Both the position numbers and the translations under genes were made by a program. Of a stretch of DNA of 53,223 nucleotides, positions 1-53,223 are shown one piece after another. Numbering within the stretch: position 1 is the stretch's first letter; every line of letters starts with the position of its first letter. The notes under the pieces are model-generated. The model was not told the DNA's origin, did no database searches, and was given only the letters and a program-made list of their open reading frames with translations. Source of the DNA: a virus (lineage: Duplodnaviria; Caudoviricetes); IMG/VR virus record IMGVR_UViG_3300048550_000310, positions 1 through 53,223 of that record; one strand, 5' to 3'.

Positions 1-86
1 ATTTGAATGGAGTTATCCTGCAATGTATCTACAACTCTTTCAAGTCTTTCAATTATAGCAGTATTTAAATTTTGATTCTGTTCCAT
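1..86 (-). CDS. Hypothetical coiled-coil protein, 3'-truncated at window edge
   Basis: Manual translation from ATG at 86: MEQNQNLNTAIIERLERVVDTLQDNSIQ..., open to the window edge, starts 8 nt after the stop of the upstream gene. Confidence 0.6.
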   Translation of the reverse strand, partial: MEQNQNLNTAIIERLERVVDTLQDNSIQ

Positions 87-94
87 AATTGATA

Positions 95-994
95 TCAATT
101 AGGTTTTATGTTTCTGATATGCTTTAATCTTTTATCATAAAACAATTCACCCGCTTCAAAGGGAGAAACTCTTTCGATTTTAATCTGTCTAATAAAACGA
201 GGATTAAATAACATTCTAAATTTTACCATCAAATCATTAGGAGAAGATCCATATATGATAGTAGTCCCCATCTCAGGTACAGTTACTTTATATTGATACA
301 AACGGGAGGGTCTATCGCAAGGGGCAGCTGCCGATTCTTTCATTGATGAAAGTTGACTCTTTTTCGCCCGTTTTTTCTTAGCATTGTTCATAACAGATGA
401 TGCAGTATCAATAGGTTTATCTGGGAGAGAAATTCCTTTGCTATCAAATCCAGGACGATCTGCCTGCATAACATTCTTTTTGGGGGTTGTAGGTGTTGTT
501 GATGAAGGTAATTTAGATTTAGGTGCATCAAATTTAGGTAAATTTCCAATTGTACTTTGTCCCATAGAGGATGTACTACCAGCCATACTACCACTCATGC
601 GGGCAGGAAACCCTGACCCTGTAGGAGTAGATGGTTTTTGTGCGGGTTGTTGTTTAGGTTTAGAACCCATTACACCTTTAACTGCATTACCAACTCCTTT
701 CAAAATACCACCAAGAAACTCATTGATCTGCTCTTCGCTTAAATCATAACCTTGCTCTCTGAGTTTATTAATTCTCTCCAATTGTTTTTCTAAAATAACA
801 TCATCTAATTTTTCCTGGTAACTACGATGGTCTTCTGCCTTCAATGTATTACCAGGCATCACAAGTTTCTTATCCTTTTTACTCTTAACCTTCCTCCGAA
901 ATTTCATGACAGGATCATATCCAGCATTAGGTCCAGTCGCATCTGCGCTGGCACTAAAACCTCCATTTCCAACTGCCATCATTTCTTCTTGCAT
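95..994 (-). CDS. Low-complexity basic protein, candidate internal head (poly)protein
   Basis: 299 aa ORF with K/P/S/G-rich core; shares LSEEQ(I/L)NE(F/L)LGG and MQAxRPGF modules with neighbouring large ORFs. Confidence 0.7.
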   Translation of the reverse strand: MQEEMMAVGNGGFSASADATGPNAGYDPVMKFRRKVKSKKDKKLVMPGNTLKAEDHRSYQEKLDDVILEKQLERINKLREQGYDLSEEQINEFLGGILKGVGNAVKGVMGSKPKQQPAQKPSTPTGSGFPARMSGSMAGSTSSMGQSTIGNLPKFDAPKSKLPSSTTPTTPKKNVMQADRPGFDSKGISLPDKPIDTASSVMNNAKKKRAKKSQLSSMKESAAAPCDRPSRLYQYKVTVPEMGTTIIYGSSPNDLMVKFRMLFNPRFIRQIKIERVSPFEAGELFYDKRLKHIRNIKPN

Positions 995-1353
995 TAGATT
1001 GACTCCAATTGTAAACTCACATGACCATCAATATCTAATTCAGGTAAGAACCCTATAGGATATTTATTCAAATAAATAAGAAACGTTTTCATAAGGGACC
1101 AATACTCTTTTCCCATATAAAGAAATAAGAGAGGTGTTGCTGCTTCACCAAAAACATTATATATGATAATCAAATGATTGAGTATTAAAGGTATTCTCAA
1201 CTCATCATTCTTTAAATATCTTTTAAAAAGACGCTTCAAATATTTAAAGCGTCTCATATCCTCATCAAAATCATCTCGTGTATGACACTGAGGATTATTA
1301 TAATGTTTCATGGCGAACAGAATAGCGTTATTGTTATTCAGTTCGTCAAACAT
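994..1353 (-). CDS. Conserved T4-like phage hypothetical protein
   Basis: 119 aa; FAMKHYNNPQC...RFKYLKRLF...LILNHLIIIYNVFG pattern typical of cyanomyovirus core hypotheticals; TAATG coupling to next gene. Confidence 0.75.
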   Translation of the reverse strand: MFDELNNNNAILFAMKHYNNPQCHTRDDFDEDMRRFKYLKRLFKRYLKNDELRIPLILNHLIIIYNVFGEAATPLLFLYMGKEYWSLMKTFLIYLNKYPIGFLPELDIDGHVSLQLESI

Positions 1354-1356
1354 TTA

Positions 1357-1983
1357 TTAACTACCAAATGTAAGTGTTGCTGCTCCGTCAGAAATAATTT
1401 CCTCAGTACCACCTGCAGAGGTGATCTTGACACGATACTTATAACCGTCAAGCGAATCATCACCGAGACTGCTGTATGCCAGAGTCGCAGTAGTGAAGTC
1501 TGCATAGGTTACACCAGTGTCAAGAGATGCGCTGATGTTGACCCAACGGGTTGTTGCCGCAGCGGTCTGACGTTGCCACTGATAGGACAGAGCACCAGGT
1601 GTTCCTGATGTGGAAGTGCTGAGGGTAAATGTGCCTGCACCAGAGGAGGAAGTAGAAGCAGCGGGTTGTGCCGAGATGGTCACTGCAGATGCTACGTCTG
1701 CTGCAATAGTATCATCACTCAGAGTCTCATCTGCGTTTGCCTCAGGATTAGTGAGGATCATCAGGTGCTCTGCCTTATGACGAGTGTTGCCATTGTGATC
1801 GGTGTAGGTGCGATATGCCCACCAACCAGGTGAGGTGATACCACGCACTTTGTTTTCGTTCAGACCTGCCTCGGTCTCGTCAACGAATACAATAGTTTCT
1901 GTTACAGACCCTGCGCCATTACCTCTAGTCAAGCCGACTTGGGTCTGATTGGCGGTAGAGTCAACTCTTCCGTATAAAGACAT
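1357..1983 (-). CDS. Putative virion structural protein with C-terminal Ig-like domain
   Basis: 208 aa, T/S/A-rich; ITAQP-like ...YQWQ...YKYRVKIT...AATLT pattern of an Ig-like fold; late promoter directly upstream. Confidence 0.65.
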   Translation of the reverse strand: MSLYGRVDSTANQTQVGLTRGNGAGSVTETIVFVDETEAGLNENKVRGITSPGWWAYRTYTDHNGNTRHKAEHLMILTNPEANADETLSDDTIAADVASAVTISAQPAASTSSSGAGTFTLSTSTSGTPGALSYQWQRQTAAATTRWVNISASLDTGVTYADFTTATLAYSSLGDDSLDGYKYRVKITSAGGTEEIISDGAATLTFGS

Positions 1984-2011
1984 TGTGCTCTCCGAATATT
2001 TTCCGTATATT

Positions 2012-2019
2012 TATTTATA
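2012..2019 (-). promoter_or_regulatory. T4-type late promoter TATAAATA
   Basis: Exact TATAAATA on the minus strand 29 nt upstream of ATG 1983. Confidence 0.75.
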
Positions 2020-2020
2020 A

Positions 2021-2215
2021 TTAACGTGCTTTAATAGCCTCCTCTACCTTGTGTAGAAGACGATCATCCATGTCAGTCTTAGTTAATTTGACTGCTTTTT
2101 TAAGAATAATAAGACACACATCAATAAGCTTTTCGCCAAGCTCCTCGTCGTCGGGGAGCTTAGCGACAGCATCCGTAATAATCTTTTGTGCTAATGGAAG
2201 TAAGAATGCTAACAT
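2021..2215 (-). CDS. Hypothetical protein
   Basis: 64 aa helical ORF filling the gap between co-oriented genes. Confidence 0.7.
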   Translation of the reverse strand: MLAFLLPLAQKIITDAVAKLPDDEELGEKLIDVCLIILKKAVKLTKTDMDDRLLHKVEEAIKAR

Positions 2216-2253
2216 GACTAGTACCTATATAATCGGGTCTAATCTATATATGC

Positions 2254-4779
2254 TCAGTCGAAACGAGATGTGTGTTTCGCCATAGCATCGTCATCTTTCT
2301 TTTGCTTCTTAGTCTTACCATGCTTGAGAAGACGCTCGGTGTACTTGTTAACTCTTCTGTTATGAGTTTCAAGTTCACTTTCCTTTTCACCTCTCTTCTT
2401 CTTACTAGTGCGCTTGGCACCAGGGAAGTTTTTCTGGTGCTCTCTTGCTTCAACTGATTTGTTGATGTCAAGTTTCTTACCAGTCTTCTTTTCATAATCA
2501 TCAAGAACGCCTTGACGCTTCTTGACTCTTTCTAAAGACTTCTTAGCATCTTCCCCTCTATCTTCACTCAAGGCATTAATTACACCAAAAGATCTTAATC
2601 TACTAGATTCATTGAATTTACTCCAATCAATCGAAGATGATCCCGGTTTCTTTCCAGTAGGTACTTTCTTTATCGGTTTTGGTCCACCCGAACTTGGAGA
2701 AGATGAAGGACTAGGCGGTTTGTTTACACTTGGTTTTGGTGCACCCGAATTATTAAATCCAGGACGACCTGCCTGCATCGGTTTTGGTTTAGGACCAGAA
2801 GTAGTAGGTTTATTATTTGCAATAGAAACATTGTTTGCTTTCATGGCAGCTTTGTAAAAACCGCCTTTGCCCTTGCCACCACCAAAGATGGGGCTCTTAT
2901 ACATCATCTTCTGCGTGAAAGCTGACATTGGTCTATATGCGGATGGACCAGTTCCATATTGACCAGGACGACCGCGAGGCATTTGGGGAATAGGTACAAA
3001 TCCTTGCTCATCATCATTTTTGTCAACTTGGAATCGGTTTCCTACAACTTTACCACCACCCATGCTTCCTAGAGGAGACTTGAATGCACCTGGATTAGCC
3101 TTGAATGCAGACTTAAAATCCTTTTTGCTATCGTAAGTGCTACCTTTCTTTGCTTCAATAGAACCGGGCAGTGCTTCATCAATTTGATCACCTTCTGGTT
3201 CATAACCAGCAGTCTCAAGAGACTTCTTACCTTTTGCCAAAGGAAGTTGAGGACCAGTCCTCTTCATAAAAGCATCTTTTTCATTGGGATTTGTAGTACC
3301 TTTACCCTTGTCATAGATCTTTTTGCCTTTCATGGCACCTCTATGACCAGGACCGATATCAAAACTCGCTTCAGTCAAGTCGGTTTCAGTTTCGTAGCCT
3401 TCTTGATAGCCTTCTTCTGAAACTTCTTCTTGACTGACATACGCATAGCCCTCCGTAGATACTGTTTTTTCGTCACCTAAATCATCTTTGCGGCGTTTTT
3501 GCTGACACTTCATACAATCACAGTCTTCACCATGATTCTTTTTTACATCACCACCCTTAGAATAGGAACCGCAACCCCCTTCTAAGAGATCATCTTTCTT
3601 AGGATTTAATTTAATTTTGGTTTTTTTTTCAACCAAATAGTCAGCAAATCCTAAGAAAGATTCTTTCTTAGTTTTCTTCTTGACTTCACCGCCTTTTGAT
3701 TTACCTTGATAAGGTTCTACCTTAATTGGTGTTGGTGTTTTGACTTCGGGTGCCTTCGCCCTAATCGGAGGATTAGATGGCATTCCTTTACCGGATGTGC
3801 CAGATCCAAATGTACCGTCTCTCCCAGAACCAGTGTTAGCAGGTACTACTGCTGGCGGAGTCTTTGGTGTGTTAACGCTCTTAATCGCTTTGTCTACAGA
3901 TGCCTGCCTTTCGGTTTGCTTCTTATTAATCTTGTCGGCGTTAGGAGACTGTGCAATAGAAGCAGCCTTAGCATCCTGTCTAGCTTTTTCATTTCCTGCA
4001 TTACGGCTCTTACGATCCTTAATGTACTTCTGCATCAAAGGATTGGTAGACTTCGATGTACCTCTAGTGGCATCACGCTTTGCTTTTGCTGCAGCAAGTT
4101 TTGGATTTGCCTTTTTCCATGCTGCCATACCAGCAGACTCAGCATCTTTTGTTGCTTTCTTCTTGGCATCACCTGTTGCTGCATTAGCAGCAGCTCTCTT
4201 CGTAACATACTCAGCGTTCCTAGTATCATTCTTAGCAGAAGGTTTCTTAGGTTTGGGTGAAGAAGGAGGATTGTCTCTGGTTTGTTTTGCTAGTCTGCTT
4301 TTGTTTGCAGCATTTTTTGCTCTTTCTTGATCAGCTGCAGCATCAGCGGCAGTATAGTTAGAACTATCCTTTGTATCTGCTTTTGTTTTTGTTTTTGTTT
4401 TTGGATCTTTACTACCACCAGAACCATACTGATTAGTTCCAAAGAACTCAGCAGGATTTTTGCTTCTATCTTTTTGATTCCTTGCAGTAATTTCGTCGTC
4501 CTTATCGGTTCTTTTTGGCGGTGCCCTACGAGCCTTTTCTGGTCTTGTTTCACCGTCTACTGCCTGTCCTTTCCTATTAAAAGATGTAGTATGCCCAAAT
4601 CCTGTTTGTGGAGTTCTATCACCAGATCTTACAGCCGGTTCATTGGACCTACTGGGTTCAGGAACTACAGTACGAATACCTTTTTTAACAATATCACCCA
4701 GTCCAAGAACACCTCGCTGCAGCAAATTTAGGTCCTTTTTTTTCTCGTGTAAGTCGGAAAAGTTTTTAAATGATTTCAT
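2254..4779 (-). CDS. Large K/G/P-rich modular protein, candidate capsid-targeted internal polyprotein
   Basis: 841 aa; N-terminus MKSFKNFSDLHE resembles the T4 capsid-targeting sequence; basic blocks separated by acidic (L/I)xE-ending linkers. Confidence 0.7.
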   Translation of the reverse strand: MKSFKNFSDLHEKKKDLNLLQRGVLGLGDIVKKGIRTVVPEPSRSNEPAVRSGDRTPQTGFGHTTSFNRKGQAVDGETRPEKARRAPPKRTDKDDEITARNQKDRSKNPAEFFGTNQYGSGGSKDPKTKTKTKADTKDSSNYTAADAAADQERAKNAANKSRLAKQTRDNPPSSPKPKKPSAKNDTRNAEYVTKRAAANAATGDAKKKATKDAESAGMAAWKKANPKLAAAKAKRDATRGTSKSTNPLMQKYIKDRKSRNAGNEKARQDAKAASIAQSPNADKINKKQTERQASVDKAIKSVNTPKTPPAVVPANTGSGRDGTFGSGTSGKGMPSNPPIRAKAPEVKTPTPIKVEPYQGKSKGGEVKKKTKKESFLGFADYLVEKKTKIKLNPKKDDLLEGGCGSYSKGGDVKKNHGEDCDCMKCQQKRRKDDLGDEKTVSTEGYAYVSQEEVSEEGYQEGYETETDLTEASFDIGPGHRGAMKGKKIYDKGKGTTNPNEKDAFMKRTGPQLPLAKGKKSLETAGYEPEGDQIDEALPGSIEAKKGSTYDSKKDFKSAFKANPGAFKSPLGSMGGGKVVGNRFQVDKNDDEQGFVPIPQMPRGRPGQYGTGPSAYRPMSAFTQKMMYKSPIFGGGKGKGGFYKAAMKANNVSIANNKPTTSGPKPKPMQAGRPGFNNSGAPKPSVNKPPSPSSSPSSGGPKPIKKVPTGKKPGSSSIDWSKFNESSRLRSFGVINALSEDRGEDAKKSLERVKKRQGVLDDYEKKTGKKLDINKSVEAREHQKNFPGAKRTSKKKRGEKESELETHNRRVNKYTERLLKHGKTKKQKKDDDAMAKHTSRFD

Positions 4780-4782
4780 TGT

Positions 4783-7005
4783 TCAACCTCCGTAATTGTC
4801 GCGTGCTTTTTCATCACCCATTTTAGAGAAACGTTCTCTCTCTTTTTGTCTAGCAATAGCACTCACAATCTTGGCAGACTTTTTGCGTGCCTTTTCTTTC
4901 TCATCAGGATCATCAGCAGAAAGAGACTTTCTTGCTAAGTTACCCGCTCTACGATACATTGAATTCTCTTTCTTTTTATCGATTTCTTTGTAACCTTCTT
5001 CGATTACATGTTCGATTTCTTGGATAGAGAAAAGACCAGATTCATACAGATGTGCAATCTGTTCATAATCTTCACCTAAGCGATTTGCAAGTTTATCACT
5101 GCCGCTGGATACTGCACGAGACAGTTTACCAACACCTTTTTTCAGAGCACCCTTAAGTACACCACCAACTCTCTGAATGAAAGTAGGTTTCTCCCCTTTA
5201 CTCTTACCACCTGATTTACCGGAACCGGATTCACCTCTAGCATCACCTCTAATACTAGAGAGGATGTCATCTAACTTACCACCTGTTTTGTCACCATCAT
5301 CATCAGATTTTTTCTTTTTACCATCACCACGCTCCATAGCAGCCTTCTTAGACTTCTTACGTTGTGCTTGGAACTCACCAACACCATGACCAATAGCACG
5401 ACCGCCAGCACCAATTACTGCTTTGGCACCTGCCTTAAGACGCTCACCTGCTTTTGCAGCAGCGGACTTAAGACGATCCATAGCGGAAGGTTTCTTTTTA
5501 TCATCATCCTTCTCCTCTTCCTCCATGAGGATGCCACAGATTTCAAGTTCCTCACAGATTTCAAAAAGATCCTGATCATCTTCTGCCATTTCAAGAATAG
5601 CATCCTCAAAGAATGCTACGAGTTCTTCGTCAGACACATCATCAAAATTACACCCCTCAATGAAGAGTTCCTCTTCTTCAGAGAATGCAAGCGATTCCTT
5701 TCTAGCCTTCACCATATTTCGAGGAATATTTTCCCTGGTTCTTTCTCTTGCACTATCAAAGGTACTCTTTACATTTGATACTTTTTTCTTTAAGTATGCA
5801 GGTCCCTTTGTTATTGCTCTTTCAGTACCACCAACAATATTTCCAGCAAGTCTTGCAGCCTTATCAGCAAATTCCCCTACTGGTCCTTCAAAGATATCGT
5901 CAAGTTCATCATGAATAACTTCTTCTTTATGTGCTTTCTTTTTCTCACCACCTTTGGAGAATCCGAGAAGTCCCTTCGTGGTAGGTTTCTTGCCCATTGC
6001 CTGACCAGCAAGACCGCCGATGCCAGTGCTGGCACCCTTCATGAATCCGCCTTTCTTACCCATGTTCATGAGTCCGCCGACGAGACCACCAAGAAGTTCA
6101 TTCAGTTGCTCCTCACTCAGTTGAAGAAGATCGTTAACGAGTGCTTCCTTGAGCATATCACCTTCCGGTTCATAAACAGCATCCCTTGCTCTGCCACCAG
6201 GAGTCATCTCATCAAGCATATTTGCTACCATATCAACATGGACATTCTCTTTCTTTACAGGACCACCTTTAGAGCGACCCATCAATTTATCCATCTGCAT
6301 TTTACGATCACCCAGAGCGCCGCCAACTCTGTGAACCATGCCACTACCAGTCTTATTACCAACAGGACCCTTTGTTTGTGTCTTAGCAAGAGGGTTCTTA
6401 ATATCTAAATTGGGATGACCAATATAACCATCACCTTTCCTACCGCCAATAAATTCAAGAACAACATCAAGTTGCTCCTCGTGATTTGCCGATAATAGAG
6501 AATCAACAAATTCTTCTACTTCCTCTTTTTTAAGTCTGCTCCAACCAAATCCCTTAGGAGATCCCTTTAGTTTGGACCCGCCAGTTTGACCGCCAGATTG
6601 ACCGCCAGCAGGACCGCCTGATCCTGAACCGCCAGCAGAACCCTTTGCACCCATAGTAGCAGTAGTTTTATTCAAACCCCTACCAGTTTGAACACCATGA
6701 ACATTCTCACCGGGTTGACGACGTTCACCTTTAGTAGTGTATTTGGTGTTACGGTTCCATGGAAGCGCATCAGTTACATCGGCAGCCATTTTAGCCAACC
6801 CTTCTTCTACCGCTGCCACCTCCTCACTACGAGTCTTGATGGCTTTACCACGAACCTTACGGCGATTCAAAAGATACTTATCGGACTTATCATGATCTCC
6901 ATCATTATCAATATCCTTATCTTCTTGTCCAACAGGATCTAGTTTTTTGCCTTCATACACTTGCCTGAGTGCATCAGACATGTCAATTGGTTTAGGATCG
7001 TACAT
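4783..7005 (-). CDS. Large modular protein with alternating acidic and basic blocks, candidate internal head polyprotein
   Basis: 740 aa; LDPVGQEDKDIDNDGDHDKSDKYL motif; repeated acidic linker-(L/I)xE-basic/Gly-rich module; ATAAATA upstream at 7030-7036. Confidence 0.7.
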   Translation of the reverse strand: MYDPKPIDMSDALRQVYEGKKLDPVGQEDKDIDNDGDHDKSDKYLLNRRKVRGKAIKTRSEEVAAVEEGLAKMAADVTDALPWNRNTKYTTKGERRQPGENVHGVQTGRGLNKTTATMGAKGSAGGSGSGGPAGGQSGGQTGGSKLKGSPKGFGWSRLKKEEVEEFVDSLLSANHEEQLDVVLEFIGGRKGDGYIGHPNLDIKNPLAKTQTKGPVGNKTGSGMVHRVGGALGDRKMQMDKLMGRSKGGPVKKENVHVDMVANMLDEMTPGGRARDAVYEPEGDMLKEALVNDLLQLSEEQLNELLGGLVGGLMNMGKKGGFMKGASTGIGGLAGQAMGKKPTTKGLLGFSKGGEKKKAHKEEVIHDELDDIFEGPVGEFADKAARLAGNIVGGTERAITKGPAYLKKKVSNVKSTFDSARERTRENIPRNMVKARKESLAFSEEEELFIEGCNFDDVSDEELVAFFEDAILEMAEDDQDLFEICEELEICGILMEEEEKDDDKKKPSAMDRLKSAAAKAGERLKAGAKAVIGAGGRAIGHGVGEFQAQRKKSKKAAMERGDGKKKKSDDDGDKTGGKLDDILSSIRGDARGESGSGKSGGKSKGEKPTFIQRVGGVLKGALKKGVGKLSRAVSSGSDKLANRLGEDYEQIAHLYESGLFSIQEIEHVIEEGYKEIDKKKENSMYRRAGNLARKSLSADDPDEKEKARKKSAKIVSAIARQKERERFSKMGDEKARDNYGG

Positions 7006-7006
7006 T

Positions 7007-8158
7007 TTACTCAGCGGTCTTATCCTTTTTATTTATCTTCTTTCTACCTTCACCTGGTGTCAATTTTATCATATAATCTCTAAGTTCAGATGTACCAACC
7101 TCACCTGCAGGTGTCCAATTAAAATATTTAAGATCATTAATCTCATGAAGATCCTTTAACCATGATCTAAAAATATTATCATTCTCATCAACATAGATGA
7201 CATAATTACTACCACGACTAACAACTTTTCCAATAACTCCAGTGTTTACATTCTCAACTATCGCACCAATATTAAATAAGACATCATCAAAATATGCTTC
7301 CCTTAAACCCTGAGGATCTAACTTAGGAGCGATCTCATGTAAGTCATATGAAACTTCTGCAAAATCACTAAACTCCTCAACCTGCATAGAACCCCTAAGA
7401 GTATTATAAAGTTCTTGCTTATCTTTTCTACTTAATCCTTCAGGCATACCAGCAACAAAGGTATCATAATCATCTTCCGCTGCTGCTTGTCTAAGTTTAG
7501 ATGCAGACATACCTTCAACACCTTCAGAATCTGGGTCTCTATTGCCTGCAGATACTACATTAATTTTTTCAAAATTATACAGTTTGCCGTTGTACTTGTT
7601 TGCTAACGAGTTAAACTCACTAACCCTGTCACCTCCCACAACCAAAGTAACGCCGCTATACCCCTCACTATCGAGAGCGGTGAGAACATCAAAAATACTA
7701 CGCATATTATCATTCGCGATAATTGCATTAGAGTGATCGGGATATGCCTTCCGCATAAATTTAATTTTAGTACCCGGATCGAGAGGATTCTTTTTGGGGT
7801 CCTGCGATCTACTGGGATATATTCTATACTCTCCATTCTTTGCCTCTCGGGCGACTCTTTTTATTAGAGATTCATGTCCGATAGTAGGGGGATTAAATCT
7901 TCCAAAAGTAATAGCAATCGTACCTTGATCGACCGCACCCGAGCCATCTCCAGTTTCTTCTGCTCCATTCTGTTGATCAGCAACTGCTTGGGTACTAGGA
8001 TCTAATTGTACAAGTTTTCCGTCCTGAGACATATGAGTAACTTCGCCACGTTCGTTGGCGTATCTACCATACCCTACATGTGTCAGTCTTAATTTTTCTG
8101 CGTCCTGTGATGCGCGAGATCTTGCCGCTTCAGTTAGGAAAGCACTAAAACTTTTCAT
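7007..8158 (-). CDS. HIGH-family nucleotidyltransferase ('cytidyltransferase') with capsid-targeting-like N-terminus
   Basis: 383 aa; TFGRFNPPTIGH (HIGH motif), VGGDR, MSASKLR; begins MKSFSAFLTE. Confidence 0.85.
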   Translation of the reverse strand: MKSFSAFLTEAARSRASQDAEKLRLTHVGYGRYANERGEVTHMSQDGKLVQLDPSTQAVADQQNGAEETGDGSGAVDQGTIAITFGRFNPPTIGHESLIKRVAREAKNGEYRIYPSRSQDPKKNPLDPGTKIKFMRKAYPDHSNAIIANDNMRSIFDVLTALDSEGYSGVTLVVGGDRVSEFNSLANKYNGKLYNFEKINVVSAGNRDPDSEGVEGMSASKLRQAAAEDDYDTFVAGMPEGLSRKDKQELYNTLRGSMQVEEFSDFAEVSYDLHEIAPKLDPQGLREAYFDDVLFNIGAIVENVNTGVIGKVVSRGSNYVIYVDENDNIFRSWLKDLHEINDLKYFNWTPAGEVGTSELRDYMIKLTPGEGRKKINKKDKTAE

Positions 8159-8159
8159 T

Positions 8160-9068
8160 CTACCAATTTTTTTTAAGATTAAAGTTTGCTTTACTAAAAG
8201 TCAGTCGATCTACAATTTTATATGGATTGTTCGAGATTATTACAAAGCCTTCGTGTGAAGATGGTTTACCATCAATGAAACATTCAACATTCCCATTTGT
8301 GACAATCGCATCCAGTAGACGCTGTTTCAGTTGGAAGATTTTATGCCACACCATAAGGGTCTGAACATTAACCTCTTGTTTATATTTAGCATCCATAGCA
8401 GCGTACATAACTCCGGCACTCGGAATGCTGCCAGCGCGAATAAATTTATTGACAAAGGTCCTCAAATACAATCTAGTGTGCTTGTCTTTAGATACCTTAC
8501 ACTGAGGAATCAATGTAAGAATCTCAGCAATCAATTTGGGTGCAAACCATTTACTAACACGAGCATCAGTAGTATCGATGAACTCGGTGCCTAGTGCAGA
8601 CGAAAGTTTAACACCAATATGTGCCTCAGCATTAGGAGATACCTCAGTGTACCTGGTGTGAGGTGCTACAATAATATCCCTAGTAACAGGAGAATCAAAC
8701 CGATAACTAATAGTGTTGGGAGTATATGTCCTGCCGCCACCAACACCAATAAAGTCAGCTTGAACAATATCATTAATACGGGGAAGATTATGAAGACACA
8801 AACGAAGGATATCAGCGACCCTACCAGTATGGTTTTGATCGATATCTTCTTGGGTATAATTAATTTTGACTTTAATTTTGTTAAAGACTGACTTTGTTCC
8901 CACAAAAAACTTGCCATTTTCAGGATTAGTACCAAAAACAATTGCGGGAGCACCGTCCCATTTGACACTGACTTTACTACAGAGAACTGCCTGCCGGACA
9001 GCATCAAGTGCCACACGACGACCGTCGAAGATAGAATCCTCTAGGTGTTCAAGGTGTTTGTTGGGCAT
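8160..9068 (-). CDS. Conserved phage protein with ATP-dependent ligase-like nucleotidyltransferase motifs
   Basis: Start moved to ATG 9068 (MPNKHLEHLED, GAGG upstream); VKWDGAP (KxDG), HEGFVI and YKIV motifs. Confidence 0.65.
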   Translation of the reverse strand: MPNKHLEHLEDSIFDGRRVALDAVRQAVLCSKVSVKWDGAPAIVFGTNPENGKFFVGTKSVFNKIKVKINYTQEDIDQNHTGRVADILRLCLHNLPRINDIVQADFIGVGGGRTYTPNTISYRFDSPVTRDIIVAPHTRYTEVSPNAEAHIGVKLSSALGTEFIDTTDARVSKWFAPKLIAEILTLIPQCKVSKDKHTRLYLRTFVNKFIRAGSIPSAGVMYAAMDAKYKQEVNVQTLMVWHKIFQLKQRLLDAIVTNGNVECFIDGKPSSHEGFVIISNNPYKIVDRLTFSKANFNLKKNW

Positions 9069-9089
9069 GTCCCTCGTGTCTATACCACT

Positions 9090-9134
9090 ATTATAGCATG
9101 TCAAAGTTGAGTCGCACATAGGGTTGTGACAGTT
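9090..9134 (-). promoter_or_regulatory. Putative early promoter AACTGTC-N29-TGCTATAAT
   Basis: Extended -10 TGCTATAAT plus an upstream AACTGTC box; same architecture at 27931-27974 and 30301-30344. Confidence 0.65.
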
Positions 9135-10426
9135 TAAATACCGGACCTAAGGATCTTTTTAAATTCTGGCGTGATGCCAGCAAAGAACTGAGGCATGGCG
9201 GTAAATGATCCTTTATATCTTAACTCAATATCAAGAACGGGGGTCTTTCCTTTATACAAAGTAAAGAAAACTTTTGCTGCATCTCTAGCAAAAGTTTTCT
9301 GCTTATCCAATTCCATTCTTGCGGGTTGTTTTGCTAACGTTGCCATGGCAATCATAACACTATGAATATCAACCATATTGGCATTACCAACACTAGGTTT
9401 TAAATTATTATCAACAGTACCAACACCTTCCGTTAGATAGAATCCAAACTCAGCTTGCTTCCATGTGTTTAGTTCGTCTAAAAGATTTACCTTAAGAACT
9501 CTTGTTAGTAACGCATCCGCAAGGGTATTACTAACAGCAGGTTTATTCATAATTTCAAGAAATCCAGAGTACAAAGGATTCAATCGACCACCCGTACTCT
9601 TCAACTGATCATTAACATAATTTCTAAAACTTTTTTGTGAGGGAGAACTACCAGATTTAATAAGACCATCTCTAGAAAGTTCGTTCTCTCCTTTAAGATT
9701 AATCAGTGCAATCTGTTCAACCTTTTTTCCTTTCTGTCTAGCAACTTTCATATCCCACAATACCTTTGCATCCTGTACATTACTAGGATTTAATTTTGCA
9801 ATATCCTTTTTCGCAACACCAATATTCTCAAGGGGACCACCCTTTTGACATGCCTGTTTAATTACACCGGCAAAAAATTTAATTCTATGTTCGTTTAGTT
9901 GTGCTCTAACTGGTGCAAGTTTTGGACCCTCAATGAATTTTGAGAATGCGTTATTAATTAGAGTTGGACTTGCTGCAGTTGTTGCTGGTTTCTTTTTCAA
10001 AGAGATACCAACATATGTTTTAGGAGGATAAAACAAAATGACATCGGAGGAGTTGTAGTCCGCCATGCCATATGCGTTGATCTTAAATTTTTCTACGTCC
10101 CTATGCCATTTATTACCAGTTAAATATACTCTTGCCGGAATACCAGGACTAACTTCTTTTCTAGTTCCAATAACAGCAGAAATTGCTGCTGCCATATCAG
10201 CATATACTTTTTTCTTTGCTGCATCATTTGGAAGTTGAATGGCAGCAATCATTCCATTTTTAGTTACATTACCCGCAGCATCTAAAACATTATTTCCTTG
10301 AAGATTCTGCAATATTTTAGCATACAAAGAATCAAATACAGCAGGATCTGTTTTTGCTTGCATTAGTTCGACTGTAGGCAGAAACGCTGCTCCTGCATAC
10401 AGTCCTTCCGAAGGTTCGTATGCCAT
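9134..10426 (-). CDS. Hypothetical protein, possible PD-(D/E)xK nuclease fold
   Basis: 430 aa; EPSEG...NSSDVIL...YVGISLKK resembles the D...(E/S)xK core of restriction-like nucleases; CTAAATA upstream at 10447-10453. Confidence 0.55.
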   Translation of the reverse strand: MAYEPSEGLYAGAAFLPTVELMQAKTDPAVFDSLYAKILQNLQGNNVLDAAGNVTKNGMIAAIQLPNDAAKKKVYADMAAAISAVIGTRKEVSPGIPARVYLTGNKWHRDVEKFKINAYGMADYNSSDVILFYPPKTYVGISLKKKPATTAASPTLINNAFSKFIEGPKLAPVRAQLNEHRIKFFAGVIKQACQKGGPLENIGVAKKDIAKLNPSNVQDAKVLWDMKVARQKGKKVEQIALINLKGENELSRDGLIKSGSSPSQKSFRNYVNDQLKSTGGRLNPLYSGFLEIMNKPAVSNTLADALLTRVLKVNLLDELNTWKQAEFGFYLTEGVGTVDNNLKPSVGNANMVDIHSVMIAMATLAKQPARMELDKQKTFARDAAKVFFTLYKGKTPVLDIELRYKGSFTAMPQFFAGITPEFKKILRSGI

Positions 10427-10449
10427 ACCCTAACATTATTTTTAAGTAT

Positions 10450-10656
10450 TTAGTGAAGGTTATGCCAGACAGCACCGATATTCATCTTACCATGAAAGTA
10501 ACCAGAAACGATCACACTAAGTGTCGCTGCTATCACCCCCAGAAACATCAGACTCGGAACTATCGGGTTCTTCGGTAATGTCGGATTCGATGATGTATCG
10601 TCGGGTTCGGTTTCCTCTGGAGTCGAGGGTTTCGGTTCGATACCATCTTCCATCAA
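10450..10656 (-). CDS. Small membrane protein
   Basis: 68 aa with one hydrophobic segment LMFLGVIAATLSVIVSGYF; ATGA overlap with upstream gene. Confidence 0.6.
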   Translation of the reverse strand: MMEDGIEPKPSTPEETEPDDTSSNPTLPKNPIVPSLMFLGVIAATLSVIVSGYFHGKMNIGAVWHNLH

Positions 10657-10753
10657 CCAGCTCCGCTATGCTCGTTAGCAGGTTTTCCGCTATCGCTTTG
10701 TTGCTCGCTTGCTTCCACCTTGGAATGATGTTGGAGTCGTTCGGGGTTGTCAT
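10517..10753 (-). CDS. Possible overlapping hypothetical protein
   Basis: 78 aa ORF in the third frame with protein-like helix + beta-hairpin pattern; fully covered by the two flanking ORFs. Confidence 0.4.
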   Translation of the reverse strand: MTTPNDSNIIPRWKQASNKAIAENLLTSIAELVDGRWYRTETLDSRGNRTRRYIIESDITEEPDSSESDVSGGDSSDT

Positions 10754-10976
10754 TTACTGAGGGAACGAAGGGTGTACGGGAAAGATTCTTGATTACAATG
10801 AAGGCATCTTTATTATACTTACGATGCCCTTTGGGTGATGACCACTTCTTATTGTAACCTTCAGGTTGCTCAATACCAGAGACCACAGTGCCTCCAATAT
10901 CAATATGAATATCGTCATTGGTATCCCATCCGAGCGTTTGAATGGTTTGCCAGAGGTCTTCTTGTGTAAACTTCAT
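10653..10976 (-). CDS. Conserved cyanophage hypothetical protein
   Basis: 107 aa; IGGTVVSGI...KWS...G.RKYNKDAFIVIKN; ATGA-coupled to mazG. Confidence 0.7.
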   Translation of the reverse strand: MKFTQEDLWQTIQTLGWDTNDDIHIDIGGTVVSGIEQPEGYNKKWSSPKGHRKYNKDAFIVIKNLSRTPFVPSVNDNPERLQHHSKVEASEQQSDSGKPANEHSGAG

Positions 10977-11374
10977 ACATCACCTTCCTTACGATTCTCG
11001 GAGAAGTGAACATCAAATGTACCTTCTGGATATCGAGCAGAAAGTTTCTCCACATTCATGGCAAGCACTTCATCGAGACTAATGTTCAGACCGATACATG
11101 CTTGAGCAACATACCACATGATGTCACCCAGTTCACGCTTCAGGTGAAACAGGTTTTCTTCATTGACAGATTTGCCCTGAAAGACAATCTTCTTGACAAC
11201 TTCAGTAAACTCACCTGCCTCAGCAGACATTCCTACAGCAGCAGTAAGCAATCGCTCGGTAGGAAATCCCTGACCTTCAAGTTCTTGAAGACGATAAATG
11301 AATGCTTCATACTCTTTGGACGGTGTTGACGTAACTGCATTGACGAATTCAGCATACTTTTTAGGGTCAATCAT
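10973..11374 (-). CDS. mazG: MazG-family nucleotide pyrophosphohydrolase
   Basis: AEAGEFTEVVKK...KRELGDIMWY MazG motif. Confidence 0.9.
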   Translation of the reverse strand: MIDPKKYAEFVNAVTSTPSKEYEAFIYRLQELEGQGFPTERLLTAAVGMSAEAGEFTEVVKKIVFQGKSVNEENLFHLKRELGDIMWYVAQACIGLNISLDEVLAMNVEKLSARYPEGTFDVHFSENRKEGDV

Positions 11375-12752
11375 ACTTTAAATCTTGAAACGTTTTCTTT
11401 GTTGTAAATTTTTTAACAAGGTCAATTTGCTGTTCTTCAGATCCTTGACCAGAATCAACCAAATCTTTCTGAGCAGATTCCTCAACATCATACAACTTCA
11501 TTTTGGATCTGTCAATACCTATACAGAACCTTTTGTTCATGGCAATATCATTATATCGATTCTTCAATTGCTTGACCATGATCTGATTCATGCCTTCAAG
11601 TTCTTCCGTACTAATAAGGGCAAACATAAGATCAGCAGTAGCAGGAAGACCAAAGGACTCTGAAGTATCAGTAAGGTCAACATCAGAGCTACCATAACCT
11701 GCACGAGTGGTCTGTGTAGCAGAGATGATAGGAACATTACACTCGCAAGCAAAACCTCTAAGTTCCTCTGCGATTGCTTTGACATATGTGTAGGAGTTGA
11801 CAATGCTGCCTTTATATCGTTGGGACGCACAGATATTAAGGTAATCAACAAAGATAATATCGGGTTTAATACTCCGCTTAAGAGCAAGATCACTAACAAG
11901 AGACTTGAAATGTCCGACATGTGCAGATGCCGTAGGGTATTCTTTAATTATAAGTTTACCCTGAGTCTTCTTACTTAGTGTCTTGATCTTCTTATCGAAC
12001 ATAACCTTAGGAAGATCCGTCAATTTTTGAATGGGTATGTTGAGAAGATTCGCGTCAATACGTTCTGCGATTTTCTCCTCCGCCATTTCCAGTGTGATAT
12101 AAAGGACGTTCTTACCCTGTAGGAGTGCTGAAGCGGCAACGTGGCACATAAACAAAGACTTGCCCACACCAGTACCAGCGAGTGCGATATTAAGAGTCTT
12201 ATTAGGAAGACCCCCCTTGGTGATTTTATTAAAGAAGTCAAGATCGAACGGGATCTTGGCCTCTTTGCGATGGTAGAATTCATACCTTTGTTCTGCGTCT
12301 AGGACATAATCGTGACCTACATGCTGATCGAAAGAGACACCTAGTGCCTCTGAAAGAATTGAAGGAATAGCACCTTTATCCCTCTTGGTATCTTGACCGT
12401 CAGCAATCTTGACACTCTCCATAAGAGATAGGTAGATCGCACGCTCCTGACACCACTTCTCCGTAGTATCAACGAGCCAATCGTAGTCTGCGGTATCATC
12501 GGAAAGGACATTTAAAACCTCAAGAATTTCTTTGAATTGATCTTCGTTAAGATCTGTTCTCTCCTGACATTCTATAGCAATAGCGTTAAGAGATGGTAGA
12601 GAATCGTACTGATTCACATACTCATGAATCTCTAAGAAAATAATCTTATGAGACCTTTCTTGAAAGTAATCCATTTTAAGAAAAGGAAGAACTTTTCTTA
12701 TGTACTTCTCACTATTAATGAGGTTGCTAAGAATAGTAAGTTCTAAACTCAT
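11367..12752 (-). CDS. g41: Replicative DnaB-like helicase gp41
   Basis: Walker A AGTGVGKS, ITLEMAE, FVDYLNI, SESFGLPATAD, KQLKNRY; start moved to ATG 12752. Confidence 0.95.
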   Translation of the reverse strand: MSLELTILSNLINSEKYIRKVLPFLKMDYFQERSHKIIFLEIHEYVNQYDSLPSLNAIAIECQERTDLNEDQFKEILEVLNVLSDDTADYDWLVDTTEKWCQERAIYLSLMESVKIADGQDTKRDKGAIPSILSEALGVSFDQHVGHDYVLDAEQRYEFYHRKEAKIPFDLDFFNKITKGGLPNKTLNIALAGTGVGKSLFMCHVAASALLQGKNVLYITLEMAEEKIAERIDANLLNIPIQKLTDLPKVMFDKKIKTLSKKTQGKLIIKEYPTASAHVGHFKSLVSDLALKRSIKPDIIFVDYLNICASQRYKGSIVNSYTYVKAIAEELRGFACECNVPIISATQTTRAGYGSSDVDLTDTSESFGLPATADLMFALISTEELEGMNQIMVKQLKNRYNDIAMNKRFCIGIDRSKMKLYDVEESAQKDLVDSGQGSEEQQIDLVKKFTTKKTFQDLKYD

Positions 12753-13315
12753 AGGTAGTGTAAGTAAGATCCAACAATGGTTTTTGGTCCTGACACTGGA
12801 GAAAGTCCAGAGTGTCGATATTGCCATGTGGGAGGGAACACCAACATTCTACCACACTTTGGGGTAACTGCATAGTCCAATCTAGGAAATGAAGTCTCGC
12901 CACCCTCCTCTACATCATTGAGGTATAAAAATAAAACTAAAAATCTTTTAGCAGAATCATGATTTCCGACATCTACATGATCTTTAAATTGGTCGTAATC
13001 ATTATTAGCATAGGTCTTAATACGAAACTGCTCAAATGCATATTGATCTGGAAAATCAGGTGCAACATCCAAATCATCGATATATTTTTTTGCAGTGTCT
13101 TGAAAGGTTTGTAGTAAAGTCTCGTAGAGAGAAACCCATAGAGGATCCTTTTCAAGATATCGTACAGATATATTTAGGTCCGAGAACGTAGGTCGCTGCC
13201 CTCTATCAATGTACTCTGGGTCGGACCTATCAAGACACGACAATATGCCATCACATACAGGTTTACTAAGAACGTTATCATAGACTTTAATATAATCCTT
13301 TAGATCAGTTGCCAT
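12749..13315 (-). CDS. 2OG-Fe(II) oxygenase (prolyl-4-hydroxylase-like)
   Basis: HVD...[12 protein letters not shown]...FPPTWQYRH: HxD...H triad; start moved to ATG 13315. Confidence 0.85.
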
Positions 13316-14315
13316 AACGGAACTCCTGACGTGCTGCTTCGTCAAGTTGATCCATCACTTCGGGGGTAAAATACTTCTCCGGATCAGCGAGAATAGACTT
13401 AGGGTAAATAGCAGATTCACCAACAACGATCCGATTCCCCCGCTTGGTGAAGACTCCGTATTTCTCACCCAGTTCCAGTAGTCCGTAATAGCGGTCAAGT
13501 CCACGATCGTAGTAAAGACGGGTTTCAACATCACTGTTCTCCTTCGTTAGACGAGATTTTTGCGCTTTACATTTGATGATGTTACCAACAACCTCAGTGC
13601 CATCCTTCTCTTTTTTCTTAGTCAGATAGATGATAGTAGAAGATGCATACTTCAGTCCACTACCACCACCCATTTCTTTCATGGGCACATAAGAACCAAT
13701 CACATCGTAAGTATGATTCGTGACCAACATGGGCACGTTTGCCTTGCCTAGTTTGAGTGTGAGCACCCTGAAGGCACCTTTGATAAGTTGACTCTTAGTC
13801 ATGTCACGAACCTGCTTGTCAGCAGCAACGTCTGCAATCTCTTTTTCGGTGGAGAGCATACCAAGAGAGTCCAAGACGAACATCAATGGTTTACGATCTG
13901 CCTCATCCTGCTCCATATACTTGTCAAGGATACGACAAGACTGAGTTCGGAATTGTTCAATGGTTGCAACAGGTACAATCATCATACGATCGGATGCAAT
14001 ACCACGATCCTCAATCATCTGCTTAGAAATAGCAGACTCAGACTCAAAGTAAATTACTCCAGCATCGGGATTGCTGTCAAGGAAATGTTGGACAATACCA
14101 AGACAAAAGAAAGTCTTGCCAGTAGAAGACTCACCAGCGATAGCAGTGATCTTGTTTGAGGGGACTCCACCGTAAATTGAACCGCTAACCAAAGCATTGA
14201 AAATGTAACTACCAGTGTCAATGAAATCTGAAGTATCTCCTGCTGAGACACCATCACTGACAAGTCCTGCATATTCATTACCAATCTCCTTTGCCACATC
14301 CTGTAGAAAATTCAC
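13305..14315 (-). CDS. uvsX: UvsX RecA-like recombinase
   Basis: AGESSTGKT Walker [20 protein letters not shown]. Confidence 0.95.
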
Positions 14316-14470
14316 TCGTTGACCTCCAATAATGTTGTAATGTAATTAGAACGTTTCATGGCACGTTCAAACCATTGTGCTTCTTTCATATCTTTAAACA
14401 CCTTTTCTTCTCGTGCAGAGAATCCGAAAGCACTTTGATATGAAACGATATATTTTTTAGTTGTATTCAT
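14312..14470 (-). CDS. Small hypothetical protein (52 aa), not in ORF track
   Basis: Manual translation [52 protein letters not shown]; 4-nt overlaps with g43 and uvsX at its ends. Confidence 0.7.
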
Positions 14471-16965
14471 CCAAATAGAAACTCCAGCGATGCGATTTTC
14501 TCAGGTTGCCATCCAATAGTATCCATAATGACTTTAATAGGTTCAAGGAAAGATTTCTCAAATTGTAGATCATAGTCCACATATCTGTCAAGTCCAAGTT
14601 CTCTCGGAAAGGTCTGTAGATAACTCAGAACATTCTCTCCGATTTTATTAGGATTCTTAAGATAAACAAACTTAATCTTATCACCATCACGAATTAAAGG
14701 ATACTTATGGGTAAGTTTATTTTTCTTATTGTGGAAATTATATAGCAATGCACCTCTCACATGAATTGGTGTACCTTTGCCATAGATTACCGTTGGTGAC
14801 GACCACTTATTTAGATTGTTACACCCTCTAGGAAATGAGATATCTTCGACTGGCAACTTGCTGAACTGTTCCCTAAAGTCGGAAATATATTTTTGGGCGT
14901 CCTCCTCAGTGCTACTCAAGATAACTTCGATACACTGACGAATTTTATCACGACAAACACCAGGAGTAGAAGATTTAACTGCCTCAATACCCATCATTTT
15001 TAATTTGGGTTTTGCATAACGAACACCTTCACTATCCCAAACATTCAAAACATATCGTTTCTTAGCAGTCCATATTCCTTTCTCAGCAATGTTCTCTCGC
15101 TTCATGAACATCTTTTGTTCATAAGCACCAACATAATTTGCTAGTTCTTGATACGATTTTTCAATGAACGGTTCTATTCTTTCTTTACATGCTGAGTCGA
15201 TGAAGTTGACGATTCTTTCTGCACGAACATCCTGTGAAGGGAATACAGAACTGACAAGTAAATCAAGACAGATGTAAATGCTATCAGTATCAGAAGCGAT
15301 AACATAATCATGATCCTCTGTTTTAAGTAATTTGTTTAGGTAAGTATTTACCTTGCTCTCAATCCATCTAATCGAGACTTGACCCGAGAGGGTAATTGCC
15401 TCAGCATTTGCCAGATTGTAGTATCGGAAGTATTGGTTTCCGATGGCACCATAGGCAGAGTTGAGTTGGATTTTTCTTGCCATTTGGATATTGTTAAATT
15501 TTGAAATATCCTTTTGTAGTGATGTGGTCTCTGCAGGTGTGGTGGCATGTTCAAGAGCTTGCTTAGACTTAAGCATTCTCTTCTTGTATATGGTCCGTTC
15601 ATTGTAGATACTCTGCATCATTTCTGGTAGGAACCCAAGTATGTCCTTACGATACTGAGCACCGTTAGCACATACACAACAATCCCCATCAATATCTAGC
15701 GTTTCCTCAAGTATTCGATCAACCGTTGCTCTTGGATGTCTCTCGTCGATGAGGGTCTCTGGCGAGATATTGTACTGCATAATAAGATGAGGATACAGAC
15801 TGTTAAGGTCAAAAGACACAACCCAATCATAGAGTCCTGGTTTCGGTTCTTTGACATATGCCCCTGCGTACTTAGCATCTTTCTCACGAATTTTTTTAGG
15901 AGGAACAACTACTTTCCTATCTGTAAGATAGTTATAGATCATGGTGTCCCACATACGCACCTGACTATACACATCTTCAAAGTTGGTCTTTGCATCATAA
16001 CTCATCGTGATGGCAAGTTCCAACAACTTCATCTTATCTTCCAATCTGTCAATCAGTTCAACGTCTTGTATGTTGTATTCCATAAACTTCTGCCAATCAC
16101 GGGTATAGAAGTCTTTGAAGTTTTCATATTCAGAGTGATCAATTTTTCTTTGACCGAGTTCGACGAAAGCGATATGATCGAGTCGGTAAGACTCCTGATT
16201 TGTATATGTAAACTTACGATATAGATCGAAATAGTCAAGAATGTTGATACCAGAGATATCATAAGCATAATTTTTACGCCCTTGTACATAGACTTCTCTT
16301 TCATTTGCACGACCCCATGGCGATAGTGATTTCATCCATTTCTCACCGAGCACACGATTCACTCGACGAGCAATATATGGTACGTCATATAGATTAATAT
16401 TCCAACCCGTTAAGATATCAGGTGTATTTTGCGCCCACCATCCAAGAAAATGGTTAAGCATTTCATTCTCAGTCCAGAAAATAAACGCTTCCACACCTTC
16501 AGGTGGAGTAAACTCACGAGTTGCCCAACTGTAATACTTCTTAGTCACCATATCTTTAATGGTGATTGACAACATTTCTTCCGCTGCTTCATCAACATTG
16601 GGGAATCCATTCTCAGATTGCACCTCAATATCAAGAGCAAATATTTTCATCTGATTAATATTATAATCAATCTCACCAGGAAACTCTCTACGAATCCATT
16701 GGTATACAAATCTCTCGTAACCATGAACTTCAAATCCTTCTACGCCATCATATTGTTGAATGAATTCTCGGGCTTTCTTTGCTGTTTCAAACGTCATTGG
16801 AGTGACATTCTTACCACTCAAAGTCTTGAACTCTTCTTCTTTATTTGACAAGACATACAAAGTCGGGGAGAAGTTACAGCGAAACTGTACAGGTTCGCCG
16901 TGCTTGATTCCCCGATAGAGTATGGTGTCACCAGCAAGTTGAATGTTGGTGTAAAATACGCTCAT
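14467..16965 (-). CDS. g43: Family B DNA polymerase gp43
   Basis: Exonuclease DIE, SFDLNSLYP, KIQLNSAYG, ASDTDS; uninterrupted 832 aa. Confidence 0.97.
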   Translation of the reverse strand: MSVFYTNIQLAGDTILYRGIKHGEPVQFRCNFSPTLYVLSNKEEEFKTLSGKNVTPMTFETAKKAREFIQQYDGVEGFEVHGYERFVYQWIRREFPGEIDYNINQMKIFALDIEVQSENGFPNVDEAAEEMLSITIKDMVTKKYYSWATREFTPPEGVEAFIFWTENEMLNHFLGWWAQNTPDILTGWNINLYDVPYIARRVNRVLGEKWMKSLSPWGRANEREVYVQGRKNYAYDISGINILDYFDLYRKFTYTNQESYRLDHIAFVELGQRKIDHSEYENFKDFYTRDWQKFMEYNIQDVELIDRLEDKMKLLELAITMSYDAKTNFEDVYSQVRMWDTMIYNYLTDRKVVVPPKKIREKDAKYAGAYVKEPKPGLYDWVVSFDLNSLYPHLIMQYNISPETLIDERHPRATVDRILEETLDIDGDCCVCANGAQYRKDILGFLPEMMQSIYNERTIYKKRMLKSKQALEHATTPAETTSLQKDISKFNNIQMARKIQLNSAYGAIGNQYFRYYNLANAEAITLSGQVSIRWIESKVNTYLNKLLKTEDHDYVIASDTDSIYICLDLLVSSVFPSQDVRAERIVNFIDSACKERIEPFIEKSYQELANYVGAYEQKMFMKRENIAEKGIWTAKKRYVLNVWDSEGVRYAKPKLKMMGIEAVKSSTPGVCRDKIRQCIEVILSSTEEDAQKYISDFREQFSKLPVEDISFPRGCNNLNKWSSPTVIYGKGTPIHVRGALLYNFHNKKNKLTHKYPLIRDGDKIKFVYLKNPNKIGENVLSYLQTFPRELGLDRYVDYDLQFEKSFLEPIKVIMDTIGWQPEKIASLEFLFG

Positions 16966-17219
16966 GCTTTCTCGTAGATCTCAACTAGTTTGGGACTTGG
17001 GTCCAGTATAGTAAAGATCGACTCAGAAGTCAAGAACAAATCACGCTGCTCCGTGAATGGAGGAAAAGGAATAATAACATCCTCTTCCTTAATTTCATAG
17101 CAGTTTTCAATCAGCAAGCTGGGCTCCTCGTCTAGTTGAGTCACCTTTCCAATCAGGTACTCTCGTCTCTCTTTGAGTAAGATCAGTTTCACCTGACCCA
17201 GAATCATTTCTTCGTCCAT
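16962..17219 (-). CDS. Hypothetical protein, Sm-like beta pattern
   Basis: 85 aa; VKLILLK...EYLIGKV; ATGA-coupled to g43. Confidence 0.65.
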   Translation of the reverse strand: MDEEMILGQVKLILLKERREYLIGKVTQLDEEPSLLIENCYEIKEEDVIIPFPPFTEQRDLFLTSESIFTILDPSPKLVEIYEKA

Positions 17220-17535
17220 TAGTTGCCTCCACTAATTCATTGTATTTTTCTAAGACAGCATCGAAAGTTTCATATGCTGTTACTACTTCATCCATTTTAA
17301 CCATAACACTATCCTTAGATAACAATGGCATCCAAGGTGTTAGTGCGATTTCAGGTTCAGAGATTTTATGAATTTCCCCATCAGTTTCAGCGTTCATACC
17401 TCCAGTCATTACAACAGAGTATGGATGCCTGAGTTGAAGAGCAAATACCTCGTCCTTATTTTCAGGTGTTGTTACTTCATAAAGATCACAAATAACATCT
17501 TCACCATTTCTTAGTCTTACGATTCTTACGCTCAT
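17107..17535 (-). CDS. Hypothetical protein, Sm-like beta pattern
   Basis: Start moved to ATG 17535 (GGAG upstream): MSVRIVRLRNGEDVICDL...PWMPL. Confidence 0.7.
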   Translation of the reverse strand: MSVRIVRLRNGEDVICDLYEVTTPENKDEVFALQLRHPYSVVMTGGMNAETDGEIHKISEPEIALTPWMPLLSKDSVMVKMDEVVTAYETFDAVLEKYNELVEATNGRRNDSGSGETDLTQRETRVPDWKGDSTRRGAQLAD

Positions 17536-17731
17536 AACTCCTCCGTTCAATTTCATTGACTGCAAATTTAATAACATCCTTTAGGATCCTATCTTCATCT
17601 ACGTTTTTATATTCTGCGATTGGTCTAACGAGTCGCAGAAGTTCTTCGCTATATGACGATGGAACTTCTACTGTTAGCAAATCGGTATCACCATCGTAAT
17701 TATTCGGTTTTAAGTTTACATAAACATTCAT
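17501..17731 (-). CDS. Hypothetical protein
   Basis: ATG 17731 with GAGG Shine-Dalgarno; 76 aa. Confidence 0.65.
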   Translation of the reverse strand: MNVYVNLKPNNYDGDTDLLTVEVPSSYSEELLRLVRPIAEYKNVDEDRILKDVIKFAVNEIERRSYERKNRKTKKW

Positions 17732-17745
17732 AGTGTACCTCAAAC

Positions 17746-17769
17746 AAAAAGAGACCCTAAGGTCTCTTT
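17746..17769 (-). terminator. Rho-independent terminator
   Basis: AAAGAGACC-CTAA-GGTCTCTTT inverted repeat ending in a T-run on the minus strand. Confidence 0.7.
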
Positions 17770-17785
17770 AGTTGTACACTATATA

Positions 17786-18001
17786 TCACCAATCATCTCC
17801 ATAACTTTTACATGTTGCCATGTTTTCATCTGAAGACTTGCACCATTGTCTGACATATGAATCTGCATCCTGTGTCATATGAAAATGAGCATGGTTATGC
17901 AAACATCCAATTAGGATCAACAAACCTACCGATATGATATTAAAGTGTGTCGCTGGATGCATCAGCATCACCTTCAGGTAATGCAGGATCTTGGATTTCA
18001 T
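17786..18001 (-). CDS. Small membrane protein
   Basis: 71 aa with one hydrophobic segment then HNHAH...YVRQWC. Confidence 0.6.
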   Translation of the reverse strand: MKSKILHYLKVMLMHPATHFNIISVGLLILIGCLHNHAHFHMTQDADSYVRQWCKSSDENMATCKSYGDDW

Positions 18002-18434
18002 AAACTTTCAGTTTCTGGTGGTCGGGAATGATCCTCCTCAATTCTACCACAAGCAATCCATTGTTGAAAGTGACTGTGCCGATTTCGACATCATCTGATA
18101 AATTAAATCCTCTTGCAAAGGTGCGAGTAGAAATACCTCTATGCATGTATTCCTCTTCACCTTTATTTTTTGGTGTGACTGATCTGATCAAAAGGACATT
18201 TGATTCTGTAGATACTTCAAACTCATCCTTAGACCAACCAGCAAGTGCTACTTCGATCCTCCACTTGACATTTGATTCTTGCACAAGATTGTATGGAGGG
18301 TATGCGTCATTAACAGATCCCTTTCCGTAGGAATGTAGTCTGTAAAAAACATCATCTAGTCCAACGCCGTATCTTTCTGCAGCGTCTACGATGGCACCAA
18401 GATCTTTCGTGGTGAACTTCTTAAGTCCAGTCAT
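17940..18434 (-). CDS. hsp20: Small heat-shock protein Hsp20
   Basis: YPPYNL...IEVALAG...YMHRGIS.R.F.R.F.L...NGLL.V.L alpha-crystallin domain; start at ATG 18434 behind AAGGAG. Confidence 0.93.
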   Translation of the reverse strand: MTGLKKFTTKDLGAIVDAAERYGVGLDDVFYRLHSYGKGSVNDAYPPYNLVQESNVKWRIEVALAGWSKDEFEVSTESNVLLIRSVTPKNKGEEEYMHRGISTRTFARGFNLSDDVEIGTVTFNNGLLVVELRRIIPDHQKLKVYEIQDPALPEGDADASSDTL

Positions 18435-18498
18435 TTGTATGCTCCTTTTATAAGCGAGTTTAGTTGTGTGGTCCCCGAAGGCAACCAAAATTATTTAT
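18435..18498 (-). promoter_or_regulatory. Late promoter plus ROSE-like structured 5' UTR of hsp20
   Basis: ATAAATA, then a GGUUGCC-UUCG-GGGACC hairpin, then CUCGCUU pairing with the AAGGAG Shine-Dalgarno with a bulged G. Confidence 0.6.
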
Positions 18499-18591
18499 TA
18501 GTCACATTTAGAAATAGTGGTGTAGCATTCCGAACCCAAGTGTAAGGTTTTCCAGACCTACATATAAGTAAGACCCATTATCGATGGAAAA

Positions 18592-19086
18592 ATGAAAAGA
18601 TTTTTACCATTCGTTATGTTAATGTTGACTGCCTCAGCAGCTAACGCTGGTGGACTCGTTACTAAACACGCTTCTAGTGTACAACTTACTGTTGATGCTG
18701 CTAGATCTACCGCCACGAGAGTAGGTTCTTCCTACTCAATCTCGGGTAGTGGAGTGAGCACTACTGATGGCACGACTGCTGGCACTATTTCAGCGGGTAC
18801 TATTACTTCTGGTCTTCTTGTTCCTGGCACTATCTCTGCCACACAAACAACTGACGGAAATGCATTTAGTTTCTCTCAGTCGTTTACACAAGGCGATACA
18901 ATCCCAACTGCAGCTCCTACCGTAGGTGATGTACCTAACTTCTCATCACTTACTTCTTATACAGCTGGATCTGCTGGTACATTAGCAGGTACTGTAGGCA
19001 CAACTGGTGCTCTTACGGTGACGGCTGGTGGAGCTGGCACTACTGCAACTGGACAATTCGTAGGTGAGATTACTGTCATTGACTAG
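18592..19086 (+). CDS. Secreted T/G/S-rich beta protein
   Basis: 164 aa; signal peptide MKRFLPFVMLMLTASAANA. Confidence 0.8.
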   Translation: MKRFLPFVMLMLTASAANAGGLVTKHASSVQLTVDAARSTATRVGSSYSISGSGVSTTDGTTAGTISAGTITSGLLVPGTISATQTTDGNAFSFSQSFTQGDTIPTAAPTVGDVPNFSSLTSYTAGSAGTLAGTVGTTGALTVTAGGAGTTATGQFVGEITVID

Positions 19087-19097
19087 GAGTCTTAGAG

Positions 19098-19544
19098 ATG
19101 ACCCATTTTGGAAAGACAATTTATTGGTCTGTAATATCTGTGGCGGTTGCAAGTGTCATACCTGCATCTGCCCTGGCGGTCCCCGTTGTCCCGAACTTCA
19201 CACAGGGATCGATGACGAGCCACACAGAGACAACACAAAAGATAACCGAGACCATCAATTCGATGGACTATTCAACTGGTTATCAGTATTCAGCAACTGG
19301 ATCTGGCATAACCGCTAGCGGTAACCTATCTCCCACGACAGGTAGCACAAATGTAACTATTAACGGAGTGAATTCGACATGGACAGGCGTAACAGGGAAA
19401 CCGACATTCGCGCAAACAACACCAGGTCAGGCGTTTCAGTTCACAGAGACTCTGAGTTCTCCGGGTCTTCAGAATCATACGATTATCCAAAGAGTGACCG
19501 AAACTACAAGCGTAACAGACACTACAAGTATCTTCCAACAATAA
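19098..19544 (+). CDS. Secreted T-rich beta protein
   Basis: 148 aa; AGGAG Shine-Dalgarno; signal peptide ending ALA, then VPVVPNFTQGSM. Confidence 0.8.
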   Translation: MTHFGKTIYWSVISVAVASVIPASALAVPVVPNFTQGSMTSHTETTQKITETINSMDYSTGYQYSATGSGITASGNLSPTTGSTNVTINGVNSTWTGVTGKPTFAQTTPGQAFQFTETLSSPGLQNHTIIQRVTETTSVTDTTSIFQQ

Positions 19545-20194
19545 TTGCATTACTATTTGCAACACCAGTAAATGCAGAAACTGTTGGTGGTGTAAGTGCA
19601 ACTGCATCTCCAGTGGCGAATAGCTCAGGCTCAGTAACGAACCAAGCTATTCAGGTATTACAAGGTCCATATATTACTAATACTTATGGAGGTGGCATTC
19701 AATGTCAGGGTCCTACTAGGAACTTCACTCCATATGTAACAGGAACTGCATCAGCTCAAAAACCATATCAACCATACTATTGGGACCCAGTATACGATGT
19801 CACCGATAACTTTGGTGCCTTCGATGCTGATGGTAATGAGATTGGGGATGGCGTTTTAGATAATCCAGGAGATATCCTTTTCAGAAAGAAAACTAGAACT
19901 GGTCAGAAAGATAACTACAGTTTGGGTATTGGTTTCTCCATGACATGGAGCACTCCTACAGATAAGAAACTACAGGCGCTGTGTAAAGAAGCAGCAGCAT
20001 CTAACATCGCATTAATGAATCAAGCACATGCCAATAAGAGACTCGACTTTGAGATTGCGAGACTCAAAAATTGTGGCGAACTAATGCAAAAAGGAATTAT
20101 GTTCCGTCCAGGTGCAGAAATGGCAAAGATTTGTGCTGATGTGATGGTAGTAAATAAAAATGCTATTGCACCACATAGACACAAAATACCATAA
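19379..20194 (+). CDS. Putative secreted/outer-membrane protein (start uncertain)
   Basis: Signal-like IIALLFATPVNA, amphipathic strand DNYSLGIGFSMTW, four Cys; only ATG lies 166 nt inside the upstream gene. Confidence 0.7.
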   Translation: MDRRNRETDIRANNTRSGVSVHRDSEFSGSSESYDYPKSDRNYKRNRHYKYLPTIIALLFATPVNAETVGGVSATASPVANSSGSVTNQAIQVLQGPYITNTYGGGIQCQGPTRNFTPYVTGTASAQKPYQPYYWDPVYDVTDNFGAFDADGNEIGDGVLDNPGDILFRKKTRTGQKDNYSLGIGFSMTWSTPTDKKLQALCKEAAASNIALMNQAHANKRLDFEIARLKNCGELMQKGIMFRPGAEMAKICADVMVVNKNAIAPHRHKIP

Positions 20195-20974
20195 CTATTT
20201 TTTCTTAGGTCGCTTAAGTGGTGGTAGTTCCCTCTTCTGACGATACTCATTCGCTAGAATTTCATTCCGACATAATTTTGGTGGGGTCTTACCTAATATC
20301 GTTTGAATTTTTTTAATAGTCTTTTTAACAGCGGGTTTTACCACTTTAAGAAGCATATCAGCAAGAGGTTTTGCAAGTATCGCAGATGATGTTGCAATAA
20401 TAGCGATAGATGCTGTAGCGGTGACTGCTCCTGCTGTTGGTATATTTCCCACAATCTGTTCTACGACTTCAAGTTTTTCCGTAACCTGTATACATTCTTT
20501 TCCAACTAGTTCATATCTAATAACTTTCTGGTCTCCTTTAATATGACCAACCGGTTCTTTTAATTGCTGCACCTTTGTAGGACACTTAATATCAGGTGTT
20601 TTAGGTGCTTTTGTTTCAGGTGCTTTTGTTTCTGTTTTTTCGGGGGGTGGAGCTACCTTAGGTACTTGTGTCTCATAGTCAAACTCTAACTCATCCTTAT
20701 TATAATCCAAAGGATCAAATGATGGCATACCAGCATCACAGAATGTTTTAACACCCTTAGGATCATCTTCACTAAGAATACCACTTCTCTGTTTACTAGT
20801 ATTCTGCTCATGTGCTTCTACACATCCAGGCATATCAACAATAGGCACACCAACCAGGTTTGTGATTGGTGGTGCCGCAAATATAGACATTGGATCGGTT
20901 GTCCATCTTGGAGGTTGATAAACCTGAATGTCTGATATATTTACATTATCAATTTGAATATCATCAATATCCAT
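20195..20974 (-). CDS. Membrane-anchored hypothetical protein
   Basis: Acidic Cys-containing N-part, hydrophobic AVTATASIAIIATSSAILA, basic C-tail; start moved to ATG 20974. Confidence 0.7.
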   Translation of the reverse strand: MDIDDIQIDNVNISDIQVYQPPRWTTDPMSIFAAPPITNLVGVPIVDMPGCVEAHEQNTSKQRSGILSEDDPKGVKTFCDAGMPSFDPLDYNKDELEFDYETQVPKVAPPPEKTETKAPETKAPKTPDIKCPTKVQQLKEPVGHIKGDQKVIRYELVGKECIQVTEKLEVVEQIVGNIPTAGAVTATASIAIIATSSAILAKPLADMLLKVVKPAVKKTIKKIQTILGKTPPKLCRNEILANEYRQKRELPPLKRPKKK

Positions 20975-20982
20975 TATTTTTC

Positions 20983-21624
20983 TCAACAATCATTAAATAC
21001 ACTTCCAACTTGCGAACCGAGACTTGACCCTGCCTTCTGTCCTAGAAGCAATGCCCAACCTCCCGCTAACCATCCAACGTAAGGGATGCTAGCGACCGCT
21101 GGAACGGCGAGACCAGCAGCTATGCTAGTTCCTGCCATCGCACCTTGTGATCGTGCTCCAGCGTCCGCGATCAAACACTCTACTTCTTTTGCAGACTTTC
21201 CCTCTTCTGTAGTCACACCTCCAATGTTTCTGGTGCCTTCACGGGTATACTGGTCTCTACGATATTCGGTTCTCTGCTCAGTTCCTCCGCCAAAGAATCC
21301 TCTCTTTTCTTTATCAAGATCAAGAGATCTCTCCGACTCCAAAACCTTAGGATCATCTGAACGATACTCAATCGTATATCCATCCTTTCCTGCTTGGATT
21401 TTATACGATGAATAAGGACCACGAGGAATATTGATCACAGGAGGTTCCTGTATCTTAGTAGTAGGTCTGAGTACATACCCCAACAGACCAATGTGTGCTA
21501 GGGCAAATACAGAACCCGCTGCAATAGCAATAGTTTTCATAGGAAACTCCTTCTTCTTTACAGGTTCGGAATAATAATCCCCAGATTGTTCTGAGGATTC
21601 ATCCTTTTGCCATGGCGCTTTCAT
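20983..21624 (-). CDS. Membrane protein with C-terminal glycine-zipper hairpin
   Basis: 213 aa; N-terminal TM segment and GAMAG...IPYVGWLAGGWALLLG...GSSLGSQVG. Confidence 0.75.
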   Translation of the reverse strand: MKAPWQKDESSEQSGDYYSEPVKKKEFPMKTIAIAAGSVFALAHIGLLGYVLRPTTKIQEPPVINIPRGPYSSYKIQAGKDGYTIEYRSDDPKVLESERSLDLDKEKRGFFGGGTEQRTEYRRDQYTREGTRNIGGVTTEEGKSAKEVECLIADAGARSQGAMAGTSIAAGLAVPAVASIPYVGWLAGGWALLLGQKAGSSLGSQVGSVFNDC

Positions 21625-21851
21625 GGTAAAGATGGGATAACACCACCAGTTGCCTTAGGTAATTCCGGAACTGATTTATTAAGCATACCAGGAAGTGCTC
21701 CTGCAATCGCTTCTGCTGCTGCTTTGGCAACCTTTTCCTTAGCGGATTCGATAAGTGCATCTTTCTGTAGATACACATAAGTCCCACCACCGATGATGCC
21801 AGAGACACCAACAAATGATAGGACTGCTAATACATTAATGATTTTTTGCAT
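21621..21851 (-). CDS. Small N-terminally anchored membrane protein
   Basis: 76 aa; MQKIINVLAVLSFVGVSGIIGGG TM segment. Confidence 0.75.
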   Translation of the reverse strand: MQKIINVLAVLSFVGVSGIIGGGTYVYLQKDALIESAKEKVAKAAAEAIAGALPGMLNKSVPELPKATGGVIPSLP

Positions 21852-21853
21852 GA

Positions 21854-22144
21854 TTATACCTTTGGTTCGATTTCTTCTTTTCTTTTAATCTCAGGTGCTT
21901 TCTTTGGAGAAGCACCGTTTTTAGCGGGACTCAATCCGAAGGCAGCTAAAGATCCAGAAAAGACCGACGCAATAAAAGTTGGATCAAAATCTAGAATTTT
22001 TTGTCCATTAGGAAGTCTAACATAAGAAAATGTTAGTAGAGATGCAGACCATATAAGAACAACAACTTTCACCAAATTACCAAGAACTTCACTTTTATCA
22101 TCATCGTCTGCCTTCTCATCTACTTCAGGTTTTGTATCTGTCAT
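21854..22144 (-). CDS. Two-TM small membrane protein
   Basis: 96 aa; VVVLIWSASLLTFSY and DPTFIASVFSGSLAAFG; CTAAATA upstream at 22166-22172. Confidence 0.75.
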   Translation of the reverse strand: MTDTKPEVDEKADDDDKSEVLGNLVKVVVLIWSASLLTFSYVRLPNGQKILDFDPTFIASVFSGSLAAFGLSPAKNGASPKKAPEIKRKEEIEPKV

Positions 22145-22168
22145 TAGTAGATAGCGTGGCAGAGCTAT

Positions 22169-22591
22169 TTAGCTTTCAGGTTTCTTCTTACCGATGTTAT
22201 ATTTAGATTCCAATGTCCATTCAGTTTTTTCTTTATAGGCAATGACTTTAATTTGACTTAAGGGTGCTGCATTATCTGCTGACGCCTCTTTGACAATTTC
22301 AACTAAACCCCAATCAGACAAGAGTTTGATAATACGGTTACGTCTTTGCATATCATTTTCGGAAAAGTTCGCTTTCTTACCATCAAGCGCAAACAATTCT
22401 TTAAAATGTACAATGTAATACTGCCCTTTCTTATGTAAAATATGACAAGATTGATATAGTTTCTTTTCTTTACGAGAGGCAACACCAATACGAGTAAGAG
22501 TCTCGCGTACTTTCAGGAAATCATCCGGTTCCTTCAAGTTCACCTCAATCATATCATCCTTTGTCCACTGAACTTCTTTAACCTCGTTCAT
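22169..22591 (-). CDS. regA: Translational repressor RegA
   Basis: DDFLKVRETLTRIGVAS...LYQSCHILHK.G.YYIVHFKELF. Confidence 0.95.
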   Translation of the reverse strand: MNEVKEVQWTKDDMIEVNLKEPDDFLKVRETLTRIGVASRKEKKLYQSCHILHKKGQYYIVHFKELFALDGKKANFSENDMQRRNRIIKLLSDWGLVEIVKEASADNAAPLSQIKVIAYKEKTEWTLESKYNIGKKKPES

Positions 22592-22992
22592 TTTTTCTTA
22601 CCCCCTTTATTCAATTTGGTTTTAATAACGTCGAGTTGTGTAGGTGTAAGTATCCCAAGTGCTTGTACTGCCTTCTCGGTTGAATAACCGTAGTATTGTT
22701 TTACAAGTTCAAGATTATCTACCTTTTCCCTTTTACCCCAAGGAGAAAATCTCTTACGGGACCTGACGGTATTTATAAAGAAATCGTATTGAAGTTTTTT
22801 ATCGAGGTTTGGATACTGGTTCATCTCATTAGCAAACATGATAGTATCCATATGATGGGACAGACATTTATTAATCACATAGGCAGGATAATTTTTTTCC
22901 CAAGCAGGATCATCATCTTCCATTAAATTTTTTTTATTCAAATTAATGGAATTTAAATAATCCTTTAGAGGATACCTTTCATCATACGACAT
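22588..22992 (-). CDS. g62: Clamp loader small subunit gp62
   Basis: LKDYLNSIN...FANEMN...QYDF...RKRFSPW...VKQYYGYS.EKA; directly upstream of regA. Confidence 0.9.
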   Translation of the reverse strand: MSYDERYPLKDYLNSINLNKKNLMEDDDPAWEKNYPAYVINKCLSHHMDTIMFANEMNQYPNLDKKLQYDFFINTVRSRKRFSPWGKREKVDNLELVKQYYGYSTEKAVQALGILTPTQLDVIKTKLNKGGKKK

Positions 22993-23815
22993 AATTTAGG
23001 AGCAGAAGTTCTTTACGAGACTGTTGTTCTTTCATGTATTCCCCAACGGAACGCATGGTATATGTGTGATCATACTCATGTGGGGTCCATCCCAAGAATC
23101 GATCTCTAATCAACTGCGAAGAGTTATAAGATACTAGTTGGGGACCAATGTATCGATCACAATCTAGAGCAAACTGATCATGATCAAATCCTTTGTGCAT
23201 ATTACCCTTCTTACCATAGAGGTTAGATCCAATCTCATATGGAGGATCAAGATAAGTGAAAACTTTCTTATCGTCTATCAGTAACTTTTCGTATGACAGA
23301 TTAGTGATCTTCCATTTTTTAATGAGTTGCCCGTAGTAAGGGAGTTTTTCAATTCCTCGCATACTAAAGTTTGAGTCTGACGCCTGCTTGCTGAAGGAAC
23401 TGGATTCAGTGAGACCAGAAAAAGAGCACTTGTTAACAATATAGAAACTGACAGCACGAACCGTAGCATCACAGCGTCGGGGCTCATTCCCGAGATACTC
23501 TTTAGACTCCAAGAAAAGAACTTTCGCGGAAGCGGGGTCATGGTGCCTTTGTTTAAGTTGGACAAGTTGGTTCTTAATTTCATCAGCATTCTCCTGCAGT
23601 TCACGCCAGAAATTGTAAAGGGGTTCATAAAGATCATTCACCCAGATATCTAGATGAGGATACATCTGTGTAATGTACAATGCTACAGAACCTCCACCTA
23701 CAAAAGGTTCACGAAACTCATTATAGTCAGAAAAAAGTGGAAAGAACTGTGCCATTTTTTTAGTAGCACGAGACTTTCCACCAGGATAACGAAGGGGAGT
23801 TTTCAAAGATGTCAT
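22982..23815 (-). CDS. dam: DNA adenine methyltransferase (Dam/D12 class)
   Basis: LRYPGGKS, EPFVGGGSV and YLDPPY motifs. Confidence 0.9.
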   Translation of the reverse strand: MTSLKTPLRYPGGKSRATKKMAQFFPLFSDYNEFREPFVGGGSVALYITQMYPHLDIWVNDLYEPLYNFWRELQENADEIKNQLVQLKQRHHDPASAKVLFLESKEYLGNEPRRCDATVRAVSFYIVNKCSFSGLTESSSFSKQASDSNFSMRGIEKLPYYGQLIKKWKITNLSYEKLLIDDKKVFTYLDPPYEIGSNLYGKKGNMHKGFDHDQFALDCDRYIGPQLVSYNSSQLIRDRFLGWTPHEYDHTYTMRSVGEYMKEQQSRKELLLLNYVV

Positions 23816-24105
23816 AGAATCAGTTTCTTTTCGGGGGCAACAATTTTACCAAACATTTGGCAATATTGTTCTTTAAGACCGGGTGATGGAGTAGCAATAT
23901 ACATTACCATAGATTTAGAAACTGTCAATTCTTCTTCGTCAGGATCTTGTAGGGGTGCCCAAGGCGCAAATCCAACCTTAGTAGGATCTTCTGGAAGAGG
24001 CATTGCTGCAATCACATCCTTAATAATGATTTCATTATCTTTTTCTTCTACAAGATCAGCAATACAATTTTCGCCACTGATAAAGCGAATGTTCACAACT
24101 TTCAT
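23812..24105 (-). CDS. Hypothetical protein, Sm-like beta pattern
   Basis: 97 aa; VNIRFISGENCIADL...GFAPWAP...QYCQMFGKI. Confidence 0.75.
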   Translation of the reverse strand: MKVVNIRFISGENCIADLVEEKDNEIIIKDVIAAMPLPEDPTKVGFAPWAPLQDPDEEELTVSKSMVMYIATPSPGLKEQYCQMFGKIVAPEKKLIL

Positions 24106-24248
24106 TTTAATTTCTCCGCAATAGAATTAATACTTTTAGACATTTGTTGATAACCAGATCCAATATAAATCTGACCTGCAACTACAGCAACTGTAGCAGC
24201 ACCCCAGAAAACATAATACCAATTAGATTTCACTTGTTTAATAATCAT
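24102..24248 (-). CDS. Small single-TM protein (48 aa), not in ORF track
   Basis: Manual translation MIIKQVKSNWYYVFWGAATVAVVAGQIYIGSGYQQMSKSINSIAEKLK; ATGA overlaps at both ends. Confidence 0.7.
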   Translation of the reverse strand: MIIKQVKSNWYYVFWGAATVAVVAGQIYIGSGYQQMSKSINSIAEKLK

Positions 24249-24433
24249 TTTTTTGCTTTCTCCAAATCATCCATTAATTTATTGACTTGAATAAGTGTAT
24301 CAAGATCCATAATCTTATCTGCAATGTGTTTTGCAATATAAGGGTCTTCTGATCTTGCTGCAAATGCTAATGCATTACGAAGATTTTCAATAGCATCTTT
24401 GATACTATCTTCTACTTGTTTTGATACTTTCAT
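24245..24433 (-). CDS. Hypothetical protein
   Basis: 62 aa; LRNALAFAARSE.P; ATGA-coupled to g44. Confidence 0.7.
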   Translation of the reverse strand: MKVSKQVEDSIKDAIENLRNALAFAARSEDPYIAKHIADKIMDLDTLIQVNKLMDDLEKAKK

Positions 24434-25371
24434 TTAAATTCACATTCTAACATCAATTGAGTAAGACAGGCAAGAAGATTAATTTCTTGATCTACGACAA
24501 AGGCAGACTTATATTGATACTCAGCAATAATTAAAACTGCTGCAGCAATAGAAGGACCTTCCATTACATTAGAAAGATTATCATAAATCTTACGCATAAT
24601 AGAAGTTGGATCGGAATCAAGATTTTGAGTGACCCATTTTTTTACATCATTAAACCTTTTATCTTTAAGACTCTCGACTAGAGAGTCTACATTAGCATCT
24701 CCTAGCGCCGCCAGAATGCCAGTGTCGATAGATCCCGTGCTGGCATATCGCTGGAGTTCGTTAAGAGTGCGTCGGAAGTCTGGGAAGTATTTCTGGACGA
24801 CTTCTGCCACAACTCTAGGAGCGAAGGTGACCTCCTCGCGTTCGAGGATATCTCTACAGCGATTGAAGAAAGACGCTGCCAACTCTTGCTTAGTTTGTCC
24901 ACGAACATTAAATTCTACGACTGTTGTTCTGCTATGTAGCGGTTCAATAATTTTGTTTTTGAAATTACAAGTGAAGATGAACCTACAGTTTTTCTGGAAC
25001 TCTTCGATACTTGCACGAAGAAGTAGTTGGACATCTGGTGTTGTGTTGTCTGCCTCATCAATGATAAGAACTTTGTGACGAGCAGAAGCAGTGAGAGACA
25101 CAGTAGCAGCAAAGTTCTTTGCCTGATTGCGTACAGTGTCCAAGAATCGACCTTCATCAGATCCATTGATAACATAGTAATCTGCTCCCAGTTCGTTACA
25201 GAGTGCTTTAGCAATAGTAGTCTTACCAACACCAGCAGTTCCAGAAAGCAGAAGATTTGGAATCTCACCTTGCTCAATAAAACTCTGGAAGGTTTTCTTC
25301 ACAGATTCGGGGAGGATGCACTCGTCTACAGTTTGAGGACGGTACTTCTCTACCCAGAGAAAATCATTCAT
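24430..25371 (-). CDS. g44: Clamp loader ATPase subunit gp44
   Basis: LWVEKYRP, GTAGVGKTT, IIDEAD, PLHSR; start moved to ATG 25371. Confidence 0.95.
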   Translation of the reverse strand: MNDFLWVEKYRPQTVDECILPESVKKTFQSFIEQGEIPNLLLSGTAGVGKTTIAKALCNELGADYYVINGSDEGRFLDTVRNQAKNFAATVSLTASARHKVLIIDEADNTTPDVQLLLRASIEEFQKNCRFIFTCNFKNKIIEPLHSRTTVVEFNVRGQTKQELAASFFNRCRDILEREEVTFAPRVVAEVVQKYFPDFRRTLNELQRYASTGSIDTGILAALGDANVDSLVESLKDKRFNDVKKWVTQNLDSDPTSIMRKIYDNLSNVMEGPSIAAAVLIIAEYQYKSAFVVDQEINLLACLTQLMLECEFK

Positions 25372-25373
25372 AA

Positions 25374-25901
25374 TCAAATCCAATCAGGTTTACGATCCGG
25401 GCAACGTTTGTAGTTATCCTTTACCCAAGATTTGGATGCAATATACCTTTTATATGCGGTAAAAACATCGATAGTTGTATCATACTTAAATTCGTCTGGT
25501 CCTGCAAAAACAAAATTCTTTGGACTTTTTCCAGATCGACCAGCAGGGTCAGCATAAGGAAAAATCGAATTTGCATAAGCAAGGGTACGAAGACACGAAT
25601 GGATTTTACCATACCGCTCAGAATATTCCTCACATAATGCAAGTCCATGACGAATTACCCATCTCCAATTATGAACAAATTCACCGGTCCAGATGGTACA
25701 AGGATGATTCCTAAAAGCACCTTTTTCTGTTTTATAAGGGTTACCATTTGCCTTTGGTAATTCTCCGTACCCATGACCCCATTTGTCAGAGGCAACGATA
25801 GAAAGCATTTGACAGCATTCCAAAGGCATTTTTACAATATGTTTGTCAGGTAGAACCCTTGCTGATTTTATGGGACAAGGGTCAGTAACAAAGATGTTCA
25901 A
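25374..25901 (-). CDS. Pyrimidine-dimer DNA glycosylase-like (DenV-related) protein
   Basis: MNIFVT...DKHIVKMPLE..QML...NHPCTIW...LCEEY..RYGK.H family pattern. Confidence 0.65.
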   Translation of the reverse strand: MNIFVTDPCPIKSARVLPDKHIVKMPLECCQMLSIVASDKWGHGYGELPKANGNPYKTEKGAFRNHPCTIWTGEFVHNWRWVIRHGLALCEEYSERYGKIHSCLRTLAYANSIFPYADPAGRSGKSPKNFVFAGPDEFKYDTTIDVFTAYKRYIASKSWVKDNYKRCPDRKPDWI

Positions 25902-26557
25902 TTGTTGGGTTCCATCGCTATAAAATATTTTACACCATCACCCTCAAAGAGTGCAACATTATGCTTACTTACTGTGACATTGTAATCACCAGGTAGAAGT
26001 TTGAGATTTTCAACCTTGAAGCAATAACAGAAGTTATCCTCAGTAGTGCCAACCTCAACAGAATAACTGTTGGATGTGTCATTCTTTTTATCAGCAACAC
26101 ACAGTTTTAAAATACCAGCATCACCAAACAGACACAGGTCAGGAAGTTGATAGATATTTGCCGCTCGACTAAGTTGAGCAAGAACATCAGAATCCAAACG
26201 AAACTTTACTTCTTCAGAAGGAAGTTGAATTTCATTTTCTGGAGGTTGAGTGATGATATCTGGATCAGCATAAAAGAATCGAGTCTTAGACTTTCCCCTC
26301 TGATCACTAACAGTCACAAAATTAGTTTCTGTTGTATCAATACGAGGAGAATCGAAGAGAGAAAGTCCACCAAGAAAAACACCCAAGTCATAGATGCTGA
26401 TTTGAGATTCAAACTGTTCCTCAACATTAGCAATAGCAAGAATATTCTTATTGATACTCAATGTAGATACTTGATTGCCAGGTTTAATGACAATCGATTT
26501 GTTGATCGAACAAAAGTTCTTAAGGACTTCAATAGTGGACTTGGAAATTACTGTCAT
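25898..26557 (-). CDS. g45: Sliding clamp gp45
   Basis: LKNFCSINKSI...IYDL..FL...FKVENLKLLPGDY...YFIAME. Confidence 0.93.
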   Translation of the reverse strand: MTVISKSTIEVLKNFCSINKSIVIKPGNQVSTLSINKNILAIANVEEQFESQISIYDLGVFLGGLSLFDSPRIDTTETNFVTVSDQRGKSKTRFFYADPDIITQPPENEIQLPSEEVKFRLDSDVLAQLSRAANIYQLPDLCLFGDAGILKLCVADKKNDTSNSYSVEVGTTEDNFCYCFKVENLKLLPGDYNVTVSKHNVALFEGDGVKYFIAMEPNN

Positions 26558-26829
26558 TGAGGATACTCTTCACGGTTTGCACTTTGGTCGCTGAAATAAA
26601 GCAGCAACAATCCATAATGTAGGATTTTAATAATGTCACGACGGGCAGTGCCCTTCTTGTCATAGCGAGAGGCATACTTCAGAATGTTAGATCTGCAGAA
26701 TGCCTCAGCATCACCACAGGCATCAATCAGGTCTAGCGTCTGAATATTGTCAGTTGCATAGTGCTGACTGTATGTGCCTGCAATGTAATCTTTCAACTCC
26801 TTTAGGAGTTGATCTTCATTGTATTTCAT
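26554..26829 (-). CDS. DUF3310-like conserved protein
   Basis: 91 aa; HY...AFCRSNILKYASRYDKKG...DIIKILHY. Confidence 0.7.
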   Translation of the reverse strand: MKYNEDQLLKELKDYIAGTYSQHYATDNIQTLDLIDACGDAEAFCRSNILKYASRYDKKGTARRDIIKILHYGLLLLYFSDQSANREEYPQ

Positions 26830-26831
26830 TA

Positions 26832-27905
26832 TCAGATAGACTCTTCCCCACTAGTATACTCTGAATCTTCTCCTGCGTCAACTTTAGTATAGAGATCGAG
26901 GAAAGATTGCTTGGTGTCATCATCAAAACGATTGACACAGTTATTAATAGCAATCAGACGATCACCAAAGATACTATATGCTTGTACAATATGAACCAGT
27001 CGGCGGGTAGTAATAACTTCATCAACACCACCGTCAAAGAAAGTCTTACGAATTACACCTGCCCACTTGATAAGCATATCAGCAAACTCTTGATCACATC
27101 CAGAATTAAGAAGGATCTTAGTTTCAATAGCAGCAGAAGGATACTCCTGCTCGAAGGTTACAGGGAAACGCTCAAGGAATGCTTCATTGAGAATATTGGT
27201 TCCAATAAAGCGACCGTCATCGCTGCCTTTACCTTTAGTATTTGCAGTTGCAATAACATTGAATCCTTTAGCGGGTTGTACATATTTACCAATTTTCTTA
27301 AGGAAAACACCTTTACCCTCAAGTACGGATTGCAAGCAAAGGATTTTATTGGATGCTAGATCGATCTCGTCTAGAAGGAGTATAGCTCCACGTTCAAGAG
27401 CTTCGATGACTGGACCGTTATGCCAAACAGTGTCACCATTAACAAGACGGAAACCGCCAATAAGATCGTCTTCATCCGTTTCGATTGTAATGTTGACACG
27501 GATTAGTTCTCGTTTCGTTGCAGCACACGCCTGCTCAACGGACATGGTTTTACCATTTCCAGAAAGACCTGTGATAAAGATTGGGTAAAATTGATTAGAG
27601 GAGATAACTTTGCGAAGATTGCCGAAGTTACCAAAAGGGACATAGGAATCATCTTTTTCTGGAGTGTAAGACTCTTTTGAAATAGCAGACGGTGCCTGAT
27701 ACGCACGTTCAATTTCTTGGGCAGTGAGATTCCACTTACCCTTACCTGATTTATAATCCTTCAGACGCTTACAGGCAGTAGCATAGGATACATTCAATGA
27801 ATCTGCTGCTTCGCGAATGTTGTTACAACCAACCTCAGAACCAACTTTGTCGGTAAGGTATTGAACGAGTTGCTCGGTTGTAACTGGATTTGGTGCGAAA
27901 GGCAT
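26832..27905 (-). CDS. cobS: MoxR-type AAA+ ATPase (usually annotated CobS)
   Basis: GLSGNGKT, LLLDEID, ATANTKGKG, LNEAFLERF. Confidence 0.85.
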   Translation of the reverse strand: MPFAPNPVTTEQLVQYLTDKVGSEVGCNNIREAADSLNVSYATACKRLKDYKSGKGKWNLTAQEIERAYQAPSAISKESYTPEKDDSYVPFGNFGNLRKVISSNQFYPIFITGLSGNGKTMSVEQACAATKRELIRVNITIETDEDDLIGGFRLVNGDTVWHNGPVIEALERGAILLLDEIDLASNKILCLQSVLEGKGVFLKKIGKYVQPAKGFNVIATANTKGKGSDDGRFIGTNILNEAFLERFPVTFEQEYPSAAIETKILLNSGCDQEFADMLIKWAGVIRKTFFDGGVDEVITTRRLVHIVQAYSIFGDRLIAINNCVNRFDDDTKQSFLDLYTKVDAGEDSEYTSGEESI

Positions 27906-27930
27906 GTGTTTGTTTGTTGTCTATACAGAT

Positions 27931-27974
27931 ATTATAGCAGAAGACCTGCCGCTTGGACAGGTCTGAGGACAGTT
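27931..27974 (-). promoter_or_regulatory. Putative early promoter AACTGTC-N28-TGCTATAAT with internal inverted repeat
   Basis: Same boxes as 9090-9134; AGACCTG-N9-CAGGTCT at 27942-27964. Confidence 0.65.
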
Positions 27975-27976
27975 AT

Positions 27977-28120
27977 TTATCCGTACACTGCTGTCACACT
28001 CATGACAGTAGCATCTGGATTTCTCGCCAAAGCAATTTCTCTAGCGTGTTGATAGTCGCGAGCAACAACCTCTTCGGTAAAGACAGTGCCAGCGACATAG
28101 AGTGTGACTTCGATTCTCAT
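27977..28120 (-). CDS. Small conserved cyanophage protein (47 aa), not in ORF track
   Basis: Manual translation MRIEVTLYVAGTVFTEEVVARDYQHAREIALARNPDATVMSVTAVYG; ATGA-coupled to the VWA gene. Confidence 0.75.
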   Translation of the reverse strand: MRIEVTLYVAGTVFTEEVVARDYQHAREIALARNPDATVMSVTAVYG

Positions 28121-30276
28121 GCGATTTGATCAATGAAACGGTTAAGGATAGTTTTGTTAGTCATTTTAGAACCCATGTGTTTTTTGAATGCACGACTAAG
28201 TTCTGCTTTAGTTGCAACTTCACCTTTTTGCTTTACCTCTAGATCTTGGGATGAAATACCCATTCCTTGATAAGGCATATAGAGAGATTCACTAAATCCT
28301 ACATTATCTTTGAGGGTAGCATATCTTTCTTTCTTCCACTGCTGATCTACAGCATCAACTCCTTTAGGTGAATATTCCCTAGCAAGACGAAGCATATCAC
28401 TTTTATTACAAATACGGATACCAATCCAATTGTAATCAGTAATCTCACGCATAAAAGAAACCAGTTCTTTTGTAGTGTGATAAGGAGATGCATCCATCCT
28501 ACGAGAGTATCCAGTATTTGAATCTCTCAAAATGTAAACGCGACCTTTATTGTGGCAGAGATACGAACCCCTAAACTCTTCATCGTTATAGGGACTCTGT
28601 TGAACATATCCAAGAGGGTTTGCTTCACCATCGGTCAAACAAACAACATTGACCTTAGTAATATTTTCAACCCTCTTCATGTTATCGACGATACTTCTAG
28701 TGCAATACATTGCTTCCGAGAGAGGAGTTCCCCCCAAACCGTATTTACCGTAGGTAGAAATCCGGTATCCTCCCATAGAAAATACATGAAGAAAGATGAG
28801 TTGCATAGATCTTTCCAATGACTTTGCATTTTGTTTTGATGAGAAAAACTCTAAAAGTTTGAAGTCATCATGCATATGCATATCAAATTCACGAAGATTC
28901 AATGATTCAATATCATCCTCAGAAAAATTTTTGTATCCAGCGCCAGATTGAAATGCCATGACACGGAATGGAATTCCTGCTTTCTTACAGAACCAAACAA
29001 GATTAAAAGTTTGTTTGATTGTATCCAGAAGAACATCTGCCATAGAACCAGACCAGTCAACAAACATTACCAATCCATGATTCTTCCCATCAGGAACAAG
29101 TGTAGTTTTTTTGAAGATGTCATCAGTTAGTCTATATTTAAACAACTTGTTCGTATCAATCACACCAGTCTTAGATGTTGCTGCTCTCTTATATTGTTCT
29201 GCAGACTTCTTCATTTCAAACTGTTTGACCAAATAGTTGACAGTTTTAGAGGAGTCTTTTTTATATTCCATATACTTATTGATTGCAAATTCAATATTGT
29301 TTCTATGATATTTTTTATCTAAATCGTCCGTATATTCACTTCGGAGTGGTCTATCATAATAGTAGTCCTGAAAATTGTCTTGGATTTCACGATAAGAAAC
29401 GATGATTTTCTTCAGATCCGGATTGGGCATATTCAAATATACCCATTCCTTAGCATTATCATCAATCATACTCTCCAACGCTTCAGCAAGTGCTTTTTCA
29501 GTAACACTTTCAGTCTCATTCAAATCATAACTAGGAACATCTAGATGTGCGGGATCATCTCCATATTGCTCCCGTTCCATAGGATTATCATCAGTAAACC
29601 AATCTTGTTCAACTCCCTCTTCGATATTTTCTTCTTCGGGACCAGCATCAGAAACAGGATTTACTTCATCAAGATCTTCTCCTGATGGAGAACCAGAAAG
29701 ATCATCCTTAGGCGTTGGCGCATCCATTTGATTATCTTTTTGTTCTTGAAGTTCTTGTGCATATTCATAAAGTTCACTAGCAAGATCAAGAACATCTTGG
29801 AATGTCTTAGTTTTAGATGCACGAGAAACCCATACAGTTTCAGCATCACTGAAGGGAACTTCTGGATTACCTTTAAAGTACAGATTGATGCGATCAATCA
29901 ACGGAAGATCTGCCATGTCCATATCACGAACACCAAAGAAGTCATCTTCCCACAATTCTTTGTAACCCTCAAAGAAAGATCTACGAAGACCAGGATAGGT
30001 CTGTTTCATCATGCGTTCAATACGAGCATCCTCTAGAACGTTCACAAAAGGTTTAGAGATGCCTTTAAGATCGTCTGAGGGTGTGTAGAGAGCATGTCCT
30101 ACTTCATGACCTACCAGAAGGTCATAGACGGTGCTAGAAGCACTCTTCCAGATAGGAAGGCAAAGAACACGCTTCTCAACATCAAAATATGCCGTACTAA
30201 CTTTACGATGCTCAACAGTCAGGTTCTCAGTTGCTAAGAGTTTAGCAAGAGTTCCTTTAACTTCCTGATTGATCAT
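28117..30276 (-). CDS. HExxH metallopeptidase-like + VWA domain protein (CobT-like partner of the MoxR ATPase)
   Basis: VGHEVGHALYT...NVLEDARIE; MIDAS DWSGS, GGTPL, LTDGE. Confidence 0.8.
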   Translation of the reverse strand: MINQEVKGTLAKLLATENLTVEHRKVSTAYFDVEKRVLCLPIWKSASSTVYDLLVGHEVGHALYTPSDDLKGISKPFVNVLEDARIERMMKQTYPGLRRSFFEGYKELWEDDFFGVRDMDMADLPLIDRINLYFKGNPEVPFSDAETVWVSRASKTKTFQDVLDLASELYEYAQELQEQKDNQMDAPTPKDDLSGSPSGEDLDEVNPVSDAGPEEENIEEGVEQDWFTDDNPMEREQYGDDPAHLDVPSYDLNETESVTEKALAEALESMIDDNAKEWVYLNMPNPDLKKIIVSYREIQDNFQDYYYDRPLRSEYTDDLDKKYHRNNIEFAINKYMEYKKDSSKTVNYLVKQFEMKKSAEQYKRAATSKTGVIDTNKLFKYRLTDDIFKKTTLVPDGKNHGLVMFVDWSGSMADVLLDTIKQTFNLVWFCKKAGIPFRVMAFQSGAGYKNFSEDDIESLNLREFDMHMHDDFKLLEFFSSKQNAKSLERSMQLIFLHVFSMGGYRISTYGKYGLGGTPLSEAMYCTRSIVDNMKRVENITKVNVVCLTDGEANPLGYVQQSPYNDEEFRGSYLCHNKGRVYILRDSNTGYSRRMDASPYHTTKELVSFMREITDYNWIGIRICNKSDMLRLAREYSPKGVDAVDQQWKKERYATLKDNVGFSESLYMPYQGMGISSQDLEVKQKGEVATKAELSRAFKKHMGSKMTNKTILNRFIDQIA

Positions 30277-30300
30277 GGGCGTTTTGTTTTGTATGAGTAC

Positions 30301-30344
30301 ATTCTAGCAGACCAAGACGCGAGTGGTCAAGCCGATGGACAGTT
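30301..30344 (-). promoter_or_regulatory. Putative early promoter AACTGTC-N28-TGCTAGAAT
   Basis: Third copy of the motif; contains TTGACC; GACCA-N9-TGGTC inverted repeat at 30310-30328. Confidence 0.65.
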
Positions 30345-32065
30345 TACGAATCGTCCGACATCTTCGAGAAGTCATTGATCTTTTCAAATTTAACTGTCCT
30401 TAAGAACTTATCTACCAGGATTTCTCCCTTGTGAGAAATAACAAAGACGTTAGTATTGTTTCCAAGACTACGAAGAATTTGAAGTAGTTCATTAGTACCA
30501 GACGTATCCAAAGAACTGTCAAACACTTCATCGAGTATGAGTAAGTTAGTGGCAACACTATTTTTCATTCTAGCAACTTCACGCCAGGTAAACAGCAGCG
30601 CAAGGTCAATTTTTTGTTTTTCACCTTCTGAGAATGAAGCATATGAAAACTCGTCCCTAAAACGACTTTTAATAACCTCATTAAATTCTTCATCAAGAGT
30701 AAAATTAACGAAGAAATCCATAGATTGAAGATATTTATTAATCAAACTGTTAAAGATAGGAACATATTTTTTAATAATCTGACTTTTGATGCCAGAGTCT
30801 CTAAGTAGATTAGATACTACTTGATATTCATCTAATGTTCGACTAACTTCAGCACAATCATCTTTCGTAATATTATAATCTTTCTGCAACGAAAACAAAT
30901 GCTCTTCCTCTTGATCGATATTAGGAGTGCTCTGCTGAAGTTTAGCAATCTCATCCTGAATACGGAGGTTCTCAAATTCAAGTCGAACATAATCACGATC
31001 AATTGAAGTAAGATTGGTAGTAAGTTCTTTCAACTTCATAGACTGTTCTGAAATTGCAAACACAATTGCTGATGCCTGTTCAATATCAGTATTAAATTGC
31101 ACAATCTCTTCAGCAACAACTTTACCTTTACTGGTATTTGCGCCAATCACTGCTGTCTTAAATTCCTTTTCAATCTGTTGAGAACAAGTAGGACATTCAT
31201 CATGATCTTTAAAGAACTTCAGTTCTTTTGCAATCAATTTCAATTCAGATTTTTTATCTGCTTGCCCTTGACGTAAAGTTGATAAAGTTTTTGCGGCAGA
31301 TTCATAATCACCCATAGAAGATTCAACATTCTTTATTGCATTTTCTACATTACATTTTTGTGTAGATGTATCTTGCATAAGAATAAGATTCTCATCATAC
31401 TTCTTCTGCTTTTCTTCTTGGCGATTTTGATTGACTTCTTTCAATTGACCCAGAAGTTTTTCTTGTGCAGAAACTCTCTGACTGTGCATCGTCAACATAT
31501 GATCACAGTCGCGACTCTGTGTCTGTGCATCACGAACACGATCCTTCAATAAAGAATTCATCGAGGAGAAGATGTTGATGTCAAGTAGATCTTCAATAAC
31601 TTCTCGTCTGTGAGCGGCAGCGAGCTGCATGAAGGGGACAAAAGTTGATGATCCAAGTATAACGACTTGAGTGAATGACTTGAAATTGAGTTTGAGCACT
31701 GACTGCTCCAAGTATTTCTGCGTGTCCTTAGTGGCAGCATCTTGGTCAACCAGTTTGTTATTCTTGTAAAGTTCAAAGACATTAGGTTTAATACCACGAA
31801 ATACACGATACTCATCTTTACCAATAGAGAAACAAACTTCTACTTTTGCACCCTTTTCATTAATTGAATTAACTAACTGACCTTTGTTAATTTTACGAAA
31901 TGGTTTATTAAATAAAACAAAACACAAGGCATCCAATAGAGTAGATTTCCCTGCTCCATTTTCACCAACAATAAGAGTCGAATTGTGAGACTGTAGATCT
32001 AACTCAGTCCACTGATCACCGGTTGAAAGAAAGTTCTTCCAACGAATACTTTCAAATAAAATCAT
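30344..32065 (-). CDS. g46: Recombination endonuclease subunit gp46 (Rad50/SbcC-like)
   Basis: GENGAGKS, CPTC zinc hook, FSEGEK signature, LILDEVFD. Confidence 0.95.
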   Translation of the reverse strand: MILFESIRWKNFLSTGDQWTELDLQSHNSTLIVGENGAGKSTLLDALCFVLFNKPFRKINKGQLVNSINEKGAKVEVCFSIGKDEYRVFRGIKPNVFELYKNNKLVDQDAATKDTQKYLEQSVLKLNFKSFTQVVILGSSTFVPFMQLAAAHRREVIEDLLDINIFSSMNSLLKDRVRDAQTQSRDCDHMLTMHSQRVSAQEKLLGQLKEVNQNRQEEKQKKYDENLILMQDTSTQKCNVENAIKNVESSMGDYESAAKTLSTLRQGQADKKSELKLIAKELKFFKDHDECPTCSQQIEKEFKTAVIGANTSKGKVVAEEIVQFNTDIEQASAIVFAISEQSMKLKELTTNLTSIDRDYVRLEFENLRIQDEIAKLQQSTPNIDQEEEHLFSLQKDYNITKDDCAEVSRTLDEYQVVSNLLRDSGIKSQIIKKYVPIFNSLINKYLQSMDFFVNFTLDEEFNEVIKSRFRDEFSYASFSEGEKQKIDLALLFTWREVARMKNSVATNLLILDEVFDSSLDTSGTNELLQILRSLGNNTNVFVISHKGEILVDKFLRTVKFEKINDFSKMSDDS

Positions 32066-32316
32066 ATGGGTGGAATAATAAAGTCGTTAGGGGAAATTAC
32101 AGTGAATTGATATCCAAACTTATTACAATTAATAGCAATAACATCAGGGTCTACTTCCATGACCTCTAATCTATCATCATATTCTGCTGCTTCTAATAAC
32201 ATCAAATACCTATCGGCATCATCTTTCTCTTCAAATACTTGAACAGTTTTTCTACCGGTAAAATTATTAATACCGGCATACACTCCTCCGGTAAGACGTT
32301 CTGTTAGAATAAACAT
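32062..32316 (-). CDS. DUF3110-like hypothetical protein
   Basis: 84 aa; FEEKDDADRYLMLLEA. Confidence 0.6.
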   Translation of the reverse strand: MFILTERLTGGVYAGINNFTGRKTVQVFEEKDDADRYLMLLEAAEYDDRLEVMEVDPDVIAINCNKFGYQFTVISPNDFIIPPI

Positions 32317-33348
32317 TTAAAGTTCCAGTGCTTCTGTGTACAAAGATCTTAGTGTTTGTTTAACATTATCTTTATTTACTTTTAGATCTATTTCATCTAT
32401 GTAGTTATCTAAAAGAGTTATGGTGTCTTCGGTCTCTACGACAGAACCATTCTCAATTTCCACACTAAGATCTTCAATAATCTTAAGGTCCGCAAGAGAC
32501 ATATCATGAAGTTCTTTGACCGAATAGTCAAACTTAGCATAGTCACCTTTGTCCTCAACGATTAGTTTGACAAACGCACCTTTTAATTCTTCTCCGTCTG
32601 GTAAAGTAACTCCATTATTATAATACAATTTATGAAAAATATCAAAGGGATTCCTATAAAAAGTAGTCTTGAGAGTGTCTGTATCAAAGACATGGAATCC
32701 TCTCTTACATCCATAATCATTCCAATATAACTGATAGGGGTTGCCAAGATATGTTACATTATCCTTCTTAGATTTCATGTGATAATGGCCACTAAAAACT
32801 CTTTTGAATTTTTTGAACAGTGACTTATCCATCCCATTCAACATTACATGACCAGGATGAGCCTCGAACCCATTAAGCTCAAGGTGACCCATAGCGACAG
32901 GAGCAGAACTTTCTGCAACAGTATTGAGGGATTGTTCTCGGTTCTCGTCACATATCCAAGGCAGAAGAAGTATAGAAAGGTTATCAAAAACAGCAGTGGT
33001 AGGTTCAGTGTAGATTCTGATGTTGTTGTATTCTCCCAATAATTCACTGGGGGCATTAACTCGTAGAGTGTTTTTGTAGTAGATGTCATGGTTACCTACC
33101 AACATATGCATTTGGACACCTCGTTCCATCAAAGGGTCAAACCACATCTGCTTCGCAGAATCAAGTGACATGAAATTAATAGATCGACGCTTATCAAAGG
33201 TATCACCTAATGCAATGACAGTATCAATTTGATGAGCATCAATAAAAGGTAACACTACCTCACCATAAAAACGTCGGTAGTGGTCTATAAAAAATACATT
33301 GTCATTACGGACTCCAAAGTGCTGATCAGTTATCAGAAGGATCTTCAT
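32317..33348 (-). CDS. g47: Recombination endonuclease subunit gp47 (Mre11/SbcD-like)
   Basis: TDQHFG, LGDTFD, VGNHD, SGHYH metallophosphoesterase motifs. Confidence 0.95.
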   Translation of the reverse strand: MKILLITDQHFGVRNDNVFFIDHYRRFYGEVVLPFIDAHQIDTVIALGDTFDKRRSINFMSLDSAKQMWFDPLMERGVQMHMLVGNHDIYYKNTLRVNAPSELLGEYNNIRIYTEPTTAVFDNLSILLLPWICDENREQSLNTVAESSAPVAMGHLELNGFEAHPGHVMLNGMDKSLFKKFKRVFSGHYHMKSKKDNVTYLGNPYQLYWNDYGCKRGFHVFDTDTLKTTFYRNPFDIFHKLYYNNGVTLPDGEELKGAFVKLIVEDKGDYAKFDYSVKELHDMSLADLKIIEDLSVEIENGSVVETEDTITLLDNYIDEIDLKVNKDNVKQTLRSLYTEALEL

Positions 33349-33881
33349 CGCTTAGAGTTCATTTCAAGACGGGACTTGATCTGATTATACCCCGTATCCG
33401 TGTCTCCGTCAACTGTAAAGACATGATTGTAACCTGATTTCTCAATGATCTTATCTTTGATATCCATCTGACGTTTCTCTTTTGCAATACGTCTTAGGAA
33501 AGCATAGTATACAATCTGTGTAAAATAAGCAAAGGGGTTTTTAGATTTTTCGGGATTGAAGTTATCAATATATTGAATACAATTTTCAATACCATCGCAA
33601 ATCATATCATCTTTATACATGTAGTTAATAAAGTTTGGACGATATGATAGGTGAGTTGCAATCTTAAGAAAACAACTTCCAATGTAGTTTCCTACTCTAG
33701 GTTTATTGGGACTCTTCCAATTTTTTAAAATAGTAAATTGTTCATCAGAATCTAGATCAGAAAACCCTTCGATCTCTTTTTCTGCTACTGTAAATACCCT
33801 TTGTTTGTACTTGACGATAGCCGCCAAAAACTCTTGGTTATCTACATAATGTTGTTTTTGTGTTTTTTTGACGGTTCGCAT
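33345..33881 (-). CDS. g55: Late-transcription sigma factor gp55
   Basis: HYVDN.EFL...NFINY.YKDDMI.DG.EN...NPFAYFTQI.YYAF.RRI.KEK. Confidence 0.95.
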   Translation of the reverse strand: MRTVKKTQKQHYVDNQEFLAAIVKYKQRVFTVAEKEIEGFSDLDSDEQFTILKNWKSPNKPRVGNYIGSCFLKIATHLSYRPNFINYMYKDDMICDGIENCIQYIDNFNPEKSKNPFAYFTQIVYYAFLRRIAKEKRQMDIKDKIIEKSGYNHVFTVDGDTDTGYNQIKSRLEMNSKR

Positions 33882-33903
33882 ATTCTGATATTGCTTTATT
33901 TAC

Positions 33904-33944
33904 ATTATAACACACTTGACAAGTATGTCAATCTTGTGTAGAAT
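33904..33944. promoter_or_regulatory. Overlapping divergent sigma70 promoters upstream of g55
   Basis: Minus strand TTGACA-N16-TATAAT (33931 to 33904); plus strand TTGACA-N17-TAGAAT (33916-33944). Confidence 0.75.
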
Positions 33945-33970
33945 AACCATGTCGGGGGTTCAGAGATATA

Positions 33971-34396
33971 TTAGCTCTTATATATTCTTTCAAATAACTT
34001 TCTAGCAGCATCAATCTTTCCTAGATATCCTGATGTTTTATCTGGATCTGTTTGAATACTTTTCTTTAATTTTTCAGAATCACCATCCGACATAATGTAT
34101 GCCTCATACATAACAATAACTTCTTTACTCATTGTAGAGATAGTCATGATATCCTTTTCTCGTAAGATAAAGAAATCATCATCAGACATTTGTTGCCACT
34201 TGGCGAACCCAATGCCGCGTGCCATTTTATGTTCATCAATTTCTTTGGTGACCATTTGAATAGCTACAGGTTCCTGAATGAATACAATAGTTTCATCATT
34301 ATCTTCGGTCAAAACTGCTTTGCCGAGAACTTCTTCTCCACTAACCAGTTTGAAGATTCCGTAAAATTCTTCGTCGTGTTTTGCGTAATTAATCAT
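33971..34396 (-). CDS. Conserved hypothetical protein between uvsW and g55, Sm-like beta pattern
   Basis: 141 aa; FYGIFKLVSGEEVLGK...GYLGKIDAARKLFERIYK. Confidence 0.75.
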   Translation of the reverse strand: MINYAKHDEEFYGIFKLVSGEEVLGKAVLTEDNDETIVFIQEPVAIQMVTKEIDEHKMARGIGFAKWQQMSDDDFFILREKDIMTISTMSKEVIVMYEAYIMSDGDSEKLKKSIQTDPDKTSGYLGKIDAARKLFERIYKS

Positions 34397-35864
34397 AAGC
34401 TTTTACTTTGACATCTATGATCTCATAATTAAATTTTTCTTGATTATAAATCTTGACTCTCTCCATTAGATGATTCAATGTGTAATTGTTTCCTCTGTCT
34501 GTAGAGATATCATCAGCAATATCATATAATGTTGCTTGTGATTTATTTTCGCCTTTCCTTAATACACGACCAATAGATTGTAGGTTGCGTACTCTGGACT
34601 TAGAAGGACTGGCAAAAATAACGTTATGTAATTTTTTTATATTGATTCCCGTAGAGAAGGTTCCGTATGAAGCAATGATAATTGAGTTGTCTGATTGTTC
34701 GGTTAACAATCTAATTCTTTCACGGTCTTCAACATCGACACCACCATGAACAAAATGAACCGGTCGGTCGGTATGACTATTTATCGATTCGTGAAGAGGT
34801 ACTCCGTGACGCTCTACATAGTTGAAGAGAACTAGCGTGTTCCCCTTTAAATCACATGCAAGATTGCGGATAAATTTATTCCTACCTTCATGTTCAATTA
34901 GATATTCAATCTCATTTTGATATCCTTCAAATAGCTTTTCCTCATGCTTTATCAGAACAATCTTTACTTTGAGTTTTGCAATATAACCTTGCTTCATCAA
35001 TTCATTAGTTCTAGTAACCTGAGAACATTTCCCAAACAAACCTTCTAATACAAGTTGATTGACATTTGCACCATCTAAAGTACCTGTAAATCCAATACGA
35101 TATTTACATTCATGCAACTTACCCATCAAAGAACTCAGAGATTTAGCTTTGAAAAGGTGCGCCTCGTCACCGATGACAACATCAAACCTGTCAAACCACT
35201 TACGCGGTTCCTTATAGATAGATTGCCAAGTGGTAATTACCACCTGATGGTCCGTGTATTTTTCCTGCCCACCGTATATCTTGTGGCAGTATTCGGACGC
35301 CACCCATCCGTATTCTTCAAAGTCCTTATACATCTGCTCGACAAGCGAAGTAGTTGGAACTACGATTAATACTTCTCTACCTACATTTACATGAAAGCGT
35401 ACCAATGAATAGATCATTAGAGACTTACCTGATGCTGTCGGTGATAGTAGCAATCGCCTATTGTATTTCAGTGCTTCGTATATTGCCTTATACTGATAAT
35501 CCCGAACCTTTAGTTGATGGGGCAATCGTAGGGACTTTACAAATCCAACTACAGACTCAGGAGTAATAAAACCATTATCCTCTAAAGGGTGACCAAAATA
35601 TTTACACTCTTCTATCCTATACCTATACTTTTTTTCTTCTGCCCAATCGAGAAGATAATCGATTAGACCACAATAAATCTCTCCTGTTGCTGGAGAGTAT
35701 AAACGTATCTTACCATCCCACCCTTTATATCGTCGGGTTTTCTGCATGAATTTAGCAGACTCCACCTCAAAGGTAAAAAAGTCTGCTAACTCATAATTTA
35801 ATCCTGGTTCTGCTTCAATTTTAAGATAAACTTCATTTTTCTTCCGGATGACAAGATCATACAT
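34389..35864 (-). CDS. uvsW: UvsW SF2 helicase
   Basis: SPTASGKS, GDEAH, TGT, QSIGRVLR. Confidence 0.95.
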   Translation of the reverse strand: MYDLVIRKKNEVYLKIEAEPGLNYELADFFTFEVESAKFMQKTRRYKGWDGKIRLYSPATGEIYCGLIDYLLDWAEEKKYRYRIEECKYFGHPLEDNGFITPESVVGFVKSLRLPHQLKVRDYQYKAIYEALKYNRRLLLSPTASGKSLMIYSLVRFHVNVGREVLIVVPTTSLVEQMYKDFEEYGWVASEYCHKIYGGQEKYTDHQVVITTWQSIYKEPRKWFDRFDVVIGDEAHLFKAKSLSSLMGKLHECKYRIGFTGTLDGANVNQLVLEGLFGKCSQVTRTNELMKQGYIAKLKVKIVLIKHEEKLFEGYQNEIEYLIEHEGRNKFIRNLACDLKGNTLVLFNYVERHGVPLHESINSHTDRPVHFVHGGVDVEDRERIRLLTEQSDNSIIIASYGTFSTGINIKKLHNVIFASPSKSRVRNLQSIGRVLRKGENKSQATLYDIADDISTDRGNNYTLNHLMERVKIYNQEKFNYEIIDVKVKAYD

Positions 35865-35867
35865 TAA

Positions 35868-36296
35868 TTACATACCAGATTGAAATCTCTTCCATTCGAT
35901 AGCGTTTTTAATATGATAAGTGCGGCTGTTAATCATCCGCAAAACGCCGTCCAAAAAGAAGAGAACCTGTTCTATGTAGTCGATTTTATATTGAATCTTT
36001 TGAACCTCCTCGTCCGCTTCAATGAACATGGAGATTTCATCCTTTGCTGTTAGTTTGTAATCAAAAGGCATTTGCTTATACACCGATGCTGGTGCTTTCC
36101 CTTTGTAATATAACCATTTATCTCTAAGCAATCTTTTCATTTCTAATTCCCTTTCCTTTTTCATAAGAGAATATGTATTATGAAACTCCATATATTTCAT
36201 ATGAAGTTGGGGAATTGCAATTGAGTCATTATCATGAAGATCATCATCCAGTTTGGAATCAGTCTTCCACATGTTTTGAAGGTTTTCTAGATTCAT
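35868..36296 (-). CDS. uvsY: UvsY recombination mediator
   Basis: IPQLHMKY...YYKGK...R.YHIKNAIEWKRF; adjacent to uvsW. Confidence 0.88.
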   Translation of the reverse strand: MNLENLQNMWKTDSKLDDDLHDNDSIAIPQLHMKYMEFHNTYSLMKKERELEMKRLLRDKWLYYKGKAPASVYKQMPFDYKLTAKDEISMFIEADEEVQKIQYKIDYIEQVLFFLDGVLRMINSRTYHIKNAIEWKRFQSGM

Positions 36297-36459
36297 AACG
36301 ATACTTAAGTGCTTGTAGGTGCCATGCTTGCGCTAAACTTTTGGGTCCATCCTGTAAGAGTATTCTCTCTTCGGGTGTAAGGACCCAATGATCAAGCATG
36401 TATTGTTTCCATTCAGGAATATCAGAGTTTTTCTGTTCTATTCGGTTTTCTGATTTCAT
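36259..36459 (-). CDS. Hypothetical protein
   Basis: LLQDGPKSLAQAWHLQALKY motif; start placed at ATG 36459. Confidence 0.55.
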   Translation of the reverse strand: MKSENRIEQKNSDIPEWKQYMLDHWVLTPEERILLQDGPKSLAQAWHLQALKYRYESRKPSKHVED

Positions 36460-36973
36460 AATAGTTGTACTTAAATGTTGCTGTGGCACGCATATACTCA
36501 TTATCCATCATACTAACATTGAACGTTAATGTACTCAAACTTACAGGAAATAAATCTTTAAATACAACATCAAAGTTATGAAGATTATTGTTATTCAATA
36601 CTTGTAATGTTGCATCACTAGTAAGGGGATTGTCTCTGGGTGCTCTACTCTTTTCAATTTCCCATATGGCGCGAGATTCAAATTCCGCTGGTGTACCTAC
36701 TGCCTCTAACCATTTGTAGATTTGCAGGTAATTTGTAAGGTCTTCGTCAATTAAAAATTCAACTTCAAGATCCATAAATTGTGCATTACCATCCAAACGC
36801 ATTGGAGCCATGCCCGGAGTTGGAATGTCAATTGACCCAACAGTAAGAGTTGGAATAGAAGTTGATTGGCACAAATATGAAATCTTTCGTGCCTTCTCCA
36901 AAACGAATAAAAATCCAATTGGAGATAAGTAATTTCTATTTTGTACTTGTGCTTCGTACCAATTCTCAGTCAT
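36422..36973 (-). CDS. g3: Tail tube terminator / tail completion protein gp3
   Basis: NRNYLSPIGF...FLIDEDL.NY.QIY.W...SDATL...F..LFPVSLS.L.F; position between g23 and uvsY. Confidence 0.85.
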   Translation of the reverse strand: MTENWYEAQVQNRNYLSPIGFLFVLEKARKISYLCQSTSIPTLTVGSIDIPTPGMAPMRLDGNAQFMDLEVEFLIDEDLTNYLQIYKWLEAVGTPAEFESRAIWEIEKSRAPRDNPLTSDATLQVLNNNNLHNFDVVFKDLFPVSLSTLTFNVSMMDNEYMRATATFKYNYYEIRKPNRTEKL

Positions 36974-37170
36974 TTCCTACCTCCAATTTCATCCCACATT
37001 TGCTGTACCATATCTACATGAGGTGGTGTTTCATAAGGTGGCGCTGGTTGTGATTGCCACTTGTCAATTGCTTCCTGTGTAGGCACCTCAATTCTGAAAG
37101 GAACGTTGTCCTCTTCAAACTCCTTATTCATATCAATATATGTTTGGGGAGTAATTTTAATTTCAGTCAC
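36970..37170 (-). CDS. Hypothetical protein
   Basis: GTG 37170 with GGAGG Shine-Dalgarno; 66 aa; ATGA-coupled to g3. Confidence 0.6.
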   Translation of the reverse strand: MTEIKITPQTYIDMNKEFEEDNVPFRIEVPTQEAIDKWQSQPAPPYETPPHVDMVQQMWDEIGGRK

Positions 37171-37477
37171 GTTGCCTCCAGTCATCAGGTTTGTCTTGGT
37201 GAAACCAACTCTTGATATCGTCAGCATCAGTAAATCCCCTTTTATGGTTGGATGGGTCGGGATCACCTAACCCCATCCTATTCAGAAAATCGTCTGTGCT
37301 GCCCTCTTCAATGTTTTGTGATGCTTGGCGTCTTGCCATTTTTAACATCTCATTAGCAGATGTATTTGCCTTAGCAAGTTTCTGCGCCCAGATCATATCA
37401 TCTAGTTTTACATCATCATTGTTTGCGATACGTTTACAAATAAATTCTAGTCGTAGTCTGTAATTTGTAGACAGCAT
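37163..37477 (-). CDS. Conserved cyanophage hypothetical protein
   Basis: MLSTNYRLRLEFICKRI...DMIWAQKL...DWRQRD; CTAAATA upstream at 37501-37507. Confidence 0.75.
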   Translation of the reverse strand: MLSTNYRLRLEFICKRIANNDDVKLDDMIWAQKLAKANTSANEMLKMARRQASQNIEEGSTDDFLNRMGLGDPDPSNHKRGFTDADDIKSWFHQDKPDDWRQRD

Positions 37478-37511
37478 AGACACTTACCTTTCACCTTAGA
37501 TATTTAGCTAT

Positions 37512-37536
37512 AAAAAAAGGGGGACCAAAGTCCCCC
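37512..37536 (-). terminator. Rho-independent terminator
   Basis: GGGGGAC-TTTG-GTCCCCC followed by T7. Confidence 0.85.
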
Positions 37537-37568
37537 AACACTTCCTTCACACGGTATATTTATTTATA
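37512..37568 (-). ncRNA. Candidate short RNA / 3'-UTR element with GUGUGAAGGAAGU motif
   Basis: TATAAATA (37561-37568), then the motif, then the terminator, with no ORF between. Confidence 0.35.
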
Positions 37569-37577
37569 AGGTTTCGT

Positions 37578-37736
37578 TCATAAAAGCACCTCTTTACAGA
37601 TTCTTTTACATGATGCTTGATGTGTATCGGTACACTCAATTAGACATTCATAGTAGTCATTGATTTTTTCTAGTTCTGTGGAATCTTCAAAGTGTGTCCA
37701 TTCATATAATTGATTTCTAGAGGTAAGATTGTTCAT
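37578..37736 (-). CDS. Small twin-CX3C protein (52 aa), not in ORF track
   Basis: Manual translation MNNLTSRNQLYEWTHFEDSTELEKINDYYECLIECTDTHQASCKRICKEVLL. Confidence 0.75.
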   Translation of the reverse strand: MNNLTSRNQLYEWTHFEDSTELEKINDYYECLIECTDTHQASCKRICKEVLL

Positions 37737-37872
37737 AGGTTTTACTTTTGTAAATGTGACTCATGATGTAATTTGTGTTTGGGTTCATTGGGTCACCTCA
37801 TAATTCTATACTATCTAGGTTAGCATGTCAGTAATTCCTGACTTCATGCAACGAATATTTATGCCTAGACAT

Positions 37873-37896
37873 AAAAAAAGGACCCCGAAGGGTCCC
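37873..37896 (-). terminator. Terminator downstream of g23
   Basis: GGACCC-TTCG-GGGTCC followed by a T-run (UUCG tetraloop). Confidence 0.9.
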
Positions 37897-37917
37897 AGAG
37901 TTGTGTATCCTGATGGA

Positions 37918-39297
37918 TCACATGAGGTTTGCAACCTGTACACGACGGTAATACTTGTTGGCGTTGGCGGTAAGAGCGCCAGAACCTTGAGTAAGACCAC
38001 CAGAGAAGGGGTTCGAGACCATGCCGTAGCGAGTCTTGAAGCCGATCTTGGGCTGGAAGGTGTTAGGGTTGATTGCACGAACCTGCTGGAGAGGAACGTA
38101 AGGGCAATAGAACAGACCAGCGTCATAAGGAGAAGTACCCTTATAACCAGCAACGTAGAAGTGCTTATCAGCAACGTTTGCAGAGTAAGGATCAACATAG
38201 ACCTTGATGCGACCGTTGAGCGTACCAACCAGAGTGCTGGAGGTATCATCAACTGCAGTCAGAGAGTTGTTGCCGTTCAGAGCAGGGGTGTAATCAAGAA
38301 CACCAGCCATACCCAGAGCAGAAGCAACGTCTGCAGAGCAGATCAGGATGTTGCCCTTCCCGCGACGAGTTTGCTGACCGATTGCGTTAGCATCTCTTTC
38401 GATCTGGAACAGAAGTCCTTTGAACTTCTCAACAGACCAACGACCATTAGAGTCAACGTCAAGGTCGAAGATACCTGCAGATGCAGTGTTGTTCTGAGCA
38501 CCAGCAACAGCGTTGGTGTAGATGGTACGAACAACTTCTCTGTTGATTTCAGCGAGGATCTCAGTAGAGAGGATGTTGCTCAGTTCCTGCTCAGCATCCA
38601 GACCATGAATTGCCTTCAGGTCTTGTGCGAGTTCGATGCTGTACTCAGCTTTCAGGGCACGAGCCTTTGCTGTTACAGTGACCTTCTCGATCGAGAAGCC
38701 CATTTCACGGAACTCGCTTCCAGAGGTAGCGTCGTCCAGACCCTCAACAGTAGCAGTGCTCATGCCTTGAGCATCGCCAGTCAGTTCGTAGGTGCCAGGA
38801 GAACCGTCGTTCAGAACTGAAGGGTTGTTACCCTCAGCGTCGTTATTAGCAGAGCTAGAAGCACCAGGATCGTAGGAGGTGCCAGCACCACCAGAGAAAC
38901 CAGCGTTGGGCTCATTGAAGAATGCCTCGTCATAACCGCCAGCACCGGGATTGCGCTCGCTACCATAGTTGGTACGCATTGCGAAGATCAGTCCGGTAGG
39001 ACCAGTCATCGGTTGAACGCCAGCGATATCATAGGCGATTAGTTGGGGCATGGAGCGTCTGATCAGCGAGATCAGAACGGGGTCGAAACCAGCAACAGGA
39101 CCACCAGCGGTCGAAGCGCCGGTATAGCCGGTTGTTTGAAGAGTCTCGTTAAGAACTGAAGCTTCTTCAGTTAAGGCTTTTTCTTGGTTTTCCAGAAGTT
39201 GTGCGACTACGCCTTTCTTATAGGAATCACCGATCTCGGGTAGAGCATCGTGTTCCAGAACGGGTGCCCACTTCTCCTGAAGATTTTGGATTGACAT
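37918..39297 (-). CDS. g23: Major capsid protein gp23
   Basis: FDPVLISLIRR, GVQPMTGPTGLIFAMR, AEINREV, FQPKIGFKTRYG. Confidence 0.98.
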   Translation of the reverse strand: MSIQNLQEKWAPVLEHDALPEIGDSYKKGVVAQLLENQEKALTEEASVLNETLQTTGYTGASTAGGPVAGFDPVLISLIRRSMPQLIAYDIAGVQPMTGPTGLIFAMRTNYGSERNPGAGGYDEAFFNEPNAGFSGGAGTSYDPGASSSANNDAEGNNPSVLNDGSPGTYELTGDAQGMSTATVEGLDDATSGSEFREMGFSIEKVTVTAKARALKAEYSIELAQDLKAIHGLDAEQELSNILSTEILAEINREVVRTIYTNAVAGAQNNTASAGIFDLDVDSNGRWSVEKFKGLLFQIERDANAIGQQTRRGKGNILICSADVASALGMAGVLDYTPALNGNNSLTAVDDTSSTLVGTLNGRIKVYVDPYSANVADKHFYVAGYKGTSPYDAGLFYCPYVPLQQVRAINPNTFQPKIGFKTRYGMVSNPFSGGLTQGSGALTANANKYYRRVQVANLM

Positions 39298-39327
39298 TTG
39301 TAATCTCCGAGTTAAAGTAGTTTTTAA

Positions 39328-40347
39328 TTATTTGGACCAGCGAGCAATCGCATCGACGTATTTACCCATCGTGCCGCTTGCTGTGCTTTCGATAAGGGGT
39401 TCAGAGACTTCTTCAGTGGGGTCAGCAGAATATTCTACATCAGCCTTTCTAGTGAAGTATGATTCCTTAATCGTCTCGACTTTAGTTTTAAAGTCTTCTT
39501 CAGTTTCAAACTCAACACCCTCAGTAAGAGAAGCTAACTTCTCTTTTTGGGTCTCAGCGAGTCCCGTAGCGCATTCGTTCACAATTTCCATTTTAACAAA
39601 TTCACCAAGTTGCTTATTCAAAGCAATATTGGCGTCGATTTGCTCGTTGAGTTTATCTTCCATCTCATCAAGCTCAACTGCCAGACCATCTAGCAAGTTG
39701 AATTTCTCTTCGGGAACACCAACATTGTGCTCCACAAAAAGATCTCTTAGACCGTTGAAGAGTGACTCCGCAATATCAGACTTGATGCCATGTTCAATCT
39801 GGAGAGTATTTTCCTCAATCCAAGATTGTGCGGCGTAAGTCAGGTAGTCATCAACCTTCTCGGCCAATTCTGTTTTGATCTGCTCTACCTCTTCGGTAAG
39901 AGTAGATTCAAATGCTTCTTGCAATGCAGCGACTTCTACATTGACTTTTGAGGTGACTGCAGCTTCAAAAATTGTTACTGCACGCTCTCTGAATTCTTCT
40001 GAGAGGTCTTCACCTGCGACAAGAGCGTCAACATCTTCAGTAAAGTCGTACTCGGTTTCAGTGAGGACTTCTTCTTCATCTTCGTATCCCTCTTGTTTTG
40101 CAGATGCAGCAGATGGTTTCGTGGACAAGGACTTAGAACCTTCATGACCTACCGAACGAGCGGCGGATGAACCAGCGTTCTTAGTACCTTTTGCGCCTTC
40201 CAGCGAATCGGTTGTCACATCGATTACCTTGGCGGCACCACCTTTAGAGGTATCGATCTTTTCACCGGGTTTTGCGTTTTTGGTGACAGCGTTGGAACCT
40301 TCTTCCAACTCCTGTGCCTCAAACTCTCTATCGAGGGATTCAGACAT
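39328..40347 (-). CDS. g22: Prohead core scaffold protein gp22
   Basis: Acidic coiled coil, TIFEAAV...KVDDYL...IKESYF; between g21 and g23; start moved to ATG 40347. Confidence 0.92.
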   Translation of the reverse strand: MSESLDREFEAQELEEGSNAVTKNAKPGEKIDTSKGGAAKVIDVTTDSLEGAKGTKNAGSSAARSVGHEGSKSLSTKPSAASAKQEGYEDEEEVLTETEYDFTEDVDALVAGEDLSEEFRERAVTIFEAAVTSKVNVEVAALQEAFESTLTEEVEQIKTELAEKVDDYLTYAAQSWIEENTLQIEHGIKSDIAESLFNGLRDLFVEHNVGVPEEKFNLLDGLAVELDEMEDKLNEQIDANIALNKQLGEFVKMEIVNECATGLAETQKEKLASLTEGVEFETEEDFKTKVETIKESYFTRKADVEYSADPTEEVSEPLIESTASGTMGKYVDAIARWSK

Positions 40348-40384
40348 TTGATATTCTCCGTTATGCATTAGCTTTGTCTATGTT

Positions 40385-40392
40385 TATTTATA
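40385..40392 (-). promoter_or_regulatory. Late promoter TATAAATA upstream of g22
   Basis: Exact match in the g21-g22 intergenic region. Confidence 0.8.
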
Positions 40393-40394
40393 AA

Positions 40395-41039
40395 TCACAA
40401 ACTCTTTAAAAATCTCGCAAACGCGGAAACTTTGCGTTCTTGAAGATTGATAAGAGTTGCTTCATCAATTTCAGTTTTGATTTGAGCAACAGCCGCCTCT
40501 TTGAGGATGCCATTATCCCAAACCCATTCTTTTCCTTCCATAATACCGTCAACAAATGCATCAGGAGCAGAAGGATCAGCAACGATATCAGCTGCAGTAG
40601 CAAGCATGAAATCGTCCGCAACCATGTTGCAGTTTTCCTTTTTAATAATAGAACCCATACCTCTGGATGAAACACCCAGTTTTACACCTTCATCGAGTAG
40701 ATTTTTTGCAATTTTCCCCATAGGTGTATCTAGGAGTTTTGCACGACCGACGAAGTTGGTTCCATCTTCCGACAGAGATGTAATCTTATGTGATACTCTA
40801 TCGAGATTGATAGAGGGACCATCGGGATGACCTAATTCACCAAGAGCACGCCCTTTGCGAATATAGTTCTCATCGTATTTAGCAACTTCGCGTGCCAAAG
40901 TTTTCATTGGGTACATTCTGCCGTTGCGGTTTCTCAATTCCGCTTGCAGAAAGATACCTTCAATGAAGTAATTCTTTTTACCATCTTTCTCTTCACAGAG
41001 AAAATCGATATTTGTAATCTCTTCGGCTATGAGTCTCAT
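40395..41039 (-). CDS. g21: Prohead protease gp21
   Basis: NRNGRMY, ALGELGHP, GVSSRGMG, DIVADPSAPDA; start moved to ATG 41039. Confidence 0.95.
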   Translation of the reverse strand: MRLIAEEITNIDFLCEEKDGKKNYFIEGIFLQAELRNRNGRMYPMKTLAREVAKYDENYIRKGRALGELGHPDGPSINLDRVSHKITSLSEDGTNFVGRAKLLDTPMGKIAKNLLDEGVKLGVSSRGMGSIIKKENCNMVADDFMLATAADIVADPSAPDAFVDGIMEGKEWVWDNGILKEAAVAQIKTEIDEATLINLQERKVSAFARFLKSL

Positions 41040-41043
41040 CGGT

Positions 41044-41352
41044 TTATTCCTCAGGTTCTTGTTCGTCAGTTTCATACTCTGCTTCGGGTGATTCATGAGG
41101 TTGACGTTCGTCAACATCTACATCCGTATACTCAATATCAGTTCCATCTGGAAGTTGATCTTTGAGTTCATCCGCAACACCTTGAGCAGTGTCATCTGGA
41201 TTAAATCCCCAACTCTGAACAAAATCTTGTTTTCCTTGCTGAATAGCATCATAGCTGATTGCCCCAAGAGCATCAGCAACAGAATCAATAGACTTTGCTT
41301 TTTCGTCGTTATAGATTTGATCTACAATTTGTCTGGCGATATCGCTAGGCAT
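41044..41352 (-). CDS. Acidic prohead-core-like protein (g67/g68 position)
   Basis: 102 aa, acidic, between g20 and g21; ATAAATA upstream at 41376-41382. Confidence 0.65.
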   Translation of the reverse strand: MPSDIARQIVDQIYNDEKAKSIDSVADALGAISYDAIQQGKQDFVQSWGFNPDDTAQGVADELKDQLPDGTDIEYTDVDVDERQPHESPEAEYETDEQEPEE

Positions 41353-41381
41353 AATAAAAGTTCAATTACGTTTACTATTTA

Positions 41382-42995
41382 TTAAAATTCACCACGCTGA
41401 ACATCAGCGGGATCTGGTCCTTGAGATTGACCAGTCATTGGTTGTTGCTCTGGAGGCATGGCGTTGGGATCGCCAGCAGCCATAGCGAGATCCATTTCCG
41501 CTGCAGGATCAGGTAAAACACCAGATTCGATTTCAGCAGCGATTTGTTTGTCAATTTCACTGATCTCCCTATCGGTTTGCTTAAGGACCTGACGGCGCAT
41601 GTATTCAACAGAAAAATACTTGCCAACAAAAGGATCCATGTTTGCAACTTGATTCATTCTTTCATTGCGAATTTCAATCTCTTTGAGTTCGGTGAAATAA
41701 TTATCCGCAATATAATCAAATTGAATATGCTCCTTCATCTCATCCCACTCTTCAATAGACATAACGCCTTTAAGAACAAGTTGAGTTTTCAGAAGATCCA
41801 TGAACAGTTCACTGAAACGCTTTCTCAGTCTTGCTACAAATTTCTGGAACTTTACTTCGTCCCTAGTAATTTCAGCAGCACGGCCGATATTGAATGTAGT
41901 CTCAGTTTCAAGTCTCGATGAGGGCACGTTCAAAGCTTTGTAGAGCTTCTTCTGGAAGTATTTTACATCTTCCAATTCACCGAGATTTTGCCCGCCAGGA
42001 AGAGTAGAAATTTCTGTACCGCGCCCTCCCTCGCGGCGGGGTAACCAGAAGTCCTCCAACATGGACATAAACTTCTTGTCATCCTTGATCTCACCCGTAT
42101 TAGCATCGTAAACCATTTTGTTACGATAGCGACTCATAACCTCACGCAGATATTGCTCTGCTTTATTTTTAGGAAGATTACCAACATCAATATAAAAAAT
42201 TCTACGCTCTGGTGCTCTGCTCAAACGATAGATCACCAAAGAATCTTCGATCATACGAAGTTGATTGACTGCCTTAATCGCCTTATGAAGGTGGGAAAGT
42301 GTCATGTTTTTATTCAGGTCTTGAATGCCTGAGTGACAATATGTCACGGAATCAGGAGCAATCTTCATACCCTGATTAGTAGAATTTTTCAGACCCTTTG
42401 GATTATAGAGAAAATACTCTGCACTTTTTCTAGTGAGTTGAGTATTGATATCTACACCACGCAGTTCTTCTGGTTTCCTTTGTTGATACTCAGTTACCTT
42501 GCGAATCTTACGAGGATCAATGTAACGCAACTCGGTAAGTCCACCCCTAGGATTTTTAGGGTCAATAATTTTATGGTAAAATAATCTACCATCAACATAC
42601 CAACGACGAAAGATTTCATATGAACGATTTTCAAAATCTAGCAAACGAAGAATTTGACCAAACTCTTCTCTGATAAGTTTTTTAATCTTTTCAGATGATT
42701 TTAAATTAGATAACTCAACTTCTACGGGTACATCATCAAAATTGCCGCAGATAGTTTCATTTACAATATCATCGACAGCACTATCACATTCCGGTTGCAG
42801 AACCATCTCTCTATAACGAGAAATGAGTTCATGTTCATTGCGAAGAGTTCCATCAAAATCAACGGAATAACCATAATAACCGCCACCTACAATAGGTTGC
42901 GATCCATCCATCGAATCCTTTTGTACAAAAGAAGGACCCTTTGGTTTTTTTTTCGCCCTCTCTAGCGAAAATCCAAATAATTGTTGACCTGCCAT
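41382..42995 (-). CDS. g20: Portal protein gp20
   Basis: WYVDGR, RAPERRIFYIDVGNLPK.KAEQYL, EDFWLPRREGGRGTEI. Confidence 0.97.
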   Translation of the reverse strand: MAGQQLFGFSLERAKKKPKGPSFVQKDSMDGSQPIVGGGYYGYSVDFDGTLRNEHELISRYREMVLQPECDSAVDDIVNETICGNFDDVPVEVELSNLKSSEKIKKLIREEFGQILRLLDFENRSYEIFRRWYVDGRLFYHKIIDPKNPRGGLTELRYIDPRKIRKVTEYQQRKPEELRGVDINTQLTRKSAEYFLYNPKGLKNSTNQGMKIAPDSVTYCHSGIQDLNKNMTLSHLHKAIKAVNQLRMIEDSLVIYRLSRAPERRIFYIDVGNLPKNKAEQYLREVMSRYRNKMVYDANTGEIKDDKKFMSMLEDFWLPRREGGRGTEISTLPGGQNLGELEDVKYFQKKLYKALNVPSSRLETETTFNIGRAAEITRDEVKFQKFVARLRKRFSELFMDLLKTQLVLKGVMSIEEWDEMKEHIQFDYIADNYFTELKEIEIRNERMNQVANMDPFVGKYFSVEYMRRQVLKQTDREISEIDKQIAAEIESGVLPDPAAEMDLAMAAGDPNAMPPEQQPMTGQSQGPDPADVQRGEF

Positions 42996-43032
42996 TACAT
43001 CACTGTGGGGTATACTTTATTTAGTCTGATTA

Positions 43033-43656
43033 TTAATGCTTGATCATAGACCTACTATCATCTCTCTCTACCATACGGTAGTTCTGATATTCAAATTGAA
43101 CTGTAAATTCTTGAACCTGATCATTCGATCCGCTATCTAGTTCAATAGCACCGACCATTGTTGGCCATAACCCATAGAACTTATATGCTGTTGGAATTTG
43201 AGGTCTGTCGTGATTTTTATTCCACTTATCTCTATAGTAAGTATCGAGTCTCAGATCTCCAAAGAAATGAACATTATTTTTATCGGTATTGTACATGTAA
43301 TTATTATCGACATGCCTCATTCCTTTATGCCAATCTAAAAATGTATTTCTTGCTACATGTTTAGAATCATTCATAAATGTAAGTGTCAAAGGTTCAAAAA
43401 CTCGTTCGCCCGGTATTTTATATCCCATACCTCTGTACGGAACATCAATTGATGCAACCTGAGAACCGGGTAATAATGCGCCACGGCAAAGAAATTTCAA
43501 GATTCTTTTTCTTTCTGAATTTTGATCTCCTCTACCACCTAGACCATACATAAAGAATTCGCGTGGCAAATAAACGTGAACTGCAAAAAGATTAGTTCTG
43601 GCAAGTCCACCTAACTTATCAAGTTGAGATTTGAACCTTGTAATACTTGTAGTCAT
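43033..43656 (-). CDS. g19: Tail tube protein paralog 3 (gp19-like)
   Basis: GLARTNLF, LPG..V..IDVPYRG..YKIPGER.FEP, WPT.VGAIELD, QEFTVQFEY. Confidence 0.8.
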   Translation of the reverse strand: MTTSITRFKSQLDKLGGLARTNLFAVHVYLPREFFMYGLGGRGDQNSERKRILKFLCRGALLPGSQVASIDVPYRGMGYKIPGERVFEPLTLTFMNDSKHVARNTFLDWHKGMRHVDNNYMYNTDKNNVHFFGDLRLDTYYRDKWNKNHDRPQIPTAYKFYGLWPTMVGAIELDSGSNDQVQEFTVQFEYQNYRMVERDDSRSMIKH

Positions 43657-43672
43657 CTTTGCCTCATCTATT

Positions 43673-43697
43673 AAAAAGGTCCCTAGTGGGACCTTTT
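43673..43697 (-). terminator. Hairpin/terminator between g19 paralogs 2 and 3
   Basis: AAAAGGTCCC-TAGT-GGGACCTTTT perfect inverted repeat ending in T5 on the minus strand. Confidence 0.7.
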
Positions 43698-43721
43698 AAA
43701 GTTCCTTAATTATTTAGGAAT

Positions 43722-44336
43722 TTATGCGTAAGTTTCTTTCCAATGGGAAATTTGGAATTCAACTGTGAATTCTTGAATTGCATCATTACTTCCCCAATCC
43801 AAATCAATTGCAGAGATTGCACTAGGATATGCATTTTTAAATTTGTACTCAACAATATTACTTTGAGTTCCACGTCTAGACAATTGTTTAACTGTCATAT
43901 CTACATAAGTGTCATCTGCACCCTGACCTTTTTTGGGTGTCGTTACTCCGAGCTCGGAGAAGTTGTGATCAGTCTGTTGAATCATACCAATCCATATTTC
44001 AAATGCGGATCTTAGTTTATAATCCTGATCGTTCATGATAGTAACAGTCCAAGGTTCAAATGTTCTATCACCTGCAATTTTTAACATACGACCACGAAAA
44101 GGAACTTCCACTACACCAATTGTAGATGCGGGAAGTTGCGCTGCCCTACACATGAACTCACTCAACTCCAGCGACTTCGCTCCTTGATATTTACCGCCAG
44201 TATTTTTTTTCCAATTGACGGCAGCCTTTACACCTGCTGGAAGGTCAAGTCCAACTTTAAATAAATTAGGTCTTGCTAATCCAGCAGTGTCAATAACTGT
44301 ACTCTTAAAAGTTGAAATACTTTGATTTTTTGCCAT
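43722..44336 (-). CDS. g19: Tail tube protein gp19 (most canonical copy)
   Basis: GLARPNLFKV, AAQLPASTIG.VEVPFRGR.LKIAGDRTFEPWTVT.MND, IQEFTVEFQ. Confidence 0.9.
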   Translation of the reverse strand: MAKNQSISTFKSTVIDTAGLARPNLFKVGLDLPAGVKAAVNWKKNTGGKYQGAKSLELSEFMCRAAQLPASTIGVVEVPFRGRMLKIAGDRTFEPWTVTIMNDQDYKLRSAFEIWIGMIQQTDHNFSELGVTTPKKGQGADDTYVDMTVKQLSRRGTQSNIVEYKFKNAYPSAISAIDLDWGSNDAIQEFTVEFQISHWKETYA

Positions 44337-44374
44337 TTTGATATACCTCTAATATTTGTTGAAAAATTAATTAA

Positions 44375-44923
44375 TTACTTCTCTTCTACAGTCCAGTGAC
44401 TATACTGCCACTCACATGTAAATTCTTCAACTGCATCGTTTGAAGCAAAATCAAGATCAATTGCAGACATTGACGATGGGAAAGCATTATGGAACTGATA
44501 CTTTCTAGCCATAGATAAATCATCAGTTGCCTTAGAATCTCGTTTGAAGGCAACTACAGTTAAAGTCGTAGTGTAATCTAGATTACCTGTTTTAGTGTAG
44601 TTGGTTTCGAGATCTTGAATATCTTTAATCCAACTTTCGATGAATTTTCTAACTTCAAATTCTTCGGTATTCATGATGGTAGTAGACCAAGCATCAAAAG
44701 TTCTATCCCCAGGAACATTAAACACCCTTCCTTGAAATGGAATTGCAATAGTTCCGATATTAGATGCGGGAAGAGAAGTTGCTTTAATTAGAAATGAAGA
44801 TTTTGCCGGAATAGTTTTACTCGACAAATTAGTGTTCGTTCCTAACGTCACCTTAAATAGGTTAGACCTGGCGAACCCTGTGTCGATCTTGCTCTTGAAG
44901 TCACTCAAAGATTTTTTTGCCAT
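44375..44923 (-). CDS. g19: Tail tube protein paralog 1 (gp19-like)
   Basis: ARSNLFKV, LPASNIG.IAIPFQGR...PGDRTFD.W, FPS.MSAIDL, VEEFTCEWQY. Confidence 0.85.
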   Translation of the reverse strand: MAKKSLSDFKSKIDTGFARSNLFKVTLGTNTNLSSKTIPAKSSFLIKATSLPASNIGTIAIPFQGRVFNVPGDRTFDAWSTTIMNTEEFEVRKFIESWIKDIQDLETNYTKTGNLDYTTTLTVVAFKRDSKATDDLSMARKYQFHNAFPSSMSAIDLDFASNDAVEEFTCEWQYSHWTVEEK

Positions 44924-44959
44924 ATAATTAACCTACTACGATTTGTACTTGTCTACGAG

Positions 44960-44967
44960 TATTTATA
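44960..44967 (-). promoter_or_regulatory. Late promoter TATAAATA upstream of the g19 cluster
   Basis: Exact match just downstream of the g18 terminator. Confidence 0.8.
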
Positions 44968-44972
44968 AAAAC

Positions 44973-45007
44973 AAAAAAATTGAGACCCCTTTTTAGGGAG
45001 GTCTCAA
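44973..45007 (-). terminator. Terminator downstream of g18
   Basis: TTGAGACCTCCC-TAAAAA-GGGGTCTCAA hairpin followed by T7. Confidence 0.75.
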
Positions 45008-45031
45008 AGTAGAAGTTATGTGTAACTTATA

Positions 45032-47284
45032 TCAGCTAACGACTTCAGCGAATGAAATGCCGGAGCGAGTCGCAATGAAGGAGAGTGTGATATAGTTAAT
45101 CGTTCTTGTCGGTTTTACATAAATCTCAGCAAAGAACTCACCACGATCAACTGCCTCAGGCGGGTTGTTGGATTCGTCACACTTAACGAGGAAGTCAGTT
45201 ACACCACGACGACCTTGAACCATCTGCATATAAGGTTCTACGATATTCAAGAAGAACCCTCTTTGCGCCTCATCGTTCTGCTCAAACAGTTGTGTCTTAG
45301 CAGCTTGCTCGATGAATCTTTCGATGGTCAGGAACAGGCGGCGAACATTGATTCTGTCGAAGGCAGAAGCAAAGGCCAGAGCAGTCTTATCACCATACAG
45401 AACGGTGCCTTGACCAGGGAAAGTTACAATCGGGTTGACTCTGTTAGCATAGAGTTGATCTCTCTGTGCTTTGTTTGGAGTATAACCCATCTTGATAACG
45501 TTTCTCAATACACCCCGAGTGAAACCTGCAGGAGAGAACCAAGGATCTGCGAGAAGATTTGTTTGTACACACAAACCAGCGATATCTGAGTTGCAAGGAA
45601 TATAACGATACTTGTCATTATACTTGTCATAGACATACTTATAACCAGAATCAAACATCATGTAAGAACTGCTAGGTAGAGTCTTAAAGAATTTTACGAT
45701 GTTATCGGTGACGACCTGAGGATCGGTAACACCAAGGACATGTCCACGACGAGGAGAAACATAAGCAACACAATCCTTGCGGAGATCAACAACTTGCATG
45801 ATCGTATTGACCTTAGACAGACCAGAAACATCGGTAGTTCCAGTAGGACCAGTCAAAATAAAGTCAACAGTAACTGCCTCACGATCAGCAATCAAGTCAT
45901 AAGACTTAGCAAGATCGGTGTTGGAAATATCATAGAAACCGCCACTGACGCTATAACTAGTTCCGCCACTAAGTCTATAGTAATAAGAAGCGTTGTTCTT
46001 AGAACCAACAGCAACATTACCTGCAGGATAACTAATACCACCAGCAGCAGAACGAAGTATATTAAATTTACGATTTTCTGCAGAAGCTCCCCAGTTACCA
46101 TCGGACGTATTGGTGTTTGCATCATGAACATCAGTCTCATGCTCACCCCAATAGACATATGCAGACTTAACTTTAATTACCTGAGGATAATAGTTGTTTT
46201 CCCCAACACTTGTCTTAGCATCAGATGCCTTAGAAACGTTCAAGAATCTCTCAAGTAAAGTTCCAGGAGTACCAGTCAGTTTACCATCGATATCAATAAC
46301 GAGAACGTGAAGTTCGTCACGGAATCCTCCTTTACTTGCAGCATATTGGGAAGTGCCAGGACGAGCAGCAACAGAGATCCATTTTGCATTAGGAGCATAT
46401 TCACGCTCTTGATATTCTTCACGAACGGTAGTAATTACTACTGAAGTGGAGTTTGTATCTGTAACAGCATCACTATCTGCAAAATCGATGCTATCCTTGT
46501 CTTTGATGATATAAAGACGACGCTCAATACCAGAAGTAGCAATAACCGCAGTGTTTGTACCCTGAGTTACAGTTTGACCATCAGCAAGGATACCAGTAAC
46601 ACCACCAGAAGGAAGACCGATTTCCAGTTTCTTATTAGTAGCATCCCACGCAAGAACAGTAACTGCTTCTGCAGAACCGCCAATATCAATAGTGGTAGAA
46701 GTTCCGGGCACAAATGTACCTACGATAGTATCTACATCAAGAACAATGCTATACTTAAATACTTCACCAGCAGCACCAGAGGCAGCAGTCAGTGCTTCAT
46801 CAGCAACAAACTCATGCTCGTTACCGGAACCAGGAGCAGGAAGAACAGCAATATGATCAGCACCAGCATCAGTTACGAAAATGCCAATTGAGTTTCCATC
46901 AGTACCGGGTGTTCTAGATGCCCAAGTCCAGGTGTTGGCAGCGATCTCAAAGGAACCTTCGTAGTTGTCAAGATTTTTAATCAGAGGAGCAGTGCCTTGA
47001 TCGGCAGCATTCTTAAGAGCAGTATCAGTAACTCTTACGACCTTAAGAAGACCACCATAAGAAAGAAAGTTTGCTGCGGTGAACCAGTATTCATAGTTAT
47101 AATCGTTGGGTTCACCAAACTTTTCAACGAGTTGTGTTTCAGAAACAATGTCTACAATTTCCTCTACGGGACCTTGTTCAAAAGGACCAGCAAGAAAACC
47201 AACATTCGCTGTTGGCACTACGGCTGTTGTAGTTAGATCCCTTTCCTGGATAACTACCCCAGGCGATAATTGGTTAGATGCCAT
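45032..47284 (-). CDS. g18: Tail sheath protein gp18
   Basis: SPGVVIQERDLT, PWFSPAG..RG, FDRINVRRLF, KPTRTINYI.L.F. Confidence 0.96.
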   Translation of the reverse strand: MASNQLSPGVVIQERDLTTTAVVPTANVGFLAGPFEQGPVEEIVDIVSETQLVEKFGEPNDYNYEYWFTAANFLSYGGLLKVVRVTDTALKNAADQGTAPLIKNLDNYEGSFEIAANTWTWASRTPGTDGNSIGIFVTDAGADHIAVLPAPGSGNEHEFVADEALTAASGAAGEVFKYSIVLDVDTIVGTFVPGTSTTIDIGGSAEAVTVLAWDATNKKLEIGLPSGGVTGILADGQTVTQGTNTAVIATSGIERRLYIIKDKDSIDFADSDAVTDTNSTSVVITTVREEYQEREYAPNAKWISVAARPGTSQYAASKGGFRDELHVLVIDIDGKLTGTPGTLLERFLNVSKASDAKTSVGENNYYPQVIKVKSAYVYWGEHETDVHDANTNTSDGNWGASAENRKFNILRSAAGGISYPAGNVAVGSKNNASYYYRLSGGTSYSVSGGFYDISNTDLAKSYDLIADREAVTVDFILTGPTGTTDVSGLSKVNTIMQVVDLRKDCVAYVSPRRGHVLGVTDPQVVTDNIVKFFKTLPSSSYMMFDSGYKYVYDKYNDKYRYIPCNSDIAGLCVQTNLLADPWFSPAGFTRGVLRNVIKMGYTPNKAQRDQLYANRVNPIVTFPGQGTVLYGDKTALAFASAFDRINVRRLFLTIERFIEQAAKTQLFEQNDEAQRGFFLNIVEPYMQMVQGRRGVTDFLVKCDESNNPPEAVDRGEFFAEIYVKPTRTINYITLSFIATRSGISFAEVVS

Positions 47285-47326
47285 CGTGATATACTCCTAA
47301 AAGTTCCGTTATCGGTTGTCTAGGAT

Positions 47327-47334
47327 TATTTATA
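47327..47334 (-). promoter_or_regulatory. Late promoter TATAAATA upstream of g18
   Basis: Exact match in the g17-g18 intergenic region. Confidence 0.8.
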
Positions 47335-47345
47335 TTTTTGGAACC

Positions 47346-48995
47346 TTATCTAAACTCCCACATATAGGACTTATCACCGTACTCCGCGACCTGCCATACG
47401 TCTCCCTGAGCATCTGCGAAGTATTCATCTTCCATCCCATCATCAATGAAACCAAAGGGTGCCATGTCTTGTTCTATGTTTTCTCTTTGATCATCGTAAA
47501 TGCGTTGACGAACATCATTGTCATGCATCTGTTTAAAGTATTCCTGCATTGCCATCCAAGCAAAGATAACAAGACACATAGCAAGGTCATCGTTACATCC
47601 GTCTTCTGCGGCAAATGATTGACCCTTGACAATGAATGTAGTCAGTTCTGCGATCGTATCGTAATCTGGAATGATTAATTTGTCCTCTTCAATGAGTGCC
47701 TTGAGGTTAGAACATCCAACTTGCTTCACAGCAGTAGACATCTTGACACCCAGTTGTGTCTTCTTACCAGAGAAACCCTGACCCAACTGTTGTCCTGCGC
47801 GACCGCGCATTGCTGCCATCAACAAATTCTCATACTCCAAATCAAACTGAATGATATCTGCAACCTGTCCACCGATATCATTCACTTCACATAAGATATA
47901 CGCATTATTATAGTTCTTTGCAACATCAATAATGACGTTGGGAAAGATAATAGGTTTGATTTCATTGTTTTTATATCTAGCAACCATCTCATATGGTACT
48001 GTCGTAGTATCCATTACACAGAATGCAGAATAATCTTGACTTGTACCACGCGCAACGTCAACCGTTATGATATAGTTGTGATCTGATTCAACACGTTTGT
48101 AAATAGCAAGTCCTTTATTTTGTGCAATTGGATCATGATATGGCATGACCCTTAGTTTGCTTGGACTAATTAGAGTATCAACAGATCCTAAGAACTCACA
48201 TTCAAATTCGACCTTGAATTGTGATTCAGAAGTATTTTTAATTGTTTGTTCTTTCCATGCAGCATCTCTACCGGGAACTGCAGACCAGTGAACCTCTGTT
48301 GGAATATATTCGTTCTTACTTCTTTCAGCATCATGCCAAAGTTTGTAAAACATATTCATCCCGTGTGGGGTAGAAATGATAATTACTTTGGTAGATTTAC
48401 CAGATGAAATAGTAGGATAAACAGAAGCAAAGAACTGGTCAGCGATATGATTCGGAACGAACGCGAATTCGTCCAGAAAAATGACATTAAAAGACATACC
48501 CCTGATGGCACTAGAAGAAGTAGATGCAGCCATGATTTTGCTTCCATTCTCCAGTTCCAGACTACCTCTGTTCCATTGGAGGATTCCTTGCTGGAGCCAT
48601 TTGGGGAGGTTTTCATAACTCAGTTGTAATCTTTGCAGCATCTCACGAGAAGTTGCTGCTTTGTTTGCTAGAATTGCGACATTAACATTCGCATTAAAAA
48701 GAACATACCACAACAGATAACTGGTAACGATAGTAGACTTACCAGACTGTCGCGGTAATTTTGCAATATTGAATCGATTTTCATGAAATTTGTCTACCAT
48801 CTCCTCTTGAAAATCATACATGTCAAAAGGAATCAAACCTTTATCAAGAGAAACAATTCTAATGTATGTTCTAATAAAATAAACAGGATTTTCAGAGCAC
48901 TTGATAATTTCCTCAATCTGTTCCGGAGTAAACTCTTGTTTTACATTAGCTTTAATTAGATTGGGATTACCAAGATATTGTTCAGCGTTAGTCAT
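47346..48995 (-). CDS. g17: Terminase large subunit gp17
   Basis: YLGNPNL, PRQSGKST, FLDEFAF, STPHG, DDLAM. Confidence 0.97.
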   Translation of the reverse strand: MTNAEQYLGNPNLIKANVKQEFTPEQIEEIIKCSENPVYFIRTYIRIVSLDKGLIPFDMYDFQEEMVDKFHENRFNIAKLPRQSGKSTIVTSYLLWYVLFNANVNVAILANKAATSREMLQRLQLSYENLPKWLQQGILQWNRGSLELENGSKIMAASTSSSAIRGMSFNVIFLDEFAFVPNHIADQFFASVYPTISSGKSTKVIIISTPHGMNMFYKLWHDAERSKNEYIPTEVHWSAVPGRDAAWKEQTIKNTSESQFKVEFECEFLGSVDTLISPSKLRVMPYHDPIAQNKGLAIYKRVESDHNYIITVDVARGTSQDYSAFCVMDTTTVPYEMVARYKNNEIKPIIFPNVIIDVAKNYNNAYILCEVNDIGGQVADIIQFDLEYENLLMAAMRGRAGQQLGQGFSGKKTQLGVKMSTAVKQVGCSNLKALIEEDKLIIPDYDTIAELTTFIVKGQSFAAEDGCNDDLAMCLVIFAWMAMQEYFKQMHDNDVRQRIYDDQRENIEQDMAPFGFIDDGMEDEYFADAQGDVWQVAEYGDKSYMWEFR

Positions 48996-49209
48996 GTTTT
49001 ACAAAGTGATTTTCAATTGCTTCAATACGCTCTTCGGCGTGTGCAATGATATCCAGTTGCTCTTGAATTGCACCAAGAACATCAGGATGTTCACCAATAC
49101 CTACAGGGTGGTGTAAATAGATTTCTACATTTGCTTTTGCTTTTTTGATATCACCTTCGGCATTAGCACGAAGTGCATCCAGCATATTCTTTCTAAGATC
49201 GCAACTCAT
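48988..49209 (-). CDS. Conserved hypothetical protein
   Basis: 73 aa; NVEIYL.HPVGIGEHPD. Confidence 0.75.
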   Translation of the reverse strand: MSCDLRKNMLDALRANAEGDIKKAKANVEIYLHHPVGIGEHPDVLGAIQEQLDIIAHAEERIEAIENHFVKHD

Positions 49210-49664
49210 ACTAATGTCCCCTTTTCTCTACGAATTTCTCTTAGTGCTTCAAGGTTCATATCTTTAGTGCCACCATCATATGCATGAGCATATCCTTCTT
49301 CGATCATTTGCTCGTTAAGCGACACGTCTCCGTCCCCAATGTAAAGCCAACCAAGAAGACGCCCATATTTACCGACGCCACCAACAAGTTCAGTCCTAAC
49401 AGACAACTCATCATCACCAGCGATAGTCGATTCCAGTTTTTCTTTGAGCCAGTTGGTTGCGTCGATTCCAAGAGCCTTCTCCTCTAAGTTTTTCGTTCTT
49501 TTTTCTGGCGTATCAACGCCTGCAACTCTAACTCTTTCTTTCTTGTATAAATCAAACCCAAGATCAATAGTGACATCAATAGTATCACCATCAAGGACAC
49601 GGTTGATCTCCGTCACTCGGAAGTTGTAGCAGCTCTTCCTGCTCGGTGGTGTCATTGCTCCCAT
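49206..49664 (-). CDS. Staphylococcal-nuclease-like (thermonuclease) protein
   Basis: RVLDGDTID, RVRVAGVDTPE, GKYGRLLG, NEQMIEEGYA. Confidence 0.85.
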   Translation of the reverse strand: MGAMTPPSRKSCYNFRVTEINRVLDGDTIDVTIDLGFDLYKKERVRVAGVDTPEKRTKNLEEKALGIDATNWLKEKLESTIAGDDELSVRTELVGGVGKYGRLLGWLYIGDGDVSLNEQMIEEGYAHAYDGGTKDMNLEALREIRREKGTLV

Positions 49665-49800
49665 CTTTTAACTCTGCAAATGCTTGTCTTAGTATGTATA
49701 CGACTACAAACAATGCACCTGCAACTGCAAGTATCACACAGATAATTACTGACCACACAGGGTCGTTAGCATTATCTAGAGGACGTAATAGTAAATTCAT
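49591..49800 (-). CDS. Small single-TM protein
   Basis: MNLLLRPLDNANDPVWSVIICVILAVAGALFVVVYIL...; ATGA-coupled. Confidence 0.7.
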   Translation of the reverse strand: MNLLLRPLDNANDPVWSVIICVILAVAGALFVVVYILRQAFAELKDGSNDTTEQEELLQLPSDGDQPCP

Positions 49801-50012
49801 AGTGCAATTTTCATCCAAGGTAGTATAGGAGGTATCACTCCAATGAGTCTAAGAAGACCCTCAGCAAAAAGTGCGAGAACAACCCAACCAACACACATAC
49901 TGATAATTCCAGCGTTACGATTATGCTTTCGTATGGCATCATCAATCATCTCCTGGCATTCTTCACGAGTGATACAGTGAGTTGGTTTAATTTGGTCCAT
50001 CCGATGTGTCAT
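49797..50012 (-). CDS. Small membrane protein
   Basis: ECQEMIDDAIRKHNRNA then hydrophobic GIISMCVGWVVLALFAEGLL; start placed at ATG 50012. Confidence 0.7.
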   Translation of the reverse strand: MTHRMDQIKPTHCITREECQEMIDDAIRKHNRNAGIISMCVGWVVLALFAEGLLRLIGVIPPILPWMKIAL

Positions 50013-50163
50013 GGTTTCGTATGAATGGTTCCCAGTGCTCCCAACCATATTTATGTATTGCCCACATTCCTATTACAGGAACAAAGACTAGACACCATGC
50101 CATGAGTCCTAATCCATATGGATTATTTAATACTGCTCCACAGAATCTAGCAAACTGTAACAT
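49987..50163 (-). CDS. Small membrane protein (58 aa), not in ORF track
   Basis: Manual translation MLQFARFCGAVLNNPYGLGLMAWCLVFVPVIGMWAIHKYGWEHWEPFIRNHDTSDGPN. Confidence 0.7.
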   Translation of the reverse strand: MLQFARFCGAVLNNPYGLGLMAWCLVFVPVIGMWAIHKYGWEHWEPFIRNHDTSDGPN

Positions 50164-50255
50164 TATTCAAAAAGAGATAAGAGGAAAAGAAACATTCCAA
50201 AGAGGCAAACAACCCCCGTTAAAAAGAATGGAAAGTATTCAACTGGGGTAAGCAT
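50163..50255 (-). CDS. 30-aa hydrophobic peptide, not in ORF track
   Basis: MLTPVEYFPFFLTGVVCLFGMFLFLLSLFE; stop overlaps next start (TAATG). Confidence 0.5.
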   Translation of the reverse strand: MLTPVEYFPFFLTGVVCLFGMFLFLLSLFE

Positions 50256-50337
50256 TACCTAGTCCCCATACAACAAATAGTGCTATGAAACTGAATATAA
50301 AAAATCCTGTTGCTCTTACGTTAGAAACTTTTTCCAT
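50239..50337 (-). CDS. ndhQ: NdhQ-like single-TM peptide (32 aa), not in ORF track
   Basis: MEKVSNVRATGFFIFSFIALFVVWGLGNAYPS with GAGG upstream; C-terminus resembles remembered NdhQ end (FIAGLIWWALHTAYA). Confidence 0.5.
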   Translation of the reverse strand: MEKVSNVRATGFFIFSFIALFVVWGLGNAYPS

Positions 50338-50468
50338 GGATCCTCATTGTGAAGGCAAGATTTGGGGTGTACCCAATTACTATTTACTTCTTCCAGCATC
50401 ATCTTGAGTTGCTTATTTTCGAGTTTCAACATATAGATCTCATGTCTTAACTTTTTAATCGGATTCAT
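50316..50468 (-). CDS. Small coiled-coil protein
   Basis: MNPIKKLRHEIYMLKLENKQLK...WVHPKSCLH; start moved to ATG 50468. Confidence 0.6.
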   Translation of the reverse strand: MNPIKKLRHEIYMLKLENKQLKMMLEEVNSNWVHPKSCLHNEDPWKKFLT

Positions 50469-50661
50469 AACGGTTCTTCCATAACTCCAGGAAATATCGA
50501 TCGACTTCGTATAAGTCAGAACGACTAGGTGCAATAGTATCTATGTCTTGAGCCCATGACATACATATATCTCGCATTTCTGGTGTTATACCCTGAGGTA
50601 AAAACATTCTACCAAATGATGACATGGCAAACGCAAATCGCATTCTAATGCGCTGTTCCAT
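50455..50661 (-). CDS. Conserved hypothetical protein
   Basis: MEQRIRMRFAFAMSSFGRMF...DLYEVDRYFLELWK; start moved to ATG 50661. Confidence 0.65.
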   Translation of the reverse strand: MEQRIRMRFAFAMSSFGRMFLPQGITPEMRDICMSWAQDIDTIAPSRSDLYEVDRYFLELWKNRYESD

Positions 50662-50776
50662 TTCCTGAGTAGGCGTCGGTTTCATAATAGTTATTCTCAC
50701 CTTTTCTGTACCCGAAATATGCGGTGGCACATAGAAACGGTAATGTTCCGAAAAGTAGGACATGTGCTAAAGTCAT
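50645..50776 (-). CDS. ndhP: NDH-1 small subunit NdhP (43 aa), not in ORF track
   Basis: MTLAHVLLFGTLPFLCATAYFGYRKGENNYYETDAYSGNGTAH: one TM then FG...YYETD.Y.GNG.AH C-terminus characteristic of NdhP; ATGA-coupled to gnd. Confidence 0.8.
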   Translation of the reverse strand: MTLAHVLLFGTLPFLCATAYFGYRKGENNYYETDAYSGNGTAH

Positions 50777-51810
50777 CTTACGTTGTGTCCTCCGAACATA
50801 TACCTCATACCATTCAAAATCTTGGACCCGAAAGCCGCGAGACCGCGTGAATCAAATCTTTGATAAAGGGCAGTAGTAATGACAGGAGCGGGTACACCCA
50901 AATCGACAGCGGCATGAACAGTCCAGCGACCCTCACCGGAGTCGGAAACTCCGCCAGTGAATCGTTCAAGTTCATGATCGCCCCGAAGTACATCAGCAGT
51001 AAGATCGAGAAGCCAACTGCCGACCACACTACCACGACGCCATAACTCAGCAACTTCAGCAGAGTCAATATCATAACAATAATCTTTCGGATTCTCCATT
51101 GGAGCAACCTCAGCATCGCCTTCTTTAATATAAGCTGACCCAACATTAGCTTCATGCAGGATATTAAAGCCTTCGGCGTAGGCTTGCATGATTCCATATT
51201 CGACTCCGTTATGAACCATCTTTACGAAATGACCTGCGCCAGGTCCACCACAATGCAACCAACCGTACTCAGCAGATGTTGCCCTGCTGTATGGATCTGT
51301 CCGTTCGGCACTTGAAATACCTGGTGCGAGTGACCTGAAAATGGGGGCACATACAGATACTGCTGTATTTGTACCACCAACCATAAGACAGTATCCGCGC
51401 TCCAAACCAAAAACTCCACCGCTAGTACCGCAATCAATAAATTGGATACCAAGTTTGGCCAACCTTTCTGCTCTCCTGCGAGAATCTTTAAAGTTGCTAT
51501 TGCCATGATCAATAATAATATCCCCGTCGCTAAGTAATGGTAGTAACTCATTGAGTGTGTCCTCTACTAATTCTGCAGGAATAACAAGTTGAAAAATTCC
51601 AGGACATTCTCCGGCAGAACCTCCACTACCATGTACTACTTGAACAAGGCTTTCCAGATCAGTGGTAACTCCACTAACATAACCTGCTTCATACGCTTCT
51701 TGAGCCTTTGCATAGTTTCTCCTGTAACCCCAGACTTCGATACCTTGTTTCATCATACGGCGAGACATACCCTCGCCCATTCTTCCCAATCCAATGATCC
51801 CAACTTTCAT
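50773..51810 (-). CDS. gnd: 6-phosphogluconate dehydrogenase (short, decarboxylating)
   Basis: GLGRMG, IIDHGNS, DCGTSGG, GHFVKMVHNGVEYG, DSGEGRW, FGGH. Confidence 0.95.
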   Translation of the reverse strand: MKVGIIGLGRMGEGMSRRMMKQGIEVWGYRRNYAKAQEAYEAGYVSGVTTDLESLVQVVHGSGGSAGECPGIFQLVIPAELVEDTLNELLPLLSDGDIIIDHGNSNFKDSRRRAERLAKLGIQFIDCGTSGGVFGLERGYCLMVGGTNTAVSVCAPIFRSLAPGISSAERTDPYSRATSAEYGWLHCGGPGAGHFVKMVHNGVEYGIMQAYAEGFNILHEANVGSAYIKEGDAEVAPMENPKDYCYDIDSAEVAELWRRGSVVGSWLLDLTADVLRGDHELERFTGGVSDSGEGRWTVHAAVDLGVPAPVITTALYQRFDSRGLAAFGSKILNGMRYMFGGHNVR

Positions 51811-51813
51811 AAT

Positions 51814-51987
51814 TTAACACGCAAATGGTCTTGCCGATTGACGGCGATGTTTTAGTTCTGATGCAAGTTCGCCAAGTTCTGTGTAGATCGCATCCCCGAC
51901 CATATAATGTCCTTGACGATGCTCAACACATTCTATGATTTTGTCATAGTCTTGCTGCGAAAAGTCGGGGAAAAATTTTTTCATCAT
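51814..51987 (-). CDS. Small hypothetical protein (57 aa), not in ORF track
   Basis: Manual translation MMKKFFPDFSQQDYDKIIECVEHRQGHYMVGDAIYTELGELASELKHRRQSARPFAC; fills the petE-gnd gap. Confidence 0.6.
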   Translation of the reverse strand: MMKKFFPDFSQQDYDKIIECVEHRQGHYMVGDAIYTELGELASELKHRRQSARPFAC

Positions 51988-52014
51988 TTGATTAAATCCA
52001 TTGACTTATGTATC

Positions 52015-52338
52015 TCACTCCACATGTACAACGCCAGTCATACCTGCACCCTGATGAGGACCACAAAAGAAATTATAGTCACCTACGTCAGCAAATACAA
52101 CGTCTTGTGTTTCGCCAGGAGCAAACAGTAGTGCTTCTCTAGAAAGATCTGCACGACCTTCTACAATGATATTATGAGGAGGTAGTGCTTCATTGACAAA
52201 ATGAACTGTGTCACCTGCAGAGATTGTAATCTCATTCGGTTCAAATACTAGGTTGCCACCATGACCCATTGAGACATCAACTGCCCATGCAGGTAGAGCG
52301 ATGAAAAATGAAGCAATGAAAGCAATTAGAATTCTCAT
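52015..52338 (-). CDS. petE: Plastocyanin
   Basis: Signal peptide ending AWA; copper ligands PHN...C.PHQGAGM. Confidence 0.95.
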   Translation of the reverse strand: MRILIAFIASFFIALPAWAVDVSMGHGGNLVFEPNEITISAGDTVHFVNEALPPHNIIVEGRADLSREALLFAPGETQDVVFADVGDYNFFCGPHQGAGMTGVVHVE

Positions 52339-52388
52339 AAAAAATATGCAACTACACTATCTATGACTGGACTTTTAGTGCATGTCCT

Positions 52389-52682
52389 TTAACTGTCAGG
52401 CATCGCTGACTTCTTCATCAGACTATCTAATTGACCTTCAACATACCCTCTTCTATACTCCCAAGTTTGACCACCAATTGATCCTCTCTGAGGATTAATA
52501 CACTTTGTATAGTCGGGATTTTCTTTACTAATATTGTTGCAAACCAAACCAGCAAGATCTAATTCATTCCCCATCTTTCCAGTACCAGTCCACATGTGCT
52601 GCCCATTTAACCAAACAGCACCACACTTCTCACATTCTTTCCTTTCCATAGAAAAAGATGAGACTTCTTTTGGATCAGTCAT
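52389..52682 (-). CDS. Cys-containing hypothetical protein
   Basis: 97 aa; CEKCGAVW.NGQH.W...LAGLVCN...CINP. Confidence 0.7.
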   Translation of the reverse strand: MTDPKEVSSFSMERKECEKCGAVWLNGQHMWTGTGKMGNELDLAGLVCNNISKENPDYTKCINPQRGSIGGQTWEYRRGYVEGQLDSLMKKSAMPDS

Positions 52683-52713
52683 TGCTGCAGTATCCTCGTG
52701 GTATAGTTTTACC

Positions 52714-52746
52714 TATTTATTGTACCATACTGATACAATTTGTCAA
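52714..52746 (-). promoter_or_regulatory. Nested sigma70 and late promoter driving the petE-gnd cluster
   Basis: TTGACA-N16-TACAAT (with TGn extension) overlapping ATAAATA at 52714-52720. Confidence 0.65.
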
Positions 52747-52750
52747 TATA

Positions 52751-53221
52751 TTAGCAATTCCAAGCACGCAATGACTTCGACAGACGGTCATCTCCAGTGT
52801 TGTTGGAGGGTTTCTGTCTCTTTCTCATGCCCTTCATTCTAGCGCAGAAGGATGACCTGCGCTTATTTCCAACCTTCTTGCTTGGTGCCTTAAGGTCTGA
52901 TCCAGGATTTTCCTTTTCATAAGACTTTCGTCCTTTTTCGTTAAGTCCGCCTGACTCGGACTTACCCGACTTTTTTGTCCAGGCTGCTCCTTCATTCGTT
53001 ACTTCTTCGGGTACACAATTTGGAACTTCTTTACCATTCTTTTTCTTGGTTCCTTTTGCTTTATATCCATCCCAACATGTAGAAGCACCAACATTTTCGC
53101 GTGCTTTCTTCATTCCTTCCATTACATCATTCCAAGTCTTACCCTCAACATTTAATGTTTCTGGATAATCCTTATCGCCAGGTTTAGCAGGTTTTTCACC
53201 GCGCTTCCGTTTAGCGTGAAT
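52751..53221 (-). CDS. Basic modular protein (DUF6321-like C-terminus), 5'-truncated
   Basis: Frame open to the window edge (IHAKRKRGEKPAKPGDKDYP...); CWDGY...VPNCV and AAWTKK.GK...GGLNEKGR...FCARM...SLRAWNC modules. Confidence 0.7.
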   Translation of the reverse strand: MHAKRKRGEKPAKPGDKDYPETLNVEGKTWNDVMEGMKKARENVGASTCWDGYKAKGTKKKNGKEVPNCVPEEVTNEGAAWTKKSGKSESGGLNEKGRKSYEKENPGSDLKAPSKKVGNKRRSSFCARMKGMRKRQKPSNNTGDDRLSKSLRAWNC

Positions 53222-53223
53222 GT

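Follow-up and report, generated by a model that had tools for sequence, protein, structure and literature searches.

Gene organization of the locus

The window, the whole 53,223-nucleotide stretch analysed here, is a contig of an uncultured T4-like cyanomyovirus. Between gp41/MazG and the window end, we found a cluster of genes that all lie on the minus strand and follow the order of Syn9 gp182-gp191. The region 95-8158, which holds the four ORFs p383, p740, p841 and p299, belongs to a longer syntenic block reaching about position 10426. A late-promoter-like sequence, NATAAATA, precedes both p208, at a distance of 35 nt, and p740, at 31 nt.

7007-8158, minus strand: p383, 383 aa, gp184-family HxGH nucleotidyltransferase ('cytidylyltransferase'/NMNAT-like)
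4783-7005, minus strand: p740, 740 aa, gp185 family, disordered, acidic blocks alternating with basic/Gly-rich ones
2254-4779, minus strand: p841, 841 aa, gp186 family, net charge +75, disordered
2012-2019: late-promoter-like TATAAATA near p208
1357-1983, minus strand: p208, gp188-family 'head protein' (phrog_613, E=1.5e-101)
95-994, minus strand: p299, 299 aa, gp190-family small virion protein with a lineage-specific disordered insertion (phrog_696, E=2.2e-47)

The contig also encodes a portal and the following head proteins (here and below, an arrow marks a known or candidate cleavage position).

40395-41117, minus strand: gp21-type prohead protease (phrog_207, E=5.2e-89), which keeps the His and Ser motifs LGELGHP and GVSSRG
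41044-41352: acidic DUF7216 protein, occupying the gp67/gp68 position
39328-40368, minus strand: gp22-type scaffold (phrog_237, E=1.1e-125), with 16 [LI]xE sites
37918-39297, minus strand: gp23 major capsid protein (phrog_138), probable maturation site VLNE51↓T

The gp21 homologue matched the T4 gp21 structure 5JBL with E=6.9e-20. The phage of the window thus has a prohead protease of the gp21 type as well as a scaffolding core of the gp22 type; its gp23 has VLNE↓T where T4 reads FLTE↓A.

A nucleotidyltransferase with a T4-type leader

7379-7921, minus strand: nucleotidyltransferase domain of p383, about aa 80-260
8129-8158, minus strand: T4-type capsid-targeting leader MKSFSAFLTE of p383, predicted cleavage after Glu10 (E↓A)

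In an AF2 model, p383 opens with the leader and a small conserved N-domain; a variable acidic linker then leads to the catalytic domain, and a beta domain forms the C-terminus. Most blocks of the nucleotidyltransferase domain have a pLDDT of 73-91, and two have 65-68. The protein matches PF01467 (E=1.3e-06; 29.1 bits against a cut-off of 21) and phrog_395 (E=2.6e-118). T92, G94 and H95 of T92-x-G94-H95, as well as M217-S-A-S-K-x-R223, are invariant across 21 sequences, and we take (H/T)xGH and ISxSxxR-type sequences, set in a Rossmann-like fold, to be motifs of the HxGH nucleotidyltransferase superfamily. Foldseek matched the model to PPAT (1o6b; E=4e-06, TMt 0.72) and also to NaMNAT (9fyb). 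Profile, motifs and predicted fold place p383 in this superfamily (PF01467, CTP_transf_like), and the modelled fold is equally near to PPAT and NMNAT. The sequence falls below the curated NCBIfam cut-offs for NMN/NaMN adenylyltransferases (NadD/NadR/NMNAT), the best being TIGR00482 with 21.6 bits against 112, and a phmmer search of PDB sequences gave no match at E≤1. NCBIfam returned nothing for the six scanned proteins other than p383.

The original prediction had quoted leaders from two genes that it described as adjacent. Both leaders were read correctly, p383 starting with MKSFSAFLTE and p841 with MKSFKNFSDLHE, but the p740 gene separates the two. Its description of the T4 capsid-targeting sequence (CTS), MKTYQEFIAE with cleavage after Glu, agrees with the T4 record and with the available part of PMC9026906, according to which residues 4 and 7 mainly govern targeting and residues 8 and 10 processing. 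When the N-termini of T4 ipII and ipIII were translated from NC_000866, MKSFSAFLTE↓A of p383 agreed with MKTYQEFIAE↓A of IPII/IPIII at every position important in T4 genetics, with an aromatic residue at 4, Phe at 7, Leu/Ile at 8, Glu at 10 and Ala at 11. Among 47 gp184 orthologues with 25 distinct leaders, M1, K2, F4, F7, E10 and A11 are invariant and L8 is present in 24 of the 25, while position 6 varies over five residues and position 9 over nine. The constant positions vary synonymously (five codons for L8, four for A11), indicating that the constraint acts on the protein.

A strict pattern, back-translated from M-K-x-[FY]-x-x-F-(xTx codon)-x-E, has a single match in the window, at p383, and none in 100 shuffles. 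A relaxed pattern selects two of the 236 ATG-initiated ORFs of at least 40 aa, namely p383 and p841. The strict pattern has three matches in T4 (ipII, ipIII and gp61.1), one each in Syn9 and ACG-2014g (gp184 in both), two in G001 (gp184 and a 172-aa basic cassette starting MKTYSQFIEE) and one in S-SZBM1 (gene 191); reversed, it has none in these five genomes. In 47 cyanophage loci, the 793 coding-strand ORFs gave 46 strict, 47 relaxed and 34 gp186-type leader matches, those listed being gp184 orthologues, gp186 orthologues and four cassette ORFs, and the three patterns found nothing among 230 opposite-strand ORFs. A T4-type leader of 10-20 residues, with an aromatic residue at 4, a hydrophobic one at 7 and (L/I)-x-E at 8-10, is present in p383 and, loosely, in p841 (F4, F7 and LHE at 10-12); neither p740 nor p299 has one. 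We found no mention of such a leader in cyanophages in the literature searched. A complex prediction for gp22 with residues 1-60 of p383 scored 0.00 in a run without controls and weighs neither way. In five contigs carrying distant leader-bearing nucleotidyltransferases, phrog_207 had no match; these contigs are 15-26% complete and the control is absent from them as well. The capsid-targeting leader claimed for p383 is supported by its match to the T4 CTS, by conservation at the protein level and by the gp21, gp22 and gp23 homologues encoded in the window. We consider it likely that the p383 leader is a working, cleaved CTS.

Mosaic structure of p841, p740 and p299

4744-4779, minus strand: N-terminal leader MKSFKNFSDLHE of p841, gp186-type, three residues longer, followed by KKK
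3628-3660, minus strand: internal gp186 leader copy, p841 aa 374-384 (SFLGFADYLVE↓KKTKIKLNPKK), conserved in L003 and L005
3368-3444, minus strand: acidic island AYVSQEEVSEE..ETDLTE of p841, 94.8% nucleotide identity to L003 and L005
3175-3369, minus strand: 65-aa basic insertion, p841 aa 471-535, absent from L003 and L005, bordered by DLTE↓A and QIDE↓A
2563-2589, minus strand: third leader-like motif, p841 aa 731-739 (FGVINALSE↓D), directly before the conserved gp186 C-terminal module

The hallmarks of the gp186 family are a leader M-[LK]-S/T-F-x-x-[LF]-x-E-K-K, then KxKINPK and a basic mosaic body; p841 belongs to this family through phrog_1784 (E=6.7e-53, aa 731-841). Its N-terminal unit (aa 1-384) is fused to a canonical gp186-type unit, so that the canonical leader with KTKIKLNPKK lies internally (aa 374-395) and a variant leader stands at the N-terminus. 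The spacing of gp186-type leaders differs from that of T4, with a hydrophobic residue at 7 and Glu at 9. In the p841 leader, the ninth residue is Asp and LxE follows at 10-12, and position 7 is Phe rather than Leu/Ile in its closest relatives, L003 and P0001. For the p841 leader, we see an even chance that it works like that of p383, as a cleaved CTS. Internal leader-like motifs occur in four of 30 gp186-family proteins. Turnover is rapid and mosaic: p841 is 37% identical to its L003 counterpart, next to a neighbouring gene at 97%. The flanks of the acidic island are 72-81% identical (72-73% for L003, 73-81% for L005). DUF6321 is found alone behind a T4-like leader (in L008) and also within a 621-aa gp186-family protein.

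6067-6180, minus strand: p740 aa 276-313, two shared modules, AVYEPEGDMLKE↓AL and LSEEQLNE↓LLGG

p740 belongs to the gp185 family (phrog_764, E=9.5e-121), and its conserved C-terminal part (aa 408-740) was aligned with Syn9 gp185 and ACG-2014g. ESM Atlas models of p740 and p841 are disordered (pLDDT 0.42 and 0.45), and all leads from the Atlas searches were below 0.9. The PHROG label 'cytidyltransferase' for p740 was rejected, as a domain search finds no supporting match. A start of p740 at Met9 may be considered from the sequence, as the motif is conserved downstream of a variable extension; this would give MSDALRQVYE↓GKK, with V-x-E at 8-10.

329-832, minus strand: insertion of p299, about aa 55-222, missing in 15 of 16 aligned orthologues
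104-307, minus strand: conserved C-terminal beta-beta-alpha-beta-alpha domain of p299, aa 230-297, pLDDT 83-89

An N-terminal GP-x-AG-x-DP and a C-terminal domain of ~70 aa place p299 in the gp190 family (phrog_696, 'major head protein'). A Foldseek search of its model against PDB returned nothing at E≤0.001. The label 'major head protein', or a full HK97-fold capsid protein, was rejected for p299 because of its small size and because it matches gp23 in just two short collinear stretches (E=0.001 and 0.013). The insertion contains LSEEQINE↓FLGGILKGVG (aa 85-102), within a shared module spanning aa 85-109 (nt 668-742). p299 had been proposed to be a polyprotein; we instead regard it as a small, conserved protein of the virion that carries a disordered insertion specific to the lineage.

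Shared modules and candidate cleavage sites

p299, p740 and p841 have three short modules in common, each containing [LI]xE or ending in it (blastp-short; one match in 10 shuffles), and p740 and p299 have exchanged short modules with p841. The module EEQ(L/I)(N/D)E↓(F/L/I)(L/M/F)G occurs six times in the clade (p299, p740, L003, L005 and twice in P0006); the 18 residues after its Glu are amphipathic and cationic (muH 0.28-0.57, net +2 to +4). YEPEGDxxxE↓AL is common to p740 and p841. The proposed alternation of acidic and basic blocks is real and strongest in p740, where 20-residue segments reach -8 or -9 near residues 161, 361 and 441-481 and the intervening blocks carry +3 to +7. p841 is nearly uniformly basic, with only three acidic islands.

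The ten tripeptides proposed as cleavage sites are all present: INE in p299 (90-92); LNE (301-303), VLE (182-184), LDE (264-266) and IFE (371-373) in p740; and LVE (382-384), LLE (398-400), LTE (468-470), IDE (533-535) and LSE (737-739) in p841. We compared [LI]xE counts with 500 shuffles per protein, using the reversed Ex[LI] as a control. In p299, [LI]xE occurs 4 times against 1.6 expected (p=0.06), as does Ex[LI] (4 against 1.6); in p740, 13 times against 7.7 (p=0.03), with Ex[LI] likewise enriched (14 against 8.0); and in p841, 6 times against 2.8 (p=0.06). Conversely, gp22 and gp21 of the window, which are known substrates of the protease, have 16 against 6.7 (z=4.1) and 9 against 3.1 (z=3.8), respectively, and Ex[LI] is enriched in neither. 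The counts in p299, p740 and p841 are thus no higher than composition gives, and we rejected the tripeptide list alone as evidence of cleavage.

Virion proteomes of related cyanophages

Mass spectrometry of purified virions from three or four cyanophages has detected relatives of p383, p740, p299, p208 and the p841 modules, in line with the predicted presence in virions; such data report co-purification with virions, not position inside the head. T4-GC190, which is the gp184 family since S-PM2p142 bears that label, was found in S-SM1 virions and was not detected in those of S-PM2, according to the available part of PMC3037559. In S-SZBM1 virions, genes 136, 139 and 140 were detected (PMC9146016), and we checked their synteny and homology to the cluster; S-SZBM1_136 is the orthologue of p208. 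Gene 138, at the gp186 position, is not among the proteome entries available from that source. GenBank gives the label 'virion protein' to S-SCSM1 genes 89, 90, 91, 92, 93, 95 and 97 (PMC9602691, in the part available); gene 91 starts with MKSFLQFLKE↓A, gene 92 has four PHROGs in common with p740, and gene 97 matches phrog_696. S-CREM2 virions contain ORF154 (cytidylyltransferase) and the next ORFs, 155 and 156 (PMC10665884, Table 3). In S-SCSM2R, the gp184 family is not among the 23 virion proteins in the available part of the report, although the phage encodes a 41%-identical homologue. p383 belongs to a virion-associated NMNAT-like/cytidylyltransferase family (S-SM1, S-SZBM1, S-SCSM1, S-CREM2 and S-CBWM1), with 43% identity to S-SCSM1_91 (400 aligned columns) and 40% to S-SZBM1_140. 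In the parts available, the cyanophage virion papers leave open how, or whether, the NMNAT-like protein gets packaged. It is very likely that the cluster encodes virion proteins.

A probable cyanomyovirus counterpart of the T-even internal-protein loci

On balance, we favour the reading that this block is the cyanomyovirus counterpart of the T-even internal-protein (IP/Alt) loci, encoding proteins that become incorporated into the prohead and remain part of the virion thereafter. The p383 leader would dock the protein onto the gp22-based scaffolding core and be cut off after Glu10 by the gp21-type protease; the enzyme would remain in the head and then enter the cell with the DNA. p841, a very basic, disordered mosaic, would probably be a DNA-associated internal protein using a related leader. 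It joins two or more leader-plus-cargo units and so may be cleaved at E12, at E384 and perhaps at some further E↓A junctions. p740 and p299, which have no leader, are taken as virion-associated because relatives sharing their families are. Several internal cuts in p740, p841 or p299 seem doubtful.

T4 IPII and IPIII (and IPI; Mullaney and Black 1996, summarised in PMC9026906, in the part available) resemble p383 in having a ten-residue leader with the same key positions. The T4 IPs also share with this locus the gp21/gp22/gp23 maturation system, basic cargo, whether small or large, and a hypervariable locus, and relatives of the window carry small basic cassettes with near-identical leaders (MKTYSQFIEE, MKTFSDFLLE) at the same place. 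There is no similarity past the leader, however, and the T4 IPs are 8-20 kDa, whereas the cargo here is an enzyme of ~40 kDa together with disordered proteins of 740-841 aa, encoded between gp41 and gp61. Targeting and cleavage are known for the T4 IPs and predicted from sequence for the cluster. T4 Alt, an ADP-ribosyltransferase, is likewise an enzyme carried in the head; it is processed by gp21, is ejected with the DNA and has a short N-terminal propeptide ending in Glu (MELITE...). Alt differs in fold and chemistry from p383, an HxGH nucleotidyltransferase whose closest folds are PPAT and NaMNAT/NMNAT. The ejection proteins of the giant phages phiKZ and SPN3US also have N-terminal propeptides that target them and are trimmed after Glu, with N-termini shared among paralogues (PMC5694885, in the part available). 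Those propeptides have at least 100 residues and (S/A)xE sites, while the leaders of the cluster are of T4 length and type.

The original prediction saw p299, p740 and p841 as cargo polyproteins from which gp21 removes acidic spacers at many (L/I)xE sites, leaving many short cationic peptides for DNA condensation or for action on the host. The alternating charge is compatible with this, as are the six-fold EEQ(L/I)(N/D)E module with its cationic 18 residues, the YEPEGDxxxE↓AL shared by p740 and p841, and the p841 insertion between two E↓A junctions; the internal leader copy of p841 and the three shared modules speak for limited processing, and the occurrence of DUF6321 both alone and embedded fits a polyprotein. 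Yet p740 and p299 carry no leader, an internal leader-like site is missing from 26 of the 30 gp186-family proteins, and the reversed control equals the [LI]xE enrichment in p299 and p740. Within the conserved part of p740, the [LI]xE sites are mostly located in conserved acidic segments, where they may have a purely structural role, and p299 is a folded, conserved protein of the virion that carries an insertion. If every candidate site were cut, most products would span 65 to about 370 residues instead of being numerous short peptides. That processing yields short cationic peptides is speculative, and we consider the full model quite improbable. The same low probability applies to the internal head proteins of the clade being true polyproteins, cut by gp21 at EEQ(L/I)(N/D)E↓FLGG-type sites, at YEPEGDxxxE↓AL and at internal leader copies, and to their release of amphipathic cationic peptides (for example, FLGGILKGVGNAVKGVMG...) and larger lysine-rich fragments that mature only inside the capsid and are ejected with the DNA. 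The predicted peptides would resemble antimicrobial peptides, and the lysine-rich fragments histone tails. If this were true, these products could act within seconds of the onset of infection, by neutralising the charge of the DNA or by disturbing the membrane or defences of the host.

Other roles in the virion can be considered. p740, p841 and p299 might form an assembly-only prohead core that replaces gp67/gp68, is degraded by gp21 and mostly expelled before packaging, and has no host function. Cyanophages are described as having neither gp67 nor gp68 (PMC2984593, in the part available), and the long acidic helices of p740 resemble these T4 proteins. T4 gp22, gp67 and gp68 are charged, partly acidic and fragmented by gp21 at many (L/I)xE sites, and the gp22 of the window is equally enriched in such sites; p740, p841 and p299, by contrast, show no such enrichment, are net basic and have relatives that persist in mature virions, those of the p740 family being detected in S-SZBM1 and S-SCSM1. 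Extreme positive charge and rapid mosaic turnover resemble host- or DNA-facing cargo, not a shape-determining scaffold, and DUF7216 already occupies the gp67/gp68 position; this core role has an outside chance. The proteins could also be virion-associated outside the head, as decoration, neck or tail accessories or co-purifying basic DNA-binders, with the leader motif used otherwise (translation initiation, a binding helix). Carry-over after CsCl purification was raised as a possibility by the authors of PMC9602691 (in the part available), the p208 homologue S-SCSM1_95 is annotated as a tail fibre protein, and the p299 N-terminus resembles the mature gp23 N-arm (E=0.001), suggesting shell contact. 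Against this, the leader matches the T4 CTS exactly at the genetically defined positions, the strict pattern selects T4 ipII and ipIII and almost nothing else in the genomes searched, the variation among synonymous codons speaks against an RNA-level constraint, and detection is repeated across four independent virion proteomes. A location outside the head is improbable in our view, and an internal-protein locus remains the preferred reading.

Implications for cyanophage infection

Several groups have reported the NMNAT-like enzyme and neighbouring proteins in cyanophage virions, leaving undecided, in the parts of those reports available, whether they are packaged or carried over. The T4-type leader offers a testable packaging mechanism for a cyanophage virion enzyme, and would mark the gp41-gp61 block as a fast-evolving internal-protein locus of marine cyanomyoviruses. 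Like the CTS in T4, the leader might also be used to package foreign proteins in the heads of cyanophages. The host would encounter such a set of internal proteins before any other phage product, with a bearing on how Synechococcus and Prochlorococcus are taken over and their defences countered; an example would be an NAD- or CoA-related adenylyltransferase supplied at entry.

Gene order and head-maturation machinery of the window

Every gene of the 95-8158 cluster is carried on the minus strand. By DNA and protein, its closest kin are T4-like cyanomyoviruses of Synechococcus and Prochlorococcus, none of them a near relative: a megablast search with 95-8158 found 257 phage records with a top coverage of 27% at 75% identity, and the 383-aa protein (p383) reaches a maximum of 71.5% identity to named phages (Syn19). 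The gene order is that of Syn9 gp182-gp191, flanked by gp41/MazG and gp61, and is also found in ACG-2014g, S-SZBM1, S-PM2 and S-SCSM1. The ORFs, lengths and N-termini given in the original prediction were correct on recheck; it had wrongly described the two genes opening with MKSF as adjacent, and the 740-aa gene stands between them. Portal, sheath and large terminase are also encoded in the window, as are the following proteins.

95-994, minus strand: p299, gp190 family
1357-1983, minus strand: p208, gp188 family
2254-4779, minus strand: p841, gp186 family
4783-7005, minus strand: p740, gp185 family
7007-8158, minus strand: p383, gp184 family
37918-39297, minus strand: major capsid protein gp23
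39328-40368, minus strand: scaffold gp22
40395-41117, minus strand: prohead protease gp21

The window gp21 aligns with the solved T4 gp21 (5JBL, E=6.9e-20) and retains the LGELGHP and GVSSRG motifs. Between portal and prohead protease, a very acidic 102-aa DUF7216/phrog_683 protein (41044-41352, minus strand) occupies the position of T4 gp67/gp68, and no [LI]xE site was found in it.

Six TATAAATA motifs exist in the window, all on the coding strand, a number also reached in 10 of 100 shuffles and hence unremarkable. Four of them precede a gene by 23-49 nt (gp22, sheath, 44375-44923 and p208); the canonical copy of p208 is 35 nt upstream, and GATAAATA is found 31 nt ahead of p740. This placement is only suggestive with respect to expression of the cluster.

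A conserved and specific T4-type leader in p383

Both ipII and ipIII, translated from the T4 record, open with MKTYQEFIAE followed by Ala, and p383 opens with MKSFSAFLTE followed by Ala. Residues 4, 7, 8 and 10 are those common to the p383 and T4 leaders; according to sections of PMC9026906, residues 4 and 7 of the T4 capsid-targeting sequence (CTS) chiefly govern targeting, and 8 and 10 processing. The comparison covered 47 orthologues, drawn from the window, from two named records and from IMG/VR loci. Among their 25 distinct leaders, M1, K2, F4, F7, E10 and A11 are constant and L8 differs once, while position 6 takes five residues and position 9 takes nine. The constant residues are encoded by several synonymous codons, and selection therefore acts on the peptide.

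A strict back-translated leader pattern has one match in the window and none in 100 shuffles. It has three matches in T4 (ipII, ipIII and the 54-aa gp61.1), one each in Syn9, ACG-2014g and S-SZBM1, and two in a complete IMG/VR genome; none of these genomes has a match to the reversed control. The gp184 orthologue is a match in Syn9, ACG-2014g and the IMG/VR genome, and the second match of the latter falls at this locus too, in a small basic ORF that opens with MKTYSQFIEE. The distant S-SCSM1 and S-SZBM1 homologues open with MKSFLQFLKE↓A and MRFRQFIIE↓A, respectively (the arrow marks a predicted cut after Glu), and in non-cyanophage contigs MSFPSFKQYLVE↓E immediately precedes the catalytic domain. 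Our literature search found no paper tying the capsid-targeting sequence to cyanophages; one T4 review contains both terms.

T4 gp61.1, a hypothetical protein (NC_000866 18966-19130; minus strand, 667-831 of our T4 locus L087), opens with MKTFKEFIKE↓D, adjoins the primase gene 61 and is the sole strict match in T4 beyond ipII and ipIII. Gene 41 presumably lies on its other side; if so, the interval is the same as that of the cyanophage cluster. The sole strict match in S-SZBM1 is gene 191 (1412-1729 of locus L088, minus strand), encoding an acidic 105-aa protein that opens with MKSFKSFLSE; it adjoins the virion structural protein gene 190 and is distant from the gp184 cluster.

p383 is an HxGH nucleotidyltransferase

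p383 matches PF01467, and the T-x-G-H and M-S-A-S-K-x-R motifs are constant in 21 aligned sequences. In its AlphaFold model, confidence is high for most of aa 80-260 and for a small C-terminal beta domain, and the leader is a helix of low confidence. In Foldseek searches, the core groups with phosphopantetheine adenylyltransferases and NaMN/NMN adenylyltransferases (best match E=4e-06, TMt 0.72; identities 14-18%). Because motifs and fold match while every NCBIfam NMNAT model scores far under its cut-off, p383 is an HxGH nucleotidyltransferase assigned to superfamily level, with no substrate assigned.

The C-terminal beta domain (aa 279-344) matches phrog_4808, a family that S-PM2 encodes on its own, as the 91-aa ORF p144 (wrongly annotated as a ribonucleotide reductase subunit). 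The neighbouring 319-aa protein (8160-9119, minus strand) is a DUF6267 protein (E=9.6e-98) containing VKWDGAP, which we take to be a KxDG motif as in ligases and capping enzymes. DUF6267 is fused to a p383-type nucleotidyltransferase in other phage contigs (phrog_455; 575-835 aa, opening with MFKLIKEA).

Virion association of the relatives

Homologues of several cluster proteins are found in virions. In the portions of PMC3037559 consulted, Sullivan et al. (2010) detected the putative cytidylyltransferase T4-GC190 in purified S-SM1 virions, and it had earlier gone undetected in S-PM2; S-PM2p142, the gp184 homologue, carries the T4-GC190 label. The S-SZBM1 proteome table (PMC9146016, in part) includes genes 136, 139 and 140. 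By synteny and BLAST, genes 136 and 140 are the homologues of p208 and p383; gene 139 has no BLAST match to p740 at E<1e-3, and the two have five PHROG families in common, phrog_764 among them. In the S-SCSM1 block, genes 89, 90, 91, 92, 93, 95 and 97 are virion proteins according to the GenBank record and excerpts of PMC9602691. Of these, gene 91 is homologous to p383. The product of gene 92 (520 aa, net +41) has four PHROGs and a 37-residue stretch (73% identity) in common with p740, and gp186-type modules as well, and gene 97 matches phrog_696, the p299 family. The S-CREM2 virion proteome, as listed in Table 3 of PMC10665884, contains ORF154, the cytidylyltransferase, together with the two ORFs that follow it. 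Two points count against virion association: the p383 homologue of S-SCSM2R is not among the 23 virion proteins described for that phage, and the authors of PMC9602691 themselves raise possible carry-over.

p208 belongs to phrog_613 ('head protein'); in its sequence, a stretch rich in Ser and Thr precedes a putative Ig-like repeat. Its homologue is present in the S-SZBM1 virion proteome, and that of S-SCSM1 is labelled as a tail fibre.

Mosaic architecture of the basic proteins

p841 (K+R 21%) has a net charge of +75 and p299 of +21; p740 is balanced (net +4) and contains 14% Gly, and its blocks alternate sharply. A Pfam search of these three proteins found no match, and the ESM Atlas models of p740 (pLDDT 0.42) and p841 (pLDDT 0.45) are disordered.

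Most orthologues at the Syn9 gp186 position open with M-L-S/T-F-K-x-L-S-E-K-K-T-K-V-K-I-N-P-K. Their lengths range from 125 to 878 aa, and the net charges of six examined in full from +14 to +94. The p841 N-terminus is a variant of this leader, MKSFKNFSDLHE↓KKK, and the canonical one lies internally, at aa 374-395 (SFLGFADYLVE↓KKTKIKLNPKK). A third leader-like motif, FGVINALSE↓D (731-739), stands ahead of the conserved gp186 C-terminal module. The internal copy is conserved in L003 and L005, the two closest relatives, so that p841 resembles a fusion of two or more leader-plus-cargo units. Processing of p841 at that copy is plausible. The pattern is not general, since 26 of 30 gp186-family proteins lack an internal leader-like motif. 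The N-terminal unit includes a well-conserved basic segment (approximately aa 175-320) also found in ten metagenomic proteins. Compared to L003 and L005, the window p841 has a 65-aa basic insertion, which starts after DLTE and ends with QIDE, both followed by Ala; the acidic stretch ahead of it shows 94.8% DNA identity vs 72-81% in the flanks.

No CTS-like leader was found in p740. Its orthologues have a conserved ...PDMSDAYxQVxEKKK start preceded by a variable extension. Residues 408-740 match phrog_764 (E=9.5e-121), the alignment to Syn9 gp185 spans acidic helices and a Lys/Ala/Gly-rich region, and the N-terminal two-thirds are mostly lineage-specific insertions. The motif KKLDPVGQEDKDIDNDGDHDKSDKYLLNRRK at aa 16-61 matches several functionally unannotated PHROGs and recurs in S-SCSM1_92 and Syn9 gp185. 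In an Atlas cluster close to p740, 15% of the members carry Dockerin_1, no more than a pointer to a possible calcium-binding loop.

The gp190 family of p299 (approximately 190 aa) has a conserved N-terminal motif and an approximately 70-aa domain, modelled at pLDDT 83-89, for which no PDB fold match was found at E<=0.001. Since a large disordered stretch between these conserved parts occurs in the window and L003 alone, the K/G-rich blocks of p299 are, as judged from alignment, an insertion within a conserved protein. There are two short collinear matches between p299 (aa 12-30 and 277-299) and the window gp23: GFSASADATGPNAGYDPVM at its N-terminus is similar to the beginning of mature gp23 right after the VLNE↓T site (E=0.001), and the C-terminal end resembles gp23 389-412 (E=0.013). 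These may account for the PHROG label 'major head protein', and the likeness hints at contact with the shell.

We found three short modules shared among p299, p740 and p841; ten shuffled controls gave one match.

Modules shared among the basic proteins (blastp-short)
LSEEQ(I/L)NE(F/L)LGG: p299 85-109; p740 296-313
PTT..PK..MQAxRPGF: p299 168-187; p841 658-679
YEPEGDxxxEAL: p740 276-289; p841 524-537

The first module is also found in L003, L005 and a metagenomic relative, and is followed in every case by an amphipathic, mildly cationic stretch. This arrangement gives the strongest support to the predicted alternation of spacers and peptides, and it belongs to this clade only. Modules move from gene to gene: DUF6321 follows a T4-like leader on its own in one cyanophage locus (L008) and lies inside a 621-aa gp186-family protein in another (L018). 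L003 shows 97% identity to p383 and 37% to p841, and its p299 homologue is alignable over the C-terminal part only. DNA identity is 87-90% in the flanks; in the centres of p740, p841 and p299 it is 72-75%, or no alignment is possible.

All ten tripeptides ending in Glu that had been proposed as gp21 sites are present. We counted (L/I)xE in 500 composition-preserving shuffles per protein, with the reversed motif Ex[LI] as a control. The p values are weak (p299, p=0.06; p841, p=0.06; p740, p=0.03) and Ex[LI] is equally enriched in p299 and p740, so the tripeptide list is by itself no evidence of cleavage. In gp22 (16 vs 6.7) and gp21 (9 vs 3.1), (L/I)xE is strongly enriched, and in the forward direction alone. 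Extensive cleavage into a large number of short cationic peptides is not supported.

A probable cyanomyovirus internal-protein locus

The block is best interpreted as the cyanomyovirus equivalent of the internal-protein loci of T-even phages. Its products would be a nucleotidyltransferase that is packaged and bears a true T4-type capsid-targeting leader, a family of highly basic disordered proteins whose leader is related, and accessory proteins of the virion. The leader would dock to the core and be removed by gp21, and the protein would reside inside the head and then be ejected.

Follow-up and report, generated by a model that had tools for sequence, protein, structure and literature searches.

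The DNA analyzed here (the window, a stretch of 53,223 nucleotides) is part of a T4-like cyanomyovirus that is ~75% identical, at the nucleotide level, to Synechococcus phage Syn30. This marine cyanobacterial virus carries two genes, A and B, back to back. The pair, its neighbors and the head protease of the same phage are as follows.

2254..4779, minus strand: gene D, 841-aa protein with the N-terminus MKSFKNF (phrog_1784, function unknown)
4783..7005, minus strand: gene C, 740-aa low-complexity protein rich in Lys/Gly/Glu (phrog_764 match)
7007..8158, minus strand: gene B, 383-aa HIGH-motif nucleotidyltransferase with a NadD/PPAT-like core at residues ~80-257 (PF01467, Foldseek, invariant motifs)
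8160..9068, minus strand: gene A, 302 aa, DUF6267, candidate OB-less ligase/capping-type covalent nucleotidyltransferase (PF19782, invariant residues, weak fold likeness)
9090..9104, minus strand: TTGACA (9104-9099), then TGCTATAAT (9098-9090), in the 65-nt gap upstream of A (sequence)
40395..41117, minus strand: head maturation protease, T4 gp21 type (phrog_207, E 5.2e-89)

A single base separates the stop codon of gene A (8160-8162) from the ATG of gene B at 8158. Gene C starts 1 nt past the stop of B and so belongs to the same tightly packed gene string, and gene D starts 3 nt past the stop of C. In Syn30, S-PM2, Melnitz and EniLVp02, the A/B pair is part of the replication block, with the gp41 helicase on one side and the gp61 primase on the other. 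The family matched by gene C, phrog_764, is labeled "cytidyltransferase", and the Pfam search gave no PF01467 match for gene C. This label and the labels "NrdB ribonucleotide reductase A subunit" and "DNA helicase", which are found on the A and B families, look like carry-over errors. The gene upstream of A (9134-10426) was considered as a third component and dropped, as an iterated HMM search found relatives in only two loci. By eye, its product and the N-terminal 320 residues of one A-B fusion protein (P0001) each resembled a PD-(D/E)xK nuclease; BLASTP found no similarity between the two.

The product of gene A matches Pfam PF19782 (DUF6267) with 328.4 bits (cut-off 27, E 9.6e-98) over profile positions 1-376, and all 61 aligned homologues match the same model. 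An earlier note, made from the sequence of the window, had read the KWDG, EGFVI and YKIV of this product as motifs I, IV and V of ATP-dependent ligases and capping enzymes, and the three motifs do occur in that order.

8952..8963, minus strand: motif I-like KWDG, residues 36-39, with K36 as the candidate nucleotidyl-accepting lysine (sequence, conservation)
8211..8252, minus strand: motif IV-like EGFVI (residues 273-277, nt 8252-8238) and motif V-like YKIV (residues 283-286, nt 8222-8211), two adjacent strands (sequence, model)

Residues K36, D38, G39, E273, G274 and K284 are invariant among the 61 homologues, which are 27-56% identical to A. As judged from this conservation, the motifs exceed chance, since all six motif residues are retained throughout. 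R288 is invariant in the same alignment, as is an extra N-terminal segment, H-L-E-H-x-E-D. T58-K59 of A stands 23 residues past K36; in an alignment of gp30-type ligases, R178 of the SRxG stretch, which we take to be ligase motif Ia, stands 20 residues past K158. A longer open reading frame for gene A opens at 9119. The true start is likely the ATG at 9068, since most homologues start at the equivalent residue and a GAGGG lies 3 nt upstream. Homologues of A were found in 456 cyanophage records.

The AlphaFold model of A (pLDDT 95.1) places strands at residues 274-277 and 283-285, in the motif IV/V region, and past motif V it shows a single short helix (288-296). The C-terminal OB domain with motif VI is absent from this model, in agreement with the earlier note, which had seen no evident OB domain. 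The proposal that A has a ligase-like fold stood in part: the nearest solved folds are those of ligases and capping enzymes, while the scores are weak. In the Foldseek comparison with the PDB, 45 of the 48 listed rows belonged to ligases or capping enzymes, and the best E value was 0.017; among the matches listed, TM scores ranged from 0.23 to 0.27 and none reached E 0.001. In BFVD, the first rows beyond the A family itself were those of an RNA ligase (E 8.3e-4, probability 0.95), of a capping enzyme and of Rnl2-type ligases; of the viral folds with a name, those closest to A beyond its own family were the RNA ligases Atu_ph07, Rnl2-type and RM378. A language-model atlas gave a lead, to be read as a lead only, to an RNA-ligase cluster with PF09414 on 48% of its members (score 0.78). 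Sequence comparisons were negative throughout. Neither phmmer nor a profile search found a ligase among the PDB matches of A, no ligase family was among the 25 Pfam families listed for the 61 members, the NCBIfam search gave A no ligase assignment, and hhalign of the A alignment against a 32-sequence alignment of gp30-type ligases returned a probability of 0.45%. On balance, A probably belongs to the ligase/capping-enzyme fold class.

The gene directly after A encodes, as had been proposed, a NadD/CoaD-like HIGH transferase: it has the HIGH motif, it matches PF01467 above the cut-off (29.1 bits, cut-off 21), and its predicted fold is NadD/PPAT-like.

8126..8158, minus strand: leader of B, MKSFSAFLTEA; Glu10 precedes a candidate protease site (likeness to the T4 IPII/IPIII leader)
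7874..7906, minus strand: HIGH signature FGRFNPPTIGH, residues 85-95 (F85, G86, R87, N89, P90, P91, T92, G94 and H95 invariant in 31 sequences)
7490..7513, minus strand: second nucleotide-binding signature GMSASKLR, residues 216-223 (M217, S218, A219, K221 and R223 invariant in 31 sequences)

The invariant motifs of the B family are thus FGRxNPPTxGH and MSASKxR. The conservation alignment of 31 sequences left out the fusions with an N-terminal (P0088, P0099) or middle (P0001) domain order, as well as P0011, P0081, P0093, P0105, P0113 and P0119. GMSASKLR aligns with EGISGTKIR of MJ0951 and presumably corresponds to the ISxTxxR-type motif of the superfamily. Foldseek against the PDB gave 49 matches at E<=1e-3, led by NadD (1.2e-5), PPAT (2.0e-5), NadM and archaeal NMNAT, with target-normalized TM scores of 0.6-0.69 for the top matches. 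The core of the B model has a pLDDT of 80-93; outside it, the model shows the leader, a disordered linker and two small beta parts, an N-terminal module and a C-terminal domain. In NCBIfam, B fell below the cut-off of all seven NadD/NMNAT equivalog models (TIGR00482, TIGR01526 and others), with scores such as 21.6 bits against 112.45 and 16.6 against 341.15. B also has a PKKNPL run in common with Pseudomonas PPAT. Cyanophage records with a B homologue number 462.

A and B are coupled well beyond this window. Among 812 proteins of at least 560 aa that match A, the B-type domain is also present in 113 of the best 120, at the C-terminal end in 108, in the middle in three and at the N-terminal end in two, and a Pfam search of ten long DUF6267 proteins for extra domains returned PF01467-type partners only. 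As separate genes, A is immediately followed downstream by B in 28 of 80 viral loci, and the same holds for 4 of 17 loci in a genome collection. Syn30 and S-RIM8 have such an adjacent pair, and the 591-aa protein of S-PM2 is a natural fusion. In 51 of the 80 viral loci A has no B nearby (at least 1.2 kb of downstream sequence is present in 42 of these), and in the Bellamy and ACG-2014f genomes the B orthologue is located away from A. Both genes occur in five of six large or complete phage genomes. The expectation that fusions exist in other phages and that the genes co-occur across genomes is therefore borne out, with at least 113 fused proteins. The suggestion that the usual "cytidyltransferase" label hides a two-enzyme system holds to the extent that the second enzyme is ligase-like in its motifs, weakly so in its fold, and that the two are coupled by fusion or adjacency. 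Since the two domains are so often fused, A and B probably act in one pathway, and from these gene arrangements we consider it very probable that they form one functional unit. A structure prediction for the A+B complex (score 0.00, mark 0.32) carries no weight for or against binding. We found no description of a paired or fused ligase-type and HIGH-type nucleotidyltransferase in the full-text literature, including under DUF6267.

An early-type promoter had been suggested upstream of A, and this part of the earlier note did not hold. The TTGACA is separated from the TATAAT (9095-9090) by merely 3 nt, and a sigma-70 scan, which requires a 16-18 nt spacer, calls no site there. At most, TGCTATAAT at 9098-9090 is a possible extended -10 element. 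The same scan found no enrichment of promoter-like sites in positions 1-12000 (32 found versus 25.7 +/- 5.2 expected). The T4-type late promoter TATAAATA occurs at 6 sites against 3.15 expected, none of them upstream of A or B. In the RNA data, a small fraction of the stretch (0.07) turned up in one run only, as short contigs that are 90-95% alike; these span the A/B junction (8123-8328) together with portions of both genes, and are not proof of transcription, just as gaps in this coverage carry no meaning.

The N-terminus of B, described beforehand as capsid-targeting-like, does resemble the leader of T4 IPII/IPIII (MKSFSAFLTEA versus MKTYQEFIAEA, the latter taken from NC_000866). The leader is retained in 119 of 120 close B homologues and in all 27 B orthologues in the viral loci. 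A similar leader stands before the HLEH motif in 23 of 147 DUF6267 representatives, while gene A in the window has none; MKSFKNF of gene D is a second leader-like N-terminus. Leader-like starts were seen at 50 of 1252 first-Met ORF starts versus 6 of 2763 internal Met positions. Excerpts of the T4 literature describe such leaders as 10-20 residues long and cut after Glu (PMC5694885), and describe the internal proteins as defence-countering proteins that share the leader alone (PMC3012670). The T4 gp21-type head protease of the window is the enzyme expected to trim leaders of this kind. According to excerpts of PMC10665884, mass spectrometry of S-CREM2 virions detected gp154, with 3 unique peptides and 11.2% coverage, and the authors allow for carry-over of abundant proteins into the virion proteome; the excerpted tables of virion proteins do not list gp87, the homologue of A. 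The S-CREM2 gp154 protein is 34% identical to B and begins with MKNFSSFLTEA. NMNAT-like proteins were also found in virions of other cyanomyoviruses, as given in the excerpted text of PMC9602691. The idea that one member of the pair is injected with the DNA is plausible for B, with its T4-like leader and its homologue in S-CREM2 virions (PMC10665884, in part), and by analogy we think it likely that B is packaged in the virion of this phage.

The distribution of canonical ligases gives the pair a context. We found no match to PF01068 or PF01653, the canonical DNA ligase families, in four Kyanoviridae (Syn30, Bellamy, ACG-2014f and Melnitz), none to PF01653 in Syn30 and five other phage genomes, and none to PF09414 in Syn30; in all, 10 genomes were searched for at least one such family. 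A 2010 review, in the part of its text that bears on the matter, states that no g30 homologue is known from cyanomyoviruses and asks whether marine cyanomyoviruses encode a distant homologue of the ligase or depend on their host for it (PMC2984593). A simple rule by which DUF6267 replaces gp30 is ruled out, since two Vibrio phages hold both DUF6267 and a canonical ATP-dependent ligase. These two phages, together with the gp30 reported for phage DLP6 (PMC5349666) and one Stenotrophomonas record among the A matches, argue that A is not simply a stand-in for gp30.

We put slightly less than an even chance on the reading that the pair constitutes a two-enzyme module for nucleotidyl transfer that is specific to phages and is brought in, at least in part, together with the DNA. 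A would most likely be a minimal, OB-less member of the ligase/capping fold that takes a nucleotide, probably AMP, onto Lys36 and hands it to a 5'-phosphate polynucleotide end, for nick sealing or end adenylylation. B would be a NadD/PPAT-type adenylyltransferase synthesized with a T4-type capsid-targeting leader that brings it into the prohead; the head protease would then cut after Glu10, and the trimmed protein would be ejected into the cell along with the DNA. As a best guess, B would make or regenerate the adenylyl donor for A, a NAD-like dinucleotide formed from a mononucleotide and ATP; alternatively, it may pre-adenylylate the phosphate substrate of A. A virus without a gp30-type ligase would in this way have an end-joining or repair activity of its own as early as the first minutes of infection. 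We infer the ligase chemistry of A, the packaging in this phage, the donor-acceptor relation of the two enzymes, and the substrate; the specific chemistry is tentative, and we lean clearly against its being right in its particulars. A bolder form, which we regard as improbable, makes DUF6267 and its HIGH partner the "missing" ligase of T4-like cyanophages in a self-contained cycle: B would rebuild the NAD-like donor from ATP and the mononucleotide released by A, the HLEHxED segment of A would be the counterpart of the NMN-binding domain of LigA, and at least B would enter with the DNA. If this were so, phage DNA could be sealed or protected from the first moments, even under a DNA-nicking or NAD+-draining defence.

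Three other explanations compete with a nucleotidyl-transfer module. The pair could serve NAD+ supply only, with virion-borne B as an NMN/NaMN adenylyltransferase that tops up NAD+ early (to serve the NAD-dependent ligase of the host or redox needs, or to counter an NAD-depleting defence) and A as an accessory with ligase-like motifs but no ligase chemistry. NadD, NadM and archaeal NMNAT among the best folds of B point this way, as do its weak NCBIfam matches, which are all to NMNAT-type models, and excerpts of two papers in which the virion protein is termed NMNAT-like and a part in regulating NAD+ is proposed (PMC9602691, PMC10665884). However, B lies far under every NMNAT equivalog cut-off, its PPAT matches are equally good and include the PKKNPL run, and no nicotinamide phosphoribosyltransferase was seen beside the pair in the gene lists inspected; this explanation also leaves the invariance of the putative catalytic residues of A and the fusion in 113 of the best 120 long proteins unaccounted for, and we consider it unlikely. 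It is also conceivable, and in our estimate quite unlikely, that A, in the manner of T4 Rnl1 and Rnl2, is an RNA ligase and rejoins tRNA or mRNA after cleavage by the host's anticodon nucleases or by other RNase defences, with B assisting, for example by restoring or activating the end. The RNA ligases nearest to A in BFVD, the language-model lead and the retention of DUF6267 in phages that already hold a gp30 ligase fit this proposal, and RNA ligases are likewise not known to carry an OB domain. Against it, the genomic setting of the pair is a DNA replication block, the PF09414 search of Syn30 was blank, the annotated neighborhoods of A that were inspected held no polynucleotide kinase-phosphatase, 2H/HAD phosphoesterase or RtcB, and no HIGH-type transferase is known to act as an RNA end-healing enzyme.

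The remaining explanation denies A the ligase type altogether: the KxDG/EG/K pattern and the weak folds would be convergent or over-read, and DUF6267 would be another enzyme or a non-enzymatic internal head protein that travels with B. The uniformly negative sequence-based ligase comparisons, the lack of a PDB match at E 0.001 and the low TM scores among the matches listed, the atypical motif spacing and the head-targeting-like leader on many DUF6267 proteins all agree with it. Yet 45 of the 48 PDB rows listed, and likewise the first BFVD rows with a name, belong to a single enzyme superfamily, which argues against random fold noise, and the invariant charged and glycine residues stand in the canonical order, as expected of a nucleotide-binding active site; we do not expect this explanation to be correct, although it deserves as much credence as NAD+ supply.

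DUF6267 is a concrete candidate for the distant ligase homologue of marine cyanomyoviruses about which PMC2984593 asks in the excerpted text. Its candidacy rests on the 456 cyanophage records, the position in the replication block and an invariant lysine that is open to mutation. The T4-like leader, present on B and many DUF6267 proteins, would account for the repeated finding of proteins termed "NMNAT-like" among the virion proteomes of cyanophages, and enzymes with a capsid-targeting leader would widen the T4 idea of ejected counter-defence proteins. Marine cyanomyoviruses are among the most abundant viruses of the ocean.

Compared with known polynucleotide ligases and capping enzymes (human DNA ligase I, T4 Rnl2 and the Naegleria RNA ligase are examples), which are, weakly, its nearest solved and viral folds, A has KxDG, EG and K in the same order, with these residues invariant in its family. 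In contrast, A has no OB or other recognized C-terminal domain, it carries a helical insertion (~80 to 180 residues) ahead of motif IV, it has QGD at the motif III position where ligases have DGE, and motifs IV and V are spaced by 11 residues rather than the 21 of the gp30-type alignment. Profile-level sequence similarity is absent, and the invariant H-L-E-H-x-E-D segment is extra. LigA, an NAD+-dependent DNA ligase with an N-terminal NMN-binding domain Ia, is like A in having a conserved, His/Asp/Glu-rich N-terminal helical segment just before the KxDG lysine, and the partner of A has the fold of NAD+-making enzymes, while the OB, zinc-finger, HhH and BRCT domains of LigA are missing in A; NAD+ use by A is pure conjecture. 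With T4 IPI, IPII and IPIII, B shares a leader of ~10 residues, M-K-[ST]-[FY]-x-x-F-[LI]-x-E-A, that ends in Glu, and the window phage also encodes a gp21-type protease. The T4 internal proteins are small and basic, whereas B, a candidate for packaging and cleavage, is a 383-aa enzyme, and the gene sits in the replication block without a TATAAATA late promoter in front. Finally, B is like NadD/NMNAT and PPAT (CoaD) in its HxGH-type and ISxTxxR-type motifs, its Rossmann-like fold and its PF01467 match. It differs from them in scoring far under the equivalog cut-offs, in the added leader, beta modules and disordered linker, and in forming a phage-only lineage that is fused to, or stands beside, DUF6267.

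The window was identified from its sequence as a fragment of a T4-like cyanomyovirus (Kyanoviridae), based on cyanophage matches and T4-type gene content. A 2.1-kb stretch matched 121 phage records, all of them Synechococcus or Prochlorococcus phages or named 'Cyanophage' (best match Syn30, 75.2% identity), and the window also codes for a portal, head maturation protease, scaffold, and major capsid protein as well as a gp43-type DNA polymerase, UvsX, a gp41-type helicase, and MazG. The source record consists of just this 53-kb window and is an estimated 29% complete. The genes of interest are all on the minus strand:

8160-9068 (-), gene A, 302 aa, ligase-like motifs
7007-8158 (-), gene B, 383 aa, HIGH-motif nucleotidyltransferase
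4783-7005 (-), gene C, 740 aa, long, low-complexity, Lys/Glu/Gly-rich; 1 nt after the stop of B
2254-4779 (-), gene D, 841 aa, long, low-complexity, Lys/Glu/Gly-rich; 3-nt gap after C

The earlier note had A ending 1 nt before B, and indeed a single base separates the A stop from the B ATG (8158), so that A, B, C, and D form a tightly packed four-gene string. The boundaries 8160-9068 also proved right: the longer ORF holding A spans 8160-9119, but the majority of homologues begin at the residue matching the ATG at 9068, which has GAGGG 3 nt upstream. The motifs KWDG, EGFVI, and YKIV were found as claimed, at residues 36-39, 273-277, and 283-286. The proposed early-type promoter did not hold up, as the TTGACA-TATAAT spacing is 3 nt and a sigma-70 scan calls no site; only an extended -10-like TGCTATAAT remains. 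The gene upstream of A (9134-10426 (-), 430 aa) belongs to phrog_3060, which has no function label. Its language-model features were closest to HaeIII (PF09556) and HpaII restriction-endonuclease clusters (score 0.94, 191-192 features in common), which is a lead only; an iterated HMM search found relatives at only 2 loci, and it is not a conserved neighbor of A.

The two genes are coupled across phages. The PHROG 455 profile covers both A and B, and 812 proteins of at least 560 aa matched A; among the best 120 of these, 113 carried a B-type domain, located C-terminally in 108, in the middle in 3, and N-terminally in 2. These differing positions mean that the fusion arose, or was rearranged, more than once. 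S-PM2 has a 591-aa A-B fusion at the same place, after gp41 and MazG. In 80 viral loci with A homologues, B was directly downstream in 28, one locus was cut at the end of A, and 51 had A alone, 42 of them with at least 1.2 kb of downstream sequence. The lone-A group matches phages of the Bellamy and ACG-2014f kind; in both complete genomes a B orthologue (44% and 41% identity) lies 75-95 kb from A. In Melnitz and Vibrio phage EniLVp02, a B-type gene adjoins A or is one gene away; Vibrio phage 2.275.O encodes A along with PF01467 proteins, none of which tblastn ties to B. A and B thus co-occur across genomes; the earlier note had listed a lack of co-occurrence as part of what would refute its reading. 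In the literature searched, with supplementary tables outside its scope, we found no description of the pairing, the fusions, or a T4-type leader on such enzymes.

Gene A matched Pfam DUF6267 (PF19782, E 9.6e-98), for which a full-text search by family name found no paper. The family (1454 representative clusters at E<=1e-3) is essentially phage-only: it occurred in 470 phage records, 456 of them cyanophages, at 17 loci in a set of 185,579 species genomes (almost all of these loci on short contigs assembled from metagenomes), and in 0 of 14 control cellular genomes; T4 and 121Q are without it. Across 61 aligned members, 27-56% identical to A, the residues H8, K36, D38, G39, G46, F55, K59, L88, N207, E273, G274, K284, R288, and F291 were invariant, covering motifs I, IV, and V and a T-K, 23 residues past the lysine, that resembles motif Ia. 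The confident AlphaFold model (pLDDT 95.1, pTM 0.90) carries the motifs on beta strands. It lacks an OB domain and has a helical insertion (~177-254) that is far longer in family members of 400 aa. No Foldseek match in the PDB reached E<=0.001, yet of the 48 matches listed, 45 were ligases (DNA or RNA) or capping enzymes (best E 0.017, TM 0.23-0.27). Against viral models, the first 21 matches were family members or unnamed proteins, followed by an RNA ligase (E 8.3e-4), a capping enzyme, and more RNA ligases. Together, the motifs and the fold matches make a ligase-type fold for A likely, although not proven.

Gene B scored above the PF01467 cut-off, and FGRxNPPTxGH and MSASKxR were invariant in 31 sequences. 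Its model core (pLDDT 80-93) matched NadD, PPAT, NadM, and archaeal NMNAT, with 49 matches at E<=1e-3. B is a HIGH superfamily member but not an orthologue of any of these; every NCBIfam score was far under its cut-off. Its profile gave only weak PDB matches, to MJ0951 (E 0.0096) and to PPAT with a PKKNPL run in common. Flanking the core in the model are a leader helix at the N-terminus, a small beta module at residues 26-51, a disordered linker, and, at about residues 300-339, a small beta domain toward the C-terminus. The last (7139-7273 (-), residues about 296-340) is common to S-CREM2 gp154 and matches phrog_4808 (E 4.5e-9), labeled 'ribonucleotide reductase alpha subunit'.

The start of B, MKSFSAFLTEA, resembles those of the T4 internal proteins (NC_000866; IPII and IPIII, MKTYQEFIAEA; IPI, MKTFKEF). 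These proteins have only a 10-20-residue targeting sequence in common, undergo cleavage after Glu by the prohead protease, and counter host defence (PMC3012670, PMC5694885). That protease is encoded in the window. Of 120 close B homologues, 119 have the leader, as do all 27 B orthologues of the viral loci and also S-CREM2 gp154, whose overall identity to B is only 34%. Other cyanophage-contig ORFs begin MKTFQEFIAEA, all but identical to the T4 leader, and T4-like leaders occurred at 50 of 1252 first-Met ORF starts versus 6 of 2763 internal Met positions; B orthologues, which are not independent, make up many of the 50. Small ORFs on viral contigs (loci L046, L074, L033, L008, and others) begin MKTFQEFIAEA, MKTFAEFVAEA, or MKTYSQFIVE, near-identical to the IPII/IPIII leader, and one recurrent family continues YDKDVMGSSQIRKQGEG. 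The T4 capsid-targeting sequence seems to extend, conserved, to cyanomyoviruses. Many 400-aa DUF6267 proteins have a similar leader (e.g., M-K-T-F-K-Q-Y-I-V-E) just before a conserved HLEH motif (23 of 147 representatives, fragments included); short cyanophage forms, A among them, begin right at HLEH.

Mass spectrometry detected gp154 in CsCl-purified S-CREM2 virions (PMC10665884); the authors note that such proteins are repeatedly detected in cyanophage virions and also warn of possible carry-over of abundant protein (PMC10665884, PMC9602691). Two results speak against taking the genes simply as late and structural: the covered parts of the S-CREM2 virion table do not list gp87, the homologue of A (PMC10665884), and a scan of the window found no T4 late-promoter word TATAAATA upstream of A or B. 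The window has six such sites versus 3.15 expected, a count that is not significant. They include 2012-2019, 37561-37568, 40385-40392, 44960-44967, and 47327-47334 (-), some just upstream of the scaffold gene and a phrog_613 'head protein' gene.

Genes C and D may be further head-internal proteins. Gene D begins MKSFKNF, like IPI; gene C has a DPVGxEDxDIDNDGD motif and matches phrog_764 (label 'cytidyltransferase') without any PF01467 match. In S-CREM2 (OR473000.1, 124608-129235, locus L097), gp155, gp156, and gp160, which follow the B homologue, were also virion-detected by mass spectrometry (PMC10665884), so the cluster downstream of B may encode head-internal proteins in general. Gene C differs in length among strains, as contigs of a relative from a marine DNA run carry, at window 5194-6613, in-frame-sized indels of 3, 18, and 27 nt together with an 82-nt skip that has 16 replacing letters.

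Our preferred reading is that A and B constitute a two-enzyme nucleotidyl-transfer module, in which A would take AMP onto K36 and pass it to a 5'-phosphate polynucleotide end, while B would supply or regenerate the adenylyl donor or pre-activate the substrate. B would be packaged in the head and ejected; the same would hold for A or the fusion in other lineages. That the pair serves NAD+ supply only is unlikely; the core of B matches NadD and NMNAT folds, and its family scores set it apart from both. RNA repair, in whose favor the RNA ligases among the viral fold matches of A speak, we consider quite improbable. It is doubtful that A is not a ligase at all, given its invariant motifs on one side and its PDB E-values on the other.

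Syn30 had no PF01068, PF01653, or PF09414 match, and Bellamy, ACG-2014f, and Melnitz had no PF01068 or PF01653 match. A 2010 review found no g30 and rnh homologues in cyanomyoviruses and left distant homologues open (PMC2984593); gp30 is among the genes absent from some marine cyanophages (PMC2993671). With no canonical ligase in the Kyanoviridae genomes checked and the review's question open, DUF6267, in the replication block, is a candidate for such a distant ligase. Other phages have it together with gp30, so it is more than a stand-in for gp30; both Vibrio phages (EniLVp02, 2.275.O) hold a PF01068 ligase. In public records, 'NrdB ribonucleotide reductase A subunit' is the name given to a 728-aa protein of metaG-MbCM1 that contains DUF6267, a 121Q cytidyltransferase record note also says NrdB, and the B-like EniLVp02_0207 is named 'DNA helicase'; these names are likely annotation carry-over errors. 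Compared with the ligase/capping nucleotidyltransferases, A lacks their sequence homology and their OB domain, yet it would work like them and may be a very divergent member.

Follow-up and report, generated by a model that had tools for sequence, protein, structure and literature searches.

A cyanophage auxiliary gene block with an NdhP homologue and a probable minimal form of NdhQ

Host photosynthesis genes are known from cyanophages, and an increase in cyclic electron flow upon infection has been demonstrated (review PMC6359870). Phage genes for subunits of host photosynthetic complexes include psbA, psbD, hli, psaA-K, ndhI and ndhD (PMC12801897, PMC10452541). A phage ndhP gene has been reported for P-TIM68 and S-SCSM2R, and is called uncommon (PMC12801897). 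In the host, NdhP is a subunit of NDH-1L only and is required for its stability; in the solved NDH-1L, NdhP and NdhQ lie on either side of NdhD1, both in contact with NdhF1 as well, and loss of either makes the large complex fall apart (Pan 2020, PMC6992706). An earlier note on the DNA analysed here, made from the letters alone, proposed that a phage carries both ndhP and an ndhQ-like gene, remarking that phage ndhP had been noted before and phage ndhQ was not known to have been. The literature that could be searched agrees, as no report of a viral or phage ndhQ was found in it. An ndhQ in a phage appears to be new; an ndhP in a phage is already known.

A tightly packed block upstream of the terminase gene

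The window (the whole 53,223-nucleotide stretch of IMG/VR record IMGVR_UViG_3300048550_000310) is a fragment of a T4-like cyanomyovirus. Immediately upstream of its terminase and structural genes, auxiliary genes running in one direction form a tightly packed block, comprising petE, a 57-aa ORF, gnd, ndhP, two ORFs, the ndhQ-like gene and then more small membrane ORFs:

52015..52338, minus strand: petE, plastocyanin, 107 aa (Pfam PF00127 Copper-bind at 3.3e-20; TIGR02656 plastocyanin at 89.9 bits, cut-off 87.85; phrog_515 at 1.9e-59)
51814..51987, minus strand: 57-aa ORF (phrog_2064 at 2.3e-24)
50773..51810, minus strand: gnd, 6-phosphogluconate dehydrogenase, 345 aa (NF007161 at 4e-112; TIGR00872 at 332 bits; phrog_1319 at 8.4e-182)
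50645..50776, minus strand: ndhP homologue, 43 aa (PDB 6khi_P; phrog_2173)
50455..50763, minus strand: phrog_593 / T4-GC_1021 ORF (phrog_593 at 1.3e-45)
50316..50534, minus strand: phrog_2352 ORF (phrog_2352 at 7.6e-11, residues 23-69)
50239..50337, minus strand: ndhQ-like micro-gene, 32 aa (NdhQ profile matches)
50163..50255, minus strand: 30-aa single-helix ORF (conserved in 6 sequences, alignment A8)

The four ORFs named in the earlier note (petE, gnd and those of 43 and 32 aa) all lie where it had placed them, on the minus strand. Gaps of 27 and 3 nt separate petE from the 57-aa ORF and the latter from gnd, and from gnd to a 58-aa ORF (phrog_1184) seven successive genes follow one another with overlapping stop and start codons. 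The ATG of ndhP shares TGA with the gnd stop, giving the ATGA coupling that the note had described. In its longest reading (102 aa) the phrog_593 ORF overlaps ndhP in another frame by 119 nt. Its start is likely the ATG at 50685 (MKPTPTQ...), which leaves a 41-nt overlap; the annotation of S-MbCM7 has a 77-aa form, and the N-terminal extension is not conserved in ACG-2014f or DSL-LC03. Since the family match of the phrog_2352 ORF begins at residue 23, this ORF likely starts at the ATG at 50468; its 3' end overlaps the start of the ndhQ-like gene by 22 nt. The 30-aa ORF, in turn, has its ATG within the N-A codons of the ndhQ-like motif (overlap 17 nt), and its stop overlaps the start of the 58-aa ORF. 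From this layout we infer that the petE-gnd-ndhP-ndhQ-like block forms an operon. Plastocyanin delivers electrons to PSI, and 6-phosphogluconate dehydrogenase yields NADPH from the pentose phosphate pathway.

The 43-aa gene and NdhP

The single 43-aa sequence matches the solved NdhP (PDB 6khi_P) with an E-value of 2.6e-4, and a profile of the phage sequences (A6) matches the same chain at 2.8e-9. This profile also gives one full-length match in each of five picocyanobacterial genomes (E 1.6e-16 to 6e-14); the identification of the peptide as NdhP in the earlier note is supported. The phrog_2173 match covers residues 1-43, that is, the whole ORF. The peptide ends in YYETDAYSGNGTAH, against FYDTDQYHGNGSAH in T. 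elongatus NdhP, and shows the features expected of the family, namely a C-terminal Y-x-[TS]-D-x-Y-x-G-N-G-[ST]-A-H end, a length of about 40-45 aa and one helix; G-N-G-T-A-H is invariant in 11 of 11 phage NdhP sequences. The endings of T. elongatus NdhP and NdhQ that the note had given are both correct by sequence comparison. The 43-aa ORF is almost certainly a homologue of cyanobacterial NdhP.

Using tblastn we found the 43-aa peptide in 395 GenBank phage records, with at least 80% of the query covered in 394 of them. Phage ndhP, called uncommon in PMC12801897, is thus commoner than reported, and mostly unnamed: among 60 listed of the 395 matching records the name NdhP is absent from the annotations, and what is annotated under the match is a hypothetical protein, a neighbour (gnd, zwf, ferredoxin) or nothing. 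In Syn1 and some other records, the sole annotation at the ndhP position is a longer ORF read in a different frame.

The 32-aa gene and its link to NdhQ

In the product of the 32-aa ORF, a short polar stretch at the N-terminus is followed by a single transmembrane helix and, at the C-terminus, the motif WGLGNAYPS (C-terminal end, FIALFVVWGLGNAYPS); the ORF is preceded by GAGGA 3 nt 5' of its ATG. Among IMG/VR viruses, the motif was present in 343 stretches; tblastn confirmed 187 of these, and 80 were retained. An intact ORF of 29-39 aa is present in all 80 loci, and in all of them the helix is open and hydrophobic, at identities down to less than 50%. Diversity at codon positions 1, 2 and 3 is 0.389, 0.223 and 0.537 (3>1>2), and the median dN/dS is 0.346 (191 pairs). 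In each of the other five frames, between 29 and 42 of the 42 unique sequences are interrupted by stops, a test that is partly ascertained because the loci were chosen by the motif in that same frame. Judged by these patterns of sequence conservation, the ORF is a conserved gene that codes for protein. Some of the conservation at the nucleotide level in the motif could serve translation of the neighbouring gene.

The genes had been described as hidden, and this is apt for the ndhQ-like one: the exact 32-aa peptide is absent from ~15 billion predicted proteins, and as a single sequence it has no match in PDB, Pfam, NCBIfam or PHROGs. In tblastn searches of phages its best E-value was 0.1 or worse, and 34 of the 99 records matching the sequence were chance matches in mycobacteriophage proteases.

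Profiles were more informative. Profile A3, made of 17 classical NdhQ sequences that were retrieved with a profile itself including phage sequences, matches PDB chain 6khi_Q at 4.7e-27 and, searched against all six frames of the window, returns a single candidate, the 32-aa ORF (E 0.0014). In the reverse direction, the phage-only profiles A1 and A4 rank NdhQ first of 177,635 PDB sequences, with an E-value of 0.01 that HMMER flags as uncertain ('?'; bias 5.0 to 5.8 bits). Profile-profile alignment by hhalign gives 96.5% (E 7.5e-10) for phage (A4) against classical NdhQ (A3), and 0.5% for the phage NdhQ-like against the phage NdhP profile, used as a control; the homology rests on profiles over 23-28 aligned columns, mostly hydrophobic.

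The closest sequences come from the hosts. At E <= 1e-3 the phage-only profile matched 51 proteins among 1.84 billion representatives, and 13 of the 20 that were fetched are of picocyanobacterial type. A Prochlorococcus peptide shares 11 of the last 12 residues with the phage query (92%, query residues 21-32), and peptides from Synechococcus PROS-9-1, SYN20 and MVIR-18-1 and from Prochlorococcus marinus were named ‘NADH dehydrogenase subunit NdhQ' by their depositors. In each of five picocyanobacterial genomes the best match of A3 is the locus of the phage-like peptide (E 1.4e-7 to 0.0115), the same locus that is found by the phage-containing profile A2. A phage-only pattern led to three genomic loci, of which the two examined are chromosomal, lie between thiE-like and ribF-like genes and end in FIVWGLGNAYP. 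The picocyanobacterial peptides align by hhalign with the phage ones at 98.3% (E 2.4e-14) and with classical NdhQ at 97.3%; their profile has NdhQ as its top three matches in PDB (best E 3.2e-4), and a single host peptide has no match there. By sequence comparison, the nearest relatives of the 32-aa ORF are thus the NdhQ peptides of marine picocyanobacteria, through which it is connected to the NdhQ of Thermosynechococcus, whose structure has been solved.

The shared part of these proteins is the C-terminus. W, L, A and Y of the motif are invariant in the phage (36 sequences, A4) and picocyanobacterial (10 sequences, A5) sets, and in the 17 classical NdhQ, where the motif stands in the same C-terminal register, W, A and Y are invariant and L is present in at least 90%. 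The ORF thus has what is expected of an NdhQ, a W-[AG]-L-x-x-A-Y near the end and one transmembrane helix. The N-terminal segment D-x-NRGIMKF-x-GAD, invariant in the classical set, is absent from 36 of 36 phage sequences. Little of it remains in the 10 picocyanobacterial NdhQ either, an (F)D(G/S) remnant being all that aligns; the N-terminal motif is, therefore, not defining for the marine branch. A helix glycine that is invariant in classical and picocyanobacterial NdhQ is serine in the window's copy. Phage NdhQ appears to be a minimal form, in which the helix and the W-G-L-x-N-A-Y-P motif are kept and the N-terminal segment is lost. Taken together, it is very likely that the 32-aa ORF is homologous to NdhQ: once profiles are used a significant HMM match is obtained, and the name ndhQ-like given in the earlier note stands.

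With 187 confirmed IMG/VR stretches and dozens of GenBank isolates, viral ndhQ is widespread yet unseen, being skipped by gene callers. It does not form an obligate pair with ndhP. The latter lies within the 2.5-kb flanks of 25 of the 80 ndhQ-bearing loci and was not found in any of five long ndhQ-bearing virus records (two rated complete), and in GenBank ndhP is present in 395 records against 65 to 72 with ndhQ-like matches. Both genes are present in the isolate S-MbCM7 (on Synechococcus WH7803).

A possible role in NDH-1L and comparison with known systems

We propose that both phage peptides are produced in infection and inserted into the thylakoid membrane, where they would stand in for the host subunits next to NdhD1/NdhF1. 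The NDH-1L form would thereby be kept assembled, or its level raised, once host gene expression has stopped, an effect that, together with plastocyanin and 6-phosphogluconate dehydrogenase, would promote the supply of ATP and reducing power to phage replication. The chances that the phage peptides stabilize NDH-1L in this way seem to us evenly balanced; the whole explanation, NdhP/NdhQ identity and stabilizing mechanism jointly, we consider fairly probable.

When Synechococcus NdhD1 was modelled together with the phage NdhP and NdhQ, the predicted complex scored 0.47 (runs 0.47, 0.53 and 0.44), compared with 0.00 for the best control; the partners had a pLDDT of 74 or more, and agreement between runs was 94% of contacts or higher. 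In calibration, the mark was reached by 58 of 80 solved complexes and by 2 of 110 mismatched pairs, and passing scores of 0.60 or less included only 7 of the 80 solved complexes, yet both of the passing mismatches. The support from the multimer check suggested in the earlier note, run here with host NdhD1, is weak. As a similar complex is already solved, the passing prediction may merely reflect likeness. We tentatively suggest that an overlooked viral NdhQ in many cyanomyoviruses, accompanied by viral NdhP in a subset to which the present phage belongs, might form a two-sided, phage-made clamp on host NdhD1, locking NdhD1/NdhF1 onto the NDH-1 core and shifting the NDH-1 pool to the L form. 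If so, the L form (cyclic electron flow, respiration) would gain over the CO2-uptake forms during the shutdown of carbon fixation, and the shortened viral NdhQ would show how little of the subunit suffices for binding.

The homologues could, instead, harm the complex. As decoys or remodelling factors, a short NdhQ would bind NdhD1/NdhF1 or an assembly intermediate and then weaken, block or re-target the complex, for example towards a host-harming balance of NDH-1 forms. The lost N-terminal segment and the serine in place of the helix glycine would fit such a role, as would the ndhQ-like gene without ndhP in all five long records, which implies that the peptide has some effect alone. However, the shortening is not phage-specific, given that host picocyanobacterial NdhQ is also short of most of the segment; purifying selection maintains the C-terminal motif that the host also has; and the neighbouring petE and gnd count among the auxiliary genes known to be supportive (review PMC6359870). 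We therefore regard a decoy as unlikely.

It is likewise unlikely, to a slightly greater degree, that the peptide derives from NdhQ and now acts outside NDH-1, as a partner of the products of the 30-, 58-, 83- and 75-aa phage ORFs or of another thylakoid complex. The gene does lie within a run of small phage membrane ORFs, and the 83-aa family (phrog_1096) is nearby in 54 of the 80 loci, against 25 for ndhP. Yet phage and host conserve the same parts, the helix and the C-terminal motif, and the complex prediction, weak as its support is, sets the peptide against NdhD1 with controls at zero. The 30-aa neighbour has no host counterpart (a match in one of five picocyanobacterial genomes, at E 0.0585, is not meaningful) and so gives no hint of a common host target; its family has no match in PDB at E <= 10 either.

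The overlap with the following gene raises the question of whether the 32-aa frame is a non-functional upstream frame, whose conserved 3' end does no more than supply the downstream gene with a ribosome-binding region and a start codon. The N/H-A codons of the motif enclose the next gene's ATG in 57 of the 80 loci, this start position is shared by downstream genes from no fewer than three families, and TGGGG and AGG of the W-G-L-G codons resemble a Shine-Dalgarno site. A frame of this kind would, however, explain neither a hydrophobic helix kept open in all loci nor a dN/dS of ~0.35, and host chromosomes have the same motif next to a large ribF-like ORF that runs on the opposite strand, which makes this reading improbable. 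Least probable is a chance match of two short hydrophobic helices: the PDB E-value of only 0.01 with its composition-bias warning and the failing single-sequence searches would allow it, but NdhQ comes top in PDB for three independent profiles, in end-to-end register at the C-terminus with 11 of 12 residues shared with Prochlorococcus, two other single-helix families used as controls give nothing, and A3 and A2 converge on one locus in five host genomes.

Deletion mutants of ndhP and ndhQ exist in Synechocystis, and the role of control over NDH-1L assembly in the energy supply of phages is a question now testable. Viral NdhQ would be the second NDH-1L-specific subunit among cyanophage auxiliary genes, and its minimal form reveals the part of NdhQ that selection keeps.

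Among known systems, phage ndhP of P-TIM68 and S-SCSM2R is, like the window's 43-aa gene, an auxiliary gene for an NDH-1L-specific single-helix subunit (PMC12801897); in the window it adjoins gnd. As with psbA, psbD, hli, psaA-K, ndhI and ndhD (PMC12801897, PMC10452541), the phage encodes a copy of one subunit of an electron-transport complex of its host. Unlike them, viral ndhQ is far smaller, under the usual gene-calling cut-off, and its product would stabilize as an accessory subunit, neither catalysing nor binding pigment. The NdhQ of Thermosynechococcus (chain Q of PDB 6KHI, 6L7O and 6HUM), and also that of Synechocystis, is likewise small, has a single helix and ends in W-x-L-x-x-A-Y; the classical protein has 45 aa, whereas the phage form has 32, lacks D-x-NRGIMKF-x-GAD, has the serine in its helix and is virus-encoded. 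Picocyanobacterial NdhQ (PROS-9-1, SYN20, MVIR-18-1, MIT 9303 type) has a C-terminus nearly identical to that of the phage, F-[IV]-V-W-G-L-G-N-A-Y-P, and shares with it one helix and a short N-terminus, which starts with ME(K/N) in Prochlorococcus. It differs in having 37-39 aa and the helix motif LLGGIG, the phage peptide being 5-7 aa shorter with I-F-S-F-I-A in the helix, and in its chromosomal locus, flanked on either side by the thiE-like and ribF-like genes.

Organisation of the gene block

The window, a whole IMG/VR record of 53,223 bases with a completeness rating of 29%, carries nearly all of its large ORFs on the minus strand. GenBank phage records matching the stretch 50100-52400 numbered 266, every one a cyanophage, the closest being S-RIM44 and Syn1 (~79.5% identity across 67% of the query). 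The earlier note had placed petE, gnd, a 43-aa ORF coupled to gnd through an ATGA and a 32-aa ORF in this block, and its ORFs and layout proved right in every detail.

Genes of the block, in order along the minus strand
52338..52015, minus: petE (Pfam, NCBIfam, PHROGs)
51987..51814, minus: 57-aa ORF (phrog_2064)
51810..50773, minus: gnd (Pfam, NCBIfam, PHROGs)
50776..50645, minus: 43-aa ORF (ndhP), its ATG sharing ATGA with the gnd stop
50763..50455, minus: phrog_593 ORF
50534..50316, minus: phrog_2352 ORF
50337..50239, minus: 32-aa ORF (ndhQ-like)
50255..50163, minus: 30-aa ORF
50163..49987, minus: 58-aa ORF (phrog_1184)

From gnd onward each successive pair of genes has a stop/start overlap, a layout that fits one translationally coupled unit. 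The 58-aa ORF opens a run of small predicted membrane ORFs (49591-50163, minus), which continues with ORFs of 83 aa (phrog_1096) and 75 aa. After the 75-aa ORF comes a 152-aa ORF (49206..49664) matching T4-GC_228 of Syn1 and S-MbCM7, for which the Syn1 record notes PF00565, and a 549-aa terminase-like ORF, read from the ORFs rather than from a family search, lies just downstream of the block (47346..48995). Promoter-like sites numbered 7 against 10.2 expected and terminator-like sites 6 against 2.3 expected, none of them convincing; one TTGACA-16-TACAAT site stands at 52746..52719 (minus strand), upstream of a 97-aa ORF that precedes petE. Among the public runs sharing sampled words, 6 of the 20 listed are RNA, each with 7-12% of the words. 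Contigs of four RNA runs, which as contigs cannot show transcription, cover gnd, and two of these runs reach the ndhP region; one piece there, of 151 nt, has 13 differences and therefore comes from a relative. The ndhQ-like ORF was covered by no contig from the four runs, an absence that proves nothing.

Read at its longest (102 aa), the phrog_593 / T4-GC_1021 ORF shares 119 nt with ndhP, in a different frame (50645-50763, minus). Diversity in this overlap is low at codon positions 1/2/3 (0.088/0.055/0.081 in 12 unique related sequences), which bears neither way on dual coding, and neither ACG-2014f nor DSL-LC03 shares the N-terminal extension of the ORF. The 30-aa ORF (MLTPVEYFPFF...) encodes a single helix, is unannotated, and is conserved in S-MbCM7 and four IMG/VR loci. 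We considered it as another hidden host subunit and rejected it: nothing in the PDB matched, and none of five picocyanobacterial genomes gave a meaningful match (best E 0.0585, in one). The ORF appears to be phage-specific.

The 43-aa ORF and phage ndhP

By homology, the 43-aa ORF is ndhP, as the earlier note had it. The solved Thermosynechococcus NdhP (6khi_P) was the top PDB match of the sequence alone (E 2.6e-4), and a profile of 11 phage copies matched it at E 2.8e-9. The same profile gave exactly one full-length match per genome in all five picocyanobacterial genomes (1.6e-16 to 6e-14). Searching GenBank phages with tblastn, we found the 43-aa peptide in 395 records, with at least 80% of the query covered in 394; the phage copies usually adjoin gnd or zwf. 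None among the 60 matches listed bears the name NdhP. As can be seen from Syn1, the gene may be left unannotated, the sole annotation there being the long phrog_593 ORF in the other frame; in S-MbCM7 the two are annotated as overlapping by 41 nt, ndhP being filed as ‘hypothetical protein' (cluster T4-GC_248).

A 2025 paper (PMC12801897) describes phage ndhP as uncommon and known only from P-TIM68, in line with the earlier note, by which the gene had been noted in phages before. The count of 395 records contradicts this account of its rarity and indicates that ndhP is common but unnamed in phages: it is an already known kind of phage gene, far commoner than that text reports. One IMG/VR relative (L031:1817-2133) carries two tandem ndhP-like segments, the first running 17 residues beyond the GNGTAH end and the second stopping short after ~30 residues.

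The 32-aa ORF and its relation to host NdhQ

The 32-aa phage peptide matched no family in Pfam, NCBIfam or PHROGs, and three host peptides matched none in NCBIfam, results of little weight as no model matched. Single-sequence PDB searches likewise returned nothing for the phage peptide or for one host peptide. With tblastn against GenBank phages, the phage peptide reached a best E of 0.1, 34 of its 99 records being chance mycobacteriophage matches, while a second family member gave 72 records and a third none; these counts are not usable as a census, because tblastn is unreliable for short hydrophobic queries. The weak phage matches were syntenic: in ACG-2014f and S-MbCM7 they follow ndhP at a distance of a few hundred bases, and the small ORFs at the syntenic places encode one hydrophobic helix ending W-[GS]-L-x-[NH]-A-Y-P.

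A pattern made from five phage peptides retrieved 343 IMG/VR stretches; tblastn confirmed 187 of them, and 80 were kept. In all 80 loci the ORF is intact (29-39 aa), with identity falling below 50%. Diversity at codon positions 1/2/3 was 0.389/0.223/0.537 (42 unique nucleotide sequences), the median dN/dS was 0.346 (191 pairs), and stops broke each of the other five frames in 29 to 42 of these 42 sequences, although selection of the loci through a motif in the ndhQ-like frame biases this comparison somewhat toward that frame. These coding signatures mark the 32-aa ORF as a real gene. The peptides of the window, S-MbCM7 and one IMG/VR member have no exact match among ~15 billion predicted proteins, and among the GenBank isolate matches inspected the site is annotated with nothing, or with flanking hypothetical proteins alone. 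In two gene-caller products the peptide is fused in-frame to an upstream ORF, phrog_2352-like in P0060 and phrog_593-like in P0090; the gene is therefore sometimes in databases solely as the tail of a longer call.

Against a genome collection, the phage-only pattern found three loci, and the two examined, in a Prochlorococcus single-cell genome and a Synechococcaceae MAG, had an ordinary chromosomal context, with the small ORF between a thiE-like and a ribF-like gene. The host peptides end in FIVWGLGNAYP, compared with FVVWGLGNAYPS in the window. Of 301 genomes sampled from the whole cyanobacterial phylum, 130 had a match to a profile of phage and host sequences at E <=0.1. The best 30 loci are all short open frames, nine of picocyanobacterial type and 21 of the form MSDLNRGIMKFDGAD...W-A-L-x-x-A-Y; two of the latter are Thermosynechococcus sequences identical to solved NdhQ chains. 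An alignment of 17 such classical sequences matched PDB NdhQ at 4.7e-27. In the six frames of the window, the classical profile found a single candidate, the 32-aa ORF (E 0.0014), in agreement with the earlier note's ndhQ-like call, and in all five picocyanobacterial genomes its best match was the locus of the phage-like peptide (1.4e-7 to 0.0115).

Profile-profile comparisons (hhalign)
Phage vs classical NdhQ: probability 96.5%, E 7.5e-10
Phage vs picocyanobacterial: probability 98.3%, E 2.4e-14
Picocyanobacterial vs classical: probability 97.3%, E 2.1e-11

The control comparison, phage NdhQ-like against phage NdhP, gave 0.5%. Searched against the PDB, the phage-only profiles ranked NdhQ first (E 0.01) and the picocyanobacterial profile put three NdhQ entries on top (best 3.2e-4). 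As a further control, the 30-aa single-helix family had no PDB match and, in the same five genomes, a sole host match, at E 0.0585. Depositors had named the picocyanobacterial peptide ‘NADH dehydrogenase subunit NdhQ' in several marine Synechococcus genomes and in a Prochlorococcus marinus UniRef entry, independently of our profile searches. Among 1.84 billion representatives, the phage-only profile matched 51 at E <=1e-3, all of them short proteins aligned at their C-terminal end; of 20 inspected, 13 were of the picocyanobacterial NdhQ type and seven of the phage type.

Several points weigh against the NdhQ assignment. The alignment spans a short, hydrophobic stretch, HMMER issued a bias warning on the PDB NdhQ matches, and the classical set was itself retrieved by a profile that included phage sequences. 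The N-terminal D-x-NRGIMKF-x-GAD segment, invariant in classical NdhQ, is missing from the phage peptides; the hosts' own picocyanobacterial NdhQ mostly lacks it too. In 57 of the 80 loci, moreover, the next gene starts within the NAYP motif: its ATG falls in the N/H-A codons (AATGC / CATGC), 16 nt short of the ORF end (50253-50255 in the window), and conservation at the nucleotide level may thus be due in part to translation of the neighbour. At least three families of downstream genes (30-aa, 58-aa-like and phrog_593-like) use this embedded start, which suggests that translation is coupled or that the junction is a recurrent one in gene shuffling. Descent of the 32-aa ORF from host ndhQ is nevertheless supported by the profile matches. 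One marine Synechococcus genome contains, inside a 42-aa open frame, a second and weak NdhQ-like match (G227:C1:1654640-1654717, minus; E 0.011 by the phage-plus-host profile and 0.0125 by the classical one), which may be a paralogue or chance.

No report of viral ndhQ was found in the openly available literature searched, which mentions NdhQ in reference titles or in a host context; the earlier note, too, names none. The identification as a new phage gene of the same kind as phage ndhP is supported. Across the 80 loci the gene is always co-stranded with its variable neighbours, of which the phrog_1096 family is the commonest (within the flanks of 54 loci), with phrog_593 in 35, ndhP in 25 and gnd in 22. 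Five long ndhQ-bearing virus records had no ndhP match at E <=1, so linkage of the two genes is frequent, not obligate; two of the five are rated complete (G304, 247,112 bases, and G305, 192,732 bases with terminal repeats, reached via loci L056 and L072). GenBank isolates with ndhQ-like matches include S-MbCM7, ACG-2014f/e/i/j, S-CAM4, S-CAM9, S-RIM12, Sf-CH3, DSL-LC03 and S-SRM01; S-MbCM7 (ACG-2014h), a phage of Synechococcus WH7803, has ndhP as well.

A possible role in maintaining NDH-1L

In the PDB lists, NdhP and NdhQ chains occur solely where the ‘chain 4 1' NdhD is present too, and not in 6tjv, the CO2-uptake form. The paper of Pan et al. 2020 (PMC6992706) places both subunits at the distal membrane arm, sandwiching NdhD from opposite sides, each in contact with NdhD, NdhF, interfacial lipids and carotenoids. 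By the same account, NDH-1L disassembles on deletion of either NdhP or NdhQ, and NDH-1L, the form that contains NdhD1/NdhF1, works in cyclic electron flow and in respiration. From these position and deletion data, together with the co-occurrence of the PDB chains, we infer that the phage peptides would replace or supplement host NdhP and NdhQ and could keep NDH-1L assembled during infection.

A complex prediction, as the earlier note had suggested, was run with a marine Synechococcus NdhD1, recognised from an adjoining NdhF-like gene and from its PDB match (8.1e-239 to ‘chain 4 1' and 7.4e-87 to 6tjv_D), aligned with 20 orthologues and folded with phage NdhP and phage NdhQ. The score was 0.47 (0.47, 0.53, 0.44) against 0.00 for the best of three controls; it lends weak and not decisive support, as passes at <=0.60 are mostly wrong for guesses that were not likely from the start, and likeness to a solved complex can itself yield such a pass. 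The partners had a pLDDT of 74 or higher, and the runs had 94% or more of their contacts in common. According to a review (PMC6359870), cyclic electron flow is enhanced in phage-infected cells, and the phage genes talC, zwf and gnd redirect carbon into the pentose phosphate pathway; the proposed maintenance of NDH-1L would fit this known picture.
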